Source: a virus
Taxonomy: Duplodnaviria > Heunggongvirae > Uroviricota > Caudoviricetes
Direction: 5' to 3' (one strand)
Virus record (IMG/VR): IMGVR_UViG_3300047493_000037
Span: 94,713-158,712 of that record
Length of the DNA stretch: 64,000 nucleotides
Positions 1 to 64,000 of this stretch are shown here, piece by piece. Below the pieces are notes generated by a model that saw only the letters and a program-made list of their open reading frames with translations, ran no database searches and was not told the origin of the DNA. Made by a program: the position numbers and the translations under genes. The first letter of the stretch is position 1, and every line of letters starts with the position of its first letter.

Positions 1-341
1 CTTGGATCAAGGACGAGCCTCTGCCTGTTAGGATCAATCTCTGCAACGCATGTTAGTAAGGTAGTGAATCCACTTCCGTCTGCTTTTAACTGTTTTATGT
101 ATCCAATGCCAAGCTCGTTTTCAAAGACATACATGTATTTGGTTGGCGTATCGGTTATGTGTGAAGTTCTTTCACTAACCCACTCTGTGTCGCCATACCC
201 CTTACGTTGCATAATCAAGATATCGCCAACATTGAACTTAAAATGTTCTTGATGTTTGATGAACTTAACGGTTTGATTATTCACTAAGTCATTGTTCTCA
301 GTGTTAGCGTCTTTTGCGGTTTTAACGTATTCTAACTTCAT
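1..341 (-). CDS. hypothetical protein, paralog family A (N-terminal 113 codons; gene runs off window start)
   Basis: Manual minus-strand translation from ATG at 339-341: MKLEYVKTAKDANTENNDLVNNQTVKFIKHQEHFKFNVGDILIMQRKGYGDTEWV...YMYVFENELGIGYIKQLKADGSGFTTLLTCVAEIDPNRQRLVLDP, collinear with ORFs 338..1093 and 2585..3343 (GD-IL, Y-Y-FENE-G-GY-K-LK-DGSG, RxVLDP motifs). ATGA overlap with stop of upstream gene at 338-341. Confidence 0.6.
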   Translation of the reverse strand, partial: MKLEYVKTAKDANTENNDLVNNQTVKFIKHQEHFKFNVGDILIMQRKGYGDTEWVSERTSHITDTPTKYMYVFENELGIGYIKQLKADGSGFTTLLTCVAEIDPNRQRLVLDP

Positions 342-1093
342 ACTCCGTCCTCTTTTAAGCTGTAAGGTTTCTTTGTCGAAATTGCATCCCAAGCAGCGAC
401 AAAGTTAGTTCTAGACCAATTTTCTTTTTGGCCAAGGTTAGACCAAGAAGGATCAAACACGCCATTTGCGTCATAGATGGTTTCCATCTCGAGTTTTTTA
501 TGATCTTTGCCGATAGATAGTATCTTAAATACTGTGTCGCCAACATCGTCTGGGCCATAACCAACATATATAGTGTCACCAATCTTTAGCGATTTCCACC
601 AGACAATGCAAGAAGCTTTATGGCTAGTATCAATGAGAAGTTGCTTATTTTTCTCTATTGCTTCATTTCTAAAGGTCGTGAGACGCTCCCTGTCTTTGTG
701 GTATTGATAATCACCTTCTCCAAGTAGTAAGTGCTCGGCATACCCTGGGTCAAGTACGAAGCGATGTTCTCCGGCGTCAAATCTTGCTATACAAATAGCA
801 GTAGCTCTAGTTGGACCTGAGCCATCGGGTTTTAACCTCTTAACGTACCCAACTCCCACTTCATTCTCAAAAATGTATACATACTGTACTGGGATGCCAA
901 TTTGGTCAGTTTCAGTTTCCCAGATAATCTTGCCGTTTTCATCTTCGTAAGACGACTTCTTAACTAAAATATCGCCAATCTTAAACTTAAGCTCATCTTG
1001 ATACTTTAAATAGCGAAGAATGGGAAGCTTTGAGCTTACCATGTCATCTTTTTCTTTTTTAATGTCTGCAGCTGATTTCTTTAAGTTCATCAT
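338..1093 (-). CDS. hypothetical protein, paralog family A
   Basis: 251-aa ORF; shares KFKIGDIL, YVYIFENEVGVGYVKRLKPDGSG and RFVLDPGYAEHLLL blocks with 2585..3343 and the partial gene 1..341. Confidence 0.7.
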   Translation of the reverse strand: MMNLKKSAADIKKEKDDMVSSKLPILRYLKYQDELKFKIGDILVKKSSYEDENGKIIWETETDQIGIPVQYVYIFENEVGVGYVKRLKPDGSGPTRATAICIARFDAGEHRFVLDPGYAEHLLLGEGDYQYHKDRERLTTFRNEAIEKNKQLLIDTSHKASCIVWWKSLKIGDTIYVGYGPDDVGDTVFKILSIGKDHKKLEMETIYDANGVFDPSWSNLGQKENWSRTNFVAAWDAISTKKPYSLKEDGV

Positions 1094-1326
1094 TCCATCC
1101 TAGCTGGACCCTTAGAAGGCTTTAACGGGCCGCATATGTCACAAACCATGGTCCACTTAACCAGGTTACCTTCTGTGTCTCTAATGTCTTGATAGCGCCA
1201 CTTATGCGGCGGGCAATTCTTGGCGATAGGTTCAATAACAAAGCTTGTCTGCTGTGTTTTAACTGCCTTTAAAAAGGTGTTCAGTAAAAGAAGTACAAAG
1301 ATCAACAAAAGTACGAATCCCATCAC
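1090..1326 (-). CDS. small membrane protein with Cys pairs (hydrophobic N-terminus, CPPH...CDIC)
   Basis: 78-aa ORF, N-terminal transmembrane segment MMGFVLLLIFVLLLL; start overlaps stop of next gene. Confidence 0.5.
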   Translation of the reverse strand: MMGFVLLLIFVLLLLNTFLKAVKTQQTSFVIEPIAKNCPPHKWRYQDIRDTEGNLVKWTMVCDICGPLKPSKGPARME

Positions 1327-1607
1327 TCACTCTCCTCAGAGGAACCTGTTAGACCAAGCTCTTCCCCATCACTGTAAATGGACAACCCGTCATCTTGCTC
1401 TTCAAGCTTGTCTACAAGCTCTCCAATAGAGACTACAAGATTTTTAACGAGTTGTTCAGGGAGCGGTTTGAAGCGCTTCACTTTAACCTTCTGAGTTACA
1501 AGTCCTCTAACGGGGCAAGTAAACGTAACGTCCTCTTCATATATTTCTTCTATGCGAGGATCTTTCTTTTGCTTGGCAGGTGCTTTTACTTTACTCTTCT
1601 TTTTCAT
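1323..1607 (-). CDS. hypothetical protein (basic N-terminus, acidic C-terminus)
   Basis: 94-aa ORF packed between neighbours with 4-nt overlaps. Confidence 0.5.
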   Translation of the reverse strand: MKKKSKVKAPAKQKKDPRIEEIYEEDVTFTCPVRGLVTQKVKVKRFKPLPEQLVKNLVVSIGELVDKLEEQDDGLSIYSDGEELGLTGSSEESE

Positions 1608-2134
1608 CGCCAGTCCGCATTCATCACTTGAGTGATAGCTTTTACATAGCTCTTTATAGGAGCTGGTAACTTAGTTTGATTACAGAATCTCTTCCATTCG
1701 TTATACGAACCGTGCACTATGATGGTTGTGTATGTGCTTATTGGGGTAAGCACTTGAGACACAAACCTATCGCAGCCGTCTTCTTGATACGCTTTGGGGT
1801 TGATGAGTAGAGCGTCGCTGGTAGCTTTAATATTGTCAGCGATGTCTTTGGAGAGATCGTGGGCCTTTGCAGCCACTTCTCCTAGATTAGGACAGTAAGA
1901 TTCCACCTCTGTCACAGGTACAGAGATTATTTTGAAGTCATGAGTTGATAAGTTAAGTTGCACAAACAGCGGACACTTCATCACAAGTGTGAGTGTAGAG
2001 ATTTCTCTCAGAAACTGAGAGTCATCTTTCTTAAAGAACTCCATTGCTACATCGTTTAACTTCTCAGATGTACATGAGCTCGCTATTTGGGCTACGTAGC
2101 CTTTATCCAGACAAGGAATCTTGTTCAGCAACAT
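1604..2134 (-). CDS. hypothetical protein
   Basis: ORF 1604..2272, but the N-terminal 46 codons overlap the 3' end of 2103..2570 in another frame; internal ATG at 2132-2134 preferred (alternative 2042-2044 or 2270-2272). Confidence 0.45.
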   Translation of the reverse strand: MLLNKIPCLDKGYVAQIASSCTSEKLNDVAMEFFKKDDSQFLREISTLTLVMKCPLFVQLNLSTHDFKIISVPVTEVESYCPNLGEVAAKAHDLSKDIADNIKATSDALLINPKAYQEDGCDRFVSQVLTPISTYTTIIVHGSYNEWKRFCNQTKLPAPIKSYVKAITQVMNADWR

Positions 2135-2558
2135 CTTCCGTCTTCTTTTCGTGTCTTGGGTCAGAACTTTCTTCTTCGGAGAGCAAACCAGCGCGGCAAG
2201 TAAATTCTTTTTGCTCATCGAACGCACCACCGAGCATAGCTTCAGTGATGATATCAGTGTGATGACACTCAATATAGTCGATGGTGTTCTCGTCCAGCAT
2301 CTCGACCTTCTTAAGCGGATCTTTGCCGCATAGGATCACCTTGGCATGATGCTGATGCGTGTTCCACATGTCGCCAACTTCCTGGACCATCTCAGTGAAG
2401 TCATATGGGCCATGAATCGTGCTGCACAAGAACTTTACACCGTCTGGCTTACCAGTTGCTACTGCAACCAAAAACTTACTCTCTTTGATGTGCGAGAGAT
2501 CCATCACCTCTGCTTCTGCGAGGAAATTGTCCTTCTTAACCGGCAAGTCTTTGTTCAT
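2103..2558 (-). CDS. hypothetical protein (His/Cys-rich)
   Basis: ORF 2103..2570; GGGAG Shine-Dalgarno sits inside codons 1-4, so start at second ATG (MNKDLPVKK) 2556-2558 is likely. Confidence 0.5.
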   Translation of the reverse strand: MNKDLPVKKDNFLAEAEVMDLSHIKESKFLVAVATGKPDGVKFLCSTIHGPYDFTEMVQEVGDMWNTHQHHAKVILCGKDPLKKVEMLDENTIDYIECHHTDIITEAMLGGAFDEQKEFTCRAGLLSEEESSDPRHEKKTEDVAEQDSLSG

Positions 2559-2584
2559 AATTGCTCCCATGGAGAAATATAGAT

Positions 2585-3343
2585 TCAGATATTAAGTTCT
2601 TTGTAGGAGCGAGGTCTGGTTTTATAGAGAGCTTTTCCCCAGAAGAAATCAGGCGGAATTTCCTTTTCTTTTGAGTTCTTGTCTCTTACAGTGAGAATAG
2701 TGATCGGTGCAGATTGCTTAAGTCTTGTGCAATCCTTCCACTTTCTGTTCTCGTTAAAGTCTTTAGCAAATATTGTTTTCTTGCCTTGAACTAGGTAAAA
2801 GCTAGTGTTTGAGGTCCAAAGCGTGTCCCCGACATTAACAGTTTGAAAGAATTGGTCTACTACCATCATTGTGCTGGTGTTAATCTTGTTCGCTTTGTTA
2901 TGTTGAGTTACGGCTTTAAAAATGTCTTGCTTAGATTTGTGTAGTTGAGCTGGATCGTACTTGTCTTCTAGCAAAATAGCATCTGCATAGTCTGGATCAA
3001 GGACAAACTCAAACCTTTGACCTGGGTCTCTAAATGTGTCGCTATCTAGCCCACCGATGCAGGAAAATAAGCGGCCAGTTGGTGTACCGTTTTTGTTAAC
3101 ACGCTTAACAAAAGGAATGCTATGCTCAGAGCTATAAACAACTTTGTACTTTATCGGAGCTCCATAAGAGTTCGTTTGAACTTTCATCTCAGCGGCTTGG
3201 TTTCCTACATACAGGATTAGAAAGTCACCCACTGAGATCTGCTTTGCTTTTTCCATGGCATCGAGACCGGCTTTAAATTTATCATTAAAGTCTTGCACGA
3301 CCTTTTGGTCGTCTGATGACATTTTTTCTACTTCGTCGCTCAT
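2585..3343 (-). CDS. hypothetical protein, paralog family A
   Basis: 252-aa ORF sharing QRFEFVLDPDYADAILLE and central blocks with 338..1093. Confidence 0.7.
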   Translation of the reverse strand: MSDEVEKMSSDDQKVVQDFNDKFKAGLDAMEKAKQISVGDFLILYVGNQAAEMKVQTNSYGAPIKYKVVYSSEHSIPFVKRVNKNGTPTGRLFSCIGGLDSDTFRDPGQRFEFVLDPDYADAILLEDKYDPAQLHKSKQDIFKAVTQHNKANKINTSTMMVVDQFFQTVNVGDTLWTSNTSFYLVQGKKTIFAKDFNENRKWKDCTRLKQSAPITILTVRDKNSKEKEIPPDFFWGKALYKTRPRSYKELNI

Positions 3344-4137
3344 AGTCCAAGTGCCTTCTTGATCTTTTCTTCATCACGTTCATAGCAATGCAAGCTGTGT
3401 ACCGTATGCGTGTAAGTGCCCTTAGTGAGATTAGGGTAATGTGGCTTCAACTCCTCTACCATCCTGTCGATGAGAGACATGAACCATGGCAAGTCATAAG
3501 TTAGTCCTAGCCACAAATCATTAGAGCGCATAACCACAGAGAGATTTAACTTGTCGTCCCTTATGAGAAAGTTGCCATGTGTTGTGCAGGTGAAATCTTT
3601 GTTACCAACCCAGAAGTGTTCAGGCAATGAGAATCGCATCAAGGCTTGACGAGTATCCTTGTCAGCGATAAGTGATTGCTTTGCCCATTCCCATGGAGTT
3701 CTATCTGCTGCCCCACGCCGCTTAACGTTGTTCCAGTAGGTGACATCGTCTGCGGCAATATCAAAAGCACTACCAACTTCAAAGTTGGGATTACCGTGAC
3801 TTCTGTTTTCCCAAATTAAGTAACCATAAGCAGAATTAACAGTTCCATCTGGGTTGGCAAGCTTTTCCCAGAACTTAGAAGCCTTTGCAAAGTCAGCTGC
3901 CTTATTCGTGCAGGAATTGTAAAGTTCGACTTCTTTGTCGGTGTAGTCAGCAATAACTTTATTGCGTTCTTCATCCTTAGTTAGGATCGACTCATTGGTT
4001 GGATTCTCTACGCGAAATGTGTAGTCAGTCTTCTCTCTAACCGGGAGTCCTCTGGGGGCAGAGCGATATTCATAGTTAAAGTAGACGTCGTGGAGAGTGC
4101 CGAGATATGCTTCGTGAATGTTATTGTAAGTCTTCAT
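3340..4137 (-). CDS. thymidylate synthase (ThyA) family enzyme, predicted pyrimidine (dCMP) hydroxymethylase/methyltransferase
   Basis: Aligns to ThyA core: catalytic Cys in FTCTTHGNF (vs PCHAFF), RSNDLWLGLTYDLPWF vs RSCDVFLGLPFNIASY. The Asn177-equivalent is Asp, the substitution known to switch TS from dUMP to dCMP. ORF-track Met is a TTG; ATG at 4135-4137 (MKTYNNIHE) preferred. Confidence 0.7.
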   Translation of the reverse strand: MKTYNNIHEAYLGTLHDVYFNYEYRSAPRGLPVREKTDYTFRVENPTNESILTKDEERNKVIADYTDKEVELYNSCTNKAADFAKASKFWEKLANPDGTVNSAYGYLIWENRSHGNPNFEVGSAFDIAADDVTYWNNVKRRGAADRTPWEWAKQSLIADKDTRQALMRFSLPEHFWVGNKDFTCTTHGNFLIRDDKLNLSVVMRSNDLWLGLTYDLPWFMSLIDRMVEELKPHYPNLTKGTYTHTVHSLHCYERDEEKIKKALGL

Positions 4138-4245
4138 ATTTTGTAACTTTAGAGATAGAAACCCAATCGTGTTGATAACACCACTTACGCCCAATTAGTA
4201 CGTCTACTCTGCATAGAAGTTTTAATAAGTTTAAGGTTTTAGTGT

Positions 4246-4299
4246 ATGGATATTTTATTCTTTGTCGGTTTCCCGCAAGATGTTCGTGAATGTTATAAG
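4246..4299. repeat. chimeric duplication of flanking gene ends (3' end of 4412..4876 gene fused to translation-initiation region of ThyA-family gene)
   Basis: ttattctttgtcggtttccc at 4254-4273 repeats 4416-4435 (stop region of upstream gene); ttcgtgaatgttat-aagtcttcat at 4275-4299 repeats 4108-4135 including GGAAGG SD + ATGAAGACTTATAAC (MKTYN). Confidence 0.6.
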
Positions 4300-4411
4300 T
4301 CTTCATTACGCCTTCCAAGGAGGGATTGTACAAAGAAATATAGTTTAAAGTGGCGCCATTTGTGGTTGCTATATTTGAGCTTGTCTTGCTTTACAATTAA
4401 ACTATAGACAC

Positions 4412-4876
4412 TTATTCTTTGTCGGTTTCCCATAGGGTTTCTTCTAGGTTAGAACTCCATACACCATAGCCATAACGTTTCTTTGTAAGACGCTTCATCA
4501 TCTGACCGATGCGATTAAAAAGATGCTGAAACACAAAAGTGCTCTCTTTAACAGAGCGCCCCTCTTTAGTGCGATAATCTGGGTTGTAGTTTTGAAGCGC
4601 CACGCACACTTCAGCTCTCAGGTGCTGACGAATGTCATTCACTGTTAATCCTGAGTTGCCTAAAGCAACATCGCCTCTGTTTTTACTAGTGCTTGCTTCA
4701 TTCCAGTTCTTAACTACACTATCACGAATGTACTTTTCAACCATTGGCTCGTACTTAAGAACGTCCTCGTTGGTAAGTATGCGCTTTGCTTTTACCGGTT
4801 TTTGCTCTTCAACCTTCTCAATAGATTCACTTAAATATGCGCCACCTTCTTCGTTCCATCTATCAAATATGCTCAT
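4412..4876 (-). CDS. hypothetical protein
   Basis: 154-aa ORF, lysine-rich, 14-nt overlap with upstream gene. Confidence 0.6.
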   Translation of the reverse strand: MSIFDRWNEEGGAYLSESIEKVEEQKPVKAKRILTNEDVLKYEPMVEKYIRDSVVKNWNEASTSKNRGDVALGNSGLTVNDIRQHLRAEVCVALQNYNPDYRTKEGRSVKESTFVFQHLFNRIGQMMKRLTKKRYGYGVWSSNLEETLWETDKE

Positions 4877-5339
4877 GCTTTTCCCTCATCAGCTCAAGTA
4901 TCGCATGCACATTCTTGACATGTGGATTGCTAGTGTCTCTGCAGTACTCGATGTTGTTGTTCTTAATGTATCTATACAGGGTGATAAGTCCATCTATCGA
5001 TGGGCTATTATACAAATTGCCATTCGCAAGCCATTTGTAAATTCTTGATTGTTTCGGGTTTTTTAGAGAAGAGCTGCAAACAGTAAACTCTCTAATCGTG
5101 GAGAGTATTTCTCTATGTGCGCCACGTATGTCTATGTTAGGCTTAATGCTTTTGTCTCTCACATCTAGCTGTTGATGGTGATAAGCCACAAGCAAATTCC
5201 AAGCAGGATCTGAATTTGCTTGTGGCTTATAAGCATCTTTAACTTCGAAGTGAACTTCTTTTCTATTAGAAGAAACAGTGACCTTAAACACGGGCTCACC
5301 GTTTTTAAAGTTTTTTGCTAGCTCATCCAGGATGCTCAC
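4863..5339 (-). CDS. hypothetical protein
   Basis: 158-aa ORF; ATGA overlap with 5336..6040. Confidence 0.6.
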   Translation of the reverse strand: MSILDELAKNFKNGEPVFKVTVSSNRKEVHFEVKDAYKPQANSDPAWNLLVAYHHQQLDVRDKSIKPNIDIRGAHREILSTIREFTVCSSSLKNPKQSRIYKWLANGNLYNSPSIDGLITLYRYIKNNNIEYCRDTSNPHVKNVHAILELMREKHEHI

Positions 5340-6040
5340 ACTTCCTCCTTAACGGAGTAGATCGGCATATTGTTGTGAGTCATCACCTTAAGTTTACATA
5401 GATTGGTAAAAGCGGCAAGGTTGCCGTCAATGGCATACTCCTTGATCCAGAAACTTACCTTGTTGGCTAAGTTCATGTCCCTAATGCGCCACTCGTTGGT
5501 GGCAAATATTTGGCGAAGTCTGGCGATAATTTGTTCGTTCTTTTTTCTAGTCGAACGATTCTTGATAGTTTCGCTACATCCACCTAATAAGTCTAAGATC
5601 TCATTGAGTCTCTCAACCGGCGCATCTCTAGAGATTCTACTAAGCATATCAATGCCTCTAGAGCCCATAAGAGGCTGTAAGTCTTCATCTGACAATGTCT
5701 TAACGGTTTTGACTAAGGCTAGTTGACCTGATAATGTATTGTTTTTTAGGTCTAATTCGATCGCTTCACTTCCTTCAAAGTGAAAGCATTTAGAGATTAT
5801 TCTCTCTTCTTCCCAAGAGACGGTACGACCGCCATCAACATTTTCAACTAAACGCCTAACCAAGCCAGTGAGAGAAAGATTCAACGAGTAATTGCCGCTC
5901 TGGCTAACAATCATGCTTGGTGTTATTTCTAGTCTATCGGGCAGTTGAGCAAGAACAGTATTCAAGTCAGAGTCAATGGTCTCAGTCATCTGAGTCATCC
6001 AGTCTAGTTGCTCTAACTTATCGTCGGAAAATACTCCCAT
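5336..6040 (-). CDS. hypothetical protein
   Basis: 234-aa ORF. Confidence 0.6.
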   Translation of the reverse strand: MGVFSDDKLEQLDWMTQMTETIDSDLNTVLAQLPDRLEITPSMIVSQSGNYSLNLSLTGLVRRLVENVDGGRTVSWEEERIISKCFHFEGSEAIELDLKNNTLSGQLALVKTVKTLSDEDLQPLMGSRGIDMLSRISRDAPVERLNEILDLLGGCSETIKNRSTRKKNEQIIARLRQIFATNEWRIRDMNLANKVSFWIKEYAIDGNLAAFTNLCKLKVMTHNNMPIYSVKEEV

Positions 6041-6046
6041 AATGCC

Positions 6047-6286
6047 TCAAATTTCCTTAGGACCTGGAACTTGCAACAATGTTCGCTCCAGCACTTCGTC
6101 CTCTGCCTGGCGCAGCATCTCCTTAGAAGTTTCTAAGGTTTTATGTGCAATGCTTCCAACTCGCCAGCTGGTTTTCTGCAAATCGTCTATCTCTGCTTTT
6201 AGGTTGACTATAAACTTTTCCAAGTCTTCAACCGTTAAGTACTTTAAACCCTGCACCTTCTGCTTCCTTAATAGAGAGGTCTCCAC
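6047..6286 (-). CDS. hypothetical coiled-coil protein
   Basis: 79-aa ORF; 59-nt overlap with 6228..6515 lowers confidence. Confidence 0.4.
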   Translation of the reverse strand: METSLLRKQKVQGLKYLTVEDLEKFIVNLKAEIDDLQKTSWRVGSIAHKTLETSKEMLRQAEDEVLERTLLQVPGPKEI

Positions 6287-6515
6287 GCTTCTCGTGTGAC
6301 CTTCTGGTTCTTACGTAAGAGATCTTTTCGAAGTAAACAAACTTTCCATCTGGAATAACAACCTTGTATACAGTACCTTGGTCATCTTGAAAGAAGCCAC
6401 CGATGCCAACTTCCTTTGACACTGCTTCGGTCGCTGCGTTCAACTCATCGAAGTATTTTTTAACTTCTTCTTTCTTACGTTCCAACTCTACAAATCGTCT
6501 CTGTGCTTCAGTCAT
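6228..6515 (-). CDS. hypothetical protein
   Basis: 95-aa ORF. Confidence 0.5.
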   Translation of the reverse strand: MTEAQRRFVELERKKEEVKKYFDELNAATEAVSKEVGIGGFFQDDQGTVYKVVIPDGKFVYFEKISYVRTRRSHEKRGDLSIKEAEGAGFKVLNG

Positions 6516-6850
6516 TTTGCCTCCGCTAGTGCAGTTTCAAAAACTTTGTCTAGCATCTCTCTGTCGGTTGCGTTTGATTGTTCTTTAAGTTGCCTAACAA
6601 TTTCTTTAATGGCATTTACCACTTCTTGAGAATTGGCATACGTAAGGTGATGAATTTGACCTATGCCACGACTAATAAAGTGAATAGCCATTCTGTGCTT
6701 AGTTTGCTTATCCACCGTAGGCGGGTTATCCCAAGTTCTTGGATCATGCCAGACAACATTGGATTTAGTAGTTACTGCATCTTCGCTTGTGTAGTAAAGG
6801 TTTGTAACCTTTTCACACTCTAGGTAATAGAATGGCAAGACTATGATCAT
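6512..6850 (-). CDS. hypothetical protein
   Basis: 112-aa ORF with 4-nt overlaps on both sides. Confidence 0.6.
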   Translation of the reverse strand: MIIVLPFYYLECEKVTNLYYTSEDAVTTKSNVVWHDPRTWDNPPTVDKQTKHRMAIHFISRGIGQIHHLTYANSQEVVNAIKEIVRQLKEQSNATDREMLDKVFETALAEAK

Positions 6851-7260
6851 TTTTCGCTCTCGTGAAAGTCAGTGAGAAACCTCTCAGCGAGCTCGTTGAG
6901 GAACTTATGATCTGGGATTTGCTCTCTGATCTGACCAACTACATCAGAGAAGAGTGCTTCAGCAGCAGCTTTACCCCTAAGAGTAATACTCACAGTGGCC
7001 GTTTCGCTGTTCCTAGAAGAATTACTGCTGCTGCTGTTAGCAGTAGGAGAAGGAATAAAATCGATTGTCAAGCTGTATATCCTGAAGTTCTCCAGTTGAT
7101 CCCTCTGGGAGCTAGTGAGCGGCATAATTTTGCCCTTGCTCTTCCTCAACTTAAGTTTTACTTCTTCATAGTAAGTGTCGCTGTCGCCTTCATTTAGGGA
7201 CATGTAGTTGATAGATTCGCAGAGCAAGTAGCATTTATCCGTTACAATTACCAGTGACAT
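6847..7260 (-). CDS. hypothetical protein (Ser-rich segment)
   Basis: 137-aa ORF. Confidence 0.55.
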   Translation of the reverse strand: MSLVIVTDKCYLLCESINYMSLNEGDSDTYYEEVKLKLRKSKGKIMPLTSSQRDQLENFRIYSLTIDFIPSPTANSSSSNSSRNSETATVSITLRGKAAAEALFSDVVGQIREQIPDHKFLNELAERFLTDFHESEK

Positions 7261-7571
7261 TAGCTGTTCCTTATTGCGTTCTCTAGAGTTGCAGACATGT
7301 TTTCCAACTCTAATTCTTTTATTTGGCCTAAGACTTCTTCTTGTATCTTTGTTGCGCGATCTAGGTCTTTTATGCCATATAGCTTAAAACTAGTATCTTT
7401 TCCGTCGATATCCCTGTAGAAGACCTTGACAGCGAAAGTTGTTTCCTCTGTCAATGTTTTTGGTTTCCAAAAGCCATTATCTTTTGAGGTCTTTGTAACC
7501 TCTTCTAGCATCTCGACCCTAAGGATCCGCGTGACATTAATTGCCGTAGTTGGTCCAATTTTTATCAACAT
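7260..7571 (-). CDS. hypothetical protein
   Basis: 103-aa ORF. Confidence 0.55.
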   Translation of the reverse strand: MLIKIGPTTAINVTRILRVEMLEEVTKTSKDNGFWKPKTLTEETTFAVKVFYRDIDGKDTSFKLYGIKDLDRATKIQEEVLGQIKELELENMSATLENAIRNS

Positions 7572-8113
7572 CAGTGCGTTGTCCCGTCATCCTTACCGCC
7601 TTTATACACAACGAATTTTCCAGCCTTTCGCGGCTGGTTTGGATCGGTCGGCGTAGTGGGAAGTTTTGTCCCGTGGTTTTCATTGAGCATCCCACTTGCC
7701 TGATTGACATAAGCGGATAGAGGTACTTCCTCTCTTGTTCCGCTCTCATTAATGATAGTGATCATTGGGTCAAAACCTTCTGCTAGCACAGTGCGAAGCA
7801 GCTGAAGCTTTTCCTCTTCCATGTCGTAGATTTCACCAGCTAAGCCGTTCTTGTACCTTGAGTGAAGACCATTCTGTGACGGTGCTTCCATCTGAGCCTT
7901 GAGAGCAAGTTGCTGTTGAGCAAGCTCAGAGGCTTTCTTAAGGCGATCAGCGATAGAGTTACGCTTCTCATCCAGCTCCTTCGCCTTATCTTTAAGTTGA
8001 GCGATCAGCGACTCTTTAGCTTTTTCAAGCTTTCTAGCCTGCAAGAACCCGTAGAACGTAAATAGAGAACCACCAAAAAGAACACCCAAAAAGAACGAGA
8101 TTACCACTTCCAT
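7571..8113 (-). CDS. membrane-anchored coiled-coil protein
   Basis: 180-aa ORF; N-terminal TM (VVISFFLGVLFGGSLFTFYGFL) then Ala/Lys/Glu-rich coiled coil. Confidence 0.6.
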   Translation of the reverse strand: MEVVISFFLGVLFGGSLFTFYGFLQARKLEKAKESLIAQLKDKAKELDEKRNSIADRLKKASELAQQQLALKAQMEAPSQNGLHSRYKNGLAGEIYDMEEEKLQLLRTVLAEGFDPMITIINESGTREEVPLSAYVNQASGMLNENHGTKLPTTPTDPNQPRKAGKFVVYKGGKDDGTTH

Positions 8114-8121
8114 CTTTACTC

Positions 8122-8619
8122 CTAATATCCTTTAAGGAACTTCTGGTGCTTGCTAAGAACAAGGCTTCTTTTAACTGGCCCAAGTTGGTCTATATACAAC
8201 TTGCCATTGAGGTGGTCCATCTCATGCTGCACTGCAAATGCGCGAAAACCAGTGAACGTCTCTTGCTTCTCGATGCCAAACCTGTCAAACCATTTTAGCT
8301 TCAGAGTAGAGTATCTCTTAGTTGTTGCTAGTGCTCCAGGTATAGAGAGACAAGCTTCGCCCTCAAAAGGGACGAGGTCGGATTGGCTTAAAATTTCTGG
8401 GTTGATGAACTCGTTAAATGAGGTCTCGTTTTTAAGGATGAACACCTTAACAGATACGCCAATCTGGTTTGCTGCGAGTCCAACGCCGTTGGATGCAACC
8501 ATAGTCTCGTTCATGGCTTCAAGCAAACCAACAATGAACGTGTGGTCTTCTAGGAAGTTAACGGGGTCGCATGGAGTGCGAAGCACTGAATCTGAGACTA
8601 ATCTCACTCTCTCAGGCAT
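8122..8619 (-). CDS. def: peptide deformylase
   Basis: All three PDF motifs: GVGLAANQIG, EGEACLSIPG, QHEMDHLNG; 165 aa; GAGGAA SD upstream. Confidence 0.9.
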   Translation of the reverse strand: MPERVRLVSDSVLRTPCDPVNFLEDHTFIVGLLEAMNETMVASNGVGLAANQIGVSVKVFILKNETSFNEFINPEILSQSDLVPFEGEACLSIPGALATTKRYSTLKLKWFDRFGIEKQETFTGFRAFAVQHEMDHLNGKLYIDQLGPVKRSLVLSKHQKFLKGY

Positions 8620-8753
8620 AATTCCTCATTCTGTAGGCTCCACAGCAGTTGAAAACTCCAACAAACAAGCTGAAGAAGCTGCCACTCACTAAGAATGCTA
8701 GTAGATTAAATATGGCAAAACCAACATTCAGCCAAAACAATAACTTTCCACTG

Positions 8754-9149
8754 TTATTCATGATTGTTACTCGTTTCAGATTTTGCAGACCTTTCGAACA
8801 GCTCTGTCATGATCGCGTCGATAGTGGTCTGAGCTCGCTTCTGCTTGCCTTCTTGAAAGAATTTTAAGATGGCGGAGAGTCTTTTTGAGGACATCTGGCA
8901 GATGTGCTTTCTGTATAGGTCATTAACTTCTGGCTTGATTTCTTCTCGCCAGTCAAACCTAATAAGCATAACGATGTCTTGAGTGCGCATCTTCTTTTCT
9001 TTTTGACTCAGTTTGTCCTTGTAGACATCGAGAAGTGCTTTCTTGTAGCAAGAATTAGTCCACAGGAGCTGCTGTGCTGCCCTAGGTATCTTTTTGCGTC
9101 TTCTCATGTTAGAGCTCGTCCAACTTGGCAATCTCTCCATCGCGAACAT
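8754..9149 (-). CDS. hypothetical protein
   Basis: 131-aa ORF. Confidence 0.5.
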   Translation of the reverse strand: MFAMERLPSWTSSNMRRRKKIPRAAQQLLWTNSCYKKALLDVYKDKLSQKEKKMRTQDIVMLIRFDWREEIKPEVNDLYRKHICQMSSKRLSAILKFFQEGKQKRAQTTIDAIMTELFERSAKSETSNNHE

Positions 9150-9519
9150 ACTTATCGTATAACCTGTAATAGATTAGTTGACGACGCTTTGCTTCAGCTT
9201 TTTCTGGGGTAGATAGAACCCAGCGGTCGACTTGGCCTTGGCGAGACACCTTGGAATAGACTACGTGATTAGTGTTTTCAATCAGAACTTCGTAGTCATC
9301 GCCAAACTCTGGGATGCCATGAGTGTCCACAACACTTAGATCCTCAGCGATGAGTCTTGCCCTGAGCTGATCTCGCTCTAGGAGAGCAGCTCTTTCTTTT
9401 ACTTCGCGCTTAGTCATTGCTTCTGCAAGAGAGGCTGCCTCGCGCTCGTATTTATCTCTTAGAGCTTGAGGTAAAGAGTCATTGTCTAGCTGATCTTCTA
9501 ACCAAGAGAGCCTGTTCAT
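9109..9519 (-). CDS. hypothetical protein
   Basis: 136-aa ORF, ATG at 9517-9519. Confidence 0.55.
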   Translation of the reverse strand: MNRLSWLEDQLDNDSLPQALRDKYEREAASLAEAMTKREVKERAALLERDQLRARLIAEDLSVVDTHGIPEFGDDYEVLIENTNHVVYSKVSRQGQVDRWVLSTPEKAEAKRRQLIYYRLYDKYVRDGEIAKLDEL

Positions 9520-9551
9520 GTGTATTTATATGATCGGGGAAATATTTGATG

Positions 9552-9815
9552 TTATCTAACTAATCTATAATGAGTCCAATTTACAACAATTGGTGTTCCA
9601 CTCTTGTCTTTTTTGAATGGATTATTTGTTCGTTCAATGGTAACAGTTATGTATTTTTCTTTCACAAGTTCTGTTACTGCATCTTTAACTTTATCGGGCA
9701 TTAAGTTACACTCTTTACAAATTTTTTCTATTGAAGGAATAGCATACCCGAAAGTCATCATTTGTGGAAATAGATAACCATATACAACAGAAGCTTTATG
9801 CGTTAATTGATTCAT
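9552..9815 (-). CDS. hypothetical protein
   Basis: 87-aa ORF; TGTATAAT -10 element 8 nt upstream (9826-9831 complement). Confidence 0.5.
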   Translation of the reverse strand: MNQLTHKASVVYGYLFPQMMTFGYAIPSIEKICKECNLMPDKVKDAVTELVKEKYITVTIERTNNPFKKDKSGTPIVVNWTHYRLVR

Positions 9816-9853
9816 ATAAGAATATTATACAATCATTATTTTAAAGAGATTTT

Positions 9854-9923
9854 GTGGCAGGAGATAAGTGAGTCGAACACTTTTTTCCGGTTTTGGAGGC
9901 CAGAATCCTTCCGAAGGATCTCC
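9854..9923 (-). tRNA. tRNA-Trp: tRNA, tentative Trp (anticodon CCA), reduced D-arm
   Basis: Acceptor GGGAGAU/AUCUCCU, T-arm AAGUG-UUCGACU-CACUU, encoded CCA; 70 nt; anticodon loop CUCCAAA tentative. Confidence 0.4.
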
Positions 9924-9928
9924 CACAT

Positions 9929-10003
9929 TTGGAGCACTCGCTGGGAATCGAACCCAGTCTTTTCGCTTTGCAGGCGAGACCTCATCCCAATCAGGCACGA
10001 GTG
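9929..10003 (-). tRNA. tRNA-Cys: tRNA-Cys (GCA)
   Basis: Acceptor GCACUCG/CGAGUGC, T-arm CUGGG-UUCGAUU-CCCAG, loop CUGCAAA, CCA encoded. Confidence 0.7.
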
Positions 10004-10008
10004 CAAAT

Positions 10009-10084
10009 TTGGTACCCAGTAAAGGAATCGAACCTTTATCAACTGATTCGTAGTCAGTTATCCTAATCCATTGAACGAACTGGG
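10009..10084 (-). tRNA. tRNA-Arg: tRNA-Arg (ACG)
   Basis: Acceptor GCCCAGU/ACUGGGU, anticodon stem ACUGA/UCAGU, loop CUACGAA, T-loop UUCGAUU. Confidence 0.7.
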
Positions 10085-10089
10085 CAAAC

Positions 10090-10164
10090 TTGGAGCGAGG
10101 TGTGGAATCGAACCACTCTTTCCGTTTTTGGCGGCAGTGCTGCCATTACACTAACCCAAGCAAC
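10090..10164 (-). tRNA. tRNA-like element (T-arm + CCA present, acceptor stem does not pair; possible pseudo-tRNA)
   Basis: GUGG-UUCGAUU-CCAC T-arm, 3' ACCUCGC-U-CCA, but no complementary 5' strand found. Confidence 0.3.
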
Positions 10165-10240
10165 TTGGTTGCTCTGAAAGGACTCGAACCTTCATATAAC
10201 GGCTTATGAAACCGCTGCCTAACCTCTCGGCACACAGAGC
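10165..10240 (-). tRNA. tRNA-Met: tRNA-Met (CAU)
   Basis: Acceptor UGCUCUG/CAGAGCA, T-arm GAAGG-UUCGAGU-CCUUU, loop UUCAUAA. Confidence 0.6.
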
Positions 10241-10249
10241 ATCTTAAAT

Positions 10250-10325
10250 TTTGGAGGTCCCACTCAGAATCGAACTGAATTCTCAGCCTTACAAAAGCCG
10301 TGCGTCACCATTTACGCTTTGAGAC
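10250..10325 (-). tRNA. tRNA-Thr: tRNA-Thr (UGU)
   Basis: Acceptor GGUCUCA/UGGGACC (one G.U), T-loop UUCGAUU, loop UUUGUAA. Confidence 0.55.
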
Positions 10326-10326
10326 C

Positions 10327-10400
10327 GTGGAGCAGATATCAAGAATCAAACTTGAGCCACTATGATACCAACATAGTATTCTATCACTAAACTATACCTG
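10327..10400 (-). tRNA. tRNA-Thr: tRNA-Thr (GGU)
   Basis: Acceptor GCAGGUA/UAUCUGC, anticodon stem CUAUG/CAUAG, loop UUGGUAU, T-loop UUUGAUU. Confidence 0.55.
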
Positions 10401-10406
10401 CAAACA

Positions 10407-10481
10407 TTGGAGCTCTGCGGTGGACTTGAACCACCTACTGCTGATTACGAAACAGCGATTATGCCAGGTTAACTAGCAGAG
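10407..10481 (-). tRNA. tRNA (anticodon tentatively CGU, Thr)
   Basis: Acceptor GCUCUGC/GCAGAGC, T-arm GGUGG-UUCAAGU-CCACC, CCA encoded. Confidence 0.5.
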
Positions 10482-10790
10482 CAAATTTTTTAACAAAACT
10501 TCTTGGTTGTCTTCGAAGAACCTCTTTGCGTCTTTAGGTGCTTCGCTTATAAGCTTATTTAACATCGACACCGCTTCGCTCTTCGCCTTGAATCTTCCAA
10601 CCAACTCGAAGTTCAAGAATACGCCAATGTCTCCGCTCTCGTTCCACTCTTCTCCACTTATGATGCAAGCATCAAATATTTCTAGTGTCCCGTAGACCTT
10701 ATAGTCTATAAAGGAGAAACTGTCCCTGAAGTCGTTGAGCACACCTATCCGATACCTAAAATTAAAAGCGCACGTTTTTAAAGTTCTCAA
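10473..10790 (-). CDS. hypothetical protein
   Basis: 105-aa ORF between tRNA array and LAGLIDADG gene; 3' end overlaps tRNA 10407..10481 by a few nt. Confidence 0.35.
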   Translation of the reverse strand: MRTLKTCAFNFRYRIGVLNDFRDSFSFIDYKVYGTLEIFDACIISGEEWNESGDIGVFLNFELVGRFKAKSEAVSMLNKLISEAPKDAKRFFEDNQEVLLKNLLC

Positions 10791-11260
10791 ATGTTGTCAT
10801 GTGTATATTTACCGTTTTTAATGTGACCGACTGTGCTTTTGTCTACATCAACTTCAGCTGCTATTTTTCTAAGACTTAATCCCGTGCTAATGAGCTCTTT
10901 AATCTTATCAAGTTTATGCTTGGTTAACTTTACTCGTTTAACTTTATATCCACTCATCGCCTTATCTATTTGTTCTTGCCTTCGTATGCCCATCAACGGT
11001 CTTAGTTTTGCCATTAAGTCATATGCAAGTTGCCCCGATAAGCGAATCGAGTATACGGTTTTATAATGCGGCAGGTCGCTCTTCCTGCGTTTTTGTTTGT
11101 GACATTTTACCTTTAGAAGCGTAGAAAGTTTTTCAATAATGTCTTTATCTGTTGACGCTCCATTGATAGCGCACATGTTTGGCATTGATGGACATCCATG
11201 AAGAAACGAACCTTCTCCTTCTAACCATCCAGCAAGCCAATACAAATCTTTGTCTTCCAT
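10787..11260 (-). CDS. LAGLIDADG homing endonuclease with C-terminal HTH
   Basis: YWLAGWLEGEGSF (LAGLIDADG motif) and C-terminal sigma-70 region-4-like HTH (LSLRKIAAEVDVDKSTVGHI); start taken at ATG 11258-11260 (MEDKDLY, AAGGT SD) rather than track start 11305. Confidence 0.75.
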   Translation of the reverse strand: MEDKDLYWLAGWLEGEGSFLHGCPSMPNMCAINGASTDKDIIEKLSTLLKVKCHKQKRRKSDLPHYKTVYSIRLSGQLAYDLMAKLRPLMGIRRQEQIDKAMSGYKVKRVKLTKHKLDKIKELISTGLSLRKIAAEVDVDKSTVGHIKNGKYTHDNI

Positions 11261-11275
11261 AAATACCTTATACTT

Positions 11276-11350
11276 TGGCGGAACCAGAGGGAGTCGAACC
11301 CTCACTTCACCTTAGACAGAGGTGTGTCATAGCCGCTAGACCATGGCTCC
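11276..11350 (-). tRNA. tRNA-Asp: tRNA-Asp (GUC)
   Basis: Acceptor GGAGCCA/UGGUUCC, T-arm GAGGG-UUCGACU-CCCUC, anticodon stem CACCU/AGGUG, loop CUGUCUA. Confidence 0.6.
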
Positions 11351-11356
11351 AAACTT

Positions 11357-11431
11357 GGGGTGTAAACTCGGTTACGATCCGAGACCTACTGCTTCACAGG
11401 CAGTCGTGCAAGCCACTACACAATAAACACC
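11357..11431 (-). tRNA. tRNA-His: tRNA-His (GUG) with extra 5' G(-1) and discriminator C
   Basis: Anticodon stem ACUGC/GCAGU, loop CUGUGAA; D-arm GUGU-AGUGGCUU-GCAC; 3' end ...ACAC-C-CCA. Confidence 0.55.
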
Positions 11432-11439
11432 ATCTAAAC

Positions 11440-11515
11440 TGGTCGGCAGTAGAGGGATCGAACCTCTGACCTTGATCTTGTAAGGATCCTGCTGCTTCCG
11501 CTGAGCTAACCGCCG
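11440..11515 (-). tRNA. tRNA-Val: tRNA-Val (UAC)
   Basis: Acceptor CGGCGGU/ACUGCCG, T-arm AGAGG-UUCGAUC-CCUCU, loop CUUACAA. Confidence 0.6.
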
Positions 11516-11520
11516 AAACT

Positions 11521-11596
11521 TGGTACGCGTAGAAGGAGTCGAACCTTCTTTTCTCGTGTATCAAACGAGTGTACTAAACCGGTGTACGATACGCGC
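11521..11596 (-). tRNA. tRNA-Ile: tRNA-Ile (GAU)
   Basis: Acceptor GCGCGUA/UACGCGU, anticodon stem CUCGU/ACGAG, loop UUGAUAC, T-arm GAAGG-UUCGACU-CCUUC. Confidence 0.65.
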
Positions 11597-11597
11597 A

Positions 11598-11709
11598 CAT
11601 TAAAAACACGGGAGGTGTCCTACCACTAGACGACAGCTGCTTGCGCAGCCGGCAGGATTCGAACCTGCGTTTCCACCCTCTCTGTCAAGACTCCGCGGAG
11701 TCTCTAACT
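11598..11709 (-). tRNA. aberrant tRNA-like element (canonical T-arm + acceptor-like hairpin with GCAA loop + D-arm-like segment in non-canonical order)
   Basis: GCAGG-UUCGAAU-CCUGC T-arm followed by CGGCUGC-GCAA-GCAGCUG hairpin and GUCU-AGUGGUA-GGAC; no canonical cloverleaf could be built. Confidence 0.25.
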
Positions 11710-11786
11710 TGGTCGGGATGGTGAGAATCGAACTCACTCGATGTTCTACCTCCAAAGTAGACGGCTCACCTTTAGCCCACATCCCG
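11710..11786 (-). tRNA. tRNA-Pro: tRNA-Pro (UGG)
   Basis: Acceptor CGGGAUG/CAUCCCG, anticodon stem UCUAC/GUAGA, loop UUUGGAG, T-loop UUCGAUU. Confidence 0.7.
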
Positions 11787-11798
11787 AAACTTAAACTT

Positions 11799-11875
11799 TG
11801 GTCCCCTCGGTCGGATTCGAACCGACAACCTTCGGCTTCTAAGACCGACACCTCTGCCAGTTGGGTTACGAGGGG
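11799..11875 (-). tRNA. tRNA-Leu: tRNA with Leu anticodon UAG but class-I (short variable arm) architecture
   Basis: Acceptor CCCCUCG/CGAGGGG, loop CUUAGAA, variable arm 5 nt, T-arm GUCGG-UUCGAAU-CCGAC; D-arm UAACCCAACUGGCAGAGGU shared with three other Leu-anticodon tRNAs. Confidence 0.5.
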
Positions 11876-11877
11876 AT

Positions 11878-11925
11878 CTTGAGAACATCATACTTCGCAC
11901 ATGCAATGCTTTCGCATGTTCTCAA
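11878..11925. repeat. 10-bp inverted repeat hairpin between tRNA genes (TTGAGAACAT...ATGTTCTCAA)
   Basis: Perfect 10-bp stem with 27-nt loop between tRNAs at 11875 and 11929. Confidence 0.5.
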
Positions 11926-11928
11926 ACT

Positions 11929-12002
11929 TGGAAGGGAATGAGTGAATCGAACACTCGTTGACAGGGTCAGAACCTGTTAGCTTACCACTAGCTGAATTCC
12001 CA
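11929..12002 (-). tRNA. tRNA-Gln: tRNA-Gln (CUG)
   Basis: D-arm AGCU-AGUGGUA-AGCU, anticodon stem ACAGG/CCUGU, loop UUCUGAC, T-arm GAGUG-UUCGAUU-CACUC; U1 start. Confidence 0.55.
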
Positions 12003-12012
12003 ACATAAACTT

Positions 12013-12086
12013 TGGAGCGAATAGAGAGAATCGAACTCTCGAAGCCTGCTTGGAAGGCAGGGGTTTTACCACTAAACTACATTCGC
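12013..12086 (-). tRNA. tRNA-Gly: tRNA-Gly (UCC)
   Basis: Acceptor GCGAAUG/UAUUCGC, anticodon stem CCUGC/GCAGG, loop CUUCCAA. Confidence 0.7.
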
Positions 12087-12088
12087 AC

Positions 12089-12162
12089 TGGCAGGGAAAC
12101 ATGGAATCGAACCAAGATTGGCCGGGTCAAAGCCGGCTGTCTTACCACTAGACGATTTCCCT
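12089..12162 (-). tRNA. tRNA-Gln: tRNA-Gln (UUG)
   Basis: Acceptor AGGGAAA/UUUCCCU, D-arm GUCU-AGUGGUA-AGAC, anticodon stem GCCGG/CCGGC, loop CUUUGAC. Confidence 0.65.
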
Positions 12163-12174
12163 ACTTTTAAAACA

Positions 12175-12248
12175 TGGAGCGCGAAGAGAGAATCGAACTC
12201 TCGACCGATGTCTGGCAGACATCTATTTTTCCATTAAACTACTCGCGC
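12175..12248 (-). tRNA. tRNA-Gly: tRNA-Gly (GCC)
   Basis: Acceptor GCGCGAG/UUCGCGC, anticodon stem GAUGU/ACAUC, loop CUGCCAG, T-arm GAGAG-UUCGAUU-CUCUC. Confidence 0.6.
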
Positions 12249-12256
12249 TCGAAAAC

Positions 12257-12799
12257 CTAGCCACTTTCCAATTCTGTCGTCCAATACTCTAACGACTTTA
12301 AATCAACATAAGGTTCCCATTCTTTTGGCAGCACCTTCATCTTAACGATCATCTGAACCGGCAACCACTTTGGCTCAATTGGCTTCTTGAGAAGCTTCAT
12401 CTTTGCCTGCTCAGGAGTTTTGTCCTCTTTTGAGCTGTTGCATGGTCTGCATGCAGTTACGATGTTAGTCCAGTTTGTCTGGCCGCCTTGAGCCCGGGGC
12501 AACACGTGGTCGAACGTTAGCTCTTTCACGGGTTTCCTCTCTCTGCAGTATTGGCAAGTCCACTCATCTCTCATGTAGATGTTGATCCTGCTAAACTGAA
12601 CCTTTCCCTTCCTCTTGAACTTCTTAAGTTGTCTAATTACGCTAGGTAATTTCCACTCCAGATAAGCTGATCTAATCAGCTGACTAGACTCTTCTACAAC
12701 TTCTGCATCGCCGGTGACGATTCTATGCATTGCGTCCTCCCAGCTAATCACTTTGAGAGGCTCATATGTGGAATCGAGTAATAGCACTGCCATATTCAT
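12257..12799 (-). CDS. HNH homing endonuclease
   Basis: TFDHVLPRAQGGQTNWTNIVTACRPCNSSKEDK (HNH: DH...N...C..CN..K); embedded between tRNA genes. Confidence 0.8.
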   Translation of the reverse strand: MNMAVLLLDSTYEPLKVISWEDAMHRIVTGDAEVVEESSQLIRSAYLEWKLPSVIRQLKKFKRKGKVQFSRINIYMRDEWTCQYCRERKPVKELTFDHVLPRAQGGQTNWTNIVTACRPCNSSKEDKTPEQAKMKLLKKPIEPKWLPVQMIVKMKVLPKEWEPYVDLKSLEYWTTELESG

Positions 12800-12898
12800 A
12801 TCCTCTCATTATACGTTGGTGCACCAGCAAGGTAACGATCCTTGTTCCACGGATTAAAAGTCCGCTGCTCATCCTGTTAAAGCTTTCAAGTGCAAATT

Positions 12899-12973
12899 TG
12901 GTAGGACTACGGAGAATCGAACTCCGGTCTACTGGTTAAGAGCCAGCAGCTTTACCACTAAGCTATAGTCCTA
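12899..12973 (-). tRNA. tRNA-Lys: tRNA-Lys (CUU)
   Basis: Acceptor AGGACUA/UAGUCCU, D-arm GCUU-AGUGGUA-AAGC, anticodon stem GCUGG/CCAGU, loop CUCUUAA. Confidence 0.7.
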
Positions 12974-12992
12974 TGTTATTCCTTCTAAAGTT

Positions 12993-13067
12993 TGGTGGAC
13001 AGCTGGGAAATCGAATCCCACCAACCGCAGTGCAAGTGCAGTTCGCCACCTTGGTACATGGCCGCCC
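12993..13067 (-). tRNA. tRNA, tentative Ala (UGC)
   Basis: Acceptor GGGCGGC/GCUGUCC with two G.U pairs, T-arm UGGGA-UUCGAUU-UCCCA, anticodon stem CUGCA/UGCGG, loop CUUGCAC; weak D-stem. Confidence 0.4.
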
Positions 13068-13245
13068 GAATTATTTAATTGTTACTTAGTTTCCGCTAGT
13101 GTATTTATTATTACGCCCAAAGCGGGAGGCGTTTGGTAAGTGGCTTAATGCCATCAGTACCTTGAACACATGGGAGTGCGGTGGCGCAATCGCGCTGCAT
13201 CCCTTTTAGACTTGAGTGTGTGTGTACAAACGTGTTCATAAAATG

Positions 13246-13280
13246 ATTATACCGTGTATTTCCATTAGATTCAGAAATTA
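13246..13280 (-). promoter_or_regulatory. sigma70-like promoter (GGTATAAT -10) upstream of tRNA array 1
   Basis: Minus-strand reading cacgGTATAATca at 13244-13256, same motif as upstream of arrays 2 and 3. Confidence 0.45.
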
Positions 13281-13460
13281 TTTTTTAGAGTGCTCTTTTT
13301 GCAAAACGAACAGCATTACCACCATAGCAATGGGCCATAGAAGTACGCCTAGAATTAGGCCCTTCATTAGGTCTATAAAACTAGCACCATCGTAAGTCTT
13401 AAATCTGGTGATAGCTAAAATAAGGTAGAAAATCCAACCAATTAGGAGATAAGCGCTCAT
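13278..13460 (-). CDS. small membrane protein (two predicted TM helices)
   Basis: 60-aa hydrophobic ORF. Confidence 0.45.
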   Translation of the reverse strand: MSAYLLIGWIFYLILAITRFKTYDGASFIDLMKGLILGVLLWPIAMVVMLFVLQKEHSKK

Positions 13461-13843
13461 TCGATTAACTTCTTTTCTAGCTCTAAAAAGAACTGTATTT
13501 CAGCGATAACTTCATGTCTAACTTCGCTATTATCGCACGGCATCCAATCAGTCCAATCTTTGTCTTCTATTGGATTATTGTATTTTGCATACACTGAGTG
13601 TTTAACGTAAAACTTCTCATTCTCAATCATCCATCTTGCATAAGATGGGCCGGTTATTAGCCAACTTTCAAGTACATATGTTCCATCGTCGTACACAATG
13701 ATGTCTTGATCAGCGCGAGTGTTAACTCTTCCCTTAAAGATGATTCGCTTATCGGTCATTGGGCTTTTTAGGGACAGGCAACTTGCGAGAGTAACGAACA
13801 ACGCCTTGGTACGAAAGAGTTCCTTGAGGGTTGTCATATACAA
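13457..13843 (-). CDS. hypothetical protein
   Basis: 128-aa ORF, ATGA overlap with 13278..13460. Confidence 0.55.
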   Translation of the reverse strand: MYMTTLKELFRTKALFVTLASCLSLKSPMTDKRIIFKGRVNTRADQDIIVYDDGTYVLESWLITGPSYARWMIENEKFYVKHSVYAKYNNPIEDKDWTDWMPCDNSEVRHEVIAEIQFFLELEKKLIE

Positions 13844-13912
13844 GTCGAGTGTCTTCGCCGTTAGCCTTCAAATAGTTGAGACAGAGTTGAAACATGAGCG
13901 TTACTAGATATT

Positions 13913-14332
13913 TCATTTGAGCAAGTTTCTTTCCATGTTGCGACTTAAGAGCTCCTCACGAATAATTTCTACGTAAGAGGTATCGAGGGTAATAAGCTTT
14001 AGGCGATAAGCCTTGATGAGTATTTTAAGGTCGCTCTCGGGAATTCGAATGGTGTCGCTTCTCTCAAACTTGTGTTTCTTATTTATGTCCCACTCATCGA
14101 TGACAGACATCGCCTGTTCACGAATTAATTTTGCACGCGCTTGTGAAACCTGATCCCATCCTTGTAGGGCGAAAGAGATTGGCCAAAAGAACACTACCAA
14201 CGCAAGAAGGAGGCCGTCACCTTTTTCATCTAAGTCAATATGCGTTTTGCTATCGTCTGGATCAATGACGATGATGCTATATATTACAGGCATCACGAAG
14301 GCGCTAATTAGGTAGTAAGTAAACCAACTCAT
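13913..14332 (-). CDS. membrane protein
   Basis: 139-aa ORF with two hydrophobic segments. Confidence 0.55.
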   Translation of the reverse strand: MSWFTYYLISAFVMPVIYSIIVIDPDDSKTHIDLDEKGDGLLLALVVFFWPISFALQGWDQVSQARAKLIREQAMSVIDEWDINKKHKFERSDTIRIPESDLKILIKAYRLKLITLDTSYVEIIREELLSRNMERNLLK

Positions 14333-14341
14333 TGTTGATTA

Positions 14342-14545
14342 TTAGAATCGGAAATTTGTGAAGTGCGATAAGTTAATATACCAGTCTTTTGCTTTAAGAC
14401 TATTACAATCTCTACATCTAGGATTTAACCTAGACTTACTGTTTTTATCGTTTGAGAAGTTAGATTCGTCTAGATCTTGTTTGCAAGAAGAACATGTCAT
14501 TCTTGCATTATACAGTGGTGTTTCCAGCGGGGTTCGAACCCGCAT
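14342..14545 (-). CDS. small Cys-rich (zinc-ribbon-like) protein
   Basis: 67 aa with CSSCKQ...CRDCN. Confidence 0.35.
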   Translation of the reverse strand: MRVRTPLETPLYNARMTCSSCKQDLDESNFSNDKNSKSRLNPRCRDCNSLKAKDWYINLSHFTNFRF

Positions 14546-14591
14546 TTATCGATTGAAAGTCGATTTTCCTAAGCCAATTAGAAGATGGAAA
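14516..14591 (-). tRNA. tRNA-Glu: tRNA-Glu (UUC)
   Basis: Acceptor GUUUCCA/UGGAAAC, anticodon stem AUCGA/UCGAU, loop CUUUCAA, T-arm GCGGG-UUCGAAC-CCCGC. Confidence 0.7.
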
Positions 14592-14593
14592 CG

Positions 14594-14669
14594 TGGAAGC
14601 GCCAATGGGAATCGAACCCATCTTTTCGCATTGAGAATGCGAGGTCCTTAACCAATAGACGATGGCGCC
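14594..14669 (-). tRNA. tRNA-Glu: tRNA-Glu (CUC)
   Basis: Acceptor GGCGCCA/UGGCGCU, anticodon stem UCGCA/UGCGA, loop UUCUCAA, T-arm AUGGG-UUCGAUU-CCCAU. Confidence 0.65.
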
Positions 14670-14781
14670 ATTTTAAGCTGTGATGGGAGATTTAGGTGTA
14701 CGAAGTGAAAACAACGCACACCAAGCGTTCTTGCTCAGATTCCATGAATTGGATTGTGATGTTTGCGTTGTTCATGTGATT

Positions 14782-14815
14782 ATTATACCACGTTTAATTC
14801 TAATGCATCTTCTAA
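14782..14815 (-). promoter_or_regulatory. extended -10 promoter (TGGTATAAT) upstream of tRNA array 2
   Basis: Minus-strand aacgTGGTATAATaa (plus attatacc at 14782-14789). Confidence 0.5.
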
Positions 14816-15028
14816 GGCGCCGTGAGTTCTTTTGTACAGTCTTTCAGCACCTTTTTCAGCTAGTCTTTCAGTGCGATACACTGCCGTGTAAGCCATTTTG
14901 CCTTCTAACTCGCCGTCTTTGTACTCAATGACGTACTTTATCTCCGGATCTCTGCCCATCCCTACTAGCCACATGTAGGTGATAGTAGTTATGCAATAAT
15001 AGTGGCGCCACATGTCATTCACGCCCAT
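14783..15028 (-). CDS. hypothetical protein
   Basis: 81-aa ORF. Confidence 0.4.
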   Translation of the reverse strand: MGVNDMWRHYYCITTITYMWLVGMGRDPEIKYVIEYKDGELEGKMAYTAVYRTERLAEKGAERLYKRTHGALEDALELNVV

Positions 15029-15492
15029 GAAGGTTTAGTGCCGTTCTTCCAAGTAGGAGCTCTCTTGTCTGCAAGCCACTTCTCTTTCATCGTAAGCTTG
15101 TATGCCTCAACAACCTCCATATCCTTATGAGGACTGCAGTTGGCAAACGGAGTTTGAGGTCCTTGAGGCATGAGCACTCTGCCGTCGAATAGAGTGCTAA
15201 AGTATTCGTGGCACTTGTGAATTTTGCCATATCTTAAAGTGTACTGCGCGAGCAAGGAATTAAGGTGAAGAAGTAGCCATACATAATTTCCACGAGAAGC
15301 TCTCACCCAGACAGAGCACGGATGATTTGCGTGAGTTGTCTTATAAGGTCCAGCTCCTCCGGAGAGGTTAATTGCTGTAGATAGCATCTGCGTTGACTCA
15401 AGGATCATCTTGATGACGCGCTTGTCGTCAAGATGATGAGCTGAGATTGCAGGGTCGACATCTGTTACAAATATATTCATCACCAATACCAT
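15019..15492 (-). CDS. denV: T4 endonuclease V-like pyrimidine-dimer DNA glycosylase
   Basis: N-terminus MNIFVTDVDPAISAHHLDDKRV vs T4 DenV [23 protein letters not shown] and C-terminal KRAPTWKNG vs QRPTWYKYYG; similar length. Confidence 0.5.
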   Translation of the reverse strand: MVLVMNIFVTDVDPAISAHHLDDKRVIKMILESTQMLSTAINLSGGAGPYKTTHANHPCSVWVRASRGNYVWLLLHLNSLLAQYTLRYGKIHKCHEYFSTLFDGRVLMPQGPQTPFANCSPHKDMEVVEAYKLTMKEKWLADKRAPTWKNGTKPSWA

Positions 15493-15728
15493 CCAGATAA
15501 TGTTTTCTTAGCAGATTGAAGACCAAGTTTTGCTAAGATAGTGAACACTAAACCTTGTCTCACTTCGGCCATACTAGGCGTATGATAGTACTCTTCCGCC
15601 CCATAAAGAAAGTCAAAGTACTCATCCCACTTCAGCGAATCTTCTTCGCTCGCTTGTTCTTTTATAGAATCAGAAGCACTTTTTGACCTATTGTATTTGC
15701 CTTTTAATTCTTTACTATTTAAACTCAT
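15480..15728 (-). CDS. hypothetical protein
   Basis: 82-aa ORF. Confidence 0.5.
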   Translation of the reverse strand: MSLNSKELKGKYNRSKSASDSIKEQASEEDSLKWDEYFDFLYGAEEYYHTPSMAEVRQGLVFTILAKLGLQSAKKTLSGWYW

Positions 15729-15824
15729 AATTTCATTCTACTAGGTTAAGAAAAATAAATCTAATTCCATCTTGTATTTTTGAACTTTTGTGTTAGAATC
15801 TAGTTATCACCCCAAGGAGGACTT
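15729..15824. promoter_or_regulatory. divergent intergenic region (minus gene 15480..15728 / plus gene 15825..16136)
   Basis: AT-rich 96 bp with TTGAAC and TAGAAT elements and AGGAGG SD before the plus-strand ATG. Confidence 0.35.
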
Positions 15825-16136
15825 ATGAGTCAGACCGTTAATAAGGGTGCCATATCAAAGCTTTGCATCAAGAACAAAGCTCCAGGCACTATTTCCACAG
15901 GCGCAAATACAGAAGTAACACTCGACGGCCAAAAGCTAGGCGGAGTTTCTTTTCTAAAGATGGAGTTTAAACCTAAGAACGTTGTCAAGATTACTATGGA
16001 GATGTATTGTGAAGTTGAAGTCGATGTCGACGTTCAACTAGAGCAAACATCTATCAACCCAGACGAAGAGATTAAGATAGGCGATGCTGTCTATGTCTTA
16101 GGTAAGTACGAAACAGTTGGTTTCCCTAAGAAGTAA
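15825..16136 (+). CDS. hypothetical protein (plus-strand)
   Basis: 103-aa ORF with perfect AAGGAGG SD 6 nt upstream of ATG. Confidence 0.6.
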   Translation: MSQTVNKGAISKLCIKNKAPGTISTGANTEVTLDGQKLGGVSFLKMEFKPKNVVKITMEMYCEVEVDVDVQLEQTSINPDEEIKIGDAVYVLGKYETVGFPKK

Positions 16137-16229
16137 TGGCGGAAGGTAGGGGAGTTGAACCCATGGGCGTTTTTTAGGCGCCGGCAGTTTAGCAAACTGC
16201 TGTGGAAAACCGACATCCACGTACCTTCC
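16137..16229 (-). tRNA. tRNA-Ser: tRNA-Ser (GCU), class II with long variable arm
   Basis: Acceptor GGAAGGU/ACCUUCC, D-stem GUGG/CCAC, anticodon stem GCAGU/ACUGC, loop UUGCUAA, long variable hairpin; 93 nt. Confidence 0.6.
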
Positions 16230-16230
16230 A

Positions 16231-16548
16231 TTAATCCTCAAACGTTAGACCAATTGCTTGCTCAAGTGTCTTATCGATCCAGTTTTGATAGGCTGCATCA
16301 AGTATCTTTTGCTTATCTTTGTTGGCAAAGAAACTTTGCGCCCCAATCAGCCGTTTCCTGACAGTTTCTAACTTACACACCTTATCGTTTTCTATAGCTA
16401 GTAAGCGAACTGTCACCATTTGGTCATGAAATATTGGTTCTTCAGGATCTAACCTTGCAGACATGTTGTCAAAGTTAAAATACCAACAGTCTACTAATAC
16501 TTCTGTTTGTTGAACAACGTTTTGTTTCTTCTTGCTAAATGGCCACAT
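16231..16548 (-). CDS. hypothetical protein
   Basis: 105-aa ORF fitting exactly between two tRNA genes. Confidence 0.5.
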   Translation of the reverse strand: MWPFSKKKQNVVQQTEVLVDCWYFNFDNMSARLDPEEPIFHDQMVTVRLLAIENDKVCKLETVRKRLIGAQSFFANKDKQKILDAAYQNWIDKTLEQAIGLTFED

Positions 16549-16553
16549 AAATT

Positions 16554-16624
16554 TGGTGTCCCCGACAGGAATCGAACCTGCCTATCAGCTTTAGGAAAAC
16601 CGAGACCTATCCTTAGGCGGGGAC
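16554..16624 (-). tRNA. tRNA (71 nt; anticodon arm not resolved)
   Basis: Perfect acceptor GUCCCCG/CGGGGAC, T-arm GCAGG-UUCGAUU-CCUGU, CCA encoded; middle region shares GGAUAGGU element with tRNA 16811..16881. Confidence 0.45.
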
Positions 16625-16625
16625 A

Positions 16626-16702
16626 TGGTGCTCGAGATGGGAGTCGAACCCACAACACCTAGGCTCTCGACCTAGTACCTCTTCCAGTTGGGTTACTCAA
16701 GC
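16626..16702 (-). tRNA. tRNA-Leu: tRNA with Leu anticodon GAG, class-I architecture
   Basis: Acceptor GCUUGAG/CUCGAGC, anticodon stem CUAGG/CCUAG, loop UCGAGAG (C33), D-arm UAACCCAACUGGAAGAGGU. Confidence 0.45.
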
Positions 16703-16810
16703 AAATTTTTTACTCTTGTACACCGGGTACGACATAAATACCCGCCATTCAAGTTTTTCGTCTATTACTTCTAGCTTTTTAAGCAAATTTAATAGATCTG
16801 TCATCATATC

Positions 16811-16881
16811 TGGTGGTCCCAGAAGGAGTCGAACCTTCTTCCCAAGCTTAGAAGGCTCGGTACCTATCCACAGGTGGGACC
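16811..16881 (-). tRNA. tRNA (71 nt; anticodon arm not resolved)
   Basis: Perfect acceptor GGUCCCA/UGGGACC, T-arm GAAGG-UUCGACU-CCUUC, CCA encoded. Confidence 0.45.
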
Positions 16882-16967
16882 AATATTTGCCCGACTAGGA
16901 GTTCAACTACCGCGCCGGGACTTCAGCGTCGCCAACGTCTTTTCAGGGCGTTCTTACGCTTTTATCT

Positions 16968-17044
16968 TGGTGCTCCGAGAGGGATTCGAACCCTCAACAT
17001 TTCGTTTTTGAGACGAACGACTCTTCCAGTTGGTCTACCGAAGC
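16968..17044 (-). tRNA. tRNA-Leu: tRNA with Leu anticodon CAA, class-I architecture
   Basis: Acceptor GCUUCGG/UCGGAGC, anticodon stem UUCGU/ACGAA, loop CUCAAAA, D-arm UAGACCAACUGGAAGAGUC, T-arm GAGGG-UUCGAAU-CCCUC. Confidence 0.5.
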
Positions 17045-17050
17045 AAATTT

Positions 17051-17126
17051 TGGTGCCCACCATCGGATTCGAACCGATACTGTACGCGTTTTAAGTGCGC
17101 TGACTCTGCCATTGGTCTACGCGGGC
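17051..17126 (-). tRNA. tRNA-Leu: tRNA with Leu anticodon UAA, class-I architecture
   Basis: Acceptor GCCCGCG/GGUGGGC (6/7), loop CUUAAAA, D-arm UAGACCAAUGGCAGAGUC, T-arm AUCGG-UUCGAAU-CCGAU. Confidence 0.5.
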
Positions 17127-17132
17127 AAATTT

Positions 17133-17209
17133 TGGTGGGGCCATTCCATTAGTCGGACTGCAGCGACCCCTAGTTGGACTAATCAACTCTCGACGATCTA
17201 TCGAGAATT
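17133..17209 (-). tRNA. degenerate tRNA-like element (CCA end and acceptor-like hairpin, no T-loop)
   Basis: Begins like neighbouring tRNAs (aaattttggtgggg) but folds only into GGGGUCG...UGGCCCC hairpin plus short stem-loops. Confidence 0.2.
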
Positions 17210-17300
17210 TGGTGGAGCGTGAAGGATTTGAACCATTCGTCTACCAACCCTACTTATTTTTCGACAGCGGTTTTACAGACCGTCGTAGGGAACACACTCC
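17210..17300 (-). tRNA. tRNA-Tyr: tRNA-Tyr (GUA), class II
   Basis: Acceptor GGAGUGU/ACGCUCC, anticodon stem CGGU/ACCG, loop CUGUAAA, long variable region, T-loop UUCAAAU; 91 nt. Confidence 0.5.
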
Positions 17301-17305
17301 AAATT

Positions 17306-17391
17306 TGGCGGAAGGTGGACGAATCGAACGCCGGACCTTTCGGTCCCCTCAGGGTTCAAACCTGATTGCCAACCATTTAGCGGCACCTTCC
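17306..17391 (-). tRNA. tRNA-Ser: tRNA-Ser (UGA), class II
   Basis: Acceptor GGAAGGU/ACCUUCC, anticodon stem UCAGG/CCUGA, loop UUUGAAC, variable hairpin GGACC-GAAA-GGUCC. Confidence 0.6.
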
Positions 17392-17597
17392 ATAAACTAA
17401 TTGAGACAAGCTATAGCCGCGATTCTGTCTTCGCCTCGCGGCGGAGAACATCATTCGTCTAGGAGAGTTGTCGCCAACTCCCTCAAGCTTGGTACCCGTA
17501 AGCACTACGAGCCGTAGTATAGCTTACCTATTTCCAATTGCTGCACGTAAAGATTGCTCGTTTCAACCCGCACTGAAGCGGTTACGTTCCTGTAGCT

Positions 17598-17999
17598 CTA
17601 ATTCTCAGGTCGCCCTGGGCAGTTGTTATCTGCTACGTTGCTCTCACAGTCGCGAACTTCCTCGACCCTTGGAAGGATCGCGATGTTCTCGCTCATCTCA
17701 AACTTATTAGACTTCTTACTATTTTCCTCTAATGTTAGAAGTTGTAAATTCCAAGGCACATGAAGTCCGCTAACATTTTCGCCATTCACTGGGACGATAT
17801 GGTCCACAGTTAGGTTTAACTCTTTAGCTGATTTATAAAGAGCCTTCATTTTATCTTTTTGCTCTTTTGTTAACCATTTTGGACTAGCCAAACGTCGTTT
17901 CGCCCTATATTCAGCAGTTAAAAAGTTCTTAATATGTTGATTTTCACTTCGCCATTTTCTTTGACGACCTTTTTCGTCAGTATCTGCTCTATATTGCAT
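17598..17999 (-). CDS. HNH homing endonuclease
   Basis: LTVDHIVPVNGENVSGLHVPWNLQLLTLEENSKK (HNH motif); between tRNA arrays. Confidence 0.7.
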   Translation of the reverse strand: MQYRADTDEKGRQRKWRSENQHIKNFLTAEYRAKRRLASPKWLTKEQKDKMKALYKSAKELNLTVDHIVPVNGENVSGLHVPWNLQLLTLEENSKKSNKFEMSENIAILPRVEEVRDCESNVADNNCPGRPEN

Positions 18000-18054
18000 A
18001 ATTCTTTTTTTATTAGACTTATAATAATTTGCACCCGCACCTCTTGTGCAAATT

Positions 18055-18131
18055 TGGTGCCGATTGTTGGTTCCGCCCCAACGATCTTCTCCTCTTCAGG
18101 GAGACGCTTCCACTAGGTTAGCTTAATCGGC
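18055..18131 (-). tRNA. tRNA-Phe: tRNA-Phe (GAA) with non-canonical T-loop (GGCGGAA)
   Basis: Perfect acceptor GCCGAUU/AAUCGGC, anticodon stem UCUCC/GGAGA, loop CUGAAGA; T-stem GUUGG/CCAAC, but the loop lacks the UUCRANY consensus. Confidence 0.45.
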
Positions 18132-18140
18132 ATGTAACTT

Positions 18141-18216
18141 TGGCTGGGAAGGCAGGGATCGAACCTGCGACGTCTTGATTAACAGTCAAGCGGACTACCA
18201 ACTGTCCTACTTCCCA
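18141..18216 (-). tRNA. tRNA-Asn: tRNA-Asn (GUU)
   Basis: Acceptor UGGGAAG/CUUCCCA, D-arm GGAC-AGUUGGUA-GUCC, anticodon stem CUUGA/UCAAG, loop CUGUUAA, T-arm GCAGG-UUCGAUC-CCUGC. Confidence 0.7.
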
Positions 18217-18412
18217 ACATTAAACTTTTTTGGCGATCCAGGATGCCTCGCGACACCCTGGATCATATAAACTTTGTCTTTTGATTTTCCCCGTGTAAGC
18301 GGACGGAGTAGCCTGCGTATTATAGTCTATTAAAACTATACAATGACACGCTGGAGCTCGAAGAGTTCCTTAAGAAGAGGTTATTTGTAATAACATGCGT
18401 TGTCATAAATTT

Positions 18413-18442
18413 ATTATACCACGTGTTTTTATTAAGTCTCAA
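18413..18442 (-). promoter_or_regulatory. sigma70-like promoter TTGAGA-18-TGGTATAAT upstream of tRNA array 3
   Basis: Minus-strand reading TTGAGActtaataaaaacacgTGGTATAAT; -10 = complement of 18413-18418, -35 = complement of 18437-18442. Confidence 0.6.
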
Positions 18443-18713
18443 TTATTTTTCTAAGTGCTAATTCAGCATCTAAAAGACGATATATTTCTTCTGACTTTTC
18501 CCAAGTATGCCATCGATCTAGTTCTACTTGGCGTGAATACTCTAATTTGTCATGTTGCAGTCGCCAATAGCTTCTATCGGTGTAAGTCCAATGAAGATAC
18601 TTATAGGTTCCGTCTATGTAGAAAACAGCCGTAAAAGATTTACCTTCCAAGCGTGGGTTTTGCTCTACATATGAAACCAATATCTCATCACTGAATTTGC
18701 TCATTGCCTTCAA
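18432..18713 (-). CDS. hypothetical protein, small paralog family B (copy 3)
   Basis: 93 aa; FYIDGTYKYLHWTY...W...KLEY...ELALRKIIE shared with the two upstream copies. Confidence 0.55.
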   Translation of the reverse strand: MKAMSKFSDEILVSYVEQNPRLEGKSFTAVFYIDGTYKYLHWTYTDRSYWRLQHDKLEYSRQVELDRWHTWEKSEEIYRLLDAELALRKIIET

Positions 18714-19011
18714 TCATGTCGTAAGTTGCTACTGCCAGCTCTAACTCTTCTGGTATACCAGAGGTTGTAAGTACTTCCTCTTCCCAGTCGTGCCAATGAG
18801 TGTGATGCTGTCCATTAACAGGATCACCATTTGCTTCTTGACTGCCAGCTATCCAGTAAAGCTTTTTGTCTGCAAGTCTCCAAAACCAATAAACGCCTTC
18901 TGCCCAGTTGTCGCCACGATAGGAACCATCTCTATAGAATCTTAGAGTTATAGGATTGTTGCGTGGATCTGTGTCAACAACTGTGTAAACTAGCAGGTCA
19001 TCTTTGTTCAT
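18688..19011 (-). CDS. hypothetical protein, small paralog family B (copy 2)
   Basis: 107 aa; RFYRDGSYRGDNW...YWFWRLADKKLYW motif. Confidence 0.55.
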   Translation of the reverse strand: MNKDDLLVYTVVDTDPRNNPITLRFYRDGSYRGDNWAEGVYWFWRLADKKLYWIAGSQEANGDPVNGQHHTHWHDWEEEVLTTSGIPEELELAVATYDMIEGNEQIQ

Positions 19012-19289
19012 TTTTCAAGTATGTTTCTAAGAGCCAGTAAGCCCGTGAGTTCTTCTGCCCAACATGGATTGTTGGTACCTGCCCAAGGTATAAAGGTTTT
19101 ATCATCAGTGTGCCTATAATATAGCCGACCGTCTATTACAGTCCAACTACTGCCAATTGCACTTCTTTCCATTAGATTTTTACTTCCATCTATGTGGACC
19201 CTGTCGTATGTTCCGTCTACGTAGAATGTGTAAACTCTATCTTTATCGGGCAAGGACTTAACAAGAAGAACTTCTTTATCTTCGCTCAT
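19008..19289 (-). CDS. hypothetical protein, small paralog family B (copy 1)
   Basis: 93 aa; FYVDGTYDRVHIDG...W.VIDGRLYY...LLALRNILE. Confidence 0.55.
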   Translation of the reverse strand: MSEDKEVLLVKSLPDKDRVYTFYVDGTYDRVHIDGSKNLMERSAIGSSWTVIDGRLYYRHTDDKTFIPWAGTNNPCWAEELTGLLALRNILEK

Positions 19290-19311
19290 CTATTGATATT
19301 TAGAATCGGAA

Positions 19312-20223
19312 TTACTTACCGGTTGCGTGCTTTGCGATTGAGTAACAGTACTTCGAGAAGTTAGTCTTCTGAAGCTTGTTATCGTTTAGAAACTGTGAGA
19401 GCCAGTCAGGATAGTTGCCACCGTGATGCTTGATCTCAACTATGATGTGCTCCTTGGGAGAATAGTTGTCGATCATAGACATGAGAGCGCTCTTCTCTTC
19501 ACTAGCCTTGCTAAGCTCAGCGCTGATCCCGCTAGGGATAACATCGAGAACCTTATACTGAACTCCCTCGTCAAATGTTACCCTAAGTCCTGCATCGTTA
19601 GCAGTGCCGTCTGTGTAAGCGCGACGAACATACTCAGTCTCGCAAGAGGGACGGAGGTGGAAGAGTTCTAAAGCTTGATTGATGTCAGCCACGCGTTTCA
19701 CCAAGTCTGGGAGAGCAACGTTGGGATTCATCTTGGCTAGTTGAATGGTTGGAGTAAGTGGAGCACCCTTCTTAAAGGTCTCCATCGTGTCCTTAGGAAC
19801 CTTGATGCGAAACTTGTCAGAGATGTCGCCGTGTTTTGCCTTGATCTCTAGGAAAGCGAAGTCGTTCTTCTGCAGCTTCCCGTTAGGTGCGTACTCTCTA
19901 GTCCTGAGTTTAAACCTGCTGTTTGCCTTGGACATATGATGTTGAACCATGTCAAGGTTAGAGGAATCAAAGTAGACGGACTTCATTAAGTTGAAGTTGG
20001 TGCCCTTATCTGGATAATCAGCCTTCATGTGCTTGCTAAGGAGTCTAACAAGCTCATCCTTAAAGGCCTTTGGGATCAAGTACTTATCTTCAAAACGTCT
20101 AAATAAAGAAGTATCAGAAGACTTCATCAAACCTTCTACGATGTACTTATCTGCGTAAGATTTTGCGAATGTCTCTGTCGTGATTGGTTCTGGTGTTGCC
20201 CACTGATTATTGTTCTTATGCAT
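19312..20223 (-). CDS. VTC/CYTH-like triphosphate tunnel metalloenzyme domain protein (polyphosphate-polymerase-like)
   Basis: 303 aa; RFEDKYLI start motif plus alternating charged strands (FKLRTREY, AFLEIKAK, LRVTFDEG, IIVEIKHH) typical of TTM/VTC domains; assignment tentative. Confidence 0.5.
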   Translation of the reverse strand: MHKNNNQWATPEPITTETFAKSYADKYIVEGLMKSSDTSLFRRFEDKYLIPKAFKDELVRLLSKHMKADYPDKGTNFNLMKSVYFDSSNLDMVQHHMSKANSRFKLRTREYAPNGKLQKNDFAFLEIKAKHGDISDKFRIKVPKDTMETFKKGAPLTPTIQLAKMNPNVALPDLVKRVADINQALELFHLRPSCETEYVRRAYTDGTANDAGLRVTFDEGVQYKVLDVIPSGISAELSKASEEKSALMSMIDNYSPKEHIIVEIKHHGGNYPDWLSQFLNDNKLQKTNFSKYCYSIAKHATGK

Positions 20224-20235
20224 CTTTCTATTATA

Positions 20236-20664
20236 TCATTCTTCAATATCTAGGTCAAATGCCATCTCCATGAGGCGACTCATGAGTGCATCTGAGTCAA
20301 GCATAAATTGCTGCCTAGTTGCGAGCTTGTCTTTTTCTTTGCTTTCGATGCGATCGTCTGGGTCGCTCCACGAAGTTCTCTTTTGATAAAAGCACCAAAT
20401 GTAAAGTGGATCGTGAAGCTGCGCATAAACGTTCTCAAAATGTTTAACAAGCTCGCGGCCGCGCATCTTGTGGTAACCTTTTACGCCTTGCTTTAACGCA
20501 GTCTCTAAGGCACTAACGATGCTGCATGTTGAGCAGATTTCTATGTCAACAAGTATAGCAGAAATATCCTTGTGAAGAGCTTTCTTTCTTAAGATGAGCT
20601 CTCTAGCTTTCTTCATGGCTTGCTTACGTTTTAAGTTTCTTTCTTTCATTGCCGCGTTATCCAC
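20236..20664 (-). CDS. hypothetical protein
   Basis: 142-aa ORF, basic N-terminus. Confidence 0.55.
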   Translation of the reverse strand: MDNAAMKERNLKRKQAMKKARELILRKKALHKDISAILVDIEICSTCSIVSALETALKQGVKGYHKMRGRELVKHFENVYAQLHDPLYIWCFYQKRTSWSDPDDRIESKEKDKLATRQQFMLDSDALMSRLMEMAFDLDIEE

Positions 20665-20815
20665 TCAGGTCTTCCTATGATGCCCCATTTAAGTCCATGT
20701 GCACTAACCCAACCTTTTTGGTTTAATGACTTTAGTTTGAACAACATGTCCAATAAGTACGTGGTTGATTTGAGTTTTATTGAGACCTTTTGTAGGTCTC
20801 GTTCATATTTACTCA

Positions 20816-21595
20816 TCATTTGCTCTGATAATACTTCTTGCCAGGATAAACCAGGCACGTCAGCGGACGATTACCCTTGCCGCAACCAGTATCGATGAAA
20901 GCTCTATCCTTAAATATGCGAGGGTTCTTGTAGTGCCCAGGTTGATGACCGCAAACCCTGAACTTGTCGATGCAAGGAATGGCTTTGTCCTCGTCGGTGA
21001 ATTGCCATAAAATCTCGTATTCCAACTTCTCTAGGAGATAGTGGAAGTTTGGGTTGTTTGCGCGTTCTTTATACTCTTCCTCGTAGTAATCTCCACCATT
21101 CATCATGACAGCAGTGTAGTCAAGAGGAGCGTGTGTTGCTAGGATCTCATTGGTCTCGTAGTAAGGTATCATGCGCGATGTGATCTCTTTGAAGCCCTTG
21201 CTCATTAGGGCTTGAGTGATCGTGTCCGGGTTGATGTCTGGCAAGTTCCACTTATCCTTGTAGTCGTTAAGCGTTACCTGCAAGTAGCTCATCCAGCCAT
21301 TGCCACCGCCCATGAGATAGTGCTGAAGCATCCAGTCGTGGTTGCCTCTAATAAAGAAGACTTGGTCTGGATATTTCTTAGCGAGATCAACTAACGCCTC
21401 TACAGTGAGAGCAGCTTGTGCACCGCGATCTACTAAGTCTCCGCAGAATACAATATGGTCTTCCGGAGTTATGAGAGGTAGAATCTGGTCGAGCACGTCC
21501 ATCAGCTTGTCAGCTTCATTATGAACATCGCCAAATAGATACACCTTGCCGAAGGGATGATAGAGAAGTCGATGACCGTATTGGATGTCACTCAT
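20816..21595 (-). CDS. calcineurin-like metallophosphoesterase (lambda Ser/Thr phosphatase / ApaH-like)
   Basis: GDVHNE...VFCGDLVDRG...FIRGNHD metallophosphatase motifs; 259 aa. Confidence 0.85.
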   Translation of the reverse strand: MSDIQYGHRLLYHPFGKVYLFGDVHNEADKLMDVLDQILPLITPEDHIVFCGDLVDRGAQAALTVEALVDLAKKYPDQVFFIRGNHDWMLQHYLMGGGNGWMSYLQVTLNDYKDKWNLPDINPDTITQALMSKGFKEITSRMIPYYETNEILATHAPLDYTAVMMNGGDYYEEEYKERANNPNFHYLLEKLEYEILWQFTDEDKAIPCIDKFRVCGHQPGHYKNPRIFKDRAFIDTGCGKGNRPLTCLVYPGKKYYQSK

Positions 21596-21730
21596 ATTTT
21601 AAGTCCCGCCATTCTCAAGAAGCTAGCTTTTTCTAGGTGCCACACGTTGCTAACAACGGGTAGATGAACATACTCTGTTACATGCAGTTTTCTAAGCAAC
21701 GTGATAAGGTTGCCGAACGCCTGACGCTTC

Positions 21731-22102
21731 TTACTCATGATCGTCAACTAAAGCTTGCTCAGCAATGATCTCTTTTGCAGATGGAACAATATCGCATATG
21801 ATGTTCTCTAGTGTGGAAGTTGTGTTAGTCATCTTGCAGTATATAGCGACTGCGTTATCGTACATCTTTCGTTCACTGCTAAAAAACCAAGGTTTGCGAC
21901 ACATTAAAGATGCTATTGTCCCAATAGAGACATAAGCGTACGTTGGCTCTAAAGATATGTATATATGCTTATCTGTTGCGTGACCTGGATAGTAAGATAC
22001 GTGACTAGACTTAATTGAGAAAAATTCTTTACTGGTTGCATATTCCCGCTCAAGAGAATGCATCAACAAGCTGAATTCCTTCACTGAAATCGTGTCTGTC
22101 AT
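21731..22102 (-). CDS. hypothetical protein
   Basis: 123-aa ORF. Confidence 0.5.
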   Translation of the reverse strand: MTDTISVKEFSLLMHSLEREYATSKEFFSIKSSHVSYYPGHATDKHIYISLEPTYAYVSIGTIASLMCRKPWFFSSERKMYDNAVAIYCKMTNTTSTLENIICDIVPSAKEIIAEQALVDDHE

Positions 22103-22416
22103 GATTGGATTATACGGTCAGGATTTAACGAGGTGTGGAGATCAGCGGTTGCTCTCTCCCTGAACGGCTCAAGCTCTAGGTCAACTTTGCTTAACAAGTC
22201 ACCGCCGTCCTCAAATAGGGCTGCGTGCTCGATTGCTTCGTGGTAATACTCTTCTGCGACCATGAACACTGCAACCTTGCGGTGAGCGTCCTTCTCTTCT
22301 ATGGCAAGATCGTAAGATGCGGCGGCTCGAGAAGCCCAAGTAATGGCTGTGTCTTTTTGAATCTCTAGGTAAGATTTATGTTTTAATTCTTCTTTAGCTT
22401 TTTGTAGGTTTAGCAT
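22099..22416 (-). CDS. hypothetical protein
   Basis: 105-aa ORF. Confidence 0.55.
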   Translation of the reverse strand: MLNLQKAKEELKHKSYLEIQKDTAITWASRAAASYDLAIEEKDAHRKVAVFMVAEEYYHEAIEHAALFEDGGDLLSKVDLELEPFRERATADLHTSLNPDRIIQS

Positions 22417-22419
22417 TTT

Positions 22420-22590
22420 TAGCCTCTTTTTGAAGTAAATCTCTCTTAATTTTAGCTTCTCGCATTTTGGCTATTGATTCTTCGGTATGTTTACGTCCCT
22501 TACCAGCGGCACTAATTTTTGCTTTTGCTTCATCGGAATGCTTTTTACCTACGTTAATAACGCTTAGTTTGACCTACATAAACCTTTCCA
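22420..22590 (-). pseudogene. homing endonuclease remnant (two NUMOD3 DNA-binding motifs, no start codon)
   Basis: Minus-strand frame after a TAG reads VKLSVINVGKKHSDEAKAKISAAGKGRKHTEESIAKMREAKIKRDLLQKEAKNAKPTKS* (tandem GKKHS-E-K-KIS / GR-HTEE-K-KM); ~55 codons without ATG/GTG/TTG. Confidence 0.45.
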
Positions 22591-22621
22591 TTGATATTAT
22601 TCGTTATTTTATAAATAAACA

Positions 22622-23176
22622 TTATTCTTTTGATTCTACGTCGTTATTATTTATCCAATTTGAAAGATCATTGGGGTGCATCTGGTCAAGCAGTGTCAAC
22701 AATTCTTGATCATTAGTTTCTTGAGCTTTAACCAAACACATTGTGTAAAATTGCTCATCCGTAAGATCTGTTTTCTTTAAGCGCTTGCGCCAATTGGCTA
22801 GCTTCTTCTCATCAACGTGATGACGACCTCTATTAAGCTTTTCTGGTACCATACGAGTATTGGAAGCTGCGTAACCTTTTCCATTGTTCTTACGATCTGG
22901 CGACAGTTTTTGTCCAGTCTTCTTTTCCGCTGATTGAGTCTGTTTGACGATAGATTCTCTACTGCCCAACCCCGAAGACTTCTTGTGTGCTGTTCCATTC
23001 TTGCCCTTTTGGCGGCGCAAGGCATCGTCTGCCTTTGTTTGCGCTCTTTGCCAGGATCCTGGCTTCTTCTTATCGCTAGATAACTTGTCTAAGTGATGTC
23101 TGCAGCGACCCGCAGGATTGCTAGAGTTTGCGCTGGCTCCACCACATCTAGGGCATTTTTTCTCAAGAGGTTCCAT
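22622..23176 (-). CDS. basic protein with N-terminal zinc ribbon (CPRCG...CRHH)
   Basis: 184-aa ORF, Lys/Arg-rich. Confidence 0.5.
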   Translation of the reverse strand: MEPLEKKCPRCGGASANSSNPAGRCRHHLDKLSSDKKKPGSWQRAQTKADDALRRQKGKNGTAHKKSSGLGSRESIVKQTQSAEKKTGQKLSPDRKNNGKGYAASNTRMVPEKLNRGRHHVDEKKLANWRKRLKKTDLTDEQFYTMCLVKAQETNDQELLTLLDQMHPNDLSNWINNNDVESKE

Positions 23177-23184
23177 GGCTTAGA

Positions 23185-23436
23185 TTATACCATGGCACGC
23201 TCTAATAAAATTGTTGCTGCTGCGTCTATGACTTCAGTAGACCAACCGCCGTCATCCTTAATATTAGGTCCAATAAGTACCATTCTTTCCAAGGCTTTAG
23301 TGCTAAGCTTGTGAAGGTTTTGACATATGTACGCTCGCCAAGGCTCACCCCACAAATGATCAGTGGGCTTAGTTCTTAACTTTGCGTCAAACTCTTCGTC
23401 AAATGCTTCTTTGGTCATTCCTTGCTCATTAGACAA
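23185..23436 (-). CDS. hypothetical protein
   Basis: 83-aa ORF. Confidence 0.45.
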   Translation of the reverse strand: MSNEQGMTKEAFDEEFDAKLRTKPTDHLWGEPWRAYICQNLHKLSTKALERMVLIGPNIKDDGGWSTEVIDAAATILLERAMV

Positions 23437-23678
23437 GCTTCAGCTAGTGCAGTTTCAAGATCTGCAACATAGCTAGAGAGCTCTTCAACCTTACTCTCAA
23501 GAGAGTAAACTTGGTTGTTCAATTCAGTGATCTCCTTGTCCTTGTCGTAGATTTTACTTTCCAAGTAGTTGCACTCGTCCTCGAGCTCAAGTATTCTATG
23601 CTCGTTCTTCTCTATCTCTTTTTCGCAGGCAATGACTTCGCCACGACAAGCAGTATGCGGATCAAGTATCTTAGACAT
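23415..23678 (-). CDS. coiled-coil protein
   Basis: 87 aa, heptad-like Glu/Leu repeats. Confidence 0.5.
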   Translation of the reverse strand: MSKILDPHTACRGEVIACEKEIEKNEHRILELEDECNYLESKIYDKDKEITELNNQVYSLESKVEELSSYVADLETALAEACLMSKE

Positions 23679-23680
23679 AG

Positions 23681-23980
23681 TTACTTCTTAGATTCTTCCT
23701 TGGACCTTCTTGCCAGCTCATCATGCAGCTTATCCAACCTAGATACAAGGTTCTGAATATGGTCATCGCAGTCACCACAGTCATTTTGATCCCTGAAGCT
23801 GTCAATCTGACCATGAACCCTCTCAAGCTCGTGGTTAAGAACCTGCATGATGGTAGGTGGAGGTGGCGGAACATACGGCTGAGGCGGAAGTGGAGGCGGA
23901 GGAGGAACGAACAAGGTTCCGGGTTGGCCAGTGATCCATTGCCAAAAAGTAAGCGGTTGACGTAGTGGGGTATCGCTCAT
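23681..23980 (-). CDS. proline-rich protein
   Basis: 99 aa with PPPPPLPPQPYVPPPPP. Confidence 0.5.
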   Translation of the reverse strand: MSDTPLRQPLTFWQWITGQPGTLFVPPPPPLPPQPYVPPPPPTIMQVLNHELERVHGQIDSFRDQNDCGDCDDHIQNLVSRLDKLHDELARRSKEESKK

Positions 23981-24507
23981 ACTATCTCCTTAGTCTTCTT
24001 AGCCCGAGGCTTCTTCTCTTTAGGTGGACGACCGGCAAAAGCATCCATCAGAGACTTATACATCTTAGGAGTACGAATCTCTGGCTTCACGAACGGAGGC
24101 ATAGCTACTTGCTCCCCACCAAGAAGAGCTTGCTCCATGAGTTCAACCCCAATGCGATCTAAGTCCTTAGACTCCACACGAAGTTGTCTACGCCACGGAA
24201 AAGTCACTTCTGCCCTGCAGTCCCAAGACTTGCCGTAGTGATAACCTTTCATAAGGAAGGTAAAGGGCACTGAAGTATTGGGGAAATACTCAGTGAGCTC
24301 CTTGCGGATCATGGTAGATGCAGCTTTTTCAACGCCGATCTCAGAGACTTGACGACCAAGCTCGTTGAAGAAGTTTAAGATCTCTGCAGTGGGTCTCTTA
24401 GTAACGTCTTGAAGCAGATACATCAAAAACGAATCAAAGCTGTAGCTAAGATTGATTTTTGGCTTCATGCCTCCGTTAAGTGCGTCATCTCCGCCGCTGT
24501 TACTCAT
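23977..24507 (-). CDS. hypothetical protein
   Basis: 176-aa ORF, lysine-rich C-terminus. Confidence 0.55.
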   Translation of the reverse strand: MSNSGGDDALNGGMKPKINLSYSFDSFLMYLLQDVTKRPTAEILNFFNELGRQVSEIGVEKAASTMIRKELTEYFPNTSVPFTFLMKGYHYGKSWDCRAEVTFPWRRQLRVESKDLDRIGVELMEQALLGGEQVAMPPFVKPEIRTPKMYKSLMDAFAGRPPKEKKPRAKKTKEIV

Positions 24508-24734
24508 TAAAAGTCCTCATCCTCTACGTCTTCATCAGAGCCATTGAGCTCAATCTCGTCTTCGAGACCAAGGTCGTCCGGGTCAGAGAGCTCATCAGTT
24601 TCAATCTCAAGGTCAAGAAACGTGTCGAGCTGATTCTTAAGCCATTCAACTTCGTTGTTCTGCAGCGAAGTGAGTGAGATACCAAGGCGATCTTGGACCT
24701 GATTAGCGATATTCTGTGCTTTCTTAAGAGACAT
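24507..24734 (-). CDS. acidic protein
   Basis: 75 aa, Asp/Glu-rich C-terminal half. Confidence 0.45.
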   Translation of the reverse strand: MSLKKAQNIANQVQDRLGISLTSLQNNEVEWLKNQLDTFLDLEIETDELSDPDDLGLEDEIELNGSDEDVEDEDF

Positions 24735-24736
24735 GT

Positions 24737-25174
24737 TTACTCCTTAAATTCTTCCCAGTCTACGGTTTCTACGTCTTTGCAAGGCATGCGCTTGCCGTTC
24801 AAGTCTAGATAAGATCTTTTGGTCCATACTGCAGCAGGAAGGTCGTCAATAATCCACTTTGGCTTAGCCATAACCATATCAACATGGTCAGCAAGTCCAA
24901 GCTTCTTAACAACTTCAGCTGCCCACTGTGGTCCACCCTGAGACCAAACAATGACAAATTGTCCACGAACCTTAAATTGCTTCAACAACTTGATATGCTC
25001 GTGGTGAGGAAGAAGGTTCTCTGAGAACCCAAAATTATCAAACTTGATAGTTTCGCTTTCACGACCGGCTGGTATGTTCCATACCACTAACGTATCGTCT
25101 ACATCAAAGCAGACCATATTCTCGTTATCTATTACTTTCAATGTTCTACTTCCATGCTGTGTTTCAAAAGCCAA
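24737..25174 (-). CDS. HAD-superfamily phosphatase
   Basis: VCFDVDDTLV (HAD motif I DxDxT) near N-terminus; 145 aa. Confidence 0.6.
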   Translation of the reverse strand: MAFETQHGSRTLKVIDNENMVCFDVDDTLVVWNIPAGRESETIKFDNFGFSENLLPHHEHIKLLKQFKVRGQFVIVWSQGGPQWAAEVVKKLGLADHVDMVMAKPKWIIDDLPAAVWTKRSYLDLNGKRMPCKDVETVDWEEFKE

Positions 25175-25431
25175 CTTACTTCCCTTTCTGATCTGTCAAA
25201 GCCGGAACCATTGCAAGCAGGGCAAATATTGGCACCGCAGACCATCCGCTCAAGATCCTCTTTTGAGGCAGTAAGTTGGCCGATTCCTTTACAGGTTAAA
25301 CAAATGCACTTATCAAGTGCATTAGCTACTCTGCTGTGTTTACTCCAGATTGCCATTATCTTACTAGCTTCCCGATGAGAGTGAGTGTAGTGACAATGAT
25401 AGCACCTGCTGCAAAGAGGGCAATCACCCAA
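25138..25431 (-). CDS. DnaJ-type zinc-finger (CxxCxGxG repeats) protein
   Basis: CPLCSRCYHC, CLTCKGIG, CPACNGSG motifs; 97 aa. Confidence 0.45.
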   Translation of the reverse strand: MGDCPLCSRCYHCHYTHSHREASKIMAIWSKHSRVANALDKCICLTCKGIGQLTASKEDLERMVCGANICPACNGSGFDRSEREVSWLLKHSMEVEH

Positions 25432-25453
25432 ACAAGCTCAGTGAAGAACTCTT

Positions 25454-26854
25454 TCATCTGCGCCCCTTGTTGGCTGCGGTATCCGGAATTTGAACTGTAT
25501 CCCCTAAACGTTTCAAAGGATGGTCTTTGGTCCCGCCTTTAGAGATGATGAACAACGTAGTTGGCCACTTCTCACCAGGCTTCATCCAAGACTCCACGGG
25601 AACATCGCCGTAGCATCCGTCGGTAATAACCACGCTGAGATCCGGCTTCTTTTTGAGGATTTCCGCCATCACTGGAGTGAGGTCAGTGCCTCCACTCTGG
25701 ATGTCCTCGCGCTTGATGCGCGTACCAACGCGGTACTCCTCATTCTTGTATAGAGCTGTGTGAAAGAAACCAAGTTTGCACTTGCGTGCACCAACCCTAA
25801 GGAACTGATCCACCACCTCGAGAAACTCGTTAGCTTCCTCGATGGAGATCGACCCAGAAGTATCGATGAAGTTCTGCAACTTAGGCAAATCGCCAACCTT
25901 AGTTCCTGGAGCTTTGTTGCCAAAGCGCTTACTCTTGCGAGTCCAGGTGTTCTTGCGATCGTGACCTGCAGCGTGCTTCTTCATAGCCAAGAGCAAGAGA
26001 GCTTTGTAGTTCAGCTCTGCACGGCGAGACTTGATATCCTCAAGAAGCTCCTTGACAGAGTCAGGCAAGCTCGAGTAGTCAAGGCGAGCCTTAACCATGG
26101 CGCGCTTGACAAGCTCCTCGGTGGCATCGAGCATCTCGCCTTCTTCAGCAGCTCCATCCCACATGTGCTCGTCGAGAGTCTGAGGCAAATCGCCTGTGTC
26201 AGCTCCACCACCGGCATTGCCTTCTCCATCGCCTTCACACTCGTCATCTTTGTCAGGGTCGTCAAAGCGCTGAAGCAACTTCTCGTAATAATATTCCATG
26301 GTTTTGTTCTTGTCCCAAGGAATCTGCTTCTGAGTCTTAACGTCGATGTCAAAATAGTCTTCGACAAAGATGCCGCGACCTGGACACATGTCATTCTCAC
26401 AAGGCTTGCGCTCCTCAGGCTTAGGGCACTGAGTGCAACCTTTTGGCAAGTTCTTGATGTACTGATTGATCGCCATGTCTGCTGCAACGTTCATCAGCAT
26501 GCGCTTGCGAGCGGAGATCTTGAGGAAGGGAACACGGAGTGGATGTTTGTGAGTAATGTGGCTCAACTCATGGAGTAAGACCGCTTTCTGCTCAAGAAGA
26601 TTGAGCTTCTTGCAGAAGAAATATGGGTTGATGATCATGTCCCAGCGCTTTGCATCAGTGTTAAACATGATGCCTGCAGTTGGGATGACGTGCCCATAGC
26701 TGATCGTGAGGCACTGAAGAACAGAACCAAGGAATGGGTGAGTCTTGGAACACTCGTAGATGGCCGAAGCCAACGCACGCGTCTTCAACTCAACCGAAAC
26801 TTGCTCGTGATCCAACAACTCTTTAGTAATCTTTGGACGAACGCGTGATGACAT
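25454..26854 (-). CDS. VWA-domain protein with N-terminal putative HExxH metallopeptidase domain (CobT-like / MoxR partner)
   Basis: LLHELSHITHKH (HExxH) N-terminal; C-terminal MIDAS DTSGSIS...T...D; 466 aa; lies next to MoxR ATPase gene. Confidence 0.75.
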   Translation of the reverse strand: MSSRVRPKITKELLDHEQVSVELKTRALASAIYECSKTHPFLGSVLQCLTISYGHVIPTAGIMFNTDAKRWDMIINPYFFCKKLNLLEQKAVLLHELSHITHKHPLRVPFLKISARKRMLMNVAADMAINQYIKNLPKGCTQCPKPEERKPCENDMCPGRGIFVEDYFDIDVKTQKQIPWDKNKTMEYYYEKLLQRFDDPDKDDECEGDGEGNAGGGADTGDLPQTLDEHMWDGAAEEGEMLDATEELVKRAMVKARLDYSSLPDSVKELLEDIKSRRAELNYKALLLLAMKKHAAGHDRKNTWTRKSKRFGNKAPGTKVGDLPKLQNFIDTSGSISIEEANEFLEVVDQFLRVGARKCKLGFFHTALYKNEEYRVGTRIKREDIQSGGTDLTPVMAEILKKKPDLSVVITDGCYGDVPVESWMKPGEKWPTTLFIISKGGTKDHPLKRLGDTVQIPDTAANKGRR

Positions 26855-27210
26855 TAATTATCTCCCTGGGCTTCTATAGTTTCGGAATCGATGTTAAATA
26901 ACGTAACTTCTACAAACCAAGTTTCTAGCTTGGCAATAAATTCGTCAATTTCTGGGCCTTGCATGCCGTGAAAGAAGTCGCCCCAATCGCCACGACTGTA
27001 TCTTACTTCTTTAAATTGCAGCCTTTTTATACCACAGTCTTCGTGTATTCGCCAGATGCGCTCTTTGCTTTGCAGTTGATCTTGCGACGAGCCATCAAAT
27101 GTGTACGTGCAGTCCTCATTAAATCGAATTGAGGTCCTCATGTTATCTTCAAGAATTATACTTCTCATGGAATATCCGTCGTTGTACCAAATTGAAAAGA
27201 GCCTAAGCAC
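26854..27210 (-). CDS. hypothetical protein
   Basis: 118-aa ORF (start may be internal ATG at 27166-27168). Confidence 0.45.
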   Translation of the reverse strand: MLRLFSIWYNDGYSMRSIILEDNMRTSIRFNEDCTYTFDGSSQDQLQSKERIWRIHEDCGIKRLQFKEVRYSRGDWGDFFHGMQGPEIDEFIAKLETWFVEVTLFNIDSETIEAQGDN

Positions 27211-27386
27211 TTCTCACAGGTTACATCTCTAAAGTTGTTAGAGCCGTCGTCACCCCGATCAGCGCACAGGTAGATGTTCTCGTCCCATCTCCTATAGAAG
27301 TGAACTGGCTTTACTTTCTCGCTGCTGAATAATCTAAGTAGTTTTTTGATCACAGAATAAAAAGACCGGGAGCAGTGGAGGAACAT
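27165..27386 (-). CDS. doubtful small ORF (5' end overlaps terminator hairpin)
   Basis: 73-aa ORF whose first 8 codons span the 27363-27401 hairpin + T-tract. Confidence 0.2.
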   Translation of the reverse strand: MFLHCSRSFYSVIKKLLRLFSSEKVKPVHFYRRWDENIYLCADRGDDGSNNFRDVTCEKCLGSFQFGTTTDIP

Positions 27387-27401
27387 CCGCTCCCGGTCAA
27401 C
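27363..27401 (-). terminator. rho-independent terminator after MoxR ATPase gene
   Basis: Minus-strand GACCGGGAGC-ggatgttcctccact-GCTCCCGGTC (10-bp GC-rich stem) followed by TTTTTATT. Confidence 0.7.
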
Positions 27402-27407
27402 TTGGGC

Positions 27408-28547
27408 TTACTTACCAGCTTTCCCTGCGTCCACTGCCCTCGACAACTTCAGGTTTGCCTTGAGCACATCGATGAGCTCAGGATGGCGCTTGCAGAAGTC
27501 GTTGAAGAAGTCACTCATGCGACCTTTCGTCTGCTTGAAACCGCACTGCTTGATGAGGTTAACTGCGTAATCGGCGGGGATGATCTTGGCAACTTCTGCC
27601 ATCGTATCCTCGTCGATTTGGTCAGTCTTGCAGTCTTTCTTTGCTCCGCCGTACGCCTTCGTGATGCTCTCGACCGTAGCCGCAAGCATGTCGCCCTTGT
27701 ACGTATCAGGGTGAGAGTGTTCCTTCAGCTTAGCCAAAGCAGCACCCTTGTCTTTCAAGATCTCGGTTGCCGTGACTGGAGCTTGGTCATAGCAATACTT
27801 ATGGTACTCGTTACCGATGTCTTTGCCGAGGATCGCGCCAACCACGATGCGATGGAGTTGGCGATTCTTGCGAACACCAGCTTTTTCAGCAGCTTGGACT
27901 TTGGACCAGGTACGAGGCGAGATGTACTTGCCGCCCTGACCAAGTTCCTTGGTGGTTTTGTAGATCCAGATTGCGTCTCCGACGAAGCGCTGGACGCTTT
28001 CGTTCCAGTTGTTGTTGTCCATGAACTCCATGAACGTCAACGGATCATAGTCGATCTCGTACTCTTCGAAGCGATCCTTGAGAGCAGCGTCCATGGTGTT
28101 AACGTCATACTCAGACGAATCAGGGTTGATGCAACCAGCAATCAACCAGCCGGGAGGAAGAGTGTAGTTGTGGATCTTGCGATCGGTGAGAACCTGCATG
28201 AGGCAGTTCATGACGCCGGTCGTGCCACGATTTGGCTCTTCGAGAAGGATCAAGCCTTCGCCTTCGGTTGGCCAGAACTCAGGGAGACGATGGCAGGTAC
28301 GAACCACGCCATTTGCGTCTTTAGCAGTTTCTGGGAAGCCAATGAGATCGGGAGCTTCCATGTAGGCGATGCGAAGATCAACGAAGCCGAAGTTCGGATT
28401 GCGTTCTTTCTGCTTCTTAACCCACTGCTGACAGATTTGGCTCTTGCCAAGACCTGCTTCGCCAGTGAACAAAGGATTCATCACTTCGTCCGCCTTTCGT
28501 GCTGCAAGTGCGGTATCCATGATAGTCATGATATGGGACGGTTTCAT
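27408..28547 (-). CDS. MoxR-family AAA+ ATPase (CobS/CbbQ/NorQ-like)
   Basis: Walker A GEAGLGKS, Walker B LILLEEPNR; 379 aa. Confidence 0.85.
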   Translation of the reverse strand: MKPSHIMTIMDTALAARKADEVMNPLFTGEAGLGKSQICQQWVKKQKERNPNFGFVDLRIAYMEAPDLIGFPETAKDANGVVRTCHRLPEFWPTEGEGLILLEEPNRGTTGVMNCLMQVLTDRKIHNYTLPPGWLIAGCINPDSSEYDVNTMDAALKDRFEEYEIDYDPLTFMEFMDNNNWNESVQRFVGDAIWIYKTTKELGQGGKYISPRTWSKVQAAEKAGVRKNRQLHRIVVGAILGKDIGNEYHKYCYDQAPVTATEILKDKGAALAKLKEHSHPDTYKGDMLAATVESITKAYGGAKKDCKTDQIDEDTMAEVAKIIPADYAVNLIKQCGFKQTKGRMSDFFNDFCKRHPELIDVLKANLKLSRAVDAGKAGK

Positions 28548-28596
28548 TACATTTCCTCCAAGTTATGGTTCGATACAACTAACAATAGTTTCAGAA

Positions 28597-28920
28597 TTAA
28601 TGAACTTCACGCGAGGTGGGTTCACCAATTTCTGCCACAGTTTTGAACTTCTCGTAAAGCAGCGCAGAGAGCTGCGAACGAGCAAGGTAGGCTTCTGCGG
28701 TGACAAGGTCACCATCTTTCTCACAGTTTCGAGACATCTTGTCGAAGATCTCAACGGAGAAAGCTAAAATCTGAATAGCTGATAGGATCTCGTCGGTGCG
28801 AAGCTCCATCGAGAAACTACCTTCCTGGATAGGCGGCTTCGGATCAAAGGACGCAAGCTTGGCTACTGTAATCTCACTCTGAATCTTCTTCGTCTTCTTC
28901 GTTTTCTTCTTTGTTGGCAC
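28597..28920 (-). CDS. hypothetical protein
   Basis: 107 aa, basic N-terminus (KKKTKKTKK). Confidence 0.5.
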   Translation of the reverse strand: MPTKKKTKKTKKIQSEITVAKLASFDPKPPIQEGSFSMELRTDEILSAIQILAFSVEIFDKMSRNCEKDGDLVTAEAYLARSQLSALLYEKFKTVAEIGEPTSREVH

Positions 28921-29215
28921 TGATCACCTCATCTACATATTTTTTTCTCAACGCTTCAGGTAATGCTGACAAATCAATAGTTGGTGCGGCTTTCTTGGCC
29001 TTCTTAACTTTCGCTTCTCCGTGGTAGAGATCAGCTTCATCCATGGTGATAATGGTTGCTGCACCACCTCCACCGCTCACAGTTGACTTAACATAGTCAC
29101 TCTTACCGTGAGCGTTAGCAGGCACAACTGTGACCTTACCGCCTTTTGCTAGGAATTCTTCAATGGTTTGAGTCTTTAACAATGTATGTTCTCCAGACAA
29201 AGCGTCGCCAATCAT
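28874..29215 (-). CDS. hypothetical protein, small family C (EF-x-AKGGK N-motif, IDLSALPEAL C-motif)
   Basis: 113 aa; EEFLAKGGKVTVVP and TIDLSALPEALRKKY shared with 59520..59717; acidic tail. Confidence 0.5.
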   Translation of the reverse strand: MIGDALSGEHTLLKTQTIEEFLAKGGKVTVVPANAHGKSDYVKSTVSGGGGAATIITMDEADLYHGEAKVKKAKKAAPTIDLSALPEALRKKYVDEVISANKEENEEDEEDSE

Positions 29216-29351
29216 TGGTCAAATTTAATCTAAACAGCAATTTGAACAAGTTGTCTTGTCCCTGTCGTTTCAGAAATTGCAACTCTTCGGATGGAATTTT
29301 GACAATCTTTCCACCACGAGCTATGAACTCGTGAATTGATTCATTTCTCAC
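29160..29351 (-). CDS. family C N-motif fragment (possible frameshifted extra copy)
   Basis: Begins MRNESIHEFIARGGKIVKIP, then overlaps 28874..29215 out of frame. Confidence 0.3.
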   Translation of the reverse strand: MRNESIHEFIARGGKIVKIPSEELQFLKRQGQDNLFKLLFRLNLTNDWRRFVWRTYIVKDSNH

Positions 29352-29370
29352 AATGAAATATAGATTCGGA

Positions 29371-29841
29371 TTACTTGTCTAGAAGGTGGGTGTCGAGCGT
29401 GTCTGGAAAGACAGAGGAGAGCTTGTTAAGGTAGGTGAGATTTTCTTTGCGCTTATCTCTAGCTACAATTAGGTCCCTAAGCTTGAGGAACTTCCTGTAG
29501 TTGCCTCTCCACTTCTCAAAGGAGCGCTTGGAAACCATTATGCAATCTGGAACTTGTCCACTTAAACTAGTTAAGTCAGCTCTAGCGTTGAGAAATAGGT
29601 AACAGGTGAGTTCATTTAGGTTATGGTTAAAAGAGACCACGACGGCGTGGTTATTGTTGGGATCCTGCACTGTGGCAGAGGTGATATCGCCTAGTTGGAC
29701 CTTAGGTTGCCAAAATATGGTTGGACTCATGCTACTGTTGACTTTTCTAGTCTCATCGTAGTACTCAAACGACTCAGGACTACTGGCGAAGTGGTCGATG
29801 AGCTTTTGTATGGTGATTGCTACTAGAGCGTGCTTATCCAT
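29371..29841 (-). CDS. hypothetical protein
   Basis: 156-aa ORF. Confidence 0.55.
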   Translation of the reverse strand: MDKHALVAITIQKLIDHFASSPESFEYYDETRKVNSSMSPTIFWQPKVQLGDITSATVQDPNNNHAVVVSFNHNLNELTCYLFLNARADLTSLSGQVPDCIMVSKRSFEKWRGNYRKFLKLRDLIVARDKRKENLTYLNKLSSVFPDTLDTHLLDK

Positions 29842-29894
29842 GGCTTCCTAACAGGTATAATGAAGACGTACCCTAATATTGTACCTTAAGGAAC

Positions 29895-30722
29895 ATGATG
29901 GCTGAAAAGAGCGAATTAACAGATAGCCTAATTTATGGCATCGACTTAAAGGCCCGCCGTATCTACTTTGGTGCAGCTGGTGACGTCTCAGAGGACACAC
30001 CAGGGGACTTTACCCAAGCCTCTGTTGAGCTTGCTATCAGGTCAATGCACAAGATGGCCTTAGAAGCACCAGGGAAGCCTATAGAGATACATATGAATAG
30101 CTACGGCGGCGATCCATATGCCATGCTTAGATTGCATGATGAGATCCTGAGTTGCCCATGTCAGGTTAAGTTCTTTGGGGGTGGCGCTATCATGTCTGCT
30201 GCTACCTGGATTATGGTGGCATGCGATGAGCGATACCTATATCCTCATGCCACTGTTATGGTCCATGATGGCTCAGAGGGCTACGAAGGCAAGCACACAG
30301 ACGTTCAAATTAACGCAGCAGAGAACAGACGCTTGCAGGACTTGCTTTACGACATATATACTAGCAACACTAGGATGCCTAAAGAATTCTGGCAAGATGT
30401 ATGTCAGCGCGATTTATACTTAACTGCTGGCGAAGCAGTGTCACTTGGCATGGCTGATAAGGTAGTTGAACCTAGGAAACGCGGCAACCTAAGAAAGGCT
30501 AGGCAAGCTGCTCTCAAGAAGGCTCCAGATGTCGACATGCGTGCGCTCATCACTGATATATATACTAGGTTGAACAAGGTGAAAGTGCCAAAGCTCGAAC
30601 TTAATCCTATCGCCAAAGAACCGGTTGATCCTCAGCTGGTCGTTGACGATCGTCCACTAGAAAATGAAAAAGCTCCACAACCAGCGGTTGCAGAGCCTCT
30701 CAAGAATACTCCTAACACTTAA
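29895..30722 (+). CDS. ClpP-family (S14) serine protease-like protein with C-terminal extension
   Basis: IEIHMNSYGGDPYAML (cf. IYLYINSPGG), Ser in GGAIMSAAT, His in MVHDGSEGYEG, Asp in CQRD region; 275 aa, plus strand. Confidence 0.7.
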   Translation: MMAEKSELTDSLIYGIDLKARRIYFGAAGDVSEDTPGDFTQASVELAIRSMHKMALEAPGKPIEIHMNSYGGDPYAMLRLHDEILSCPCQVKFFGGGAIMSAATWIMVACDERYLYPHATVMVHDGSEGYEGKHTDVQINAAENRRLQDLLYDIYTSNTRMPKEFWQDVCQRDLYLTAGEAVSLGMADKVVEPRKRGNLRKARQAALKKAPDVDMRALITDIYTRLNKVKVPKLELNPIAKEPVDPQLVVDDRPLENEKAPQPAVAEPLKNTPNT

Positions 30723-31144
30723 TTGCAAGACCCGTCGTTGTCGTCTGTCTTATCGACGTCGATGGTGCTATACACTACGTCGTGAAAGCAAGTGTAGGCT
30801 TTTCCATCTTTGCATCTCCAAAAACTAGCACCACATGGATCATTTTGAGAGCACTTACAGATTGTGTTATGGAACACGTAGTTTGTAACCTTCTCAGGTT
30901 CGGGTGATGCTTCTGGCACTGGTGGATTCTCAACGGCTTGCTGCTCTTCATGAGCTTTCTGCATAGCCTGCTCAGCTTCCTGTTCTTTCTTTTCTTGAGC
31001 TTCTCGAGCCTCTTCCTTCTCGATTCGTTGCTGCCTTGCAACTCGAGCCTCTTGCTCTTTGTCAGTGCAACCACCAAAACCGCCCAAGGCACCAATCAGC
31101 CCAACAACAATAACGCTATTAAGGAGTAGGAGGCGTAGAGTCAT
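30719..31144 (-). CDS. secreted/membrane-anchored protein with coiled coil and Cys-rich C-terminus
   Basis: Start at ATG 31142-31144 (MTLRLLLL signal-like), Glu/Lys-rich middle, C-terminal Cys cluster. Confidence 0.5.
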   Translation of the reverse strand: MTLRLLLLNSVIVVGLIGALGGFGGCTDKEQEARVARQQRIEKEEAREAQEKKEQEAEQAMQKAHEEQQAVENPPVPEASPEPEKVTNYVFHNTICKCSQNDPCGASFWRCKDGKAYTCFHDVVYSTIDVDKTDDNDGSCN

Positions 31145-31366
31145 CTTTGTTATCCTTGCTGGGTGGAGTGGTGAGCAACTGACGAGCAACACCAAACAAA
31201 AGAAAAGCTCCGGCCAAGACGAAAACTGCTAGCGCGATATCGAGTAATGCAGGCATAGTATCTCCTTTTAAAATGTGCCCCTGTGGACTTTAACCACTCC
31301 GTCCGCGAGGCCCACAGACTTTTACCCGGACTAGAGGCGCGACCTCGGTTGGGATAAAAACTTCAC

Positions 31367-32568
31367 TTACTTAGAGTCACCATGAGAAAGCTTCTCATTG
31401 ATGCGCATCAGGCTTTCAAGACCAACGGCTTCGAACGGATCAGCAGTTTTGCCGCCCGCACTTCCGCCAGTGACCATCATGGTTGGCAGGGTAATGCTAG
31501 CGAGCTCGTGAGCGACGCCAATAGCAGTTTCCTTGGCAATGGTGGCCTTCTCAAGAGGAGTCAAGCCTGCAGCAACCTTGAGGCGATTGACGTCGGCCAG
31601 GGCTTTACCAGCCGTGACTTCCGCAATGGCATCCTGCTCAGCTTGCTTGCGCTTGAGCTGGGAGACCTCGAACTCCTTCTCAGCGATCGTCACTTCTTTG
31701 ATCTTCTGCACGTCTTGCTCAGCCTTCTCGATTGCGATCTTGGCATTGCCTTGCTCGCGAGCAGTGATGGCATCTTGCTTCGCTTTTTCAGCGTTAGCAC
31801 GAGCCACAACCTTCATCTGCTCAGCTTCCTTCTTCTTCTGAATGAGTGCTTCGATGGTAGGATCGAAGTCCAATTCCTTGATGGTGAAGGAGACAACTTC
31901 AATGCCGTACTGGGTCAAAGGAGAAGTCTTGCGAATGATAGGTTGACCCTTGTCATCGCGCTTCACAAACACTTCGTGATCAATGAGCTCATTGCCGTCA
32001 GCATCCTTGGACTTGATCTCACGAGCGGTGACATCGTAGATGCCGTTCTTGATCTGGTCTTCCACGAGTGACGTGAACTCTGAGCGTCGAGTCGAATAAG
32101 ACTCTTCAGCTTTCATGAGAGTGGCAGTTTGCATCATCGCTTCTGCGACAGTTTGGCGGATAAGGTCGTGTTTCAAGGCTTCGTAGGATTTGAAGTCTTG
32201 GTGAACCTTGAGCCGTTTGACTCCATCAACAGGGAGTCGATACTTGATAGCGCCGCTGATATCAGCAGTACCACCGTCGTTGAACCTAACGTGAATCGGA
32301 TCAGACTCAGCACCATCGCCACCGTCGAGCTTCGACTTGGAGAAGTAATGCATGTCAGAGATCTGATACGTAGTGACGTCTGCGAACAGACGAGCGTACG
32401 AACCAGGTTGGTCAATGACAGTCATGTTACCGGTCACTGCGGCTTGCTTGATCTGATAGAAGCCGGCGTTATTAGTGCCGACCAAGCTTCGGCCAACGCC
32501 GACGAGCAAGAAGAGACCTACCACACCTGCAACGAGGAGGGATAGGAGTTTCACTTTACGAAAATCCA
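31367..32568 (-). CDS. SPFH/band-7 (flotillin/YqiK)-like membrane protein
   Basis: N-terminal TM after ATG 32566-32568 (AAAGGAAA SD), globular domain then ~120-aa Ala/Glu/Lys coiled coil typical of flotillin-like proteins. Confidence 0.5.
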
Positions 32569-32701
32569 TATTGTTTCCTTTCGGGGAACTGGGATTAAGA
32601 CGTTGACTGACTGCTGCCATTTTTACACACCTCTAATACTAAAATGCCCACCACAGAATATATCTGTGATAGGCATCATTAGTTTCGGAATTTTATTTAG
32701 A

Positions 32702-33040
32702 TTACAGAGTCTCTTCCCAGTCAGGGCCATGCTTCTTGCGAAGCTTCAAGGCCTTGATGACGCGAGTGCGTGGATGTCTGCCGAGCTTGCGATTATAGAA
32801 GTTCTTCTTGTTATTTGCATCGTTGATGTCGACAATGTTACCGATGAAGCCAACAAGTGCCTCTTCTCGAGCAGGACTAGCAGGATTGCCGATCTCGTCA
32901 TAAGCTCCTGCCCAACCAACAGCGCAGTATTTCTGCTTGCCGTCCTTGCCAATATATGCGGCTTGACCACAAACCCACTCACTTGGCTTAGTGTTCTCGA
33001 AGAAGTTAATAAAATAGTTTAGAGTATATCCCTTGTGCAT
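32702..33040 (-). CDS. hypothetical protein
   Basis: 112-aa ORF. Confidence 0.5.
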   Translation of the reverse strand: MHKGYTLNYFINFFENTKPSEWVCGQAAYIGKDGKQKYCAVGWAGAYDEIGNPASPAREEALVGFIGNIVDINDANNKKNFYNRKLGRHPRTRVIKALKLRKKHGPDWEETL

Positions 33041-33263
33041 CTGGTTTTCCTTAATTTGTTTGTGTTCGAATTGAACTTGACGAGAGGATTATACGAAATG
33101 AATATTTTTAGGGTTTGGAATAGGTTGGCAACTGTTTCTCTTTATATTGAGTCATGATGCCAACCCCTATCTAACCCGTATCATAAGTAGAAACTCGCTA
33201 TCAAGATAGCTTTGGCAAGTCTCTATCCATGTTTATAAGTATATGCAGCCGCAAACATGGAAA

Positions 33264-33503
33264 CTATCCGGCTACATTGGTCAAGCTCATAAAGGATTTC
33301 TCCGTGAGCTTGATAAGTTTCTTGTATTTTCTTTTTGCTTGCTTTACAGCGTACTTGTAATCCCTGTAGTTGCCAACAGGTTCATTGTTGTGAATATTAA
33401 TCACATCATAGCTGAGATGAAACACAGAGCCAAGATCACCATCGTAGGTGTATGTTTCTTTCTGTCTTACTTCAAATAATGTTTTCCAAGCAACATCAGT
33501 CAT
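33264..33503 (-). CDS. hypothetical protein
   Basis: 79-aa ORF. Confidence 0.45.
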   Translation of the reverse strand: MTDVAWKTLFEVRQKETYTYDGDLGSVFHLSYDVINIHNNEPVGNYRDYKYAVKQAKRKYKKLIKLTEKSFMSLTNVAG

Positions 33504-33621
33504 ATTTGGTCCCGCTGATCGATTCGGACGATCTCGCTACGGATAGCTTCCATGTGGTACGAGCACCTTTCAGGCCTTAGTCGACGTATCTCCATACTCG
33601 TCTCGCACCGCGGGTAATAAA

Positions 33622-33698
33622 TTTGGTCCACCACCCAGGAATCGAACCTGGGTCAAAGGCTTATAAGACCCCTTGGAGCAACCAGCCCCGACCATGGT
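33622..33698 (-). tRNA. isolated tRNA, tentative anticodon UAU (Ile, AUA-reading)
   Basis: Acceptor CCACCAU/GUGGUGG, T-arm CCAGG-UUCGAUU-CCUGG, CCA encoded, loop CUUAUAA; TGTATAAT -10 immediately upstream (33708-33713 complement). Confidence 0.45.
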
Positions 33699-33700
33699 GG

Positions 33701-34045
33701 TTATTCCTTATTATACATCGACAAGGAAATGGGGATGAAATCTCCGTCGATATATGTGCACTTGTCTTTTACAGTGCAAATTTCTTTAGTTTCAGTGACA
33801 TAAGCGTAACCAGGCACCTTGGAGATTACGTCTCTCTTGGCAAACTCTATTGCTAGGTTCTCATCAGGCGCAAGAACAACGGCCCAACCGTGCTTCTTGG
33901 TGTTCTTGTTATGCCAGTGAAATCTTACCTTGAAGACCTTCATTAGATGAAAGTGACCACAAGGCAGTACGCAGCGAAGATGCCAGTGAGATACAGATAC
34001 CAGCGAGGATATATGTGAGGGTTCTTGTATGCTTGAAAACACCAA
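33701..34045 (-). CDS. hypothetical protein
   Basis: 114-aa ORF; real start may be internal (MKVFKV at 33941-33943). Confidence 0.4.
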   Translation of the reverse strand: MVFSSIQEPSHISSLVSVSHWHLRCVLPCGHFHLMKVFKVRFHWHNKNTKKHGWAVVLAPDENLAIEFAKRDVISKVPGYAYVTETKEICTVKDKCTYIDGDFIPISLSMYNKE

Positions 34046-34099
34046 TAACTGTTAACGCCAGCGAGTGCTAAGTCCATAAGCGAAAGAGCCAAATGCATA

Positions 34100-34555
34100 C
34101 TATTCTCCTGCTAGTTCTTGACGCACTTGCATCAGTGCCTTGCCAAGTAGGTTTTGCCCAGTTCCAACTCCACCCTTTTCGCCAGTGCCCCAGACTTTGT
34201 CATAAGGCGAATCTTCGTAGATGAGAGCATCTCCAGTGGATAGAAGGATCTCTTTAAGCTTGGGATTGTTGCCAAACTTGGCCGTGAGAGCATCAAGCAT
34301 GACATCATACTTAACATCGTCCCAGTCAGTGCGAAGCGTGATCACTCTGCCCATCCGCTTGGCATCAAGCGGAGTTGCTGCCTTGCGAATTCCTTCTTGC
34401 TCCTCTTCGTTTAGCGTCTTCTGAGCAGCAAAGTAGTGCTCTGTAGTCGGCCAAGACTTCCCGTCGATCTCAAAAGGACCAGCATAAAAGTTTGAGAAGC
34501 AACCGTATTGCTCCTTGTCATCTTCAGACCAGAAGAAAATCTTTTGTCTTGCCAT
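34100..34555 (-). CDS. NADAR (YbiA/DUF1768) domain protein
   Basis: Near-collinear with E. coli YbiA: FSNFY..PF..DGK.WPT.EHYF.AQK, AKRMGR, KF..NP.L...LL.TG...L.E....D..WG.G..G.G.N.LGK.LM.VR. Confidence 0.85.
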   Translation of the reverse strand: MARQKIFFWSEDDKEQYGCFSNFYAGPFEIDGKSWPTTEHYFAAQKTLNEEEQEGIRKAATPLDAKRMGRVITLRTDWDDVKYDVMLDALTAKFGNNPKLKEILLSTGDALIYEDSPYDKVWGTGEKGGVGTGQNLLGKALMQVRQELAGE

Positions 34556-35553
34556 TACATTCCCATCCCCATGCCCAAGGAACGCTTCTCTTCGAAGTTC
34601 TTCTTGTACTTCTTAGAGTGCTCAACAAGCTCAAGAACAACTTCTTTGTAAGACTTGTCGTGCAGAAGGCTGCGAACGGCGACTTCCTCAAGGTGTGCAA
34701 TGCTGAAGTCTTCAGTACCCTTCATGCCGATGCAGTCCTTCTCTTCTTGCGTGAGTTCACGCTTAGAGATGAAGTGAAGCAACTCGATCTTTTCTGCATG
34801 GGTTGGCGGAGCCAAAGCAAGCATCAGATCGAAGCGACCTGGACGATCAGCAAGAGATTCAAGAAGATTCTCGGGATGATTGGTTGTTGCGACGATGAAC
34901 GTAGGCAAACGGAAGGTGACGCCAACACCGTCAAGCAAATTGAGCAAACCAGAGTCAACAGCTGAGCGACCATGATCTCCGTCACGCTCTCCGCCTCCGA
35001 TATCTTCGATGATGAGGACAAGGCGAGTGCATTCCTTTGTGTACTCGCTCCGCGAGCTCAAGAAGCGACAGACAGAATCTGCTTCGACGTCCGAAGTTGG
35101 CCAGATAATAACTACGGTGCCCGCATCTTCAGCTACCGCGTCCCCGCAGAACTTCTCGATCGCAGACGTCTTACCCATTCCTGGGCGAGAGTAAAGCAGA
35201 ACACCGCGCTTCTTAGGACGACCAAGCTGCTCGTACACGTGAAGCTTGTTGAAGAAGGTACGAGCTTCCTTGATGATTTGCTTAGTGTTATCAACAGTCT
35301 CAAGCAGGCCGCGCTTCTTGAGCTCAACCTTGGTAGTGACCAAGCCTGAAGAGGTCTCAGTGAAGGTGTAGATGCCTGGCTTGATCTCGTACTTCTTATC
35401 TTCCTCGGAGCGCTCGTACTTCATCTGAACGATAGTTTCTTCGTTCTGGAAGCAGAGATCACTCTCTGGGAGCTCCAAGATCTGGTTCTCGACAAGATCT
35501 TTGAACTTAGTGATCTTCTTAATTCTAAACTTGCCTTCAGCAGTTTCTGCCAT
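34555..35553 (-). CDS. AAA+ ATPase (classic AAA clade)
   Basis: Walker A SRPGMGKTS, Walker B LVLIIEDIG, second region of homology FDLMLALAPP; 332 aa. Confidence 0.8.
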   Translation of the reverse strand: MAETAEGKFRIKKITKFKDLVENQILELPESDLCFQNEETIVQMKYERSEEDKKYEIKPGIYTFTETSSGLVTTKVELKKRGLLETVDNTKQIIKEARTFFNKLHVYEQLGRPKKRGVLLYSRPGMGKTSAIEKFCGDAVAEDAGTVVIIWPTSDVEADSVCRFLSSRSEYTKECTRLVLIIEDIGGGERDGDHGRSAVDSGLLNLLDGVGVTFRLPTFIVATTNHPENLLESLADRPGRFDLMLALAPPTHAEKIELLHFISKRELTQEEKDCIGMKGTEDFSIAHLEEVAVRSLLHDKSYKEVVLELVEHSKKYKKNFEEKRSLGMGMGM

Positions 35554-35554
35554 G

Positions 35555-35839
35555 TTATTCCCTTCCTCTTACGAGGACCTTGAGTTTGCTCATCTTGTCG
35601 GTCTTAGAATCGTTCACTAAACTTATCTTCTTAACAATGCTCACCGCTTGATGGCGTTTACCGTCAAAGGAAGAGATCGCTACATTGTCAGCATCAAACA
35701 TGGTAAAGCTATAGTATCTTTTAGAGACCTTTGTAGTAGCTTTAACGTTGTGTACCTCCAACCCCTCACATGGGTCAGATGGAGCCCAAAACCTATCGAA
35801 TGTTGGCCTTCTGCGCCTTTTTCTTCTCTTACCCGCCAC
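35555..35839 (-). CDS. hypothetical protein with Arg-rich N-terminus
   Basis: 94 aa, KRRKRRRRP N-terminus. Confidence 0.45.
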   Translation of the reverse strand: MAGKRRKRRRRPTFDRFWAPSDPCEGLEVHNVKATTKVSKRYYSFTMFDADNVAISSFDGKRHQAVSIVKKISLVNDSKTDKMSKLKVLVRGRE

Positions 35840-36083
35840 TTACAAAACCTCTGCAAATGTCTACAAAAAACTTATCAGAGACTCGGTGTTCCATCTTAGA
35901 GAGACCAATCACCTGAAACGGTATGTTTTTAACACCGACACAGCTAACAGCTGCCTCGCAAGAGAACTCCTCAGAGTAAGAAGATACGTAGAAGTTGCGA
36001 TTATTAATGCGTCGCCTCTTCATAACTTCATGCTCGTCGGTGGAGACTTTTCTAAAAGAAGGACGACCTGGGGTTCTCATCAC
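35829..36083 (-). CDS. hypothetical protein
   Basis: 84 aa; weak similarity to 35555..35839. Confidence 0.4.
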   Translation of the reverse strand: MMRTPGRPSFRKVSTDEHEVMKRRRINNRNFYVSSYSEEFSCEAAVSCVGVKNIPFQVIGLSKMEHRVSDKFFVDICRGFVSGG

Positions 36084-36292
36084 TCTCCAATATACTTAAA
36101 ACGTGGCAACCCACCATCTTCAGAGTCCTCCATGACTCTTGACGTGAAGTCCTTCAATAGACGCGTGTAATAAGTTCCATGCATCTCGTTCATGTAAACG
36201 ACCGTAGGTTGATTCGTTTCAGAATTAACCGCCGTGAATAGAACTCTATAGATGCCACCTTTATAGTGCTTGTATTTTCCTGGTTTTACCAT
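36080..36292 (-). CDS. DUF1653-family protein
   Basis: GKYKHYKGGIYRVLFTAVNSETNQPTVVY matches the DUF1653 signature (KHYKGG.Y...A.HSET.E..VVY). Confidence 0.65.
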   Translation of the reverse strand: MVKPGKYKHYKGGIYRVLFTAVNSETNQPTVVYMNEMHGTYYTRLLKDFTSRVMEDSEDGGLPRFKYIGE

Positions 36293-36400
36293 GGACTCCT
36301 AGTTTTCTTAGAAGAAACTTAACATTTCTTTCTGCTTGAAGTCCATGGACCCAGATATCCAACTCACTTGGCTCTGATTTGAACAAGTTTATTAACCAAT

Positions 36401-37867
36401 TCATCTCAAATTGCTGAGTAAGCGCTTACGAATATCGCCAAGACTGTCATCGCGAAGCAGCTTACCGTTTAGATAAACAGGCTGCAACAACCCACCCTTT
36501 TCTTCGGCAGGAGTAACTTGCTGACTCAGAGTGAGATCCTCGTTGACTCGCAGCAAACCCTTTGCAGACTTCTTGACGCCAGAGTCTGTTTTAGGAGCCT
36601 TGAACATGTCGACTGGAGTACCGTTGATAACACCGTACGTTGCTTTAAGAGCCATGCCAAACGTGTCACGGGTGTTATACTGATACGTATACGAGCCGAT
36701 GCCCAAAACAACGTTGGTAGAAGCAAAGCCTTTAGCCTTGAGACCAGCAATGATTTGTTCAGCGCGTTCCAGGGTGATAGAGTCTCCATAGATCAAGCCA
36801 ACGTGCGGATCAAGGCGTTTGTATCCAGTAGACGTAGTCGTTCCACCGAAGATGTCCCAGAGCGTCTCGATGCTACCCTTATACTGAGGTGAACCAGCAG
36901 GTGCGTCAGGATCGCCGCAGATGATCTTTACAGGATCACCGGAGTCAGGACGGAAGACCAGCTTACCTGGGCGAGCCATAATAACTGGCTTCAACTCGGT
37001 TGCCTTATTAGTGATAGTGTCCCAGTAGTCCCACGTGTCAGAGACAACAGAGAGCACTGCAGAGAGCGGATAAACGTCCTTGAGAAGGCGTAGGAAGGTT
37101 TCCACTTCAGTTTCTTGACCACCCATGCACATGACGGAGTGCTCTGTGGCAGGCACGGAGCCACCGATGAGTTCCTTCTCACAGTCGGCATTGTAATAAT
37201 CTTCAAGATAGTCGATCGAAGGGATCGTATCAGTGCCAGTGAAGCTCAAGAGGTGAGCAGCACCAGAGCGAGCCGCGCTCTCAGGCCCATCCATGCCGCG
37301 GAAGGAGAAGTCGTGACCTTGCCACTGGACGAATCCTTCAACCAGCTCAGGATCAGTTTCTTTGGCTGCTGCCGTGAGAACCTTACGATACTCAAACGCG
37401 ATCGTAGCGTTAGTGGATTGCTTCCAAGTGTAAGAAGACAAGACAGTCTCAAGGAAGTTAGGAACCCAGAAGAAGTCTGGGAGAGTGTTGGTGATCGTGA
37501 ACACAGGAACGCCGATCGGAACCAAAGTGCCCTCTGGAAGCGCTTTCACTTCGATGGGAAGGTAACCAAGGTCGTGAAGAGCCGCGATGTGATCGTAGGT
37601 GACCGCACCTGGTCCGAGATAGTTGTCGATGCGGCGCTTGTAGCGGAGAAGAACCTTATCCCTTGGTTGGCTGAAGAAGCTGTCTTGCCAAACTTGATGA
37701 AGCTCTTTCAAGCCGCCTTGCAAACCAAACAACACAGTTGATGTATAGCGTGAATCGCGAGCGCTGCGAAAGGTTGCATTAGTGTAAACCTTCTGCGAAC
37801 CCTTTGGGTATTGACTGCGATGATCGACCTTGTATCCATCTTTCAAATTAACTGCATTCAACTTCAT
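36401..37867 (-). CDS. nicotinamide phosphoribosyltransferase (NAMPT/NadV) family protein
   Basis: 488 aa; N-terminal DGYKVDHRSQYP (cf. TDSYKVTHYKQY) and overall NAMPT-like length and organisation; ATGA overlap with upstream PRS-family gene. Confidence 0.8.
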   Translation of the reverse strand: MKLNAVNLKDGYKVDHRSQYPKGSQKVYTNATFRSARDSRYTSTVLFGLQGGLKELHQVWQDSFFSQPRDKVLLRYKRRIDNYLGPGAVTYDHIAALHDLGYLPIEVKALPEGTLVPIGVPVFTITNTLPDFFWVPNFLETVLSSYTWKQSTNATIAFEYRKVLTAAAKETDPELVEGFVQWQGHDFSFRGMDGPESAARSGAAHLLSFTGTDTIPSIDYLEDYYNADCEKELIGGSVPATEHSVMCMGGQETEVETFLRLLKDVYPLSAVLSVVSDTWDYWDTITNKATELKPVIMARPGKLVFRPDSGDPVKIICGDPDAPAGSPQYKGSIETLWDIFGGTTTSTGYKRLDPHVGLIYGDSITLERAEQIIAGLKAKGFASTNVVLGIGSYTYQYNTRDTFGMALKATYGVINGTPVDMFKAPKTDSGVKKSAKGLLRVNEDLTLSQQVTPAEEKGGLLQPVYLNGKLLRDDSLGDIRKRLLSNLR

Positions 37868-38655
37868 ACCTTGTATCCATCCTTATTTCTAGTTAAACTA
37901 TTAGTAGTATACACAGTGTCAATTCCGTTAGCCAATAGAAGCTCTTGACCTTTACTGAACAGTCCGTGGGTCACACAGAGATCAACCTTAATATTGTGGT
38001 CTTGGCTTCTCAAGAGCTTTGCCACGCTTAGGAACGTAGCTCCTCCGTCACATAAGTCATCAACGATGAGAAACCTTTTACCAGGTTTTCCTTCATCCTT
38101 AAAGACAACCTTGTGCCCAGTGATCTCACCGGTGAGTTGGTTTCGAGTCTTATCGCAGACGATGTGAGAGTATTGATTGAGGTCTTCGTTGTAGCGATCT
38201 TGCGCTCCAACATCCGGGAAGACGATGTAATCAGGCTCAGAAGCCTTGATAACATATTCCTGGAACTCAGTAGGATAGATATTGACAAAGTTCTTGATAA
38301 GACTTCCAGCCTTAAGAGGGTTATGAACGTCGTTGGAAGAAACCTTATAGAAGTTCATCGAGTTAATAAGGTCCGCTATGACTTCAAAATTAAACGTTGA
38401 GGAGTTAGAGACCTCCTTGTCTTGACGAGCGTAAGGCATGTACGGGACATGCAAGCTCACCGCAGCAAGCGGTCCAAGGAGTTTCCTTAGCGAGAGTAGG
38501 TCAAGCACTTCACGCTCGCTCTCAAACCGCCAGTCAATGTCGACACTGCTACTTAGTAGGATGTCCTCTGGAAGCTTCCACACCTGAGAAGTACCATCGG
38601 GAAAGATGGTAGGCTTAAGGACGTAAGAACTATTTGCGGTTGCAACTGTGATCAT
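37864..38655 (-). CDS. ribose-phosphate pyrophosphokinase (PRS) family protein
   Basis: PYMPYARQDK (cf. Prs PYFGYARQDR) and type-I PRT motif FLIVDDLCDGGATF; 263 aa. Confidence 0.75.
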   Translation of the reverse strand: MITVATANSSYVLKPTIFPDGTSQVWKLPEDILLSSSVDIDWRFESEREVLDLLSLRKLLGPLAAVSLHVPYMPYARQDKEVSNSSTFNFEVIADLINSMNFYKVSSNDVHNPLKAGSLIKNFVNIYPTEFQEYVIKASEPDYIVFPDVGAQDRYNEDLNQYSHIVCDKTRNQLTGEITGHKVVFKDEGKPGKRFLIVDDLCDGGATFLSVAKLLRSQDHNIKVDLCVTHGLFSKGQELLLANGIDTVYTTNSLTRNKDGYKV

Positions 38656-38815
38656 CTTTTTCCTCTTCTACTTGAACGCGGTTTAAATCTTTGTTGCACG
38701 TAGGGTCATCGTTTCGGAATGAGCCATCATCGCGGTAGCAATGAGAGCCCAAGCGAAGATTGACAGTGGTGCAACTAGCTAGTGACAGGAGTAACAGGAT
38801 CGGCAGGAGTTTCAT
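38630..38815 (-). CDS. small putative lipoprotein
   Basis: MKLLPILLLLSLASC signal + lipobox-like Cys; 61 aa. Confidence 0.4.
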   Translation of the reverse strand: MKLLPILLLLSLASCTTVNLRLGSHCYRDDGSFRNDDPTCNKDLNRVQVEEEKDDHSCNRK

Positions 38816-39248
38816 CTTTGACTTCCTCTAATACAGAGACACGATACGTAATCTTATGTGGTACGGTTTCGACGATTTCTAAGTGGGCAACTCTACCCGT
38901 CCAGGCAACAGTAGGATCTTGCGGGTCGTCAACGATCTTTTCTATGCTGTTAGGATCAAGGTTGAAAAGAAACGCCTTGTAAGCTTCAACAGAGGTAGTG
39001 ACGTATGGTTCGCTAACAGTGATAGGTTTTGGTATATTGTATAGCAAAAAAACCTTGTCAACAAACTGATCTACTGAGCCATAAAATTTAGTGTGGACTT
39101 CTCTACCATCATCAAAGATGACTAATGCTGTAGTGATGCCTACCTCAAACTCTTTATCTATGTACACGATATTAGCTGCAGTGGTAGCTTTCATTACCAC
39201 TCTCTCTTGAGTAGACTTGTTAGACCAGAATCCACTAAAGAAGCTCAT
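38775..39248 (-). CDS. hypothetical protein
   Basis: 157-aa ORF. Confidence 0.55.
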   Translation of the reverse strand: MSFFSGFWSNKSTQERVVMKATTAANIVYIDKEFEVGITTALVIFDDGREVHTKFYGSVDQFVDKVFLLYNIPKPITVSEPYVTTSVEAYKAFLFNLDPNSIEKIVDDPQDPTVAWTGRVAHLEIVETVPHKITYRVSVLEEVKDETPADPVTPVTS

Positions 39249-39703
39249 TTAATGTAGACCCTCACTTCAACCGGACCAGATTCTTCTTCAATAATCTGAG
39301 CAATGATATCCCAGTTACCACCAGCGAGTCCAGCTCCTATTTTAGGCATAGCAAAGCCGTTGGGCCAAGATTTAACTAAGTTTTTAATAACAGCCCTAAT
39401 AGCTGGATAAGAAACATAAGGGCCTTCGTCGGGCTTTCCATATCTCTGTTGGGTAGCGCAATTTGCAATGATGATCCCAGAGCCGTCTCCCACACCAACC
39501 AACTGTGTTTCCCCGAGTTTCCAACCTCGCGTGTTATACCTATGTAGATAAGCTTCCCGTGCCGCGGGAAAATTTCCCGCCACGCTCTTAGCAAATCCGG
39601 ATCCAAATCCGCCGCTACAATTACATCCGTGGGCAATAAGCTTTTCATCTGTTAAGAAGATGTCTCCCTGCTTATAAACGATCACAAATCTAAGTCTTCC
39701 CAC
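39245..39703 (-). CDS. macro domain (ADP-ribose binding/processing) protein
   Basis: GDIFLTDEKLIAHGCNCSGGFGSGFAKSVAG and IGAGLAGGNWDII match macro-domain Gly-rich motifs; 152 aa. Confidence 0.65.
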   Translation of the reverse strand: MGRLRFVIVYKQGDIFLTDEKLIAHGCNCSGGFGSGFAKSVAGNFPAAREAYLHRYNTRGWKLGETQLVGVGDGSGIIIANCATQQRYGKPDEGPYVSYPAIRAVIKNLVKSWPNGFAMPKIGAGLAGGNWDIIAQIIEEESGPVEVRVYIK

Positions 39704-40032
39704 TCAATACCAATGTGGGCTTTTTGCACAGAGTTAATATATAAGCCATGAGACTTGCGATAACGTGTGCGCACCTTATTAATAAACTGATTTAAGCCCT
39801 TCTCAGTGAAGAAGTCATAATCTAAGTCGCGCTCACCAAAGCCGCTGCCAGAACTAGTTTCTTCGCCTGAATTTCGCTTAGCGAGCTCATCTAGTTTCAT
39901 ATCTAAGCCACTGTCGAAACCGTCATAAGACAAATAGAGCTTGAACGGCGCATGCTTATCGCCATCTCTGTCTACAAAGTATTTCTTCTTAAACTTAAGA
40001 TGATTCTTGGTCTTCTTTGTTTTCTTCTTCAT
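39682..40032 (-). CDS. hypothetical protein
   Basis: 116-aa ORF. Confidence 0.5.
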   Translation of the reverse strand: MKKKTKKTKNHLKFKKKYFVDRDGDKHAPFKLYLSYDGFDSGLDMKLDELAKRNSGEETSSGSGFGERDLDYDFFTEKGLNQFINKVRTRYRKSHGLYINSVQKAHIGIEWEDLDL

Positions 40033-40292
40033 TCTAGCTCCTCACATGTTGCATCAGTGTGATCGCTTGCCCACCAGCGATAATCCTTAAGAAACTCTTT
40101 GTCTGCTTTAGACTTCGGGTAATAAGGCATAGCCCAACCAACAGAGAACCGTCCCTGCCATTGTTGTGCTACATCTGCTACAAGTTTAGCGTGAGCTTCG
40201 CTAAAAGCTTTTACCTTGAAGACTTCATCGTCATCGCGGTTGGTAGCATTGTTCATGTAAACAAAGTATGTCTTAAGTTTTGCCTTCTTCAT
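40029..40292 (-). CDS. hypothetical protein
   Basis: 87-aa ORF. Confidence 0.5.
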   Translation of the reverse strand: MKKAKLKTYFVYMNNATNRDDDEVFKVKAFSEAHAKLVADVAQQWQGRFSVGWAMPYYPKSKADKEFLKDYRWWASDHTDATCEELE

Positions 40293-40590
40293 GATTACCC
40301 CTTAATACACCGATTGAATTTTCATTAACCTTGTGTGGCATACCATCTTTTTCGCGATTTGGTTCGCCAAACCAATACGTATCCTGACCAGCGCCGCTGC
40401 CAAACATCCGCTTAAAGAGCTTATACTCTGGCAATTCGATCAAGCCCTCGTGGCCTTCGACGCCTGCTGCCAATTGTATATAGCGGCAGCAACCAGACGC
40501 ATGATATGTTTTCCGCTTAGAAGTCCAAGTGAGTTCTCTCTCTAAGAACTTAATAGCTTTCTTATAGATGCCAACTCTAAGTTTGTTCAT
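40273..40590 (-). CDS. hypothetical protein
   Basis: 105-aa ORF. Confidence 0.5.
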   Translation of the reverse strand: MNKLRVGIYKKAIKFLERELTWTSKRKTYHASGCCRYIQLAAGVEGHEGLIELPEYKLFKRMFGSGAGQDTYWFGEPNREKDGMPHKVNENSIGVLRGNHEEGKT

Positions 40591-41000
40591 GCTTCACCTA
40601 ACAAAACTTTGAGCCACTTCTCTTTGTCCTTGACCTTGTCGTCCTTGAGGTTCTCAACGGCTTCAAGCTTATTAAGAACAGTTTGCGTGCGAGCGTAGTC
40701 TTCCTTAGACTTAAGCATCACATAGCAGAAGCTTTGGCTTTTGCCTTCATAACCAGTATAAGCGAGACCACTCAAGCCAACATGGGCAGTTTCTCTGTCT
40801 TCGTCAGTGAGATCAAGAATCTTTTCGACAGGGTCCAAGGTGTGCCCATAAGTTCCAACCTTGAACATGTACTCAGCATACTTCACCTTGGAAGCTGCGC
40901 GCTTATCAGTCTCATCAAGAGCTTTGAGCTCGGCGGCGAGGGCGGAATACTTCTTTTGAGTTTCGTTCATCTCAGTGCGGATTTCGACTCTGCGACTCAT
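40587..41000 (-). CDS. hypothetical protein
   Basis: 137-aa ORF. Confidence 0.55.
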   Translation of the reverse strand: MSRRVEIRTEMNETQKKYSALAAELKALDETDKRAASKVKYAEYMFKVGTYGHTLDPVEKILDLTDEDRETAHVGLSGLAYTGYEGKSQSFCYVMLKSKEDYARTQTVLNKLEAVENLKDDKVKDKEKWLKVLLGEA

Positions 41001-41281
41001 TTTTTAACCCTCTCTTTGCGAAGTCTATTCTTTTGGACTTTAAGTTTAGAAACATATAGTCCTCTAGTTTGTCCGAGGTGTTTGATAGCAGCCTCAATAG
41101 TTCCATGTGCCTTCTGATATTTAACTAATGACCTTATCTCTTCAGAGACATATTCAATCTCATTTTTAATGAAGTCTGTAGAGTTGGCTTTTTCAGCAAC
41201 GTCGTGAGCTACTCGAGCATTAAAGGCCAGTTCTTCTTCTGGAGTCATTACTCTACTCATACTTCGTATCTTCCGTTTCAC
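40997..41281 (-). CDS. hypothetical protein
   Basis: 94-aa ORF. Confidence 0.5.
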   Translation of the reverse strand: MKRKIRSMSRVMTPEEELAFNARVAHDVAEKANSTDFIKNEIEYVSEEIRSLVKYQKAHGTIEAAIKHLGQTRGLYVSKLKVQKNRLRKERVKK

Positions 41282-41633
41282 TCACAATGAGCTCAGAGGC
41301 CGCTTCAGGAGTCTCGCCAAGCAAGATGTAGTCAATCTGCCTATCATCGTGCCAGTCCTTAAACTCTTTCTGAATACTCCCTTGGATGTAGGTGAGCTTA
41401 CCCATCTTAGAGGTCATATACAGGTTCACTGTCTTTGGGCACTTGCAAGTCTTGTGGGTGGGAATGCCGCTGCTGTTCACGCACTCTTTGTCTAGGATCG
41501 CTCTAATCTTGCCGAAAGAGGACTCAGAAGCGGACGTGGCTCGAACCCATTCCGGACTCCACCAATATGGGACTCCACGCTTGCTCACGTGGTCAGGTTC
41601 GCGGAGTGGACGATCAATCTTTTGTTTTGCCAC
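41253..41633 (-). CDS. hypothetical Cys-containing protein
   Basis: ORF 41253..41711 trimmed to GTG at 41631-41633 so as not to overlap the lipoprotein gene. Confidence 0.4.
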   Translation of the reverse strand: MAKQKIDRPLREPDHVSKRGVPYWWSPEWVRATSASESSFGKIRAILDKECVNSSGIPTHKTCKCPKTVNLYMTSKMGKLTYIQGSIQKEFKDWHDDRQIDYILLGETPEAASELIVSETEDTKYE

Positions 41634-41634
41634 G

Positions 41635-41847
41635 TTATTTACTCTTATATTGCAAGCAATAATCACCAGAGATATTCTCGGGTTGATTAATGTGATAACA
41701 AAGTTTATCACCGTTAGCTGCCGCCTTGATTGCCAAGGTGTGAAGTCCTTCTATATCTAGACTGGAAAATGGTTTCACTAATGCGGTTGGCTTTTTACTG
41801 CATCCAACTAACAAAAGAACCAACAACGCAAATGTCAATTTCTTCAT
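41635..41847 (-). CDS. lipoprotein
   Basis: MKKLTFALLVLLLVGCS signal peptide + lipobox; 70 aa. Confidence 0.55.
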   Translation of the reverse strand: MKKLTFALLVLLLVGCSKKPTALVKPFSSLDIEGLHTLAIKAAANGDKLCYHINQPENISGDYCLQYKSK

Positions 41848-42555
41848 ATGTAAATATATGATCAGAATTATAGGAGTTTACCGAGCAGATGGAATAAGCT
41901 GTAGTAGGTCTGGTGGTTTCCTACGAATATGCCACCGCAACGTTTTATGATGATGTCATCTGCTCTATCAAGAATTGCATTTTTGGTATTAAACAACACG
42001 CGTGTTTATATAATCAGAATAAGCGGCCACGAAGCAGTGTCAAGGTATTAATCTTGTAACCCTAAGTTTGGATAACAATAAGACCACATAGTACGTAGAA
42101 ACTTCTTTATTATAGGTATCTAACTCATCGAACAATAAAGCAAACGATTTTATGACACGATCTGGCTTACGATAGCTCTTCATGAGCACATCTCGCAACC
42201 GATGTCGCAGAAGCCGCACTCTGCACAGCCATAGCCGACCGGCCACTCATACATATAAAGACAAGGATCAACACTGAGACGCCTGAGGAGAAGTATCAGT
42301 CTAGTTTTCGCTTGGTGATCTGTTTGAAAGCGCATCACAGACGATCCGCATTAATGAAGATAACGCGGCCACGCTGTCTCCTACTGATTATAGTGAGATG
42401 CATCATTAGACGGGTAAGATCCGATATTGAGATATAGTGCCGATGCGTAAAACGCATAGAGAATTTGGTTGCAAGGCCAGTAGTCGAAACTGGTACACCT
42501 TCATGCTTATGAGGCATGCGAGCCGCCGTTGCTCGATCCTTGCGATCTAAATTAT

Positions 42556-42600
42556 ACCATTAAAAACAATTAACTTAAAATTATCGGTGCCAAGGACAAC
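42556..42600 (-). promoter_or_regulatory. extended -10 promoter (TGGTATAAT) firing leftward into the ORF-poor region
   Basis: Minus-strand ttaaTGGTATAATttag (plus attatacca at 42555-42563). Confidence 0.4.
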
Positions 42601-42723
42601 CTTGGTTTAGAGGAATTCGACTCCGCATGCTGCCTCAAATTAGCAGCCACCGTGCGCGCAACTTATTTCTTGCTTGCGAGAAGCAGTACAATGACAATTA
42701 ATAGAAATATAACCATGTGTATA

Positions 42724-43092
42724 TTATACAAACGTTTTCACATACGCTTTCAAATCATCTGGCAAGATGCTCTCATCAATAAGGCTCAATGCTTTCGGTG
42801 CCTTAGATGTAGACACAGCCGGTCCAACTCCGTAAATTTGATCGCCGTTAAGTTCCTTAGCCTTCTTAAGGTGATTCATCACCATAGAACGAGCATAAGC
42901 AAACACTTCTCCGCTGTTAGTGCGGTCTTTGCTGTACTCTATAGTCCCGGTGTAGATACCTAGGCCGATTTCGTGCTTAAGACTTTCTAGCTGTACGTTT
43001 GTCAGCATCACTAGTGCTATCTCTTTGTTTAGCTTCAATGACGGTAACATTCTCTGTACTGCTTCGATCACTGCTTGCTTCTGGCCTATCAT
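42724..43092 (-). CDS. hypothetical protein
   Basis: 122-aa ORF with AAGGTAGGA SD; 5' end overlaps next ORF. Confidence 0.45.
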   Translation of the reverse strand: MIGQKQAVIEAVQRMLPSLKLNKEIALVMLTNVQLESLKHEIGLGIYTGTIEYSKDRTNSGEVFAYARSMVMNHLKKAKELNGDQIYGVGPAVSTSKAPKALSLIDESILPDDLKAYVKTFV

Positions 43093-43330
43093 TAGTTCCT
43101 ACCTTTTGGGCTAACTCTGCCAACTTAGAATGCTTAATCTCGTAACAGGATAGCATGGCGGACCTATGCTTGCTTCTGATCCACTCTCCACCCAATGGGC
43201 GAAACCAAACGCTTCCCACGTTAAGGTATTGACCGCTGCCTCCAGGTGGAACTCCTGCGTCAGCGTGCGTTACCTCAATCTCAAAACCGTCTTCAGTCTT
43301 CACTGTTATGCCAGTCATATATAGAACCAA
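42977..43330 (-). CDS. hypothetical protein
   Basis: 117-aa ORF; 3' end overlaps 42724..43092 by 116 nt. Confidence 0.4.
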   Translation of the reverse strand: MVLYMTGITVKTEDGFEIEVTHADAGVPPGGSGQYLNVGSVWFRPLGGEWIRSKHRSAMLSCYEIKHSKLAELAQKVGTNDRPEASSDRSSTENVTVIEAKQRDSTSDADKRTARKS

Positions 43331-43441
43331 CTTAACCTTTTACGTTTTGCACTCGATATGATGCCAAGCTTATGGATTACTTGTATCAAGTTATACTTGT
43401 ACCAGTCAAGCTTAGAAATTCCATTATCGATGAAGACTTGC

Positions 43442-43738
43442 TTAGTAACCAAAAGAGAATTCTCTCTGAACTCTATCCGTTACGACCATGATCTTGATGC
43501 GCTCCAACGGCAGTACAATCCATTCAAATTCTAGGAGTTGGAGCTTCTTTGCCTTGGAGAGTGCAACCAATCTTGTGTGCAGCATCTTAGGAACCTCCGC
43601 CGTAGACCTAATAGCCCTTGCTTCTTCGCGAGTCATGAGGTCTTCCTTTATGAGAAAGTCCATCACCTCGTCGTAGATAGAACACAGCTCATCTAGGCGA
43701 GCAAGACATTCAATCTCTGTGCTAGTTTTGCTACTCAT
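43442..43738 (-). CDS. hypothetical protein
   Basis: 98-aa ORF. Confidence 0.5.
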   Translation of the reverse strand: MSSKTSTEIECLARLDELCSIYDEVMDFLIKEDLMTREEARAIRSTAEVPKMLHTRLVALSKAKKLQLLEFEWIVLPLERIKIMVVTDRVQREFSFGY

Positions 43739-43894
43739 CTTGCTGCTCTCTTATTCATCAGTCGACTAATCGACCACCATATTAACCCATAGAATGCAAA
43801 TACACCAAGCATAGTGGGCTTAAGATATATGCAGTAGGCTAATGCACACACAAGATTAACAGAGAGAATACTTAGAAACGTGATTGCAAATACA

Positions 43895-44083
43895 TCAAGT
43901 GCTTTGTTCATCATCCATCTTTATACAAACAGACGTCCAACTTGAGGCCCACGCTTTGGCTTTTGTCATTGCCTCTTCTTGGTTAGCGCACCTGTTGAAT
44001 GAGGTTAATGAAAAGCCTTTACTCGAAACTAGCTCGTACTCTCCATGTCCCACATCCTTAAGGATGAACTCGTGGTCGTACAT
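43895..44083 (-). CDS. hypothetical protein
   Basis: 62-aa ORF ending 1 nt before exonuclease gene. Confidence 0.4.
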   Translation of the reverse strand: MYDHEFILKDVGHGEYELVSSKGFSLTSFNRCANQEEAMTKAKAWASSWTSVCIKMDDEQST

Positions 44084-44664
44084 TAAAGTAAACTCTCAAG
44101 TTTCTTAACTACAGCAATACCAGCATAGTTATCGCCGCGGGCCGTATGCCAATCAGCGTCGATGTTAAAGAACTTAGCAAGACCAGAGAGACTCTCTGGC
44201 GCCATCGGGTCAAGTTTACCCTTACGTTTCAGCAAGGTTACAATAGTGGTGATATCATAGTGACGGTAGGATACAAACTCGTTCCAGGTCTTAGAGCCAA
44301 GAAGGTTGTCATTCACCCACTTAACATCGCCACCGATGTTCTTGCCCACGGGCATTAGCTTGATCTTGCCGTTAGAGCTATACTTCCACAAGAAGCTGCG
44401 AAGCTCTTGTCCCGCAGCGCTAGGATGTAGCGCAACCTTGTTGTGCTCGATGAGATCGATCTTGTTAATCTCCAGCGCAGACGCAGTGACCTTATAAATA
44501 GTGCTTCCCGTCTCGTCTACGTCTTTTGGCTTTAGCTTCAAGTCAAGTTCGTCGATGACACTAAAATCCTTATCGCACACGGCAAAGTGAGCTGATAGTA
44601 GAGAGATCTCGGTGCCGATGCCGCCAGATTCACAGTCAAAGGGTAGATATAATGCTTCGCTCAT
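44083..44664 (-). CDS. DEDDh 3'-5' exonuclease (DnaQ/RNase T-like, DexA-like)
   Basis: LPFDCESGG (Exo I D-x-E) and HTARGDN (Exo III H...D); 193 aa. Confidence 0.75.
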   Translation of the reverse strand: MSEALYLPFDCESGGIGTEISLLSAHFAVCDKDFSVIDELDLKLKPKDVDETGSTIYKVTASALEINKIDLIEHNKVALHPSAAGQELRSFLWKYSSNGKIKLMPVGKNIGGDVKWVNDNLLGSKTWNEFVSYRHYDITTIVTLLKRKGKLDPMAPESLSGLAKFFNIDADWHTARGDNYAGIAVVKKLESLL

Positions 44665-44882
44665 TTAATGTTTGCTCTTTTCTTTCCGGTTGCTCTCTCG
44701 AATAATTCTGTTAACGCTGCAGTTTTATACTCTTCCACATAATATCCAGTGGAGAGTGCGATAGTGTCTAGTTGATACTTAGTGAGATATGTGCATATAA
44801 GTGTATACTCTGCTGCACTTGACGCACGCTGGCTAACAAGCTTGCGCGCCCGCAAAATATTCCAAACATCTTTCTCACTCAT
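44661..44882 (-). CDS. hypothetical protein
   Basis: 73-aa ORF. Confidence 0.45.
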   Translation of the reverse strand: MSEKDVWNILRARKLVSQRASSAAEYTLICTYLTKYQLDTIALSTGYYVEEYKTAALTELFERATGKKRANIK

Positions 44883-45048
44883 TTTTGGGCAAAATCACAT
44901 CAAGAGCAACATCGAGCACGAGCATAACAAGCATTGCAGAAACACTACCAATAAATGCCCCAAATAGGGTTGCATGCAGAACGCCCAAATTGATAACAAA
45001 GCCAGCAAGCGCGCCAACAGAACAACCAAGCATGGATAAATGCTTCAT
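44875..45048 (-). CDS. small membrane protein
   Basis: Start at ATG 45046-45048 (MKHLSMLG...) giving ATGA overlap with ligase stop; two hydrophobic helices. Confidence 0.45.
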   Translation of the reverse strand: MKHLSMLGCSVGALAGFVINLGVLHATLFGAFIGSVSAMLVMLVLDVALDVILPKNE

Positions 45049-46184
45049 ACGAACCTCTCTCCCACTGGGAAAATCGGGCAACCATAAACACTGATATACT
45101 GATACTTGACCACAAGTTCCTTACCCTTCCAAAGTTTAGGATTCTTAAGGAATTCTTTGAGTCTTTCTTGTGGTCCGCGCATCTTAACCTTAAAGGTACA
45201 CTCATTGCACAAGCAATCCTTGTGTGGAGCAGTTGGGATTAGACACCTAAAGATGCCGCACTTAGCGTATGTTCCCTTGCCTTCAAAGCAATCCACGATG
45301 GGATAGTTGTCATCTTGGAACTCTTTGATCTTCTGCAAGTTGTAGCTGCGCTTGCTCTCATATAAGCCGTCAGCGTTACGAGCCATCCCGCCTTCATAAC
45401 CCAAAGCCAAGAACTGGTCGAACACTTCCATCATCTCATCCTCATCCTTGATGAGAATGGTTTGCACTAACTTCAGGTGCTTGAGGTTTCCGTGCTTCTT
45501 TTCGTATGTGTGCAACTCTGTTCCAAGTCGCTCGATTCGAGCCCCAAATCCGCTTTCCATTCTTTTATCATAGACGTGGTATTCGACATCGGCATGGTCT
45601 GGGAGAGGCACTTCTTGTCTAATGAGGTGAGTAATATGCTCAAAACCATCCTTGTAGGCATGGTTATACAACTCTCCGTCAATCTCGTGATAGCCTTTAG
45701 GATAAACATCTTGAAGCTCCTTCACAATGTGAGGCATGCTGGTGATAGGTTTTCTAGTTCTGCTCCAAAGAGTGGCAACACCGTTGTCAACAATGGCAAG
45801 ACACCTATGTCCGTTGAGCTTAGGTTGCTCATAGGCTGGAAACACAATCTTGTGCCCATGGTCAGCATACTTATGAGCAAGCATGCAGTCATAACCGCCA
45901 TCGATATCTTTCTCGCCGGCTTCAGCTCTGTTTACATCCTCAACGTAGCCGCTCTTGATCTTGCCTTCCCAGCGAGAAGTGGCCTCAGCTAAAGCTTGCT
46001 CGGCAGGAGTAGTCTCGTTGGATTTACCAATGTTCTTGCCAACCTTAATGGTTTCAACCTTGCGCTGGATCTTTCCACCTTGCTGCCCATGGTTAACAAC
46101 GATGTCATTCTTGTCGACTCCGATAGTCCACGTTTGGATCTTACCGGTAGATGCTTTTTTGAACAATGTGGGCAATGTAATCAC
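45045..46184 (-). CDS. ATP-dependent DNA ligase (T7-like size)
   Basis: Motif I KLNGHR (Asn in place of the usual Asp), motif III HEIDGELY, motif IV EGGMARN.DG, motif V LYESKRSYNLQKIKEF; 379 aa. Confidence 0.8.
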   Translation of the reverse strand: MITLPTLFKKASTGKIQTWTIGVDKNDIVVNHGQQGGKIQRKVETIKVGKNIGKSNETTPAEQALAEATSRWEGKIKSGYVEDVNRAEAGEKDIDGGYDCMLAHKYADHGHKIVFPAYEQPKLNGHRCLAIVDNGVATLWSRTRKPITSMPHIVKELQDVYPKGYHEIDGELYNHAYKDGFEHITHLIRQEVPLPDHADVEYHVYDKRMESGFGARIERLGTELHTYEKKHGNLKHLKLVQTILIKDEDEMMEVFDQFLALGYEGGMARNADGLYESKRSYNLQKIKEFQDDNYPIVDCFEGKGTYAKCGIFRCLIPTAPHKDCLCNECTFKVKMRGPQERLKEFLKNPKLWKGKELVVKYQYISVYGCPIFPVGERFV

Positions 46185-46227
46185 CTTGTGCCTCCAAATA
46201 TATCACATAGCATAATTAGGTACAGTT

Positions 46228-46665
46228 TCATAAAAACTTCTCCGCTAAGTATGCTAACGTTATTGCATGCAAGAGCTGATCAAAGCCAATAGTGGCGTAG
46301 AACCAATGATCTTCCCAGAATTGCCACTCTCCACCGTCACTCATTAGTGAATGATGTGGCTTACCCTGCATCAAACTTTTCCACTTATTGCCAAAACCAT
46401 CATAAAGTCTTTGACCTACGAACCACTTATATCCGCGCCAAATATTCCAGTCAATAACGCCATGGATCAAGGCATTGGCCGTAGCAAATTGCCAGTTAGT
46501 AAATAGTGCAAATATTGTCCACTGAATTGCTAGATGACCTGCGAGCCAAGAGAGATGAGAAGATTTCTTCTTTCCCATCTCCCTCGGCTGTAGTAAAAAG
46601 TCTGCAGTAAAATGCAAAGCTAGTAGCTTTGCAAACAGCTGGCATGCTTCGGAAGAGATTATCAT
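46228..46665 (-). CDS. membrane protein (Trp-rich, DUF3307-like)
   Basis: 145-aa ORF with several hydrophobic segments. Confidence 0.5.
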   Translation of the reverse strand: MIISSEACQLFAKLLALHFTADFLLQPREMGKKKSSHLSWLAGHLAIQWTIFALFTNWQFATANALIHGVIDWNIWRGYKWFVGQRLYDGFGNKWKSLMQGKPHHSLMSDGGEWQFWEDHWFYATIGFDQLLHAITLAYLAEKFL

Positions 46666-46685
46666 GATTTATTATACGATCGGGA

Positions 46686-47357
46686 TTACAGCTTGACCGA
46701 TTTCTTGAGTGCTTCCACGTTCGCGAGGATAGCACGTCCTTGTTCGGTCTGCTCGAGGATCTTCTTGGTGAGCTCGGCGCGAACCGTAGCTCCACGCTTG
46801 CTCAAGCGTGCAACTTCATCGTTGAGGGCAGAGTATCTCTGACCGACATCTTTGTAGGAAGCAACGAGCGTTGCTGCGATTTTCTCTTTTTCCGCCTTGA
46901 CGGACTTTGAGAAGTCACCGTGGATGCTGAGCGTGTTATTGTCATACTGTTGTCTCCAGACGCGCAAGCGAGCGCTGCTTTCAAAATACTGAATAACCCC
47001 TTCTTCGTCATTGCGGTTCCGGGAGCGAGGATCGGCGCGCAACTCAATGTACGCATCCACAGTGACTGTTGCCTTGGGAAACTTGGCCTTGAAAGCCTTG
47101 GTGAGCGCGGAATACTCAGACAAGACGGCCTTCTTAAGTTCTTCGCCGCAAGAAGTCTTGAAGTCCTTGATTTGCTTGCCGATAGCTTCGTTCTCTTCCC
47201 TGGTGGTTTGGAGCAAGACATCAAGCTGAGCGCGACGCTCCTCAATGACCATGTCGACGAGGTCACTCTTGGACAATTTCATGTCCACCTGAGAGAGCAC
47301 TTCCGTGCTGAGAGCCATGCTGGGTACGGTAACGACTTCCTTAATTTCCTTTTTCAT
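46686..47357 (-). CDS. hypothetical coiled-coil protein
   Basis: Start at ATG 47355-47357 preceded by GGAGGAAA SD; track start 47492 adds a hydrophobic extension with no RBS. Confidence 0.6.
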   Translation of the reverse strand: MKKEIKEVVTVPSMALSTEVLSQVDMKLSKSDLVDMVIEERRAQLDVLLQTTREENEAIGKQIKDFKTSCGEELKKAVLSEYSALTKAFKAKFPKATVTVDAYIELRADPRSRNRNDEEGVIQYFESSARLRVWRQQYDNNTLSIHGDFSKSVKAEKEKIAATLVASYKDVGQRYSALNDEVARLSKRGATVRAELTKKILEQTEQGRAILANVEALKKSVKL

Positions 47358-47394
47358 TCGATTTCCTCCACAGTTAAATCGAATCAGAACAGAG

Positions 47395-48132
47395 TTAATC
47401 GCCGATACCAAAGCTAGAAAGAATGCCAAGTGTTGGGGTATAAGCGCTTCCGCCGCCATCAGTAGCATAATAGACTTGAACATTAAGTCCAACTACTTCA
47501 CCTTCTTTGTCAAACACTGGCCCACCGCTCATACCAGGTTGAAGAACACCATTGAGACACTTGATGAGGAAGGCATCGTTGGACTTGGGAAATAGGTTTT
47601 CGCAGTGAATAAAATGAGAACCCTGAGGATAGCCGCAGGCGAACACTACAGGCTCAATCTTAAGCTGCGTGGAGACTAGAATTGCGCCAGGAATAACGGA
47701 GAAATTACCATGAATCAAACCCCAATCCATGCGCGTGTTTACGCCGACTAGCTGTCCTTTGATGACAGCGCTACCGTCGTCGTTTACAACTCCCAGCTCT
47801 TGATCCTTCATCTTGCCTTCTTCATCAACTAGGCAATGTGCTGCAGTGAGAACATAGTTATTACCAATGACAACCCCAGTACAGACGAAGTCTCCACGGG
47901 CGTACAACCTAACAATTGATCTAGTTGGATCTACTTTAGAGCTTGGTGCTAGCTTTGGAAGGTTTTTGAACACTTGATGGCTTGAAACGGCGGCGGGAGG
48001 GAGAAGCATGCTAGTGAGAAACACTAGTCCAATTGCCATGTATGCTAAAGTGAAGACCAGCATTACTCCTTTTATGCAAGAACCTGTAAACTTAGCGAGA
48101 CCCTTAGCGAAGGAGATGAGTTGTGATAGCAT
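47395..48132 (-). CDS. trypsin-like (S1) serine protease with N-terminal signal anchor
   Basis: His motif LTAAHC, Ser motif GMSGGPV, N-terminal TM; 245 aa. Confidence 0.8.
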   Translation of the reverse strand: MLSQLISFAKGLAKFTGSCIKGVMLVFTLAYMAIGLVFLTSMLLPPAAVSSHQVFKNLPKLAPSSKVDPTRSIVRLYARGDFVCTGVVIGNNYVLTAAHCLVDEEGKMKDQELGVVNDDGSAVIKGQLVGVNTRMDWGLIHGNFSVIPGAILVSTQLKIEPVVFACGYPQGSHFIHCENLFPKSNDAFLIKCLNGVLQPGMSGGPVFDKEGEVVGLNVQVYYATDGGGSAYTPTLGILSSFGIGD

Positions 48133-48186
48133 GATGGCCTTTCAAATTAGATTGCTAATCTAATTTTACCTCGCAACGAGTAAGTA

Positions 48187-48996
48187 TCACCTGCTGAGCG
48201 CTTCTCTCACAAGCTTTCCAGTAGCAACTGCAGTAGCTTGTGAAGTGCCAGTCATGCGTCCAAACTTTCCGCCAGGCAGAGTTGAGAGAACTTCCGTACC
48301 AATTTCCCAGCGCTTAATATAGCTACCATAGTTAGAACTAGGCGCACGCTTAACTTCATCGATGTTGTCTTGTAAGTTACCAACAACCACAATCCTGTCG
48401 TCGTAGCAAGCAGGGAAGTAGTCGCATTTACTCGGAGCTGGTTCATCTGGGATTACACTTAATGGTCCAGGAAGCGCGTGATAGTTTGGTGCCTTGCTTG
48501 CACCGTCTAACGCATTCTTGTCACCAAGATCCGTGTGCTCATTGCCTGCGGCAACTACCACCTTAATACCTTTATTCAAGGCATCAACAATGAGACTATA
48601 CTCGTCTGAAGACCAACCAGGTCCACCACCAGAAATGTTGATGAAGTCAACCTTGATGTTAATAGCGTACTGAATCGCCTCAAGCAATGCACGCTTGTTC
48701 TGATAGCCAGTGTGGTACTCAGAGAAGTACTTGATGGCGACCAGACAATAATCACCAAAGCCAGCATTAGAACTCACTAACCCAGCAATGTGAGTGCCAT
48801 GCCCATTAGTGTCTTCGGTTGGACTCAAGAGAGTGCGGCCGCGATAGGCGAAAGACTTATGACCCATCTTGCAAAGATTGGGCAATGTCTTATCGACACC
48901 GGTATCAATGATAGCGATGGTGATAGTTTTGCTGTATGCCAACGCGGGCATCACGAACATCGAGGCTAAAACAGCGAGTTTAAGTGCTTTCACCAT
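48187..48996 (-). CDS. subtilisin-like (S8) serine protease, secreted
   Basis: Asp IAIIDTGVD, His NGHGTHIAGL, Ser GTSQATAVATG; signal peptide MVKALKLAVLASMFVMPALA; start ATG 48994-48996 with GGAGGA SD. Confidence 0.85.
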   Translation of the reverse strand: MVKALKLAVLASMFVMPALAYSKTITIAIIDTGVDKTLPNLCKMGHKSFAYRGRTLLSPTEDTNGHGTHIAGLVSSNAGFGDYCLVAIKYFSEYHTGYQNKRALLEAIQYAINIKVDFINISGGGPGWSSDEYSLIVDALNKGIKVVVAAGNEHTDLGDKNALDGASKAPNYHALPGPLSVIPDEPAPSKCDYFPACYDDRIVVVGNLQDNIDEVKRAPSSNYGSYIKRWEIGTEVLSTLPGGKFGRMTGTSQATAVATGKLVREALSR

Positions 48997-49189
48997 GAGA
49001 TCCTCCAATGATCTTTAAGATCATTGAGTATATCTCGTTTCGGTATTCATCGCCAGGTTCAACAGAGGCACAGACGCTCTTGATATCACCGTCAGTGTAG
49101 CCTTTAGCGCGCATAGATTCAAACAGCTCGTAAGCTTCATTGTGAATTCTATTCTTACTTCTGATCCTGTCGTCTTCGTACATTCCCAT
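48980..49189 (-). CDS. hypothetical protein
   Basis: 69-aa ORF. Confidence 0.4.
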   Translation of the reverse strand: MGMYEDDRIRSKNRIHNEAYELFESMRAKGYTDGDIKSVCASVEPGDEYRNEIYSMILKIIGGSHGEST

Positions 49190-49198
49190 TGCAGGGTT

Positions 49199-49483
49199 CT
49201 ACTTTCTCTTGTTGGACTTCACTGGTGCAAAGTCTCCAGCCAACAAAGCAGCAACCTCACCCTTCGTGTAGGTTTGATAGTTGTAATCTGCTGGTGGTCT
49301 TTCAGGTTCAACGTACGGAGAAGTAGATGCTTCAACTAGAGCGTTGACTTCATCTTGGTCGATAAGATAACTAAGTACCATTCGATACTTAGACCTAGGT
49401 TGTTCTTCGTACTCTTCTTGCTCGAATTCGGGTTCGTACTGACGTACGGGTTCCCTAGTCTTCTGTTTATTTTTTTTGGCCAA
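49199..49483 (-). CDS. hypothetical protein
   Basis: 94-aa ORF. Confidence 0.5.
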   Translation of the reverse strand: MAKKNKQKTREPVRQYEPEFEQEEYEEQPRSKYRMVLSYLIDQDEVNALVEASTSPYVEPERPPADYNYQTYTKGEVAALLAGDFAPVKSNKRK

Positions 49484-49535
49484 GAAGTCTCCCTTTAGGA
49501 CATTGTATCACTCCGAAGAGTGAGCGAACCTAAGG

Positions 49536-49898
49536 TTAAGTCTTCGTGGTCGCAACTGCTTCCGTGCCCAGGGTTTGCTCAAGAGCTTCATCGAAACCCA
49601 TATCGTAAGTGACATTACGGCACTCTTCCACGATTTCCTTGAACATTTCGTCCTGGAACGCTTCGTGCTCAGTGTAACCGATCGCCTTGCAGACCTGCAA
49701 CTTAACTTCGTTCTGGTTCTCCCAAGTAGGTTCCTTAGAGAACTTCTCGAAAGCTGCCTTCAATGCTGGAGGCATAGGAACTTCGAAGTGAGTCCAGAAG
49801 TCAGCCGCACCGCTGCAATCTTCAGGCGTGATCGACACCGTTTTCGAAACTTCCTGCAGCGCGTTGTTCTCAGACTCTTTAACTTCATTATTAGCCAT
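49536..49898 (-). CDS. hypothetical acidic protein
   Basis: 120-aa ORF. Confidence 0.55.
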   Translation of the reverse strand: MANNEVKESENNALQEVSKTVSITPEDCSGAADFWTHFEVPMPPALKAAFEKFSKEPTWENQNEVKLQVCKAIGYTEHEAFQDEMFKEIVEECRNVTYDMGFDEALEQTLGTEAVATTKT

Positions 49899-50000
49899 AT
49901 TAATTCTCCTCGATGATGTGCTAGTTTCAGATTTTTACCCTCTGTATTTTCCACCAGTTAGCTCGCAGTGATCAACTTAGGTACATGATAATATAGGAGA

Positions 50001-51038
50001 ATGACAAAAGTTGACGAGTTAATTAAGAAGTTTCAAGAGTTTAAAGAAGAGCTTAACAAGAACGGCGTCAATATGTCTTGCACGTCAATGCCTAACGCAA
50101 CCACGGGAACTTCTGGTGGTGAAGGCGGAATGTATCGCTCTGAAGTAGATAAGGCAGAAGCTACTAAAGACGCAAAAGTTATCTCAACCAATAAACTTAT
50201 CAAGCCAAGCCAAGTAGAAGATCAGGGCGCATCTAACTTCAAGATTAAGTCTCCTAAAGGAACAAAGATTTCTGGTGGTTCTCGTCACCCAATGACTCAA
50301 GATGTTCCACAGCTAAGACAAAGTGAAGTAGACAAATGTGGCGAAGATATGATGGCCATGTCTGAAGACGTAATTAAGTTTGAGAAGAACGGCCAATGGA
50401 GTTTGAACAAGAGCGCATTCAAAACACTTCAAGGCAAGATCGAGCGTGAAGGCCATAGCAAGGAATCTGCGGGTGCAATTACTGCTTCAATAGGCAGGAA
50501 AGAACTTGGTCAGAAAGAGATGACTGCAAGATCTAAGGCTGGCATGAACAAGGTTGACCCAGATGAGAATGTCAATATCGCCCATCCTCAAGGCAAGGCT
50601 AAGATGGCTAACGGCGTTAACAAAGGCGAAGACGGTATCGACAACGCAAGAGAAGGTACGAGCCAGCGCATTGCTAATCCCCCTGTTAAGGATGTCGGAG
50701 ATGCTCGTGGCAAGATTCACATGGTTAAAGATGAAGGCATAAATGAGAAAGCTGCCTCTTCTAAGCCACACAATAAAGGCAAGTTTAAGGTGATGGACGA
50801 AGTCACTGAAAAAGAATCTAAGAAAGAAAAAGTCACTGGACTACCTTATAGTGGTGATGACAAGAAGATGCATAAGGCGGATGGCACCAACCATGAAGCA
50901 ACAATGAATGCAACAGCTCCAAAAGACCCTAAGGGTCAAGTTCACGTCGTGCAGCACAAAGGCACTGGACCTCAAGGTAACAATGCTAAAGGCAATGACG
51001 AGAACAAAGCTCCTGGCCGCGGAACGCTAAGCGTTTAA
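50001..51038 (+). CDS. Lys/Gly-rich low-complexity (likely disordered) protein
   Basis: 345-aa plus-strand ORF with TAGGAGA SD 5 nt upstream. Confidence 0.65.
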   Translation: MTKVDELIKKFQEFKEELNKNGVNMSCTSMPNATTGTSGGEGGMYRSEVDKAEATKDAKVISTNKLIKPSQVEDQGASNFKIKSPKGTKISGGSRHPMTQDVPQLRQSEVDKCGEDMMAMSEDVIKFEKNGQWSLNKSAFKTLQGKIEREGHSKESAGAITASIGRKELGQKEMTARSKAGMNKVDPDENVNIAHPQGKAKMANGVNKGEDGIDNAREGTSQRIANPPVKDVGDARGKIHMVKDEGINEKAASSKPHNKGKFKVMDEVTEKESKKEKVTGLPYSGDDKKMHKADGTNHEATMNATAPKDPKGQVHVVQHKGTGPQGNNAKGNDENKAPGRGTLSV

Positions 51039-51691
51039 CTCCAATTTAAGGCAGCAGCCACATCAGGAAGTCTACCCTTGAGTAGGTTTCTGCACTCTAT
51101 CGCTATGTCAGCGTGTTCCTTCTGTGTTCCATTACCGGAACGCAACTCAATATAATGAATCCAAGAGCGCACCGACCCGCTCATATAAATAATAGTAGCT
51201 GTATTTAGCGGAAGTAGAAACCTAGCTTGCTCCTTTGCTACACCCTTTGCCAACGCGTCTTCATAAAGCTTATACTGACGCTCCCATGTTTCTTTCTGCG
51301 TGTGCTCAAACCAATTCTTGGTTGTCTCGTCCATGTCATCTATTGAGTTTTGTCTGTTCTTACTATCTTGTCTACGAGCAGGATAAGGAATGTACTCTGA
51401 GGATGCAGCATACCTCTGGCTAAACTCTTGAAACGTGAAAGAGCGATGGCGAAGTATCTGGGCAGCAATGGCACGAGAAGTTTTAATCTCCATCGTAGCG
51501 AACGAGTGCTCGAAGATGCTCCAGTGTTCGTGCGTGATACAATACTTAATAAGCTTACTTCCTGTCTCAAAGCTCATCTGATTATTCGGATTACTCACCC
51601 GTGCGACGTACGAGATTATATCTTGCGCGCTCTTCCCCACAAGATCTTCTACACCTTCCGTTATCGCAACTAATTTTACGCTTTGATCCAT
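51035..51691 (-). CDS. thyX: flavin-dependent thymidylate synthase
   Basis: ThyX motif RHRSFTFQEFS (RHR-x7-S); start at ATG 51689-51691 with AGAGGGA SD (219 aa); track start 51910 would overlap nrdJ. Confidence 0.85.
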   Translation of the reverse strand: MDQSVKLVAITEGVEDLVGKSAQDIISYVARVSNPNNQMSFETGSKLIKYCITHEHWSIFEHSFATMEIKTSRAIAAQILRHRSFTFQEFSQRYAASSEYIPYPARRQDSKNRQNSIDDMDETTKNWFEHTQKETWERQYKLYEDALAKGVAKEQARFLLPLNTATIIYMSGSVRSWIHYIELRSGNGTQKEHADIAIECRNLLKGRLPDVAAALNWS

Positions 51692-51721
51692 TTTTATCCC
51701 TCTGTTAATGCGTTCAACTGG

Positions 51722-51760
51722 TAAAATAATTATACTTACCGCATGATAAATAATCATACA
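51722..51760 (-). promoter_or_regulatory. putative thyX promoter in divergent thyX/nrdJ intergenic region
   Basis: Minus-strand aaGTATAATtattt about 30 nt upstream of thyX ATG. Confidence 0.3.
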
Positions 51761-53407
51761 AATACTCTCAGGAGAGACAACTTGGAAAACGACTTCGACG
51801 TATTCTCGAGCAAGTTCGCATATGACATATATATGCAAAAATACAGCATGAATGGCACTGAGAGATGGGCAGACACTTGTCAAAGAGTTGTCAGCGCTGT
51901 ATGTGGTCAATTAATTGATACCAAGTCTAAGAACAAGATTCTTAAGTACATGGTTGAGAGAAAGTTTATTCCTGGTGGCAGATACTTATATTCTGCTGGC
52001 AGAAGCTTTCACCAGGTCAACAATTGCTTCCTGTTCAGAGCAGAGGATAGCAGAGAAGGTTGGGCAGATCTCATGTTTAGCATCACCTCTGGTCTCCTTA
52101 CAGGCGGAGGAATTGGAGTGGACTACACCAACATTAGGTATAAGGGCGCGCCTATTAAGCGCACTGGCGGAGTTTGCACTGGTCCGACTAGCTTGATGCA
52201 TATGGTCAATGAGAGTGGCCGACATATTATGCAAGGCGGACAACGTCGCTCTGCAATCTGGGCTGGACTTACTTGGTCGCATAAAGACATTCCAGAGTTC
52301 ATGACTGTAAAGAACTACAATGATGACCTTAGGGAACTCAAGAGAAAAGACCCTATGTTCCCACTCCCAATGGAGTTCACCAACATCTCTGTTATATACG
52401 ACACAGAGTTCTTTATAGCAGTTGAAGACGAGAGTCACCCTAGGCATGCTGAATCTAAGGCTATCTGGTTACAAAACTGTAGACAAGCCTTTTCCACTGC
52501 CGAGCCAGGCATGTCGTTCAACTTTAGAAGAGACAGCGAGTCCCTAAGAAATGCCTGCACTGAAGTTGTTAGCGAGGACGATAGTGACAAGTGTAATCTT
52601 GGCACAGTATGGATGAACAGGTGTATAGACAAGAAGGAATTTGCGGACGTGTGTAAGTTTGCAGTGTTGTTCCTACTGTGCGGCAGCATCTACAGCGATC
52701 TCCCTACTAATAAGATTCAACAGGTTGGCAAGATGAACAACCGTATTGGCCTAGGGTTAGGCGGCATTCATGAGTGGCTAATGACCAGAGAATACGGCTA
52801 TGAGTGTGTCCCAGAGCTTCATAAGTGGCTTGCTACGTATGAGCGCGAGAGCGATTCGGCTGCATTCATTGGAGCTAAGCAACTTGGAGTTGCAGTGCCT
52901 AAGGGCGTAAGAGCTATTGCGCCCAATGGAACTATTGGAATCATAGCTGAGACTACTACAGGAATTGAGTCCCTCTTCTGTAAGGCATATAAGCGTAGCT
53001 ACTTGAAAGACGGTAAGTGGGTCTATCAGTATGTGGTAGACGGTGCAGTTAAGAGACTACTTGGCCTTGGTATTAAGATTGAAGACATACAAGACTCTTA
53101 CGACATCTCATTCAAGGATAGAGTGAAGTTCCAAGCTGACGTGCAGCAATATGTAGACATGGCTATCTCTTCTACCTGCAACCTACCTATGTGGGGTTCA
53201 GAGAAGAATAGTGAGGACACGCTGGAAGAGAATGCAGCTATCCTACTTAAGTATGCCAGAAGACTTAGAGGTTTCACTGCTTACCCTGACGGATGCAGAG
53301 ATGGACAACCTCTCGTTAGGGTAGACTTGCAAGAGGCTCTCTCGAACGAAGGTGTACTATTTGAAGACAAACAGGTAGAATGTACCAATGGTGTCTGCGG
53401 AATCTAA
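51743..53407 (+). CDS. nrdJ: class II (adenosylcobalamin-dependent) ribonucleotide reductase
   Basis: GGGIGVDYTNIRYKGAPIKRTGGVCTGPTSLMHMVNESGRHIMQGGQRRSAIWAGLTWSHKDIPEFMTVK matches the NrdJ active-site block (GGG.G.s.s.lRpkG....G....SGPvSFM......s..vkQGG.RRgA). Start may instead be TTG near 51782 with AGGAGAG SD. Confidence 0.75.
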   Translation: MINNHTNTLRRDNLENDFDVFSSKFAYDIYMQKYSMNGTERWADTCQRVVSAVCGQLIDTKSKNKILKYMVERKFIPGGRYLYSAGRSFHQVNNCFLFRAEDSREGWADLMFSITSGLLTGGGIGVDYTNIRYKGAPIKRTGGVCTGPTSLMHMVNESGRHIMQGGQRRSAIWAGLTWSHKDIPEFMTVKNYNDDLRELKRKDPMFPLPMEFTNISVIYDTEFFIAVEDESHPRHAESKAIWLQNCRQAFSTAEPGMSFNFRRDSESLRNACTEVVSEDDSDKCNLGTVWMNRCIDKKEFADVCKFAVLFLLCGSIYSDLPTNKIQQVGKMNNRIGLGLGGIHEWLMTREYGYECVPELHKWLATYERESDSAAFIGAKQLGVAVPKGVRAIAPNGTIGIIAETTTGIESLFCKAYKRSYLKDGKWVYQYVVDGAVKRLLGLGIKIEDIQDSYDISFKDRVKFQADVQQYVDMAISSTCNLPMWGSEKNSEDTLEENAAILLKYARRLRGFTAYPDGCRDGQPLVRVDLQEALSNEGVLFEDKQVECTNGVCGI

Positions 53408-53726
53408 TATCATTACAGTGACAGAGAAGGCATTAGCAAGGCTAGCTTCCATAAGAGAGGAAGGTAAAGCTTTGCGCATTGCCGTTGTTGGTGGTGGCTG
53501 CAGCGGGATGAGCTATAAGCTCTCTTGGGTCACTTTAGGTGAAACAACCTTGGCAGATAAGAGCGAAATTCATGGCGAAATCTCAGTGGTTATAGATCCA
53601 AAGAGTGCCTTGTTTCTGAGGGGAATTACTTTAGATTACAGTGATGGATTGAATGGACAAGGATTTGAGTTCAATAATCCTAATGCGAAGCGTTCATGTG
53701 GCTGTGGCTCAAGTTTCTCTACGTAA
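53388..53726 (+). CDS. IscA/HesB-family iron-sulfur cluster assembly protein
   Basis: Collinear with E. coli IscA: GGGCSGMSY, FEFNNPNAKRSCGCGSSF C-terminal Cys motif; overlaps nrdJ 3' end by 20 nt. Confidence 0.8.
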   Translation: MVSAESNIITVTEKALARLASIREEGKALRIAVVGGGCSGMSYKLSWVTLGETTLADKSEIHGEISVVIDPKSALFLRGITLDYSDGLNGQGFEFNNPNAKRSCGCGSSFST

Positions 53727-53948
53727 TAAGTTTTTACACCCCGGACAGTTATCAGTTGAAACTACATTGTTGATATGATAAGAATGATAATGTTTAGCAA
53801 AACCTAGCGTAAACACATCTAAGTAAGTTAAAAAATAAATCATCGTACTAGTCATTGTTGCATCTTTAAAAGCAGGAACCATGCTAGTTTTAGTACAAGC
53901 ACACTTTCTAAGTTTGCACTTCCATGCTGCCCACTGAGATTGTTTCAC
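53709..53948 (-). CDS. hypothetical Cys-containing protein
   Basis: 79-aa ORF convergent with iscA-like gene. Confidence 0.35.
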   Translation of the reverse strand: MKQSQWAAWKCKLRKCACTKTSMVPAFKDATMTSTMIYFLTYLDVFTLGFAKHYHSYHINNVVSTDNCPGCKNLLRRET

Positions 53949-54220
53949 TTATTGTTCCTTAGCATGTATGCATCAACTGCATCTTTTGCTTCTTTTAAAC
54001 CTATCCCATAAGATAAACCACTACGCCACGGTGGTCTAGGCGCTGGCCATTGTTTAGGCCTATTTCTCGCTATCTCATCATGATCAACAACAAAATTACG
54101 AAAGCCCAAGGCGCCTAAAAGCTTAGTAAGACTACGGAAGGATTTGATCAACTCTATCCTTCTCTTTGCTGCTTCCATTTCCGTTTCGCGCTGCTTTTGC
54201 AAGCTCATCGCAGCGTTCAT
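53945..54220 (-). CDS. hypothetical basic protein
   Basis: Track ORF 53945..54265 trimmed to ATG 54218-54220 (GGAGAG SD) to reduce overlap with the RNase H gene. Confidence 0.4.
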   Translation of the reverse strand: MNAAMSLQKQRETEMEAAKRRIELIKSFRSLTKLLGALGFRNFVVDHDEIARNRPKQWPAPRPPWRSGLSYGIGLKEAKDAVDAYMLRNNK

Positions 54221-54587
54221 TATTGGGCTCTCCGGCGTGACCTTTTTCCCAACGGGCTTTGGCATTGAGAGACCTAAATACCTTTCTAAGTCTTAGCACG
54301 TAAGGTAGCAGGTGCATCTTCTTTACGTTATATTCGCCAGTGGCAAACCTAAGAACAAGTTGACTATCTGAAATTATAGTGACGTCCTCACATTGAGGAT
54401 AAGTGGCTGCAGTGTATTCTAGTCCTTCAATGGCTGCTAATAATTCACAAGTGTTATTGGTTGCTTTTTGCTCTGAACCACTAGCTTCGTGAACCTTAAC
54501 TCCATCAACGACTACAACAAACGCCCAACCACCAACTCCACCGGTCTTACCGTTACTTGAACCGTCACTATACACTTGAATTATCAT
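54132..54587 (-). CDS. rnhA: ribonuclease HI
   Basis: VYSDGSS, TNNTCELLAAIEGLE, IISDSQLV, NERCDELAKAA reproduce the RNase HI catalytic D/E/D/D blocks. Confidence 0.8.
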   Translation of the reverse strand: MIIQVYSDGSSNGKTGGVGGWAFVVVVDGVKVHEASGSEQKATNNTCELLAAIEGLEYTAATYPQCEDVTIISDSQLVLRFATGEYNVKKMHLLPYVLRLRKVFRSLNAKARWEKGHAGEPNNERCDELAKAARNGNGSSKEKDRVDQILP

Positions 54588-54740
54588 ATTATTAGTATAT
54601 CCAAGTTTTAGCGGACATATCGCTGACAGTTGGATCTTTCATTAAAGCAACCCACTTATCTATGCTTTCTCTGGTCCACGTAACTCCACGGTACTGTTTC
54701 CTTCTAATAAGGAAAGCCACTAGAACTTGAATATTAAACA

Positions 54741-54950
54741 TTACTTGTTGTTCTGCAAGTATTCGTTCGCCTGCTTAGTGCAGTAATCGAGCATCTTAGC
54801 TTCATCTGGAACTAAGCCAACACTCTGAAGCATCATGCGAGCGGTTTCCCTGCAACCTTCAATATAAGCATTCTTTTCGGCTTCACGTGAACCTTTACAG
54901 CCAGAAAGCACACCAACCATCAACAAAGCGATAAGACAATTTTTAAGCAT
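54741..54950 (-). CDS. lipoprotein
   Basis: MLKNCLIALLMVGVLSGC signal + lipobox; 69 aa; GGTATAAT -10 upstream at 54972-54977 (complement). Confidence 0.5.
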   Translation of the reverse strand: MLKNCLIALLMVGVLSGCKGSREAEKNAYIEGCRETARMMLQSVGLVPDEAKMLDYCTKQANEYLQNNK

Positions 54951-54959
54951 ATTATTTCC

Positions 54960-54998
54960 TTTTCTAACAAGATTATACCTATCATTCCTTGGTATAAT
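54960..54998 (+). promoter_or_regulatory. back-to-back extended -10 promoters (minus: AGGTATAAT at 54971-54979; plus: TGGTATAAT at 54990-54998)
   Basis: Two copies of the GGTATAAT motif in opposite orientation between divergent genes; the plus copy ends 6 nt before ATG 55005 (leaderless-like). Confidence 0.45.
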
Positions 54999-55004
54999 GT
55001 CACT

Positions 55005-55271
55005 ATGCCACTAGTAGCCGCTGAAATGAAAGCAAAATTCCAAAGTAGAATTCACGATGGCTTGAAAAGAACCTTCGGTAATGATACCGACTCTCAAGCT
55101 GATGCTCAATGGGCAAAGATGGCAGATGCCATCAGCGATATCGCAATGGATATCGTCACCGAACTAACAACTAACGCTATGGTTGTTCCAGGTCAACAAA
55201 TTGTTGGCGTTGGCGGCGGAATTCCAGGACCTGTAAGTGGAACCACTGTCACTCCTGGTCAAATACTTTAA
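55005..55271 (+). CDS. hypothetical Gly-rich protein
   Basis: 88-aa plus-strand ORF. Confidence 0.45.
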   Translation: MPLVAAEMKAKFQSRIHDGLKRTFGNDTDSQADAQWAKMADAISDIAMDIVTELTTNAMVVPGQQIVGVGGGIPGPVSGTTVTPGQIL

Positions 55272-55552
55272 GTCTTCTTCCACACTAAGTCTCTAGTAGT
55301 CATCACTGTGAGTCTTGCAGGTCTATTCTCAGAATCTGCAAACACCTCTAACGTATACTCATGAGTTGTATCTGTCTTCACGTCGTCGTAACTTGACGGC
55401 GTTGATACACCGCTGCCGCGAAGAACAAGACACTCGCCTAACACACCATTTTCGATATTTTCTTCTCGAACGCTAATGTCTAACTCTGTCTGAGGACTGA
55501 GTCCTCTAAGTTGACCTAGCGACTTCTCAAGTTGAGCATACTTAATCTTCAT
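55268..55552 (-). CDS. hypothetical protein
   Basis: ORF 55268..55633 trimmed to ATG at 55550-55552 (MKIKYAQLEKS). Confidence 0.45.
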   Translation of the reverse strand: MKIKYAQLEKSLGQLRGLSPQTELDISVREENIENGVLGECLVLRGSGVSTPSSYDDVKTDTTHEYTLEVFADSENRPARLTVMTTRDLVWKKT

Positions 55553-55925
55553 AAGGAACATCCAGAATTTGGCGTACAAACCACTCATCCGCACTCGAAT
55601 AGCCCTTTTCAAAGCGAGTATTGATAGACTCAACCGCGTTTAAAGCTTGATATACTCCGAGCATATAGTATCTATTGGATCTGCTGAATAACTCAAACCT
55701 AGGTTTCAAGGTCTTAGAAGCCTCTCTGGCAATCTTAAGAAGCTCTTCTCTCATCTTCATTGTGTCGCCTCTGTTCTGCTTCTCTGAGCAGACAGCGAGG
55801 CACCTACTCATCGCTCTAACATAGGCAAATCTATTCTTCTCGTTGCTGATATGGCACGCTGTATAAGCGCAAGTAGAATTGATGAGAATTCTAGCAAGAT
55901 CAGCTACTTCCTTCTTTAGGTTCAT
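55542..55925 (-). CDS. hypothetical protein
   Basis: 127-aa ORF. Confidence 0.5.
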   Translation of the reverse strand: MNLKKEVADLARILINSTCAYTACHISNEKNRFAYVRAMSRCLAVCSEKQNRGDTMKMREELLKIAREASKTLKPRFELFSRSNRYYMLGVYQALNAVESINTRFEKGYSSADEWFVRQILDVPYED

Positions 55926-56097
55926 AGCTCACCCTGTGAGATAATAGGTGACATGACTATATGCAACTCATGCCATCTAGGATGCTTGGAACCGCACCCT
56001 GAGTTGTATTTTTGGTGTAAGTGTAACATATGCGCCTATAGTTGCCTCAATCCAGATTTATCCAAAGAGAACCAAGCTAACGCTGACAAGCACCCAC

Positions 56098-56355
56098 TCA
56101 TGCGTCTTCCTGACGTTGCCGCTCTGGCACTAATCGAGGAACAGCAGCTGGATCTATATGTGAGATCATTACCAAGTCCTTCCACTTCTTCACGTAAGGG
56201 ATGTGACCAGCAGGAACTTCAAGCTCAAACAATCGACCCTCAGCGCTTTGAAGAGTGACGTACGTATCTCCAGTGCCTAAAAAGGGCGAGTACATATTAT
56301 CCATAACCCGTACTCGCATATCTCGCTGCTCATCATTGACGTAATAAATCTTCAT
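56098..56355 (-). CDS. hypothetical protein
   Basis: 85-aa minus ORF; competes with Cys-rich plus ORF 55953..56258 that has an AGGTGA SD. Confidence 0.4.
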   Translation of the reverse strand: MKIYYVNDEQRDMRVRVMDNMYSPFLGTGDTYVTLQSAEGRLFELEVPAGHIPYVKKWKDLVMISHIDPAAVPRLVPERQRQEDA

Positions 56356-57062
56356 ATACCTATCCCGTAAGAGGCACCAACTATGCTAGTTGGAACTCCT
56401 CTGTCTTGCATTGGAAACGAACCAGAAAGCGACAAACCGATGTGACCTAAAAGGGTCTTGCTAAAGCTAGTCGTGAATGCTTGCTGATTAGCAGAGAAAC
56501 TTGCATTCACTAAAAATGAAGACACAGCGAGAGACGCATTTCTGCCCTCCACGCTTCCACCCACTATCACCTTAGTACCTGATGCTATATCAAATGGAAC
56601 ACTTGCTCCCTTGTAGATGCTGTACGCGCCGCCAACTAGCACTGCAGGCACCTTAGTAACGTCTTCTATCTTAAGAACCGTGGGATTGTCTTTCAGCTTA
56701 CCAAGAACAGCGTTCCTCTGTGTAGTCATCTGATAAGACTTAATCTCTGAGAACACATTAGAGCTAAAGCTTGTCATCGCGTTAATGTAAGCAATTTGAT
56801 CGTTGATTCCCATAATGCCGTAGTTGGAACGCATCTCATAGTAGCGATTAGCATCAGCATACTGCTGACTAAGTTGCAACTGCCTATTCTTATCAAGGAT
56901 AACAATATCACTGCCAGGAGAAGAGTACTTGGTATCTAGCAAATAGGATTCATTTGCTTGGATGCCAGCAAACTCAGCTGCATTCGCATTGGAGGCGGAG
57001 AGCATTAGAATAAGTTTAGCCAGTCTTCGCACGCTTTTTCCTAGGTTTCTTAGGCTTCTCAT
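56352..57062 (-). CDS. secreted protein (signal peptide, Ser/Gly/Ala-rich, beta-rich)
   Basis: 236 aa, N-terminal signal LILMLSASNANAAEF. Confidence 0.55.
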   Translation of the reverse strand: MRSLRNLGKSVRRLAKLILMLSASNANAAEFAGIQANESYLLDTKYSSPGSDIVILDKNRQLQLSQQYADANRYYEMRSNYGIMGINDQIAYINAMTSFSSNVFSEIKSYQMTTQRNAVLGKLKDNPTVLKIEDVTKVPAVLVGGAYSIYKGASVPFDIASGTKVIVGGSVEGRNASLAVSSFLVNASFSANQQAFTTSFSKTLLGHIGLSLSGSFPMQDRGVPTSIVGASYGIGI

Positions 57063-57567
57063 AGTTAAAAATCTTAATGCCCTTTGGGGACATGCACCTT
57101 GGCATCTTAATCTTTGGTAGCATAGGTTCTAGCTTATGATCAGCACCAAAGAACCTATTCTCCATGCGATTAATGATGTTGTTATTAAGCTCTTTACCTT
57201 CCAAGAAGATGTGAGCCTTCCTTGACTTAGAGGGCTTCACCAATAGAGGTGATGCCTTGGCATAATAACTCTCAGACCACGCACCCATACTCTCATTTAG
57301 CTTACAGATGCTAAGCTTAAAGAATATAGGTGAACCAGGATAGAAACCTCGCATCAACCATATCCTAAGCTTTTTCCCAGTGTAATTATAGTTAGGTGGA
57401 CAAGCGAGCATGGCTTGAATCTGTGCAGCAAAGAACCCCGCAAACTCCTCAAGATCAATGCCGAGCACGGTTGCCTGTATCAGCAACTCTGACATTATTT
57501 TAAGTCTATAAGGCTGCGCATCTGCTTCTTCAGGCGATTCCAAGCTTCTCGAATCCTGTGTTGTCAC
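57016..57567 (-). CDS. hypothetical protein
   Basis: 183-aa ORF. Confidence 0.5.
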   Translation of the reverse strand: MTTQDSRSLESPEEADAQPYRLKIMSELLIQATVLGIDLEEFAGFFAAQIQAMLACPPNYNYTGKKLRIWLMRGFYPGSPIFFKLSICKLNESMGAWSESYYAKASPLLVKPSKSRKAHIFLEGKELNNNIINRMENRFFGADHKLEPMLPKIKMPRCMSPKGIKIFNYEKPKKPRKKRAKTG

Positions 57568-57784
57568 TTTGTGTGAATGCTCCGTTAGTTACGCTGAAAA
57601 CTGCATGAGCAGTTCCACGAGAGGCCATATCGATGAGAGCGTAGTCGATCTCTTCATCTGGTACACCAAGACCTTCAAGGTGATCTGCAGCAGACTCAAT
57701 CGTGTTAAAAACTTCCGGCTCTTTGCTAAGACGAGAAGTAACCACCCAGCAAATCTTTGAAACCTTGAACAAGTTGGTATCCAT
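57530..57784 (-). CDS. hypothetical protein
   Basis: 84-aa ORF. Confidence 0.45.
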   Translation of the reverse strand: MDTNLFKVSKICWVVTSRLSKEPEVFNTIESAADHLEGLGVPDEEIDYALIDMASRGTAHAVFSVTNGAFTQSDNTGFEKLGIA

Positions 57785-58022
57785 CTATTCCTCTTTTGTT
57801 AGAAGGTCAATGCGCTTGTCGATTAAACTCTGTATCTCCATCTTGGATTGCTTATCTGTCTGAATCTCTTTGAGCTTTTTAAGAGCTTCAAGCTCTCTAT
57901 CCTCTTTAATTTTCTTTCTTAACTCTTCAACAACTGGGCTTCCGCCATCTCGAACGCTCATAATATCTCCTGTTGTGATAACGTATTGATATTATACAAT
58001 TTTTCAAAAATGGATGTTTTAT

Positions 58023-58268
58023 CTAGGTAGTTGGTTTGATCTCGTCACGTTCTTGGTCTTCGTTCCAGTAGTCATGATCCCAATCAAGGGGATTGCACTC
58101 GCAGTTATCGTGACCAACCATGCCGCAGTCACCGCAACTAGCCCAATCAGCTTCATAGCTGTCTACAAATTCGTCAAAGGCAGCTGCAGCACTTAAAAGT
58201 TTCAACGTATACATAAAATCAAGAAGAGAATAGACAGACTCATAATGCTCTGGACTAGTAATCTTCAT
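58023..58268 (-). CDS. Cys/Asp-rich small protein
   Basis: 81 aa, CGDCGMVGHDNCECNP. Confidence 0.45.
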   Translation of the reverse strand: MKITSPEHYESVYSLLDFMYTLKLLSAAAAFDEFVDSYEADWASCGDCGMVGHDNCECNPLDWDHDYWNEDQERDEIKPTT

Positions 58269-58564
58269 GAGTTACTTTCTTTTTGCGCTTATAATCTTTT
58301 TTAGTCTTATGGCGCTGCCTAGGAGGAGCAACTGGAATACGCCTTTTAACGACTTTTTTCTTTTTCTTGGGTTTCATAACCTATCTTTCAGACGGTTTAA
58401 AGCCTGACATTTTCTTTACTTCTTTGTCAACCTCTTCGACGATGTCTTCAACCTCTTCCTCTAAGCGACATAGGGCGCAAACGCCACCCCTACACTCTTC
58501 GTATTCACCGCAAACATCACAGTCTTGGCGCATATATCTTTCTGTTGTTAGATAGGATCAGGGG

Positions 58565-58831
58565 TTAAGTTGAATCTTTCTTTTTACGAGTCTTGCGCCT
58601 TGGCTTATCGATGACAGGTGGACCCATAACTAGTTTAGTTTTTCCATGGTGTCCGTGGATTTCTTCAACATCTCCGATGTTCTTATAGTGGTTGATTGAG
58701 GAGTGGAAAGTGCACCACTCCAGAATGCAAGTACCAGAAGGCAGCACAACACCACGAGCAACCACACCAGTGCCGCTGATTCCCGTCTCGTCCTCAAGTC
58801 TAACCAGATGAAACTCTTTAATGAGGTCCAT
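58565..58831 (-). CDS. hypothetical protein with basic C-terminus
   Basis: 88-aa ORF (alternative frame 58630..58887 judged less likely). Confidence 0.4.
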   Translation of the reverse strand: MDLIKEFHLVRLEDETGISGTGVVARGVVLPSGTCILEWCTFHSSINHYKNIGDVEEIHGHHGKTKLVMGPPVIDKPRRKTRKKKDST

Positions 58832-59244
58832 AACGATGTCATCTCCAGGGTTCCGCCACTATATTCGGTGACTGACAGAGTCCACATTGCTTGGATTCTG
58901 ATTTGCGAACAACCAATCGTATTCTACAATCTGAACAAACAGTAAGCGTGCTAAGAATTTCACCTCTAAGAGAAATCTTCTTTTTCTTGGTTTTCTTTTT
59001 CATTATTGCGCTCCTTAACGAAGGTGAAAATTCTAATACCCCAGGCGAACTCATAGTCGACGCAAATACCAAGTCTGAATAGCAGACTTAGTAATCGATT
59101 AGTCGACACATATCTATCAGAGTCACTCATGCATTGACCGCTTAACAAAGTTTCCAGCTTCTTTCATGTTTATCTTCAGCGTAATAACTTCCTTAGAAAG
59201 TTTAACCCACAGGGTTACAGTGCTAACTAAAAAATAAGTTGCTC

Positions 59245-59445
59245 TTAATTTAAGGATATACTGACACGATATTCTGCCTCAGCTAAGTTTGTCTTAGCGT
59301 TTATTACAGCAGTTTGGGCACTTGACAGTCTATATGCTAGATCGTCTCTAAGTTTGCTATGTCGTTCTTTATCTTTTTCTTTGCTCATCCACTCTCCAAG
59401 CGTACTCGTCAAGATCTTCTGGGTTTGCGGGCGGAAAACTTGCAA
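59245..59445 (-). CDS. hypothetical protein
   Basis: 66-aa ORF. Confidence 0.4.
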   Translation of the reverse strand: MQVFRPQTQKILTSTLGEWMSKEKDKERHSKLRDDLAYRLSSAQTAVINAKTNLAEAEYRVSISLN

Positions 59446-59519
59446 TATCTAAGAGAGCTACAAGTGCAAATAAACAAAAAGTTGCAAGTCCACCCTGTTG
59501 CACTCTAGAGAGCTTTGAC

Positions 59520-59717
59520 TTATCGAACCCCATACTTGATCTTCAGAGCTTCCGGAAGTGCGCTGTAATCAATCTCTTTGACCACTTCCACTTCCTTCTC
59601 GTAGCCCATCTGCTTGGGTGTAAGGCGCTTATGCGCTTTGGTTGCAACCTTAGCGATTTTTCCGCCACGCGCCATGAATTCAGCAACACTCTCAGTCTTA
59701 ATGGTATTCTTTTGCAT
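59520..59717 (-). CDS. hypothetical protein, small family C (EFMARGGK N-motif, IDYSALPEAL C-motif)
   Basis: Start at ATG 59715-59717 (MQKNTIKTESVAEFMARGGKIAKV) with AAGGAG SD; C-terminal EIDYSALPEALKIKYG matches 28874..29215. Confidence 0.55.
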   Translation of the reverse strand: MQKNTIKTESVAEFMARGGKIAKVATKAHKRLTPKQMGYEKEVEVVKEIDYSALPEALKIKYGVR

Positions 59718-59727
59718 AATGATCTCC

Positions 59728-60021
59728 TTAGATATTATTAGGATCGGATTCTTGGTCAAGCACAGAGTCCACGGCGTCCATGAATTCGAGCTCTTGCTGC
59801 CATTCACTAACAATATTTGATATTTTTATCATGTCATCAACCTCATCAAAGAATTTGCGCCAACCATCATAGTTATTAGGTTGATATAGTAATCCGCCCG
59901 CAGTCATCCTCCAGCGCCACTTTTCTGGGATGCTATTTCTAATGTAAGTACCATCTTCAAAGAATGTAAACACTATTTCACAACTATAAAATTGACTACC
60001 AACAATCTTTAGCTCTCTCAT
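59728..60021 (-). CDS. hypothetical Trp-rich protein
   Basis: 97-aa ORF. Confidence 0.5.
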   Translation of the reverse strand: MRELKIVGSQFYSCEIVFTFFEDGTYIRNSIPEKWRWRMTAGGLLYQPNNYDGWRKFFDEVDDMIKISNIVSEWQQELEFMDAVDSVLDQESDPNNI

Positions 60022-60482
60022 TCGTATCTCGTTTTAACCTTGCTAAGAGCCTCTTTAGCCATCTTTTCAATAGCATCGAGAGTGGTAGACTCATACTGCA
60101 CCACTCTAGGGTCTGACTGCTTCTTAGCTGGCCAATATAACCAACCAAGGGTGAGTTTTTTAAGCGCTTGTTGCAGGATAGCAATGTTCTCTTCCAGCTT
60201 GGTTGTGTATCGCTTAGTCTCATCTGGTGCTCCATAACCAGATACGACATCGATGTGAGCATGCAGCTTAACAGTTTCAAGAAACGCCTCTGGGATATTC
60301 CCATTAGCCATCAAACTCTGAATATCTTGAAGCTTCCTCTTGATTAGAAGCGAAGGCTCGAGACGTCGCTCCAAAGAGTGAGCATAATCTCGACATTGAG
60401 TATCTGCTTGAATCCAAACCTTAGTTGCGGTATTGCGTTCATCGAGTTGCTTTTGCCACTCTTTGCACTTCTCACAGCTCAT
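60018..60482 (-). CDS. hypothetical protein
   Basis: 154-aa ORF. Confidence 0.55.
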   Translation of the reverse strand: MSCEKCKEWQKQLDERNTATKVWIQADTQCRDYAHSLERRLEPSLLIKRKLQDIQSLMANGNIPEAFLETVKLHAHIDVVSGYGAPDETKRYTTKLEENIAILQQALKKLTLGWLYWPAKKQSDPRVVQYESTTLDAIEKMAKEALSKVKTRYE

Positions 60483-60691
60483 GAATCCCTCTTTTCAAAG
60501 ACTTCATCTACTGCTCGTTCAGCTTTATAGCGGAACCTAGAATAGGCAAGACGCTCGTCATATTCTTTTGTTTGCTGTTCACCAGCAACGTTAACACAAA
60601 CAGTGCAACTCACATTCACTGTTCCTTCCCATCTTGGGAGAGAACAAGCAGAACACGTATTGCTGCTTAACTCATCTATTAATGTTGACAC
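60479..60691 (-). CDS. Cys-rich small protein
   Basis: 70 aa, CSACS...CTVCVN. Confidence 0.45.
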   Translation of the reverse strand: MSTLIDELSSNTCSACSLPRWEGTVNVSCTVCVNVAGEQQTKEYDERLAYSRFRYKAERAVDEVFEKRDS

Positions 60692-60801
60692 AGAGATTCC
60701 TCTGGTGTTTATATAAGATCGGGATAGGGTGGCTCCGGCGTAGCAGTGTCAGTCACTATGCCGGGTGAGGCATAGTGACCAACTTTATTGTTTAGAGTTG
60801 C

Positions 60802-61479
60802 TTAGTGATAGAAGCCAGCAGAACTCATCAGCGCGCCATCTTCGTTGAGGATGAGCGCTTCGTTGCCGGCACCTTGCAAGTAGTCAAGTTCAAAGCTGTA
60901 GAAGCCATACTTGAGGTACTTGGACTTTGACACAGTTTGAGCTCCGTGCATGCCATCATTGTTGATGAGCAAGCCGCTAACATAGAGATTGGCACCATCG
61001 TCGCTGGTGAGATCAAACTCATGCCAGTTGTCATCAGAGACCACGAGATCCCCAGTGCACTTCACGATGTACCAAGTCTGGTATACGTTCTGCATGCCAG
61101 CCGGAAGGATATTCAGTCCTGCAGAGGTTGGTCCATTGGCTTGGTTGAATTGACCAGCGTAAGAGAAGCTTCCAACACCGGTGAGCACTGGAGCAGTTCC
61201 ACCGTTGGCTGCTGCGGTGATGCCCGTCGTGGTCGTAGGAACCGTGTAGACGTTGCAGTCAAGGCCAGGAACGAGAGCTTCTTGTCCGACATTGAGACGA
61301 TAGTTGTTCTCGGTGTCCACCATTACTTGGACAGCGCTTTCGGTTGGGGTGGGAGATGGAGTCGCCGCGGGTCCAGTTGCACCCGGAGCTCCTACAGGAC
61401 CTTGAGGTCCAAGATCACCCTGATTACAAGCCGCTACGCTAAACGCCATCAAGAACACGAGCATACCAAGATTCTTCAT
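60802..61479 (-). CDS. lipoprotein with collagen-like G-x-y tract and PA14-like beta domain
   Basis: Signal + lipobox MLVFLMAFSVAAC, GPQGPVGAPGATGPA repeats, C-terminal YGFYSFELDYLQGAGNEALILNEDG resembling PA14/GLEYA carbohydrate-binding domains. Confidence 0.55.
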   Translation of the reverse strand: MKNLGMLVFLMAFSVAACNQGDLGPQGPVGAPGATGPAATPSPTPTESAVQVMVDTENNYRLNVGQEALVPGLDCNVYTVPTTTTGITAAANGGTAPVLTGVGSFSYAGQFNQANGPTSAGLNILPAGMQNVYQTWYIVKCTGDLVVSDDNWHEFDLTSDDGANLYVSGLLINNDGMHGAQTVSKSKYLKYGFYSFELDYLQGAGNEALILNEDGALMSSAGFYH

Positions 61480-61495
61480 ACTTCTTCCTCCATTG

Positions 61496-61930
61496 TTATT
61501 CGAACAGCTTTCTTAACATCACATCTAAACCCGTTGAGTAGTAATAAAAAGGATTGTTGATCAGCGGGTTCATAATGTTCTCTGCGTCAGTGGTGTGATA
61601 CAGATTCAACACGCAATGACCAAACTCATGATAAGCAAGAATAAGTTGTAAGTCAGGACCAGCTTGGTTCCAAAACCCTGGATCGATAGTGACCGTTCCT
61701 CCACCATAGCCAACGGAGGAACACTCGCCAATCACCTCACCTAGGGTAGTTTGCTCTTCAAGCTTAGAAAACTGAACCGTTAATCCTTGGTTAGATTGAA
61801 GTTGATGGCCGTACGTACCTGAATCCTTAATGAATTGGTCGTAGATCGGCTGCAATGCGGGATCGATGTTATTCGGACCTTGTCCGCACCCGCAAAGCGT
61901 CATTGATAATGCAACAACCATCATTTTCAT
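61496..61930 (-). CDS. lipoprotein zinc metallopeptidase (HExxH)
   Basis: Start at ATG 61928-61930 (MKMMVVALSMTLCGCGQ signal/lipobox), LAYHEFGHCVL zinc-binding motif. Confidence 0.5.
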   Translation of the reverse strand: MKMMVVALSMTLCGCGQGPNNIDPALQPIYDQFIKDSGTYGHQLQSNQGLTVQFSKLEEQTTLGEVIGECSSVGYGGGTVTIDPGFWNQAGPDLQLILAYHEFGHCVLNLYHTTDAENIMNPLINNPFYYYSTGLDVMLRKLFE

Positions 61931-62093
61931 GATGAAATCTAGATTCAGATTTAAGTGATCGATTGATAAGTCTGCGGGTAATTTCGCCAAGCACAAAGCC
62001 AGATATAACAGCGTATAGAACGTAGTAGATAAGTAGCATAGTTTTTGGGGTGGACGTTTTTAAGCAGAACGTCCAAACTGTTATCCGAATGGA

Positions 62094-62588
62094 TTATGAG
62101 TTGACGAGGTGCTGCAACTCGGGAGGGAGAGCAGAGACATCGATCTGTTTGACAGGCTTGCGAGAGGCTTTCACTTCTGCAATGCGAGTGTCGATGAAGG
62201 ACTGAATCTCTGCCTTCTCAGCTGGATCAGTCTTCGTATCGAGCAAGAGTCGCATGGCGGTGAGTTGGGCATCTTTGGAGCCAACGCGGGTGCCAGGATT
62301 TTTAGCAATATACTGAACGCCACCATTCAAACGCTTGTCCTTGCGCAGCCAGTTGCTCGTGAGGCCAGAGCAGTAGGTGCGAAGATCAGCTTCGGACTCA
62401 AAGCTCTTATCAAGAGCGATGTTGCCACCGTTGAAACCTTCAACGAGGATGTTGGTGACTTGAGCGCGAAGTTCGCGATCGAGGTGCTCAGCATAGTTAC
62501 CACCTTCAGGCACAGTGATACCAGCTTCAGCGAGAACAGACGAGATAGCAGAGAATACTGCTTCTTTTTGGGACGTAGGCACACTCAT
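62094..62588 (-). CDS. hypothetical protein with family-C-like C-terminal motif (IDVSALPPELQHL)
   Basis: 164-aa ORF; C-terminus shares the ID-x-SALP-x-EL motif with 28874..29215 and 59520..59717. Confidence 0.55.
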   Translation of the reverse strand: MSVPTSQKEAVFSAISSVLAEAGITVPEGGNYAEHLDRELRAQVTNILVEGFNGGNIALDKSFESEADLRTYCSGLTSNWLRKDKRLNGGVQYIAKNPGTRVGSKDAQLTAMRLLLDTKTDPAEKAEIQSFIDTRIAEVKASRKPVKQIDVSALPPELQHLVNS

Positions 62589-62878
62589 AAAATTCCTTTC
62601 AAGGAAAGAGTTGTTTGTTATCGGACATCTACGAATTTTAATAGTTTCAGAAATTTTCTATGAAGAGATAAAAAGATTCCACAGCAATCTAGTTAAAGAT
62701 CTACGTATATTAGTATGCTCATCAACGCGAGCATTAACTTGAACTACCATAAAATACCACTCAGCTTTAGTTTTCATTAGCACATTAACTTATAAAGAAA
62801 ACGAAGAAGTCGAGATCGCAGGATATTGACATTTTTTTATGCCCAATAGCGTTAGCTAGCATTTCGTACCATTCATGC

Positions 62879-63214
62879 TTACTCTTCACCGACAATTTCC
62901 CTTAATGCATCATCTACTTCCGTGCTGAATATTCTCTCCATAATGCTTTTAGCTTCTTCGTATTCTGGCATTCCAAGTGTGTTGCTTAATTCATCTCTAT
63001 TAATTGAATAAAGCGCCTTGATATGAGCCCAACGCTGATACTGATCAACCCTAAGACGACGTTGCTCTTCCTTCTTGTGCTCCTCAGGATGATGCGGATT
63101 AAGTCTAAGTCGCATGTTATAAGCATTATCCATGCCTACTATGTAATCCATAGTAGTTTTAATATGTTGCCATTTGGCCTCTGTAGATTTAGTAGCAAAC
63201 TCTTCTTCAGTCAC
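62879..63214 (-). CDS. hypothetical protein
   Basis: 111-aa ORF. Confidence 0.5.
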   Translation of the reverse strand: MTEEEFATKSTEAKWQHIKTTMDYIVGMDNAYNMRLRLNPHHPEEHKKEEQRRLRVDQYQRWAHIKALYSINRDELSNTLGMPEYEEAKSIMERIFSTEVDDALREIVGEE

Positions 63215-63444
63215 AGTTTGTTCTTTCCGTATATGTTAAGCCATAACCTAATCATGTCATCTTGATACTGAGTCATGATGTACGCAGCGTTAACATCCAT
63301 GCCTATTGGACCAAAAATTTGCAACTTCTTTAGTAAGACCATCAAGTTAATGCAGACATCTTCCATGTCAATCCACTGCTCTTTATCTGTATACCCTTCG
63401 CTAGAAGTACGTAAGTTCATGGAGTCCAAATCTTTAGTTTCCAT
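63211..63444 (-). CDS. hypothetical protein
   Basis: 77-aa ORF, ATGA overlap. Confidence 0.45.
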   Translation of the reverse strand: METKDLDSMNLRTSSEGYTDKEQWIDMEDVCINLMVLLKKLQIFGPIGMDVNAAYIMTQYQDDMIRLWLNIYGKNKL

Positions 63445-63623
63445 AGAAACTCTTGAAGACGATATGTACGTCTATATCTTGTTAGTGCTTCTACCTCTGT
63501 AGACGCCCATCTTTTACTAAATCGACCACATTTTATGGAGTATTTAGTAAACCAGGGACTGTCAAATTCAGTGATAACATTTCTATGTGCAAGTCCTCTA
63601 GAGACTACCTTTGGTTTTTTCAT
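63417..63623 (-). CDS. hypothetical protein
   Basis: 68-aa ORF. Confidence 0.4.
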   Translation of the reverse strand: MKKPKVVSRGLAHRNVITEFDSPWFTKYSIKCGRFSKRWASTEVEALTRYRRTYRLQEFLWKLKIWTP

Positions 63624-63631
63624 TCGTACTT

Positions 63632-64000
63632 CTAAGAATTAATAATGTTGTCAAGAGTGTAAGCCGCAAGTTTCTCCCTGAACTCATCCGCAATCATGCT
63701 ATGATACTCATTCTGATTATCAAACCATCTTACAGATGGAACTGGAAGATCGTTCTCTACCCAAAACCTCATGATGACGCACCTGTAGGCAACAACTCTA
63801 GGTTTTGATCCTGGAGACATATAGGAGTTAATTTCTCTGACAACAAACATCTTGTTGCTGCTCATGTCAAACATGCTAATTATCCCATTGCTTTTACAAT
63901 AGAAGGTATAAGGAAAAGTGTGTCTTGCGCCATAGTCAGTGATGATTAAGGCAGCCTTATTTGGCTCAGAGATCCTTACAGATACAGCATCAAACTCATT
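63632..64000 (-). CDS. hypothetical protein (reading frame stays open to window end; start may lie beyond window)
   Basis: Minus frame open from 64000 through ATG 63872-63874 to stop at 63632. Confidence 0.45.
   Translation of the reverse strand, partial: NEFDAVSVRISEPNKAALIITDYGARHTFPYTFYCKSNGIISMFDMSSNKMFVVREINSYMSPGSKPRVVAYRCVIMRFWVENDLPVPSVRWFDNQNEYHSMIADEFREKLAAYTLDNIINS

Follow-up and report, generated by a model that had tools for sequence, protein, structure and literature searches.

Which nucleotide is modified by the ThyA-fold enzyme encoded at this locus, and what group does the enzyme add? The source is an uncultured phage of ~177 kb. The initial annotation of the window, by which we mean the whole 64,000-nucleotide stretch of DNA that was analysed, had described a ThyA-family protein with Asp in the place of Asn177 of thymidylate synthase (TS). 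It had proposed a dCMP-directed hydroxymethylase or methylase in a phage with modified cytosine. According to our analysis, the product of the gene is likely to be a folate-dependent enzyme like T4 gp42, which converts dCMP to its 5-hydroxymethyl form. The features on which the discussion draws are collected in Table 1.

Table 1. Features of the window discussed in the text (positions are those of the window)
Feature	Position	Strand	Description
Predicted dCMP 5-hydroxymethylase (5hm-dCMP synthase), ThyA-fold	3340..4137	(-)	CDS, 265 aa, ATG start; Pfam PF00303
Lineage-specific 252-aa ORF	2585..3343	(-)	Start overlaps the hydroxymethylase stop by 4 nt (ATGA); no sign of pathway membership
ThyX, flavin-dependent thymidylate synthase	51035..51691	(-)	Pfam Thy1 3e-45; NCBIfam TIGR02170
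D181-F-T-C184 codons	3586..3597	(-)	Catalytic Cys and Asp at -3 (water-activating residue of hydroxymethylases)
R204-S205-N206-D207 ... D215 codons	3493..3528	(-)	Phosphate-binding Arg, deoxyribose-selecting Ser, folate-contacting Asp, cytosine-selecting Asp
S102-A-Y104 codons	3826..3834	(-)	Equivalent to T4 S94-x-Y96, second half of the hydroxymethylation signature

Gene and protein family

The open reading frame is present as annotated, and its assignment to the ThyA family is confirmed by Pfam PF00303 above the gathering score (E=2e-9) and by PHROG 160 (4e-30). A TTG codon at 4194 would be an alternative start and would extend the protein to 284 aa. Since the homologs begin with MKxY, the start at 4137 is favoured.

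A sequence search of the PDB returned MilA as the best match (66.7 bits, 2e-17) and the T4 dCMP hydroxymethylase (dCH, gp42) with 60.6 bits (1.5e-15), whereas thymidylate synthases reached at most 22.6 bits (~1e-3). When the AF2 model of the protein (pLDDT 96.5) was used as a Foldseek query, the probability was 1.0 for MilA, T4 dCH and TS, with MilA (1e-20, TM 0.75) and T4 dCH (2e-17) ranked above every classical TS. All six NCBIfam ThyA equivalog cut-offs were failed, with scores such as 34.3 bits against 174.55, 25.5 against 327 and 19.3 against 108.35. Metagenomes contain more than 1,400 related proteins, and the contigs of the lineage are ~170-180 kb long. The closest database homolog, with 39.6% identity, belongs to the uncultured huge phage LR756500.

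Active site

E. coli ThyA (Ec; sequence identical to PDB 1aob) and T4 gp42 (identical to GenBank M37159) were used as alignment references. The columns of Ec142/143 were settled by HMMER and L-INS-i; MAFFT --auto misplaced a gap there. Conservation was counted over 123 full-length sequences, each representing a cluster at 50% identity.

The catalytic Cys and the RS-D core of ThyA are kept, as the initial annotation had stated. C184 corresponds to Ec C146 and T4 C148 (Cys in 122/123 representatives), R204-S205-N206-D207 to Ec R166-S167-C168-D169, and G211 to Ec G173; D207, the equivalent of Ec D169, is Asp in every representative (123/123). The alignment to TS and T4 gp42 that had been suggested as a check on the Asp likewise upholds it, with D215 in the column of Ec N177 and T4 D179 (TYDLPWF versus PFNIASY). 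This position is Asp in 115 of the 123 representatives and Asn in 8, and the Asp is thus a feature of the family and not a chance substitution. Three residues before the Cys, D181 takes the place of T4 D145 and Ec L143 and is invariant (123/123). Y104 is invariant as well, and S102 is retained in at least 90% of the sequences. E69, which aligns with the general acid Glu of the T4 enzyme (E60), is conserved in 119/123 representatives. Further positions that match T4 dCH are W90, R163, T185, H250 and Y252, and L93 is a small hydrophobic replacement at the position of Ec W83, comparable to T4 V85.

The phosphate-binding arginines are in part preserved. Of these, R163 and R204 are retained and R29 adjoins the Ec R21 column, but the full set (Ec R21, R126', R127', R166) is broken by Gln164 at the position of Ec R127 and T4 R124. 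Gln occupies this position in 110/123 relatives, and the L. casei equivalent, Arg179, is reportedly non-essential. An insertion of ~30 residues between Y104 and R163 has no counterpart in T4, E. coli or LR756500. The Gln and the insertion are points against the T4-type assignment. After the conserved Tyr the protein ends within 13 residues, whereas E. coli ThyA has 55 more. It therefore lacks the C-terminal segment with which ThyA closes the active site for hydride transfer. A classical thymidylate synthase (ThyA) was rejected in view of D215, D181, L93, the short C-terminus and the NCBIfam scores below the cut-offs.

Predicted substrate and product

The residue rules behind the assignment are published and have been calibrated on a handful of enzymes. 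Asp versus Asn at the position of Ec177 concerns the choice of base, and Ser/Arg denotes the deoxy type versus Ala/Lys for ribose preference (PMC5175136). The hydroxymethylation signature combines Asp or Glu three residues before the Cys with Ser/Thr-x-Tyr; the acidic residue of the T4 enzyme, D145, is water-activating, and the D145N mutant is inactive and yields no hm-dCMP (PMC6400193). The replacement D169N marks flavin-type 5-hydroxy-dCMP (5ho-dCMP) synthases (PMC13326640). Read in this way, the residues of the protein point to dCMP as the substrate and to a hydroxymethyl group, rather than a methyl or hydroxyl group, in the product. The initial annotation had left hydroxymethylase and methylase side by side. 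The former is favoured by D181 and S102-x-Y104, whereas the latter is disfavoured by the difference from PaMx74 gp52, discussed below.

Asn occupies the Ec177 position in 8 of the 123 relatives, which may be dUMP hydroxymethylases of the SPO1 gp29 type; Asn is described at this position for that type (PMC5175136). For the present protein this type was rejected because of D215, judged by the published description.

Genomic context and pathway partners

The separate ThyX gene of the initial annotation is well supported: the product passes the equivalog cut-off of TIGR02170 (167 bits against 87.9), and its translation carries RHRSFTFQEFSQR, in agreement with the motif RHRxxSxxxxSxR. A dCMP deaminase gene lies 3.8 kb downstream of the hydroxymethylase gene, in a synteny that is kept in 17 related IMG/VR contigs, and in the relatives L007 and L016 another deaminase paralog immediately follows the hydroxymethylase gene. 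The division of labour, with ThyX for dTMP and a dCMP deaminase nearby, fits the hydroxymethylase assignment. A "T4-like DNA-metabolism complement" had also been noted. The analogy is a loose one and concerns function, as the window encodes a ligase, an RNase H, a class II-like RNR, ThyX and the deaminase. It goes no further: megablast with 20 kb of the window found no match among sequenced phages, and tblastn of three window proteins against sequenced phages left two unmatched and gave distant matches only for the third.

Two other genes of the region deserve mention. The UDG-like gene that adjoins the deaminase gene has no homology to Xp15 gp37, itself a P-loop protein, and was set aside. 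A family of SH3-like paralogs has three copies in this phage.

A search for dCTPase, hm-dCMP kinase and transferase genes had been suggested in the initial annotation. No dCTPase/NTP-PPase, hm-dCMP kinase, glycosyltransferase or carbamoyltransferase gene was found in the 64-kb window. The same holds for ~6.6 kb to the left and ~5 kb to the right (L025) of the window, and, in 17 relatives, for the ±10 kb that surround the gene. As these are the companions needed to replace cytosine fully, the negative result for the sequence searched is a further point against the assignment. For the phage itself the search took in ~76 kb of the 176,837-bp contig, and such proteins can elude sequence profiles. 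No credible partner enzyme was recovered by PHROG and Pfam from ~40 individual ORFs, by PHROG from 95 further window ORFs (best 25 of 37 families) or by Pfam from 89 clusters of neighbour genes from the relatives (best 25 of 38). Nothing credible was obtained when phmmer was queried with the kinases of nattely and Xp15, the NTP-PPase of MW202657 and the glucosyltransferase of nattely, or by scans for Walker-A and MazG motifs. As the abundant lineage would make hm-dCMP with no recognisable kinase, dCTPase or transferase genes nearby, it could use unrecognised enzymes to activate hm-dCMP and to build an undescribed cytosine hypermodification. This is a rather unlikely scenario, for which the conserved flanking genes, including those for the SH3-like paralogs, would be the candidates. 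In this scenario, the Gln found across the family in place of Arg and the ~30-residue insertion specific to the lineage might point to another partner or to another form of the substrate.

Alternative functions

If the enzyme were an Xp12/PaMx74-type dCMP methylase, it would make 5-methyl-dCMP and lead to DNA with 5mC. PaMx74 is reported to replace C with 5mC, and its gp52 to show homology to a 5mdCMP synthase that has been verified (bioRxiv 10.1101/2024.12.05.627091). Asp at the position of Ec N177, taken alone, is also compatible with such an activity, as the N229D variant of L. casei TS is a dCMP methylase according to the citation in PMC8670742, and a dCMP-deaminase-family gene is linked to the synthase gene in 5mC phages too (bioRxiv 10.1101/2024.12.05.627091). 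Nevertheless, we regard a methylase as quite improbable. Judged by a non-acidic -3 residue and a ThyA-like C-terminus, a criterion inferred from one 5mC-phage sequence, PaMx74 gp52, the protein does not resemble a methylase: the family-invariant Asp at -3 is replaced by Asn in PaMx74 gp52 and by Leu in ThyA, and the C-terminal segment, which comprises 61 residues in PaMx74 gp52, is missing here. The S-x-Y motif is A-x-Y in PaMx74. PaMx74 also encodes a DHFR, in the gene frd immediately beyond cd and two genes away from thyA, whereas DHFR was not seen in the ORFs profiled around the hydroxymethylase gene and in the window (best 25 of 37 families in the PHROG set of 95 ORFs). Finally, 5mC phages are able to make dTTP by deaminating 5mdCTP (bioRxiv 10.1101/2024.12.05.627091) and thus need no second synthase, but ThyX is kept here.

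The enzyme could also be a dCMP hydroxymethylase that does not serve wholesale cytosine replacement. Replacement could be partial, the deaminase could turn hm-dC into hm-dU nucleotides, or hm-dCMP could have another purpose. In favour of this reading, which appears unlikely overall, dCTPase, kinase and transferase genes were not found in the ~76 kb of own sequence or in the neighbourhoods of the relatives, some ThyA-linked deaminases act on 5hmdC in vivo (bioRxiv 10.1101/2024.12.05.627091), and L007 and L016 carry the additional deaminase paralog. However, the ~76 kb are a part of the contig, the retention of ThyX argues against replacement of T by hmU, and ThyA homologs with Asp177 are over-represented among contigs that withstand a selection for modified cytosine (PMC8670742).

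Two further activities would require a different product or a different sugar. The flavin-dependent 5-hydroxy-dCMP synthases of the RB69 gp48/DLP3 gp80 type have Asp at Ec177 and an acidic Ec143 residue in common with the present protein (PMC13326640), but such an activity is hardly credible, since D207, the equivalent of Ec D169, is kept. A protein from Mosigvirus, the genus of RB69, has Asn at this position and has also lost the equivalents of Glu58 and Trp80, both of which are kept here. A MilA- or BcmA-like CMP hydroxymethylase, with a role related to RNA or to a nucleoside metabolite, would be in line with MilA as the top match by sequence and fold. It is very improbable in view of the residues that select the sugar, because Ala176 and Lys133 of MilA correspond to Ser205 and Arg163 here and the A176S/K133R double mutation abolishes the CMP activity of MilA (PMC5175136). 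The position of the gene argues in the same direction, as the surrounding phage genes form a nucleotide-metabolism block that includes a dCMP deaminase.

Proposed mechanism and implications

By homology, Cys184 of the predicted dCMP hydroxymethylase would attack C6 of dCMP. Asp215 would hydrogen-bond to and protonate N3/N4 of cytosine, so that dCMP is chosen over dUMP, and the 2'-deoxy nucleotide would be selected by Ser205, Arg163, His250 and Tyr252. Glu69 may activate 5,10-methylene-THF for the joining of the one-carbon unit to C5, and a water molecule held between Ser102 and Tyr104 may remove the C5 proton. Instead of a TS-like hydride transfer, water activated by Asp181 would then add to the exocyclic methylene. 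The expected products are 5-hydroxymethyl-dCMP and THF, and DHF would not be formed. dTMP would arise by a separate route, in which dCMP deaminase provides dUMP and ThyX converts it. In a later step, hm-dCMP would be phosphorylated and incorporated, and the DNA, with 5hmC or a derivative, would be shielded from host nucleases.

On the sequence evidence, the phage probably makes modified cytosine. We infer that the virion DNA is modified from the published association of ThyA homologs with Asp177, and of deaminase-ThyA linkage, with modified-cytosine contigs (PMC8670742; bioRxiv 10.1101/2024.12.05.627091). Should this hold true, cytosine is replaced or decorated in a phage lineage that is widespread in the environment and has no close match in public phage genomes, which would affect the behaviour of its DNA in sequencing and restriction-based methods and the choice of host defences that work against these phages. 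It would also show where to seek new DNA-modifying enzymes. The finding adds to an established picture rather than opening a new one, since earlier publications cover this class of enzyme, its spread in metagenomes, the rule for Asp177 and the connection with modified DNA of metagenomic phages.

Comparison with known systems

E. coli ThyA has the fold in common with the 265-aa protein, together with the Cys, Glu58, Tyr94, Arg166, Ser167, Asp169, His207 and Tyr209, but its N177, L143, W83 and H147 are replaced by D, D, L and T, and its C-terminal 40-odd residues are absent. The Xp12/PaMx74-type dCMP methylases are similar in the ThyA fold, the Cys, the Asp at Ec177 and the linked deaminase gene. 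Identity to E. coli ThyA is 32% for PaMx74 gp52 and 18% for the present protein. RB69 gp48 and DLP3 gp80 also share the ThyA fold and the Cys, and differ in being flavin-binding, O2-using enzymes with D169N (PMC13326640). MilA (PDB 5JNH, 5B6D), the CMP hydroxymethylase of mildiomycin biosynthesis, resembles the protein in the N-terminal 'APRG' region and in Asp at both Ec177 and Ec143 (PMC13326640). In contrast to the phage protein, it has an extra C-terminal region and belongs to bacterial secondary metabolism.

The nearest public phage sequences (27-40% identity) come from the Enterococcus phage nattely/VPE25 group, Xanthomonas phage Xp15 (gp36), the metagenomic sequence MW202657 and LR756500. 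In the literature consulted on ThyA-family enzymes we found no biochemical characterisation of these homologs. The D / S-x-Y / D / D signature is shared by the nattely/VPE25, Xp15 and LR756500 proteins, whereas MW202657 has Gly for Ser; LR756500 shares the Arg-Gln pair as well. Among these, the nearest annotated relatives lie in clusters for cytosine modification, which speaks for the assignment. The nattely cluster comprises a P-loop kinase, the ThyA homolog and a beta-glucosyltransferase, the Xp15 cluster a carbamoyltransferase, a P-loop protein, the ThyA homolog, a deaminase and a ligase, and the MW202657 cluster an NTP-PPase, a 'pyrimidine hmase' and a deaminase. In LR756500, a nattely-like glycosyltransferase is encoded 1.6 kb downstream of the homolog (phmmer 1e-36). 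The P-loop kinase directly adjoins the ThyA homolog in nattely and Xp15, but has no such place in the present lineage.

T4 gp42 (PDB 1B5D/1B5E, 6A9A) is only ~22-26% identical to the 265-aa protein. It has R124 in place of the Gln, lacks the ~30-residue stretch after Y104, and has a longer C-terminus, with 28 residues past the conserved Tyr. As the partner synthase, ThyX here stands in for the ThyA-type td of T4. Equivalents of T4 gp56, gp1 and the glucosyltransferase were not found in the ~76 kb searched; in T4, genes 42, 56 and 1 are scattered around the genome. The two enzymes nevertheless agree in fold, in the Cys with Asp at -3, in S-x-Y, the Glu and RSND, in Asp at the Ec177 position and in the His and Tyr for the 3'-OH, and in both pathways a dCMP deaminase and a distinct thymidylate synthase accompany the enzyme.

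Gene and family membership

An intact ORF on the minus strand of the window (3340-4137) encodes the query, a ThyA-fold protein of 265 amino acids whose own residue numbers are used below. The ATG at 4137 is the likely start, since homologs begin at the MKxY after this codon; with an alternative TTG at 4194 the protein would be 19 residues longer. The stop shares 4 nt (ATGA) with the start of the next ORF. A Shine-Dalgarno sequence is not obvious before either start (4120-4160 and 3340-3360), which might point to a host with SD-independent initiation. The protein matches PHROG 160 (E=4e-30) and Pfam Thymidylat_synt, the latter above the gathering score (E=2e-9). Among 1.84 billion cluster representatives searched, 3,410 were relatives, 112 of them with E<=1e-30. 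Family counts below refer to 123 full-length representatives of 50%-identity clusters.

Substrate and reaction type

The query was aligned by HMMER to T4 dCMP hydroxymethylase (T4 dCH, gp42; identical to GenBank M37159) and by MAFFT to T4 gp42 and E. coli ThyA (Ec; identical to PDB 1aob). Because both alignments place the residues alike, the initial annotation described them correctly: the catalytic Cys is kept (C184, Ec C146, T4 C148), as is the RS-D-LGL core with its RSxD motif (R204-S205-N206-D207, Ec R166-D169), and TYDLPWF replaces PFNIASY, with D215 at the position of Ec N177 and T4 D179. Asp at Ec177 marks enzymes acting on cytosine substrates (MilA, the CMP hydroxymethylase of mildiomycin biosynthesis, BcmA and T4 dCH), whereas Asn marks those acting on uracil substrates (thymidylate synthases and SPO1 dUMP hydroxymethylase; PMC5175136, also PMC8670742). 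The query thus stands on the cytosine side of this rule; among the relatives, 115 of 123 have Asp and 8 have Asn. The T4 dCH ternary complex links hydroxymethylation to Ser/Thr-x-Tyr and to an Asp or Glu that sits at -3 from the Cys and activates the substrate water; the T4 mutant D145N has no activity, and the residue of ThyA corresponding to D145 is Leu (PMC6400193). Both elements are present in the query (D181-F-T-C184 and S102-A-Y104), and D181 is invariant (123/123).

The query fell outside every other class tried, namely classical ThyA, 5-hydroxy-dCMP synthase, MilA-type CMP hydroxymethylase, dUMP hydroxymethylase and PaMx74-type methylase. The 5-hydroxy-dCMP synthases, described recently and dependent on flavin and O2, have Asn in place of Ec D169 (PMC13326640); this column holds Asn in a Mosigvirus (RB69 genus) protein, and Asp in the query (D207) and all 123 relatives. 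The CMP preference of MilA rests on Ala176 and Lys133 (PMC5175136); the corresponding query residues, Ser205 and Arg163, are of the deoxy type. A methylase had been left open in the initial annotation ('hydroxymethylase/methylase'). As a direct control for it we aligned one sequence, from Pseudomonas phage PaMx74: in this phage 5mC reportedly takes the place of C, and its ThyA homolog has verified 5mdCMP synthases among its own homologs (bioRxiv 10.1101/2024.12.05.627091). The PaMx74 protein shares Asp at Ec177 with the query, but its residue at -3 from the Cys is Asn, its Ser/Thr-x-Tyr site reads A-x-Y, and its C-terminus resembles that of ThyA (61 residues). The query ends just 13 residues past the conserved Tyr, so that the C-terminal segment of ThyA is missing. 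The hydroxymethylase half of the proposal is supported by residue rules, sequence and fold, and the PaMx74-type methylase features are not matched.

Searches of known sequences and structures point the same way. The best PDB sequence matches were MilA (2e-17) and T4 dCH (1.5e-15), with the best true thymidylate synthase only at ~6e-4, and the six NCBIfam equivalog models for thymidylate synthase all scored the query far below their cut-offs. With 90 diverse homologs as input, AlphaFold2 gave a confident model (pLDDT 96.5, pTM 0.91), and Foldseek ranked MilA (1e-20) and T4 dCH (2e-17) over every classical thymidylate synthase. Since residue rules, PaMx74 control, PDB search, NCBIfam scores and Foldseek agree, the gene product is quite probably a folate-dependent dCMP 5-hydroxymethylase. 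It is predicted to work like T4 gp42, and its reaction mechanism would be that of T4 dCH, taken over by homology.

The query has every dCMP hydroxymethylase feature tested except one of four phosphate-binding arginines. Gln164 occupies the position of Ec R127 and T4 R124, the second of the paired arginines supplied by the partner subunit. The change is family-wide (110/123), and includes the homolog from LR756500, one of the nearest public phage sources. The equivalent Arg of L. casei thymidylate synthase is reportedly dispensable. In the closer subfamily of the query, the loop between Y104 and R163 is also longer by ~30 residues (59 residues, vs 27 for T4 and 32 for E. coli; 23 to 81 across the family) and is modelled with somewhat lower confidence (residues ~110-146, pLDDT 80-87). 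Neither Gln164 nor the loop contradicts the hydroxymethylase assignment.

Genomic neighbourhood

Features of the window and adjoining loci
Feature	Position	Remark
~250-aa paralog	338-1093
ORF overlapping hydroxymethylase stop	2585-3343 (-)	lineage-specific paralog family, three copies here
Peptide deformylase	8122-8619
26 tRNA genes	9930-18216; outliers 33624-33700, 42466-42544	all minus strand, mostly one array
Homing-type HNH endonucleases	10787-11260, 12257-12799	inside tRNA array
VTC-domain protein (polyphosphate polymerase/triphosphate-tunnel)	19312-20223	303 aa; Pfam E=4e-34
NinI-like phosphatase	20816-21595	adjoins VTC-domain gene
NAMPT (nicotinamide phosphoribosyltransferase) and PRPP synthetase (ribose-phosphate pyrophosphokinase)	36401-38655	NAD salvage pair; NAMPT: PHROG 448, E=3e-186
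ATP-dependent DNA ligase	45045-45884
ThyX	51035-51691 (-)	Pfam Thy1, TIGR02170; divergently adjoins ribonucleotide reductase
Ribonucleotide reductase	51743-53407	554 aa
Fe-S assembly protein (HesB/IscA-like)	53388-53726	next after reductase
RNase H	54132-54587
~250-aa paralog	L002 (left of window) 13854-14480
dCMP deaminase, then directly UDG-like protein (140 aa)	L002 14641-15512	just left of window; ~3.8 kb downstream of hydroxymethylase gene
Gad2 (PF26128) protein, ~230 aa	L001 (related locus) 9082-9777	directly upstream of hydroxymethylase; homologs in L010, L014-L016, L021

The separate ThyX gene noted initially is real (Thy1 3e-45; NCBIfam equivalog TIGR02170 167 bits, cut-off 87.9; RHR...S.R motif). 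The supposed T4-like DNA-metabolism complement, on the other hand, is a generic large-phage nucleotide toolkit with no particular likeness to T4.

The dCMP deaminase and the short family-4 UDG-like protein are encoded on the same strand as the hydroxymethylase, and the pair is conserved in ~15 related contigs. Gene order is kept in 17 related IMG/VR contigs: small ORFs, hydroxymethylase, variable slot, three unknown ORFs, unknown ~250-aa protein, deaminase, UDG-like protein. A deaminase lies within ±3 kb of the ThyA homolog in 70% of modified-cytosine contigs vs 6% of unmodified ones (bioRxiv 10.1101/2024.12.05.627091); in this contig the two genes are 3.8 kb apart. Two relatives (L007, L016) carry a second deaminase paralog immediately downstream of the hydroxymethylase gene. 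The deaminase domain of L010/L014/L015 and L016 makes up the C-terminal portion of a longer protein (337-366 aa) whose N-terminal half is uncharacterised. The Gad2-type gene is absent from the window.

All three ~250-aa paralogs are found no more than 6 kb from the hydroxymethylase gene; in most related contigs the family is represented once. We assign no role to the 2585-3343 product, because its AlphaFold2 model, though confident, contains only small SH3/Tudor-like beta-barrel domains with weak structural neighbours.

The partners whose search had been proposed (dCTPase, hm-dCMP kinase, glycosyltransferases) were not found in the sequence searched for this lineage: no NTP-PPase/dCTPase, P-loop kinase, or glycosyl- or carbamoyltransferase was among the matches listed for the window, ~6.6 kb to its left and ~5 kb to its right (together ~76 kb of the phage's own sequence) or for ±10 kb around the gene in the 17 relatives. 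The searches used PHROG and Pfam, phmmer with proteins of the homolog-bearing phages nattely, Xp15 and MW202657, and Walker-A and MazG motif scans.

Possible DNA modification and comparison with known systems

That cytosine is modified wholesale in virion DNA is perhaps somewhat favoured, with lower confidence than the enzyme assignment. That the lineage turns hm-dCMP, via unrecognised enzymes, into an undescribed modification seems improbable.

The window comes from a metagenomic contig of 176,837 bp. Against the public phage collection it gave no match at the DNA level (megablast of 20 kb); by tblastn, two of three window proteins had no match there and the third only distant ones. The dCMP hydroxymethylase class has been known since the T-even phages, and the residue rules and such homologs in uncultured phages are already published; new here is a further predicted dCMP hydroxymethylase in a poorly known phage lineage. 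Its nearest annotated homologs lie in clear cytosine-modification clusters. The nattely cluster combines a P-loop kinase, the ThyA homolog and a beta-glucosyltransferase, and in LR756500 a nattely-like glycosyltransferase lies 1.6 kb downstream of the homolog. The Xp15 cluster comprises a carbamoyltransferase, hydrolase, P-loop protein, ThyA homolog, deaminase and ligase, and that of MW202657 an NTP-PPase, a 'pyrimidine hmase' and a deaminase. In PaMx74, the gene next to the thyA homolog is cd, for dCMP deaminase, and the one just past cd is frd, for dihydrofolate reductase.

Follow-up and report, generated by a model that had tools for sequence, protein, structure and literature searches.

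The phage DNA analysed here, a stretch of 64 kb referred to as the window, carries four tRNA genes whose anticodons read leucine codons and whose variable regions are only 5 nt long. According to a review, tRNA-Leu has a long arm everywhere except in animal mitochondria (PMC9976931). This raises the question of which amino acid these tRNAs carry and whether they take part in decoding. From the sequence comparisons presented below we conclude that the four are probably functional, phage-encoded type-I leucine tRNAs that are most likely charged by the host's leucyl-tRNA synthetase (LeuRS).

Identification and fold of the tRNA genes

ARAGORN predicted a tRNA-Leu at exactly the four positions given in a preliminary description of the locus, all on the minus strand, with scores of 106–116 and the anticodons UAG, GAG, CAA and UAA. 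Rfam RF00005 agreed, and all four genes scored above its gathering score of 29 bits. The genes are:

11799..11875, minus strand: tRNA-Leu(UAG), class I, 74 nt plus encoded CCA; ARAGORN, Rfam 59.6 bits; leucine signature 9/9; variable loop AGGUU, A73, D arm ACC-C-AACUGGCAGA-GGU.
16626..16702, minus strand: tRNA-Leu(GAG), class I, 74 nt plus CCA; ARAGORN, Rfam 45.2 bits; signature 9/9; variable loop GUGUU, A73, D arm ACC-C-AACUGGAAGA-GGU, anticodon loop UCGAGAG (C33, A37); the MFE fold is the cloverleaf.
16968..17044, minus strand: tRNA-Leu(CAA), class I, 74 nt plus CCA; ARAGORN, Rfam 53.5 bits; signature 9/9; variable loop AUGUU, A73, D arm GAC-C-AACUGGAAGA-GUC; the MFE fold is the cloverleaf.
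17051..17126, minus strand: tRNA-Leu(UAA), class I, 73 nt plus CCA; ARAGORN, Rfam 42.1 bits; signature 9/9; variable loop ACAGU, A73, D arm GAC-C-AAUGGCAGA-GUC with a D loop shorter by 1 nt.

In the drawn structures and in the parse, each tRNA has a 7-bp acceptor, U8 and A9, a 7-nt anticodon loop and a T arm of the standard kind; A73 is present, and CCA is encoded in the gene. The variable loop is 5 nt long in all four and ends with U48. The acceptor, A73 and short variable region of the preliminary description were thus recovered, with a G7.G66 mismatch in the acceptor of the UAA tRNA. This tRNA also carries an A31.C39 mismatch and has the lowest Rfam score of the four. Both CUN readers (UAG, GAG) carry A37.

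A short variable loop could be an artefact of the fold call that hides a long arm, an intron or wrong gene boundaries. We give this explanation practically no weight. The boundaries agree between the two programs, and the 7-bp acceptor closes the molecule at 73–74 nt, followed by CCA. Because of this length a long arm cannot fit, and exactly 15 nt lie between position 37 and G53. MFE folding gave the class-I cloverleaf in three cases out of four and a long-arm alternative in none. The four genes and their class-I fold are therefore real.

The genes belong to a cluster of about 35 tRNA genes, a count that combines 26 default ARAGORN calls across the window with lower-threshold, Rfam and by-eye candidates. 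The phage is large, with 44% G+C and relatives of 115–176 kb. Its serine tRNAs in the window keep the long arm and its leucine tRNAs are exclusively class I. Several aberrant tRNA-like genes also occur in the window. No open reading frame of the size of an aminoacyl-tRNA synthetase (aaRS) was found in the 64 kb, the largest encoding 554 aa, and no aaRS domain was detected among the window proteins scanned.

The D arm and leucine identity

The four D arms read ACC-C-AACUGGMAGA-GGU or GAC-C-AA(C)UGGMAGA-GUC and form a stem of 3 bp, with no pair at C13.A22. The D-loop motif CCAA(N)TGGMAGAG matches the window four times, each time inside one of the four genes, compared to 0.01 matches expected by chance. 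The D arm had been described as shared and unusual. It is indeed shared, but judged by its sequence it is a leucine-type arm as in E. coli tRNA-Leu and not an unusual one. Such an arm combines a 3-bp stem and an unpaired 13:22 with A14 A15 Y(U) G18 G19 N A20a G21 A22. The D loop of E. coli tRNA-Leu(CAG), GAAUUGGUAGA, is the same; we verified this tRNA against annotated genomes.

All four tRNAs carry nine of nine signature features, namely A14, A15, G18G19, A20a, G21, A22, unpaired 13:22, U48 and A73. The complete signature was present in none of about 1,800 non-leucine phage tRNAs and in 39% of long-arm leucine tRNAs (63% if G21 is left out). Short-arm and long-arm phage leucine tRNAs (327 and 64 sequences) hardly differ in A73 (96% versus 94%) or in U48 (93% versus 92%). 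In E. coli the leucine identity set consists of A73, A15-U48, G18G19 and A20a, and the long arm is dispensable (PMC9976931). At the level of sequence, the E. coli-type set (A73, U8:A14, A15:U48, the placement of G18G19, A20a) is complete in all four tRNAs.

Two position-weight isotype classifiers of our own making, for which phage tRNAs served as training set and long-arm leucine tRNAs as the leucine class, placed the four near zero (−6 to +6 bits), with Lys, Arg and Leu mixed among the top labels. A20, a determinant of ArgRS, is present in two of the four.

Conservation and occurrence of class-I leucine tRNAs

In a gap-free alignment of 80 class-I leucine tRNAs, three of them from the window, double-sided changes were observed in all 20 stem pairs. 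Pairing was kept in 94% of cells, and the covariation score was 0.98 compared to 0.23 for shuffles. Position 13:22 was unpaired in all 80. Phage relatives down to 59% protein identity carry syntenic class-I leucine tRNAs with compensatory stem changes. Examples are the syntenic orthologue of the UAG gene at position 5848 of relative L393, which shows such changes, and a class-I tRNA-Leu(UAA) at position 19327 of relative L469, in the same neighbourhood as the UAA gene of the window. Kept synteny and compensatory changes count for selection on these tRNAs in the relatives. The nearest neighbours of the four are themselves class-I leucine tRNAs, and 37–50 of the 50 nearest are leucine tRNAs.

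Similar single-copy genes for class-I tRNA-Leu(UAA/CAA) are found in many Actinomycetota chromosomes. The UAA gene is 80–84% identical to the chromosomal class-I tRNA-Leu(UAA) of Mycobacterium, Gordonia and Rhodococcus. Of 120 genome loci, 92 held no other tRNA, and the Actinomycetota tRNA is presumably an ordinary decoder. The general statement that bacterial tRNA-Leu is class II, from which the preliminary description started, does not hold for this phylum.

The architecture is also common in phage tRNA clusters and occurs in hundreds of IMG/VR contigs, so that the rarity implied earlier was overstated. The short form outnumbered the long one in the samples, by about 2:1 in one IMG/VR sample. 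For the other long-armed tRNAs the picture is reversed: at 215 viral loci, we counted 154 long and 1 short tRNA-Ser, and 65 long and 4 short tRNA-Tyr. Class-I tRNA-Leu is present in cultured phages of Vibrio, Citrobacter, Bacillus, Lactobacillus, Pseudomonas, Sinorhizobium and Gordonia. It is annotated without comment in Vibrio phage V07 (KVP40-like), Citrobacter phage Ci1 and Cronobacter phage S13 (both T4-like), Bacillus phage P59, Lactobacillus phage Iacchus, Pseudomonas phage XD2, Sinorhizobium phage Phosso and Gordonia phage Phendrix. A literature search found no paper describing a short-arm tRNA-Leu pattern in phages.

Meaning of the leucine codons

NAMPT was compared with five distant phage homologues. 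The codons CTC, CTG, CTT, TTA and TTG align with Leu in 43–80% of cells and with L/I/V/M/F in 75–100%; CUA occurs at two positions only, neither aligned with Leu. In a comparison of 37 open reading frames with relatives, each of the six leucine codons corresponds to Leu in 66–76% and to L/I/V/M/F in 86–95% of cases, and each interchanges freely with the other five. Since the leucine codons of the phage genes align with leucine in homologues, there is no sign of codon reassignment. According to these alignments, the leucine codons of the phage keep their normal meaning.

Decoding model and alternative explanations

We infer that the four tRNAs are leucylated by the enzyme of the host and used in translation. 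They would be transcribed together with the rest of the tRNA cluster. The UAG and GAG tRNAs would read CUN and the CAA and UAA tRNAs UUR, which would cover all six leucine codons. For a bacterial LeuRS of the E. coli type neither the anticodon nor the long arm matters; it reads A73 together with the elbow shape formed by the D and T loops (U8:A14, the Levitt pair A15:U48, A20a, and where G18G19 is placed). None of these elements is lost in the four tRNAs; change is confined to the core around the missing arm.

The preliminary description had left the choice between substrates of LeuRS and tRNAs with a switched identity. The former is best supported, by the identity set, the 80–84% identity to actinobacterial class-I tRNA-Leu(UAA) and the Streptomyces precedent discussed below, and the latter found no support. 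After a switch, the tRNAs would read leucine codons but carry an amino acid other than leucine, after the fashion of yeast mitochondrial tRNA-Thr(UAG), and CUN or UUR would be recoded. The class-I shape combined with leucine anticodons would fit this, as would A20 in two of the tRNAs and the weak tilt of the crude classifiers to Arg or Lys in three of the four. However, aaRSs that accept a class-I tRNA with A73 mostly need their own anticodon (PMC9976931); ArgRS, for instance, requires C35, and position 35 is A here. G3:U70 is lacking for AlaRS, as are the long arm and G73 for SerRS. The anticodon loops have 7 and not 8 nt, and no reading frame in the window has the size of an aaRS. The six leucine codons correspond to leucine or hydrophobic residues in close relatives, as do five of the six in distant homologues (CUA with its two positions being the exception). 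Together with the leucine-specific signature of D arm, U48 and A73, this makes a switched identity very improbable.

It is also improbable, though less so, that the genes are conserved for something other than ordinary decoding, such as luring away tRNA-targeting nucleases or modification enzymes of the host as decoys or sponges, or that they are decaying and simply survive in the array. Phage tRNA arrays do contain odd members, among them the aberrant tRNA-like genes of this window; the UAA tRNA has two mismatches and the CUN readers lack G37. On the other hand, the set covers the six leucine codons completely and without redundancy, and its CCA ends, T loops and G18G19 are intact. Orthologues in relatives preserve the fold by compensatory changes, the class-I leucine family covaries strongly in every stem, and in Actinomycetota the type occurs on the chromosome as a single-copy gene at many loci, with no other tRNA at 92 of 120.

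In the sampled phage tRNA clusters the arm-less form makes up the majority of tRNA-Leu. This includes phages of Proteobacteria and Firmicutes, bacteria whose own tRNA-Leu is generally long-armed. That it represents a phage-adapted, horizontally spreading lineage and not a passive copy of host tRNAs is a doubtful but conceivable reading. Loss of the arm could have been selected for portability across hosts, because there would be no risk of confusion with tRNA-Ser or tRNA-Tyr. It could also have been selected to evade host anti-phage effectors that recognise the class-II long arm, for which MenT/AbiEii-type nucleotidyltransferases and Schlafen-like nucleases could be candidates.

The four genes and the survey show that the rule of a long arm outside animal mitochondria fails for phages. 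That the arm is hardly ever lost in tRNA-Ser and tRNA-Tyr fits the known need of their synthetases for it. Class-I phage tRNA-Leu offer natural and diverse substrates for studies of LeuRS recognition, and tRNA-Leu calls of 74 nt should not be taken as annotation errors. Why phages favour the short form is a testable question.

Comparison with known leucine tRNAs

Yeast mitochondrial tRNA-Thr1(UAG) has an anticodon loop of 8 nt and is served by a synthetase of its own, with CUN reassigned. The tRNAs of the window share the class-I form with it, and one of them the UAG anticodon. They differ in their 7-nt loops; moreover, the window yielded no synthetase, and leucine codons mean leucine.

Bacterial CUN-reading tRNA-Leu carry G37, for m1G37. 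The CUN readers of the window have A37 at this position, whereas E. coli tRNA-Leu(CAG) has G37. Apart from the missing long variable arm, the four tRNAs resemble class-II tRNA-Leu in A73, U8:A14, A15:U48, the 3-bp D stem and unpaired 13:22, and in the D loop A14 A15 Y U G18 G19 Y A20a G21 A22. The cores differ, with A9, C12-G23 and C13 in the window compared to G9, G12-C23 and G/A13 in long-arm tRNA-Leu. As summarised in a review, minimal E. coli tRNA-Leu without the arm stay active (Larkin et al. 2002, via PMC9976931). As described there, these likewise arm-less tRNAs are charged by an E. coli-type LeuRS if A73 and the D/T-loop contacts are kept, but they are engineered and some also lack the anticodon arm, whereas those of the window are natural full cloverleaves.

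Animal mitochondrial tRNA-Leu(UUR/CUN) are also class I, with A73 and A14 as determinants (PMC9976931). The transcript of human mitochondrial tRNA-Leu(UUR) is floppy, has mismatches in the anticodon arm (PMC9976931) and is served by its own mitochondrial LeuRS. In contrast, G18G19 and the T loops are fully canonical in the tRNAs of the window.

The LeuRS of Streptomyces coelicolor leucylates the type-I tRNA-Leu(CAA) of the same species, and 5 nt was the shortest variable loop with relatively high charging (Fan et al. 2019, NAR, PMC6614811). This tRNA carries C48, and A73 is no determinant for its LeuRS (PMC6614811); the tRNAs of the window combine U48 with A73. E. coli LeuRS did not charge the C48-carrying S. 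coelicolor tRNA, and ScoLeuRS does not charge human mitochondrial tRNA-Leu. The Actinomycetota kind shares with the window the leucine anticodon, the 5-nt variable loop, canonical D and T loops, U8:A14 and a D arm of the same architecture and closely similar sequence (UA-GCCC-AAYUGGCAGA-GGC). Actinomycetota have only one or two class-I isoacceptors, and three tRNA-Leu of M. tuberculosis, numbered 2, 3 and 5, have long loops; in the window all four are class I and phage-borne.

The class-I tRNA-Leu of cultured phages match those of the window in length, U48, A73, often an encoded CCA, and a D arm that is the same or nearly so, in some cases with one base changed or a longer D loop. Overall they are only 74–86% identical. 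The tRNA-Leu(CAA) of Citrobacter phage Ci1 has the same variable loop, AUGUU, as its counterpart in the window. Several of these phages, Ci1 and Phendrix among them, carry class-I and class-II leucine tRNAs together, whereas the window has class I only. The four tRNAs are further examples of this existing, little-noticed arm-less type of tRNA-Leu, probably engaged in ordinary leucine decoding.

Four tRNA genes with leucine anticodons and a short variable loop

ARAGORN called 26 tRNA genes across the window, four of which carry Leu anticodons. The preliminary description had presented these four as class-I tRNAs, and ARAGORN places them at exactly the same coordinates. Rfam agrees, with all four above the 29-bit threshold of its tRNA model.

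Leu-anticodon tRNA genes of the window (all called by ARAGORN)
11799-11875 (-), tRNA-Leu(UAG); Rfam 59.6 bits; 5-nt variable loop AGGUU
16626-16702 (-), tRNA-Leu(GAG); Rfam 45.2 bits; 5-nt variable loop GUGUU
16968-17044 (-), tRNA-Leu(CAA); Rfam 53.5 bits; 5-nt variable loop AUGUU
17051-17126 (-), tRNA-Leu(UAA); Rfam 42.1 bits; 5-nt variable loop ACAGU

The structures drawn by ARAGORN and a segment parse are concordant. Each tRNA has a 7-bp acceptor stem followed by U8 and A9, a 3-bp D stem (ACC/GGU or GAC/GUC) enclosing C-AA(C)UGGMAG-A, a 5-bp anticodon stem with a 7-nt loop, a normal T arm, A73 and an encoded CCA. Mismatches are found in Leu(UAA), at G7.G66 and A31.C39. Since the four tRNAs are only 73-74 nt long, a long arm cannot fit. 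Energy folding gave the class-I cloverleaf for three of them, and the alternative fold with a long arm, named earlier as the observation that would speak against this class, was obtained for none. The D-loop motif CCAA(N)TGGMAGAG has four copies in the 64 kb, all of them within the Leu genes, at a chance expectation of 0.01.

Two features of the anticodon loop were also observed. In both CUN readers, Leu(UAG) and Leu(GAG), A37 follows G36, while E. coli tRNA-Leu(CAG) has G37, the m1G37 site; phage class-I Leu(NAG) tRNAs have A37 in 119 cases and G37 in 77. In Leu(GAG), C33 replaces the near-universal U33.

The D arm carries a leucine signature

The four tRNAs were compared with phage tRNAs from 215 IMG/VR loci, comprising 327 short-arm and 64 long-arm Leu tRNAs and about 1,800 other tRNAs. 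MAFFT spread about 2,250 tRNA bodies over 298 gappy columns, and a hand-built structural alignment was used instead. Short- and long-arm phage Leu tRNAs have in common A14, A15, Y16, U17, G18G19, Y20, A20a, G21, A22, U48 and A73; because of A22, positions 13 and 22 cannot pair. These shared features agree with the leucine identity set published for E. coli, in which A73, G18G19, A20a and the Levitt pair A15:U48 count and neither the anticodon nor the long arm is needed (PMC9976931). The D loop of E. coli tRNA-Leu(CAG), an annotated gene in 5,426 genomes, reads G-AAUUGGUAG-A. The D arm, described earlier as shared and unusual, is indeed shared by the four tRNAs; it is not unusual for leucine, as it matches the features of long-arm and E. 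coli tRNA-Leu.

All four window tRNAs show a signature of nine features, which is also carried by 39% of long-arm Leu tRNAs (63% if G21 is left out) and by none of the about 1,800 non-Leu phage tRNAs; some features were picked after seeing the data and the short-arm reference was partly chosen by D-loop pattern, neither of which touches the zero rate among non-Leu tRNAs. The two forms differ in the core beside the missing arm, where short-arm tRNAs have A9, C12-G23 and C13 and long-arm tRNAs have G9, G12-C23 and G/A13. Among class-I Leu tRNAs, position 9 changes together with pair 12:23. Most (59%) combine A9 with C12-G23, the four window tRNAs among them; a minor type has G9 with G12-C23.

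The fold is conserved in phage relatives

In megablast, the tRNA region had no match among GenBank phages, so that the phage has no close relative there, and an exact search for the window Leu(CAA) gene in IMG/VR was likewise negative. A protein-based search of IMG/VR recovered relatives of 115-176 kb. In the closest, contig 3300049215_000227 (88% protein identity), the order of tRNA genes is identical to that of the window. A 74-nt class-I Leu(UAG) occupies the equivalent slot; where its acceptor, anticodon and T stems differ from those of the window gene, the changes are compensatory. At 69% and 59% identity, further relatives still carry class-I Leu(UAA) and Leu(UAG). Syntenic genes with compensatory stem changes indicate selection for the fold. 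When 80 class-I Leu tRNAs were aligned without gaps, every stem pair showed covariation and 13:22 was unpaired throughout.

Amino acid identity

The preliminary description had offered two readings, atypical substrates of LeuRS or tRNAs of switched identity, as in yeast mitochondrial tRNA-Thr. Indirect evidence favours the former. Besides carrying the leucine signature, the four tRNAs have Leu tRNAs as nearest neighbours, and Leu(UAA) is 80-84% identical to the single-copy chromosomal tRNA-Leu(UAA) of Mycobacterium, Gordonia and Rhodococcus. In alignments, the codons concerned behave as leucine codons. When NAMPT was aligned with five distant phage homologues, CTC, CTG, CTT, TTA and TTG stood opposite Leu in 43-80% of cells and opposite L/I/V/M/F in 75-100%; CTA occurs at two positions only. 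Across 37 ORFs compared with relatives, all six Leu codons (CTA with 135 cells) were opposite Leu in 66-76% and opposite L/I/V/M/F in 86-95% of cells, and they swap freely among each other.

Two home-made position-weight classifiers, with cross-validated accuracies of 80% (all positions) and 57% (loop and tertiary positions only), gave no usable isotype call for the four tRNAs and are counted neither for nor against leucine. Their lean towards Arg is due to A20 in the D loop of Leu(GAG) and Leu(CAA). A20, a known ArgRS determinant, is conserved at 96% among the phage tRNA-Arg.

An identity switch is unlikely, as the Leu codons align with Leu and the leucine signature is present. The other synthetases fit the four tRNAs poorly: charging by AlaRS is opposed by the lack of G3:U70 and charging by SerRS by the lack of a long arm or G73, while the remaining synthetases that accept A73 need their own anticodons according to established identity rules (PMC9976931). 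The tRNAs are thus best regarded as atypical LeuRS substrates.

Short-arm tRNA-Leu in bacteria and phages

A scan of 185,579 species genomes for class-I Leu tRNAs yielded at least 120 loci. Among the matches listed, about 69 of 80 records are Actinomycetota, and 92 of 120 loci are a lone 74-75-nt tRNA-Leu(UAA/CAA) with the D arm UA-GCCC-AAUUGGCAGA-GGC; the remainder are mainly tRNA arrays on MAG contigs from other phyla. Arrays of 19-25 tRNAs including class-I Leu were seen at L230 (Acidobacteriota), L287 (Blastocatellia) and contigs of other MAGs (L302, L313 and L326). All five probably lie outside the core chromosome, as phage or prophage DNA or as tRNA-array units.

Patterns for class-I Leu(NAG) hit 95 IMG/VR contigs when written with a 6-nt loop, and at least 120 with a 5-nt loop. 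A pattern that left the spacer length free and specified just two loops, CUUAGAA for the anticodon and GGTTCGAATCC for the T arm, gave 114 new loci (G+C 29-63%) with 83 short and 32 long spacings, a ratio that is approximate because short-arm tRNAs are somewhat favoured by the T-loop sequence used. Other Leu tRNAs at the 114 loci were divided between short and long as 29:8 (CAA), 20:20 (UAA) and 10:8 (GAG). At the same loci, Ser tRNAs were long in 73 cases and short in two, and Tyr tRNAs long in 30 and short in four.

Cultured phages with class-I Leu tRNAs, annotated just as tRNA-Leu
Citrobacter phage Ci1 and Cronobacter phage S13 (T4-like)
Vibrio phage V07 (KVP40-like), Bacillus phage P59, Lactobacillus phage Iacchus
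Pseudomonas phage XD2, Sinorhizobium phage Phosso, Gordonia phage Phendrix

The 3' half of the CAA tRNA also matched Klebsiella phages, in which the genes are ordinary class-II tRNAs of 85 nt. Carriers such as the Citrobacter, Vibrio and Bacillus phages show that Actinomycetota phages are not the only ones with this type. An actinobacterial host, suggested by the records from the genome scan, was dropped as a firm inference, since the type is also found in Vibrio, Citrobacter, Bacillus, Lactobacillus, Pseudomonas and Sinorhizobium phages and the phage has a G+C content of 44% (41-49% in the window). No paper describing class-I tRNA-Leu in phages was found in literature searches.

The tRNA cluster and its RNase P RNA

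The Leu genes belong to a cluster of roughly 35 tRNA genes (9930-18216, minus strand). CCA is encoded in all parsed cluster tRNAs except one weak Ser(CGA) call. Ser(GCU) (16137-16229) and Ser(UGA) in the same cluster keep a variable stem-loop; a long-arm Leu tRNA was detected in the window neither by relaxed-threshold ARAGORN nor by Rfam. Several cluster tRNAs have a discriminator atypical for their anticodon (for instance Glu with A73 or U73, Gln with U73). Six genes missed by default ARAGORN were found via Rfam, at lower thresholds or by eye; at very low thresholds, calls in 16.5-18.3 kb were mostly junk.

Further tRNA and tRNA-like features
11602-11693 (-), weak Ser(CGA) without CCA; missed by default ARAGORN
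12817-12893 (-), Lys(UUU); missed by default ARAGORN
about 16554-16624 (-), Arg(CCU), by eye; missed by default ARAGORN
16812-16883 (-), Arg(UCU); missed by default ARAGORN
17306-17391 (-), Ser(UGA), class II; missed by default ARAGORN
18058-18131 (-), Phe(GAA) with aberrant T loop, Rfam 44 bits; missed by default ARAGORN
17210-17300 (-), 91-nt tRNA-like gene with CCA end; ARAGORN at very low threshold only, anticodon mis-assigned
33624-33700 (-), Ile(UAU), isolated, far from the cluster
42466-42544 (-), Met(CAU), 79 nt, 8-nt variable loop, isolated, far from the cluster
48597-48687 (-), isolated 91-nt ARAGORN call with 2-nt anticodon, probably a false positive

The 91-nt tRNA-like gene, with an 8-bp acceptor stem, a bulged T stem and GUA within an oversized loop, may be an odd class-II tRNA-Tyr. 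Three ORFs of putative homing-endonuclease type, listed below as HNH, HNH-like and HTH, lie between tRNA genes of the cluster. The window also codes for NAMPT, ribonucleotide reductase, thymidylate synthase, DNA ligase and HNH endonucleases.

RNase P RNA and protein-coding genes
17398-17700 (-), phage-encoded bacterial type-A RNase P RNA within the tRNA cluster; RF00010, 178 bits (threshold 100)
10787-11305 (-), HTH protein ORF
12257-12799 (-), HNH protein ORF; Pfam HNH_5, 1e-17
15019-15492 (-), DenV-like pyrimidine-dimer glycosylase, accessory gene near the cluster
17598-17999 (-), HNH-like ORF, by eye; in Pfam only sub-threshold GmrSD_C
19312-20223 (-), VTC-domain protein, accessory gene near the cluster
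25454-26854 (-), DUF2201 metallopeptidase/VWA protein, accessory gene near the cluster
34555-35553 (-), AAA ATPase, accessory gene about 8 kb from the DUF2201 gene

The RNase P RNA aligns end to end with RF00010 yet is just 303 nt long, lacking most of P12 and the entire P13/P14 block of roughly 44 nt. Its gene is overlapped by about 100 nt by the 3' end of the HNH-like ORF. At the equivalent site, two relatives have the gene as well: in L463 it scores 188 bits over 286 nt, in L469 159 bits. A literature search found no description of a phage RNase P RNA, and this gene may exceed the Leu tRNAs in novelty.

Discussion

We infer that the four Leu genes would be transcribed together with the cluster and then processed. 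Most likely, host LeuRS would charge the tRNAs by binding A73 at the acceptor end together with the D/T elbow, with no need for the arm, and in infected cells the charged tRNAs would serve all six Leu codons. A tRNA-Leu can do without the arm, unlike tRNA-Ser and tRNA-Tyr. SerRS and TyrRS use the long arm, which agrees with how seldom short Ser and Tyr tRNAs occur.

Phage tRNA-Leu is mostly arm-less, a pattern apparently undescribed so far, and the main value of the analysis lies in this general pattern more than in the four genes of the window. The short form could reflect neutral streamlining. It could also provide portability from host to host without confusion with tRNA-Ser or tRNA-Tyr, or help the tRNA to evade defence enzymes whose recognition depends on a long arm; the arm of tRNA-Ser is used by MenT3. 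It seems rather improbable to us that the preference of phages for the short form is adaptive.

The four genes themselves belong to an already known tRNA type. For M. tuberculosis, a paper notes long loops in just three of the tRNA-Leu, numbered 2, 3 and 5. In S. coelicolor, a type-I tRNA-Leu(CAA) with a 5-nt variable loop is charged by the LeuRS of that organism (Fan et al. 2019, PMC6614811), while E. coli LeuRS failed to charge it (PMC6614811). Position 48 is C in the S. coelicolor tRNA; in the phage tRNAs it is U, as the E. coli-type enzyme requires.
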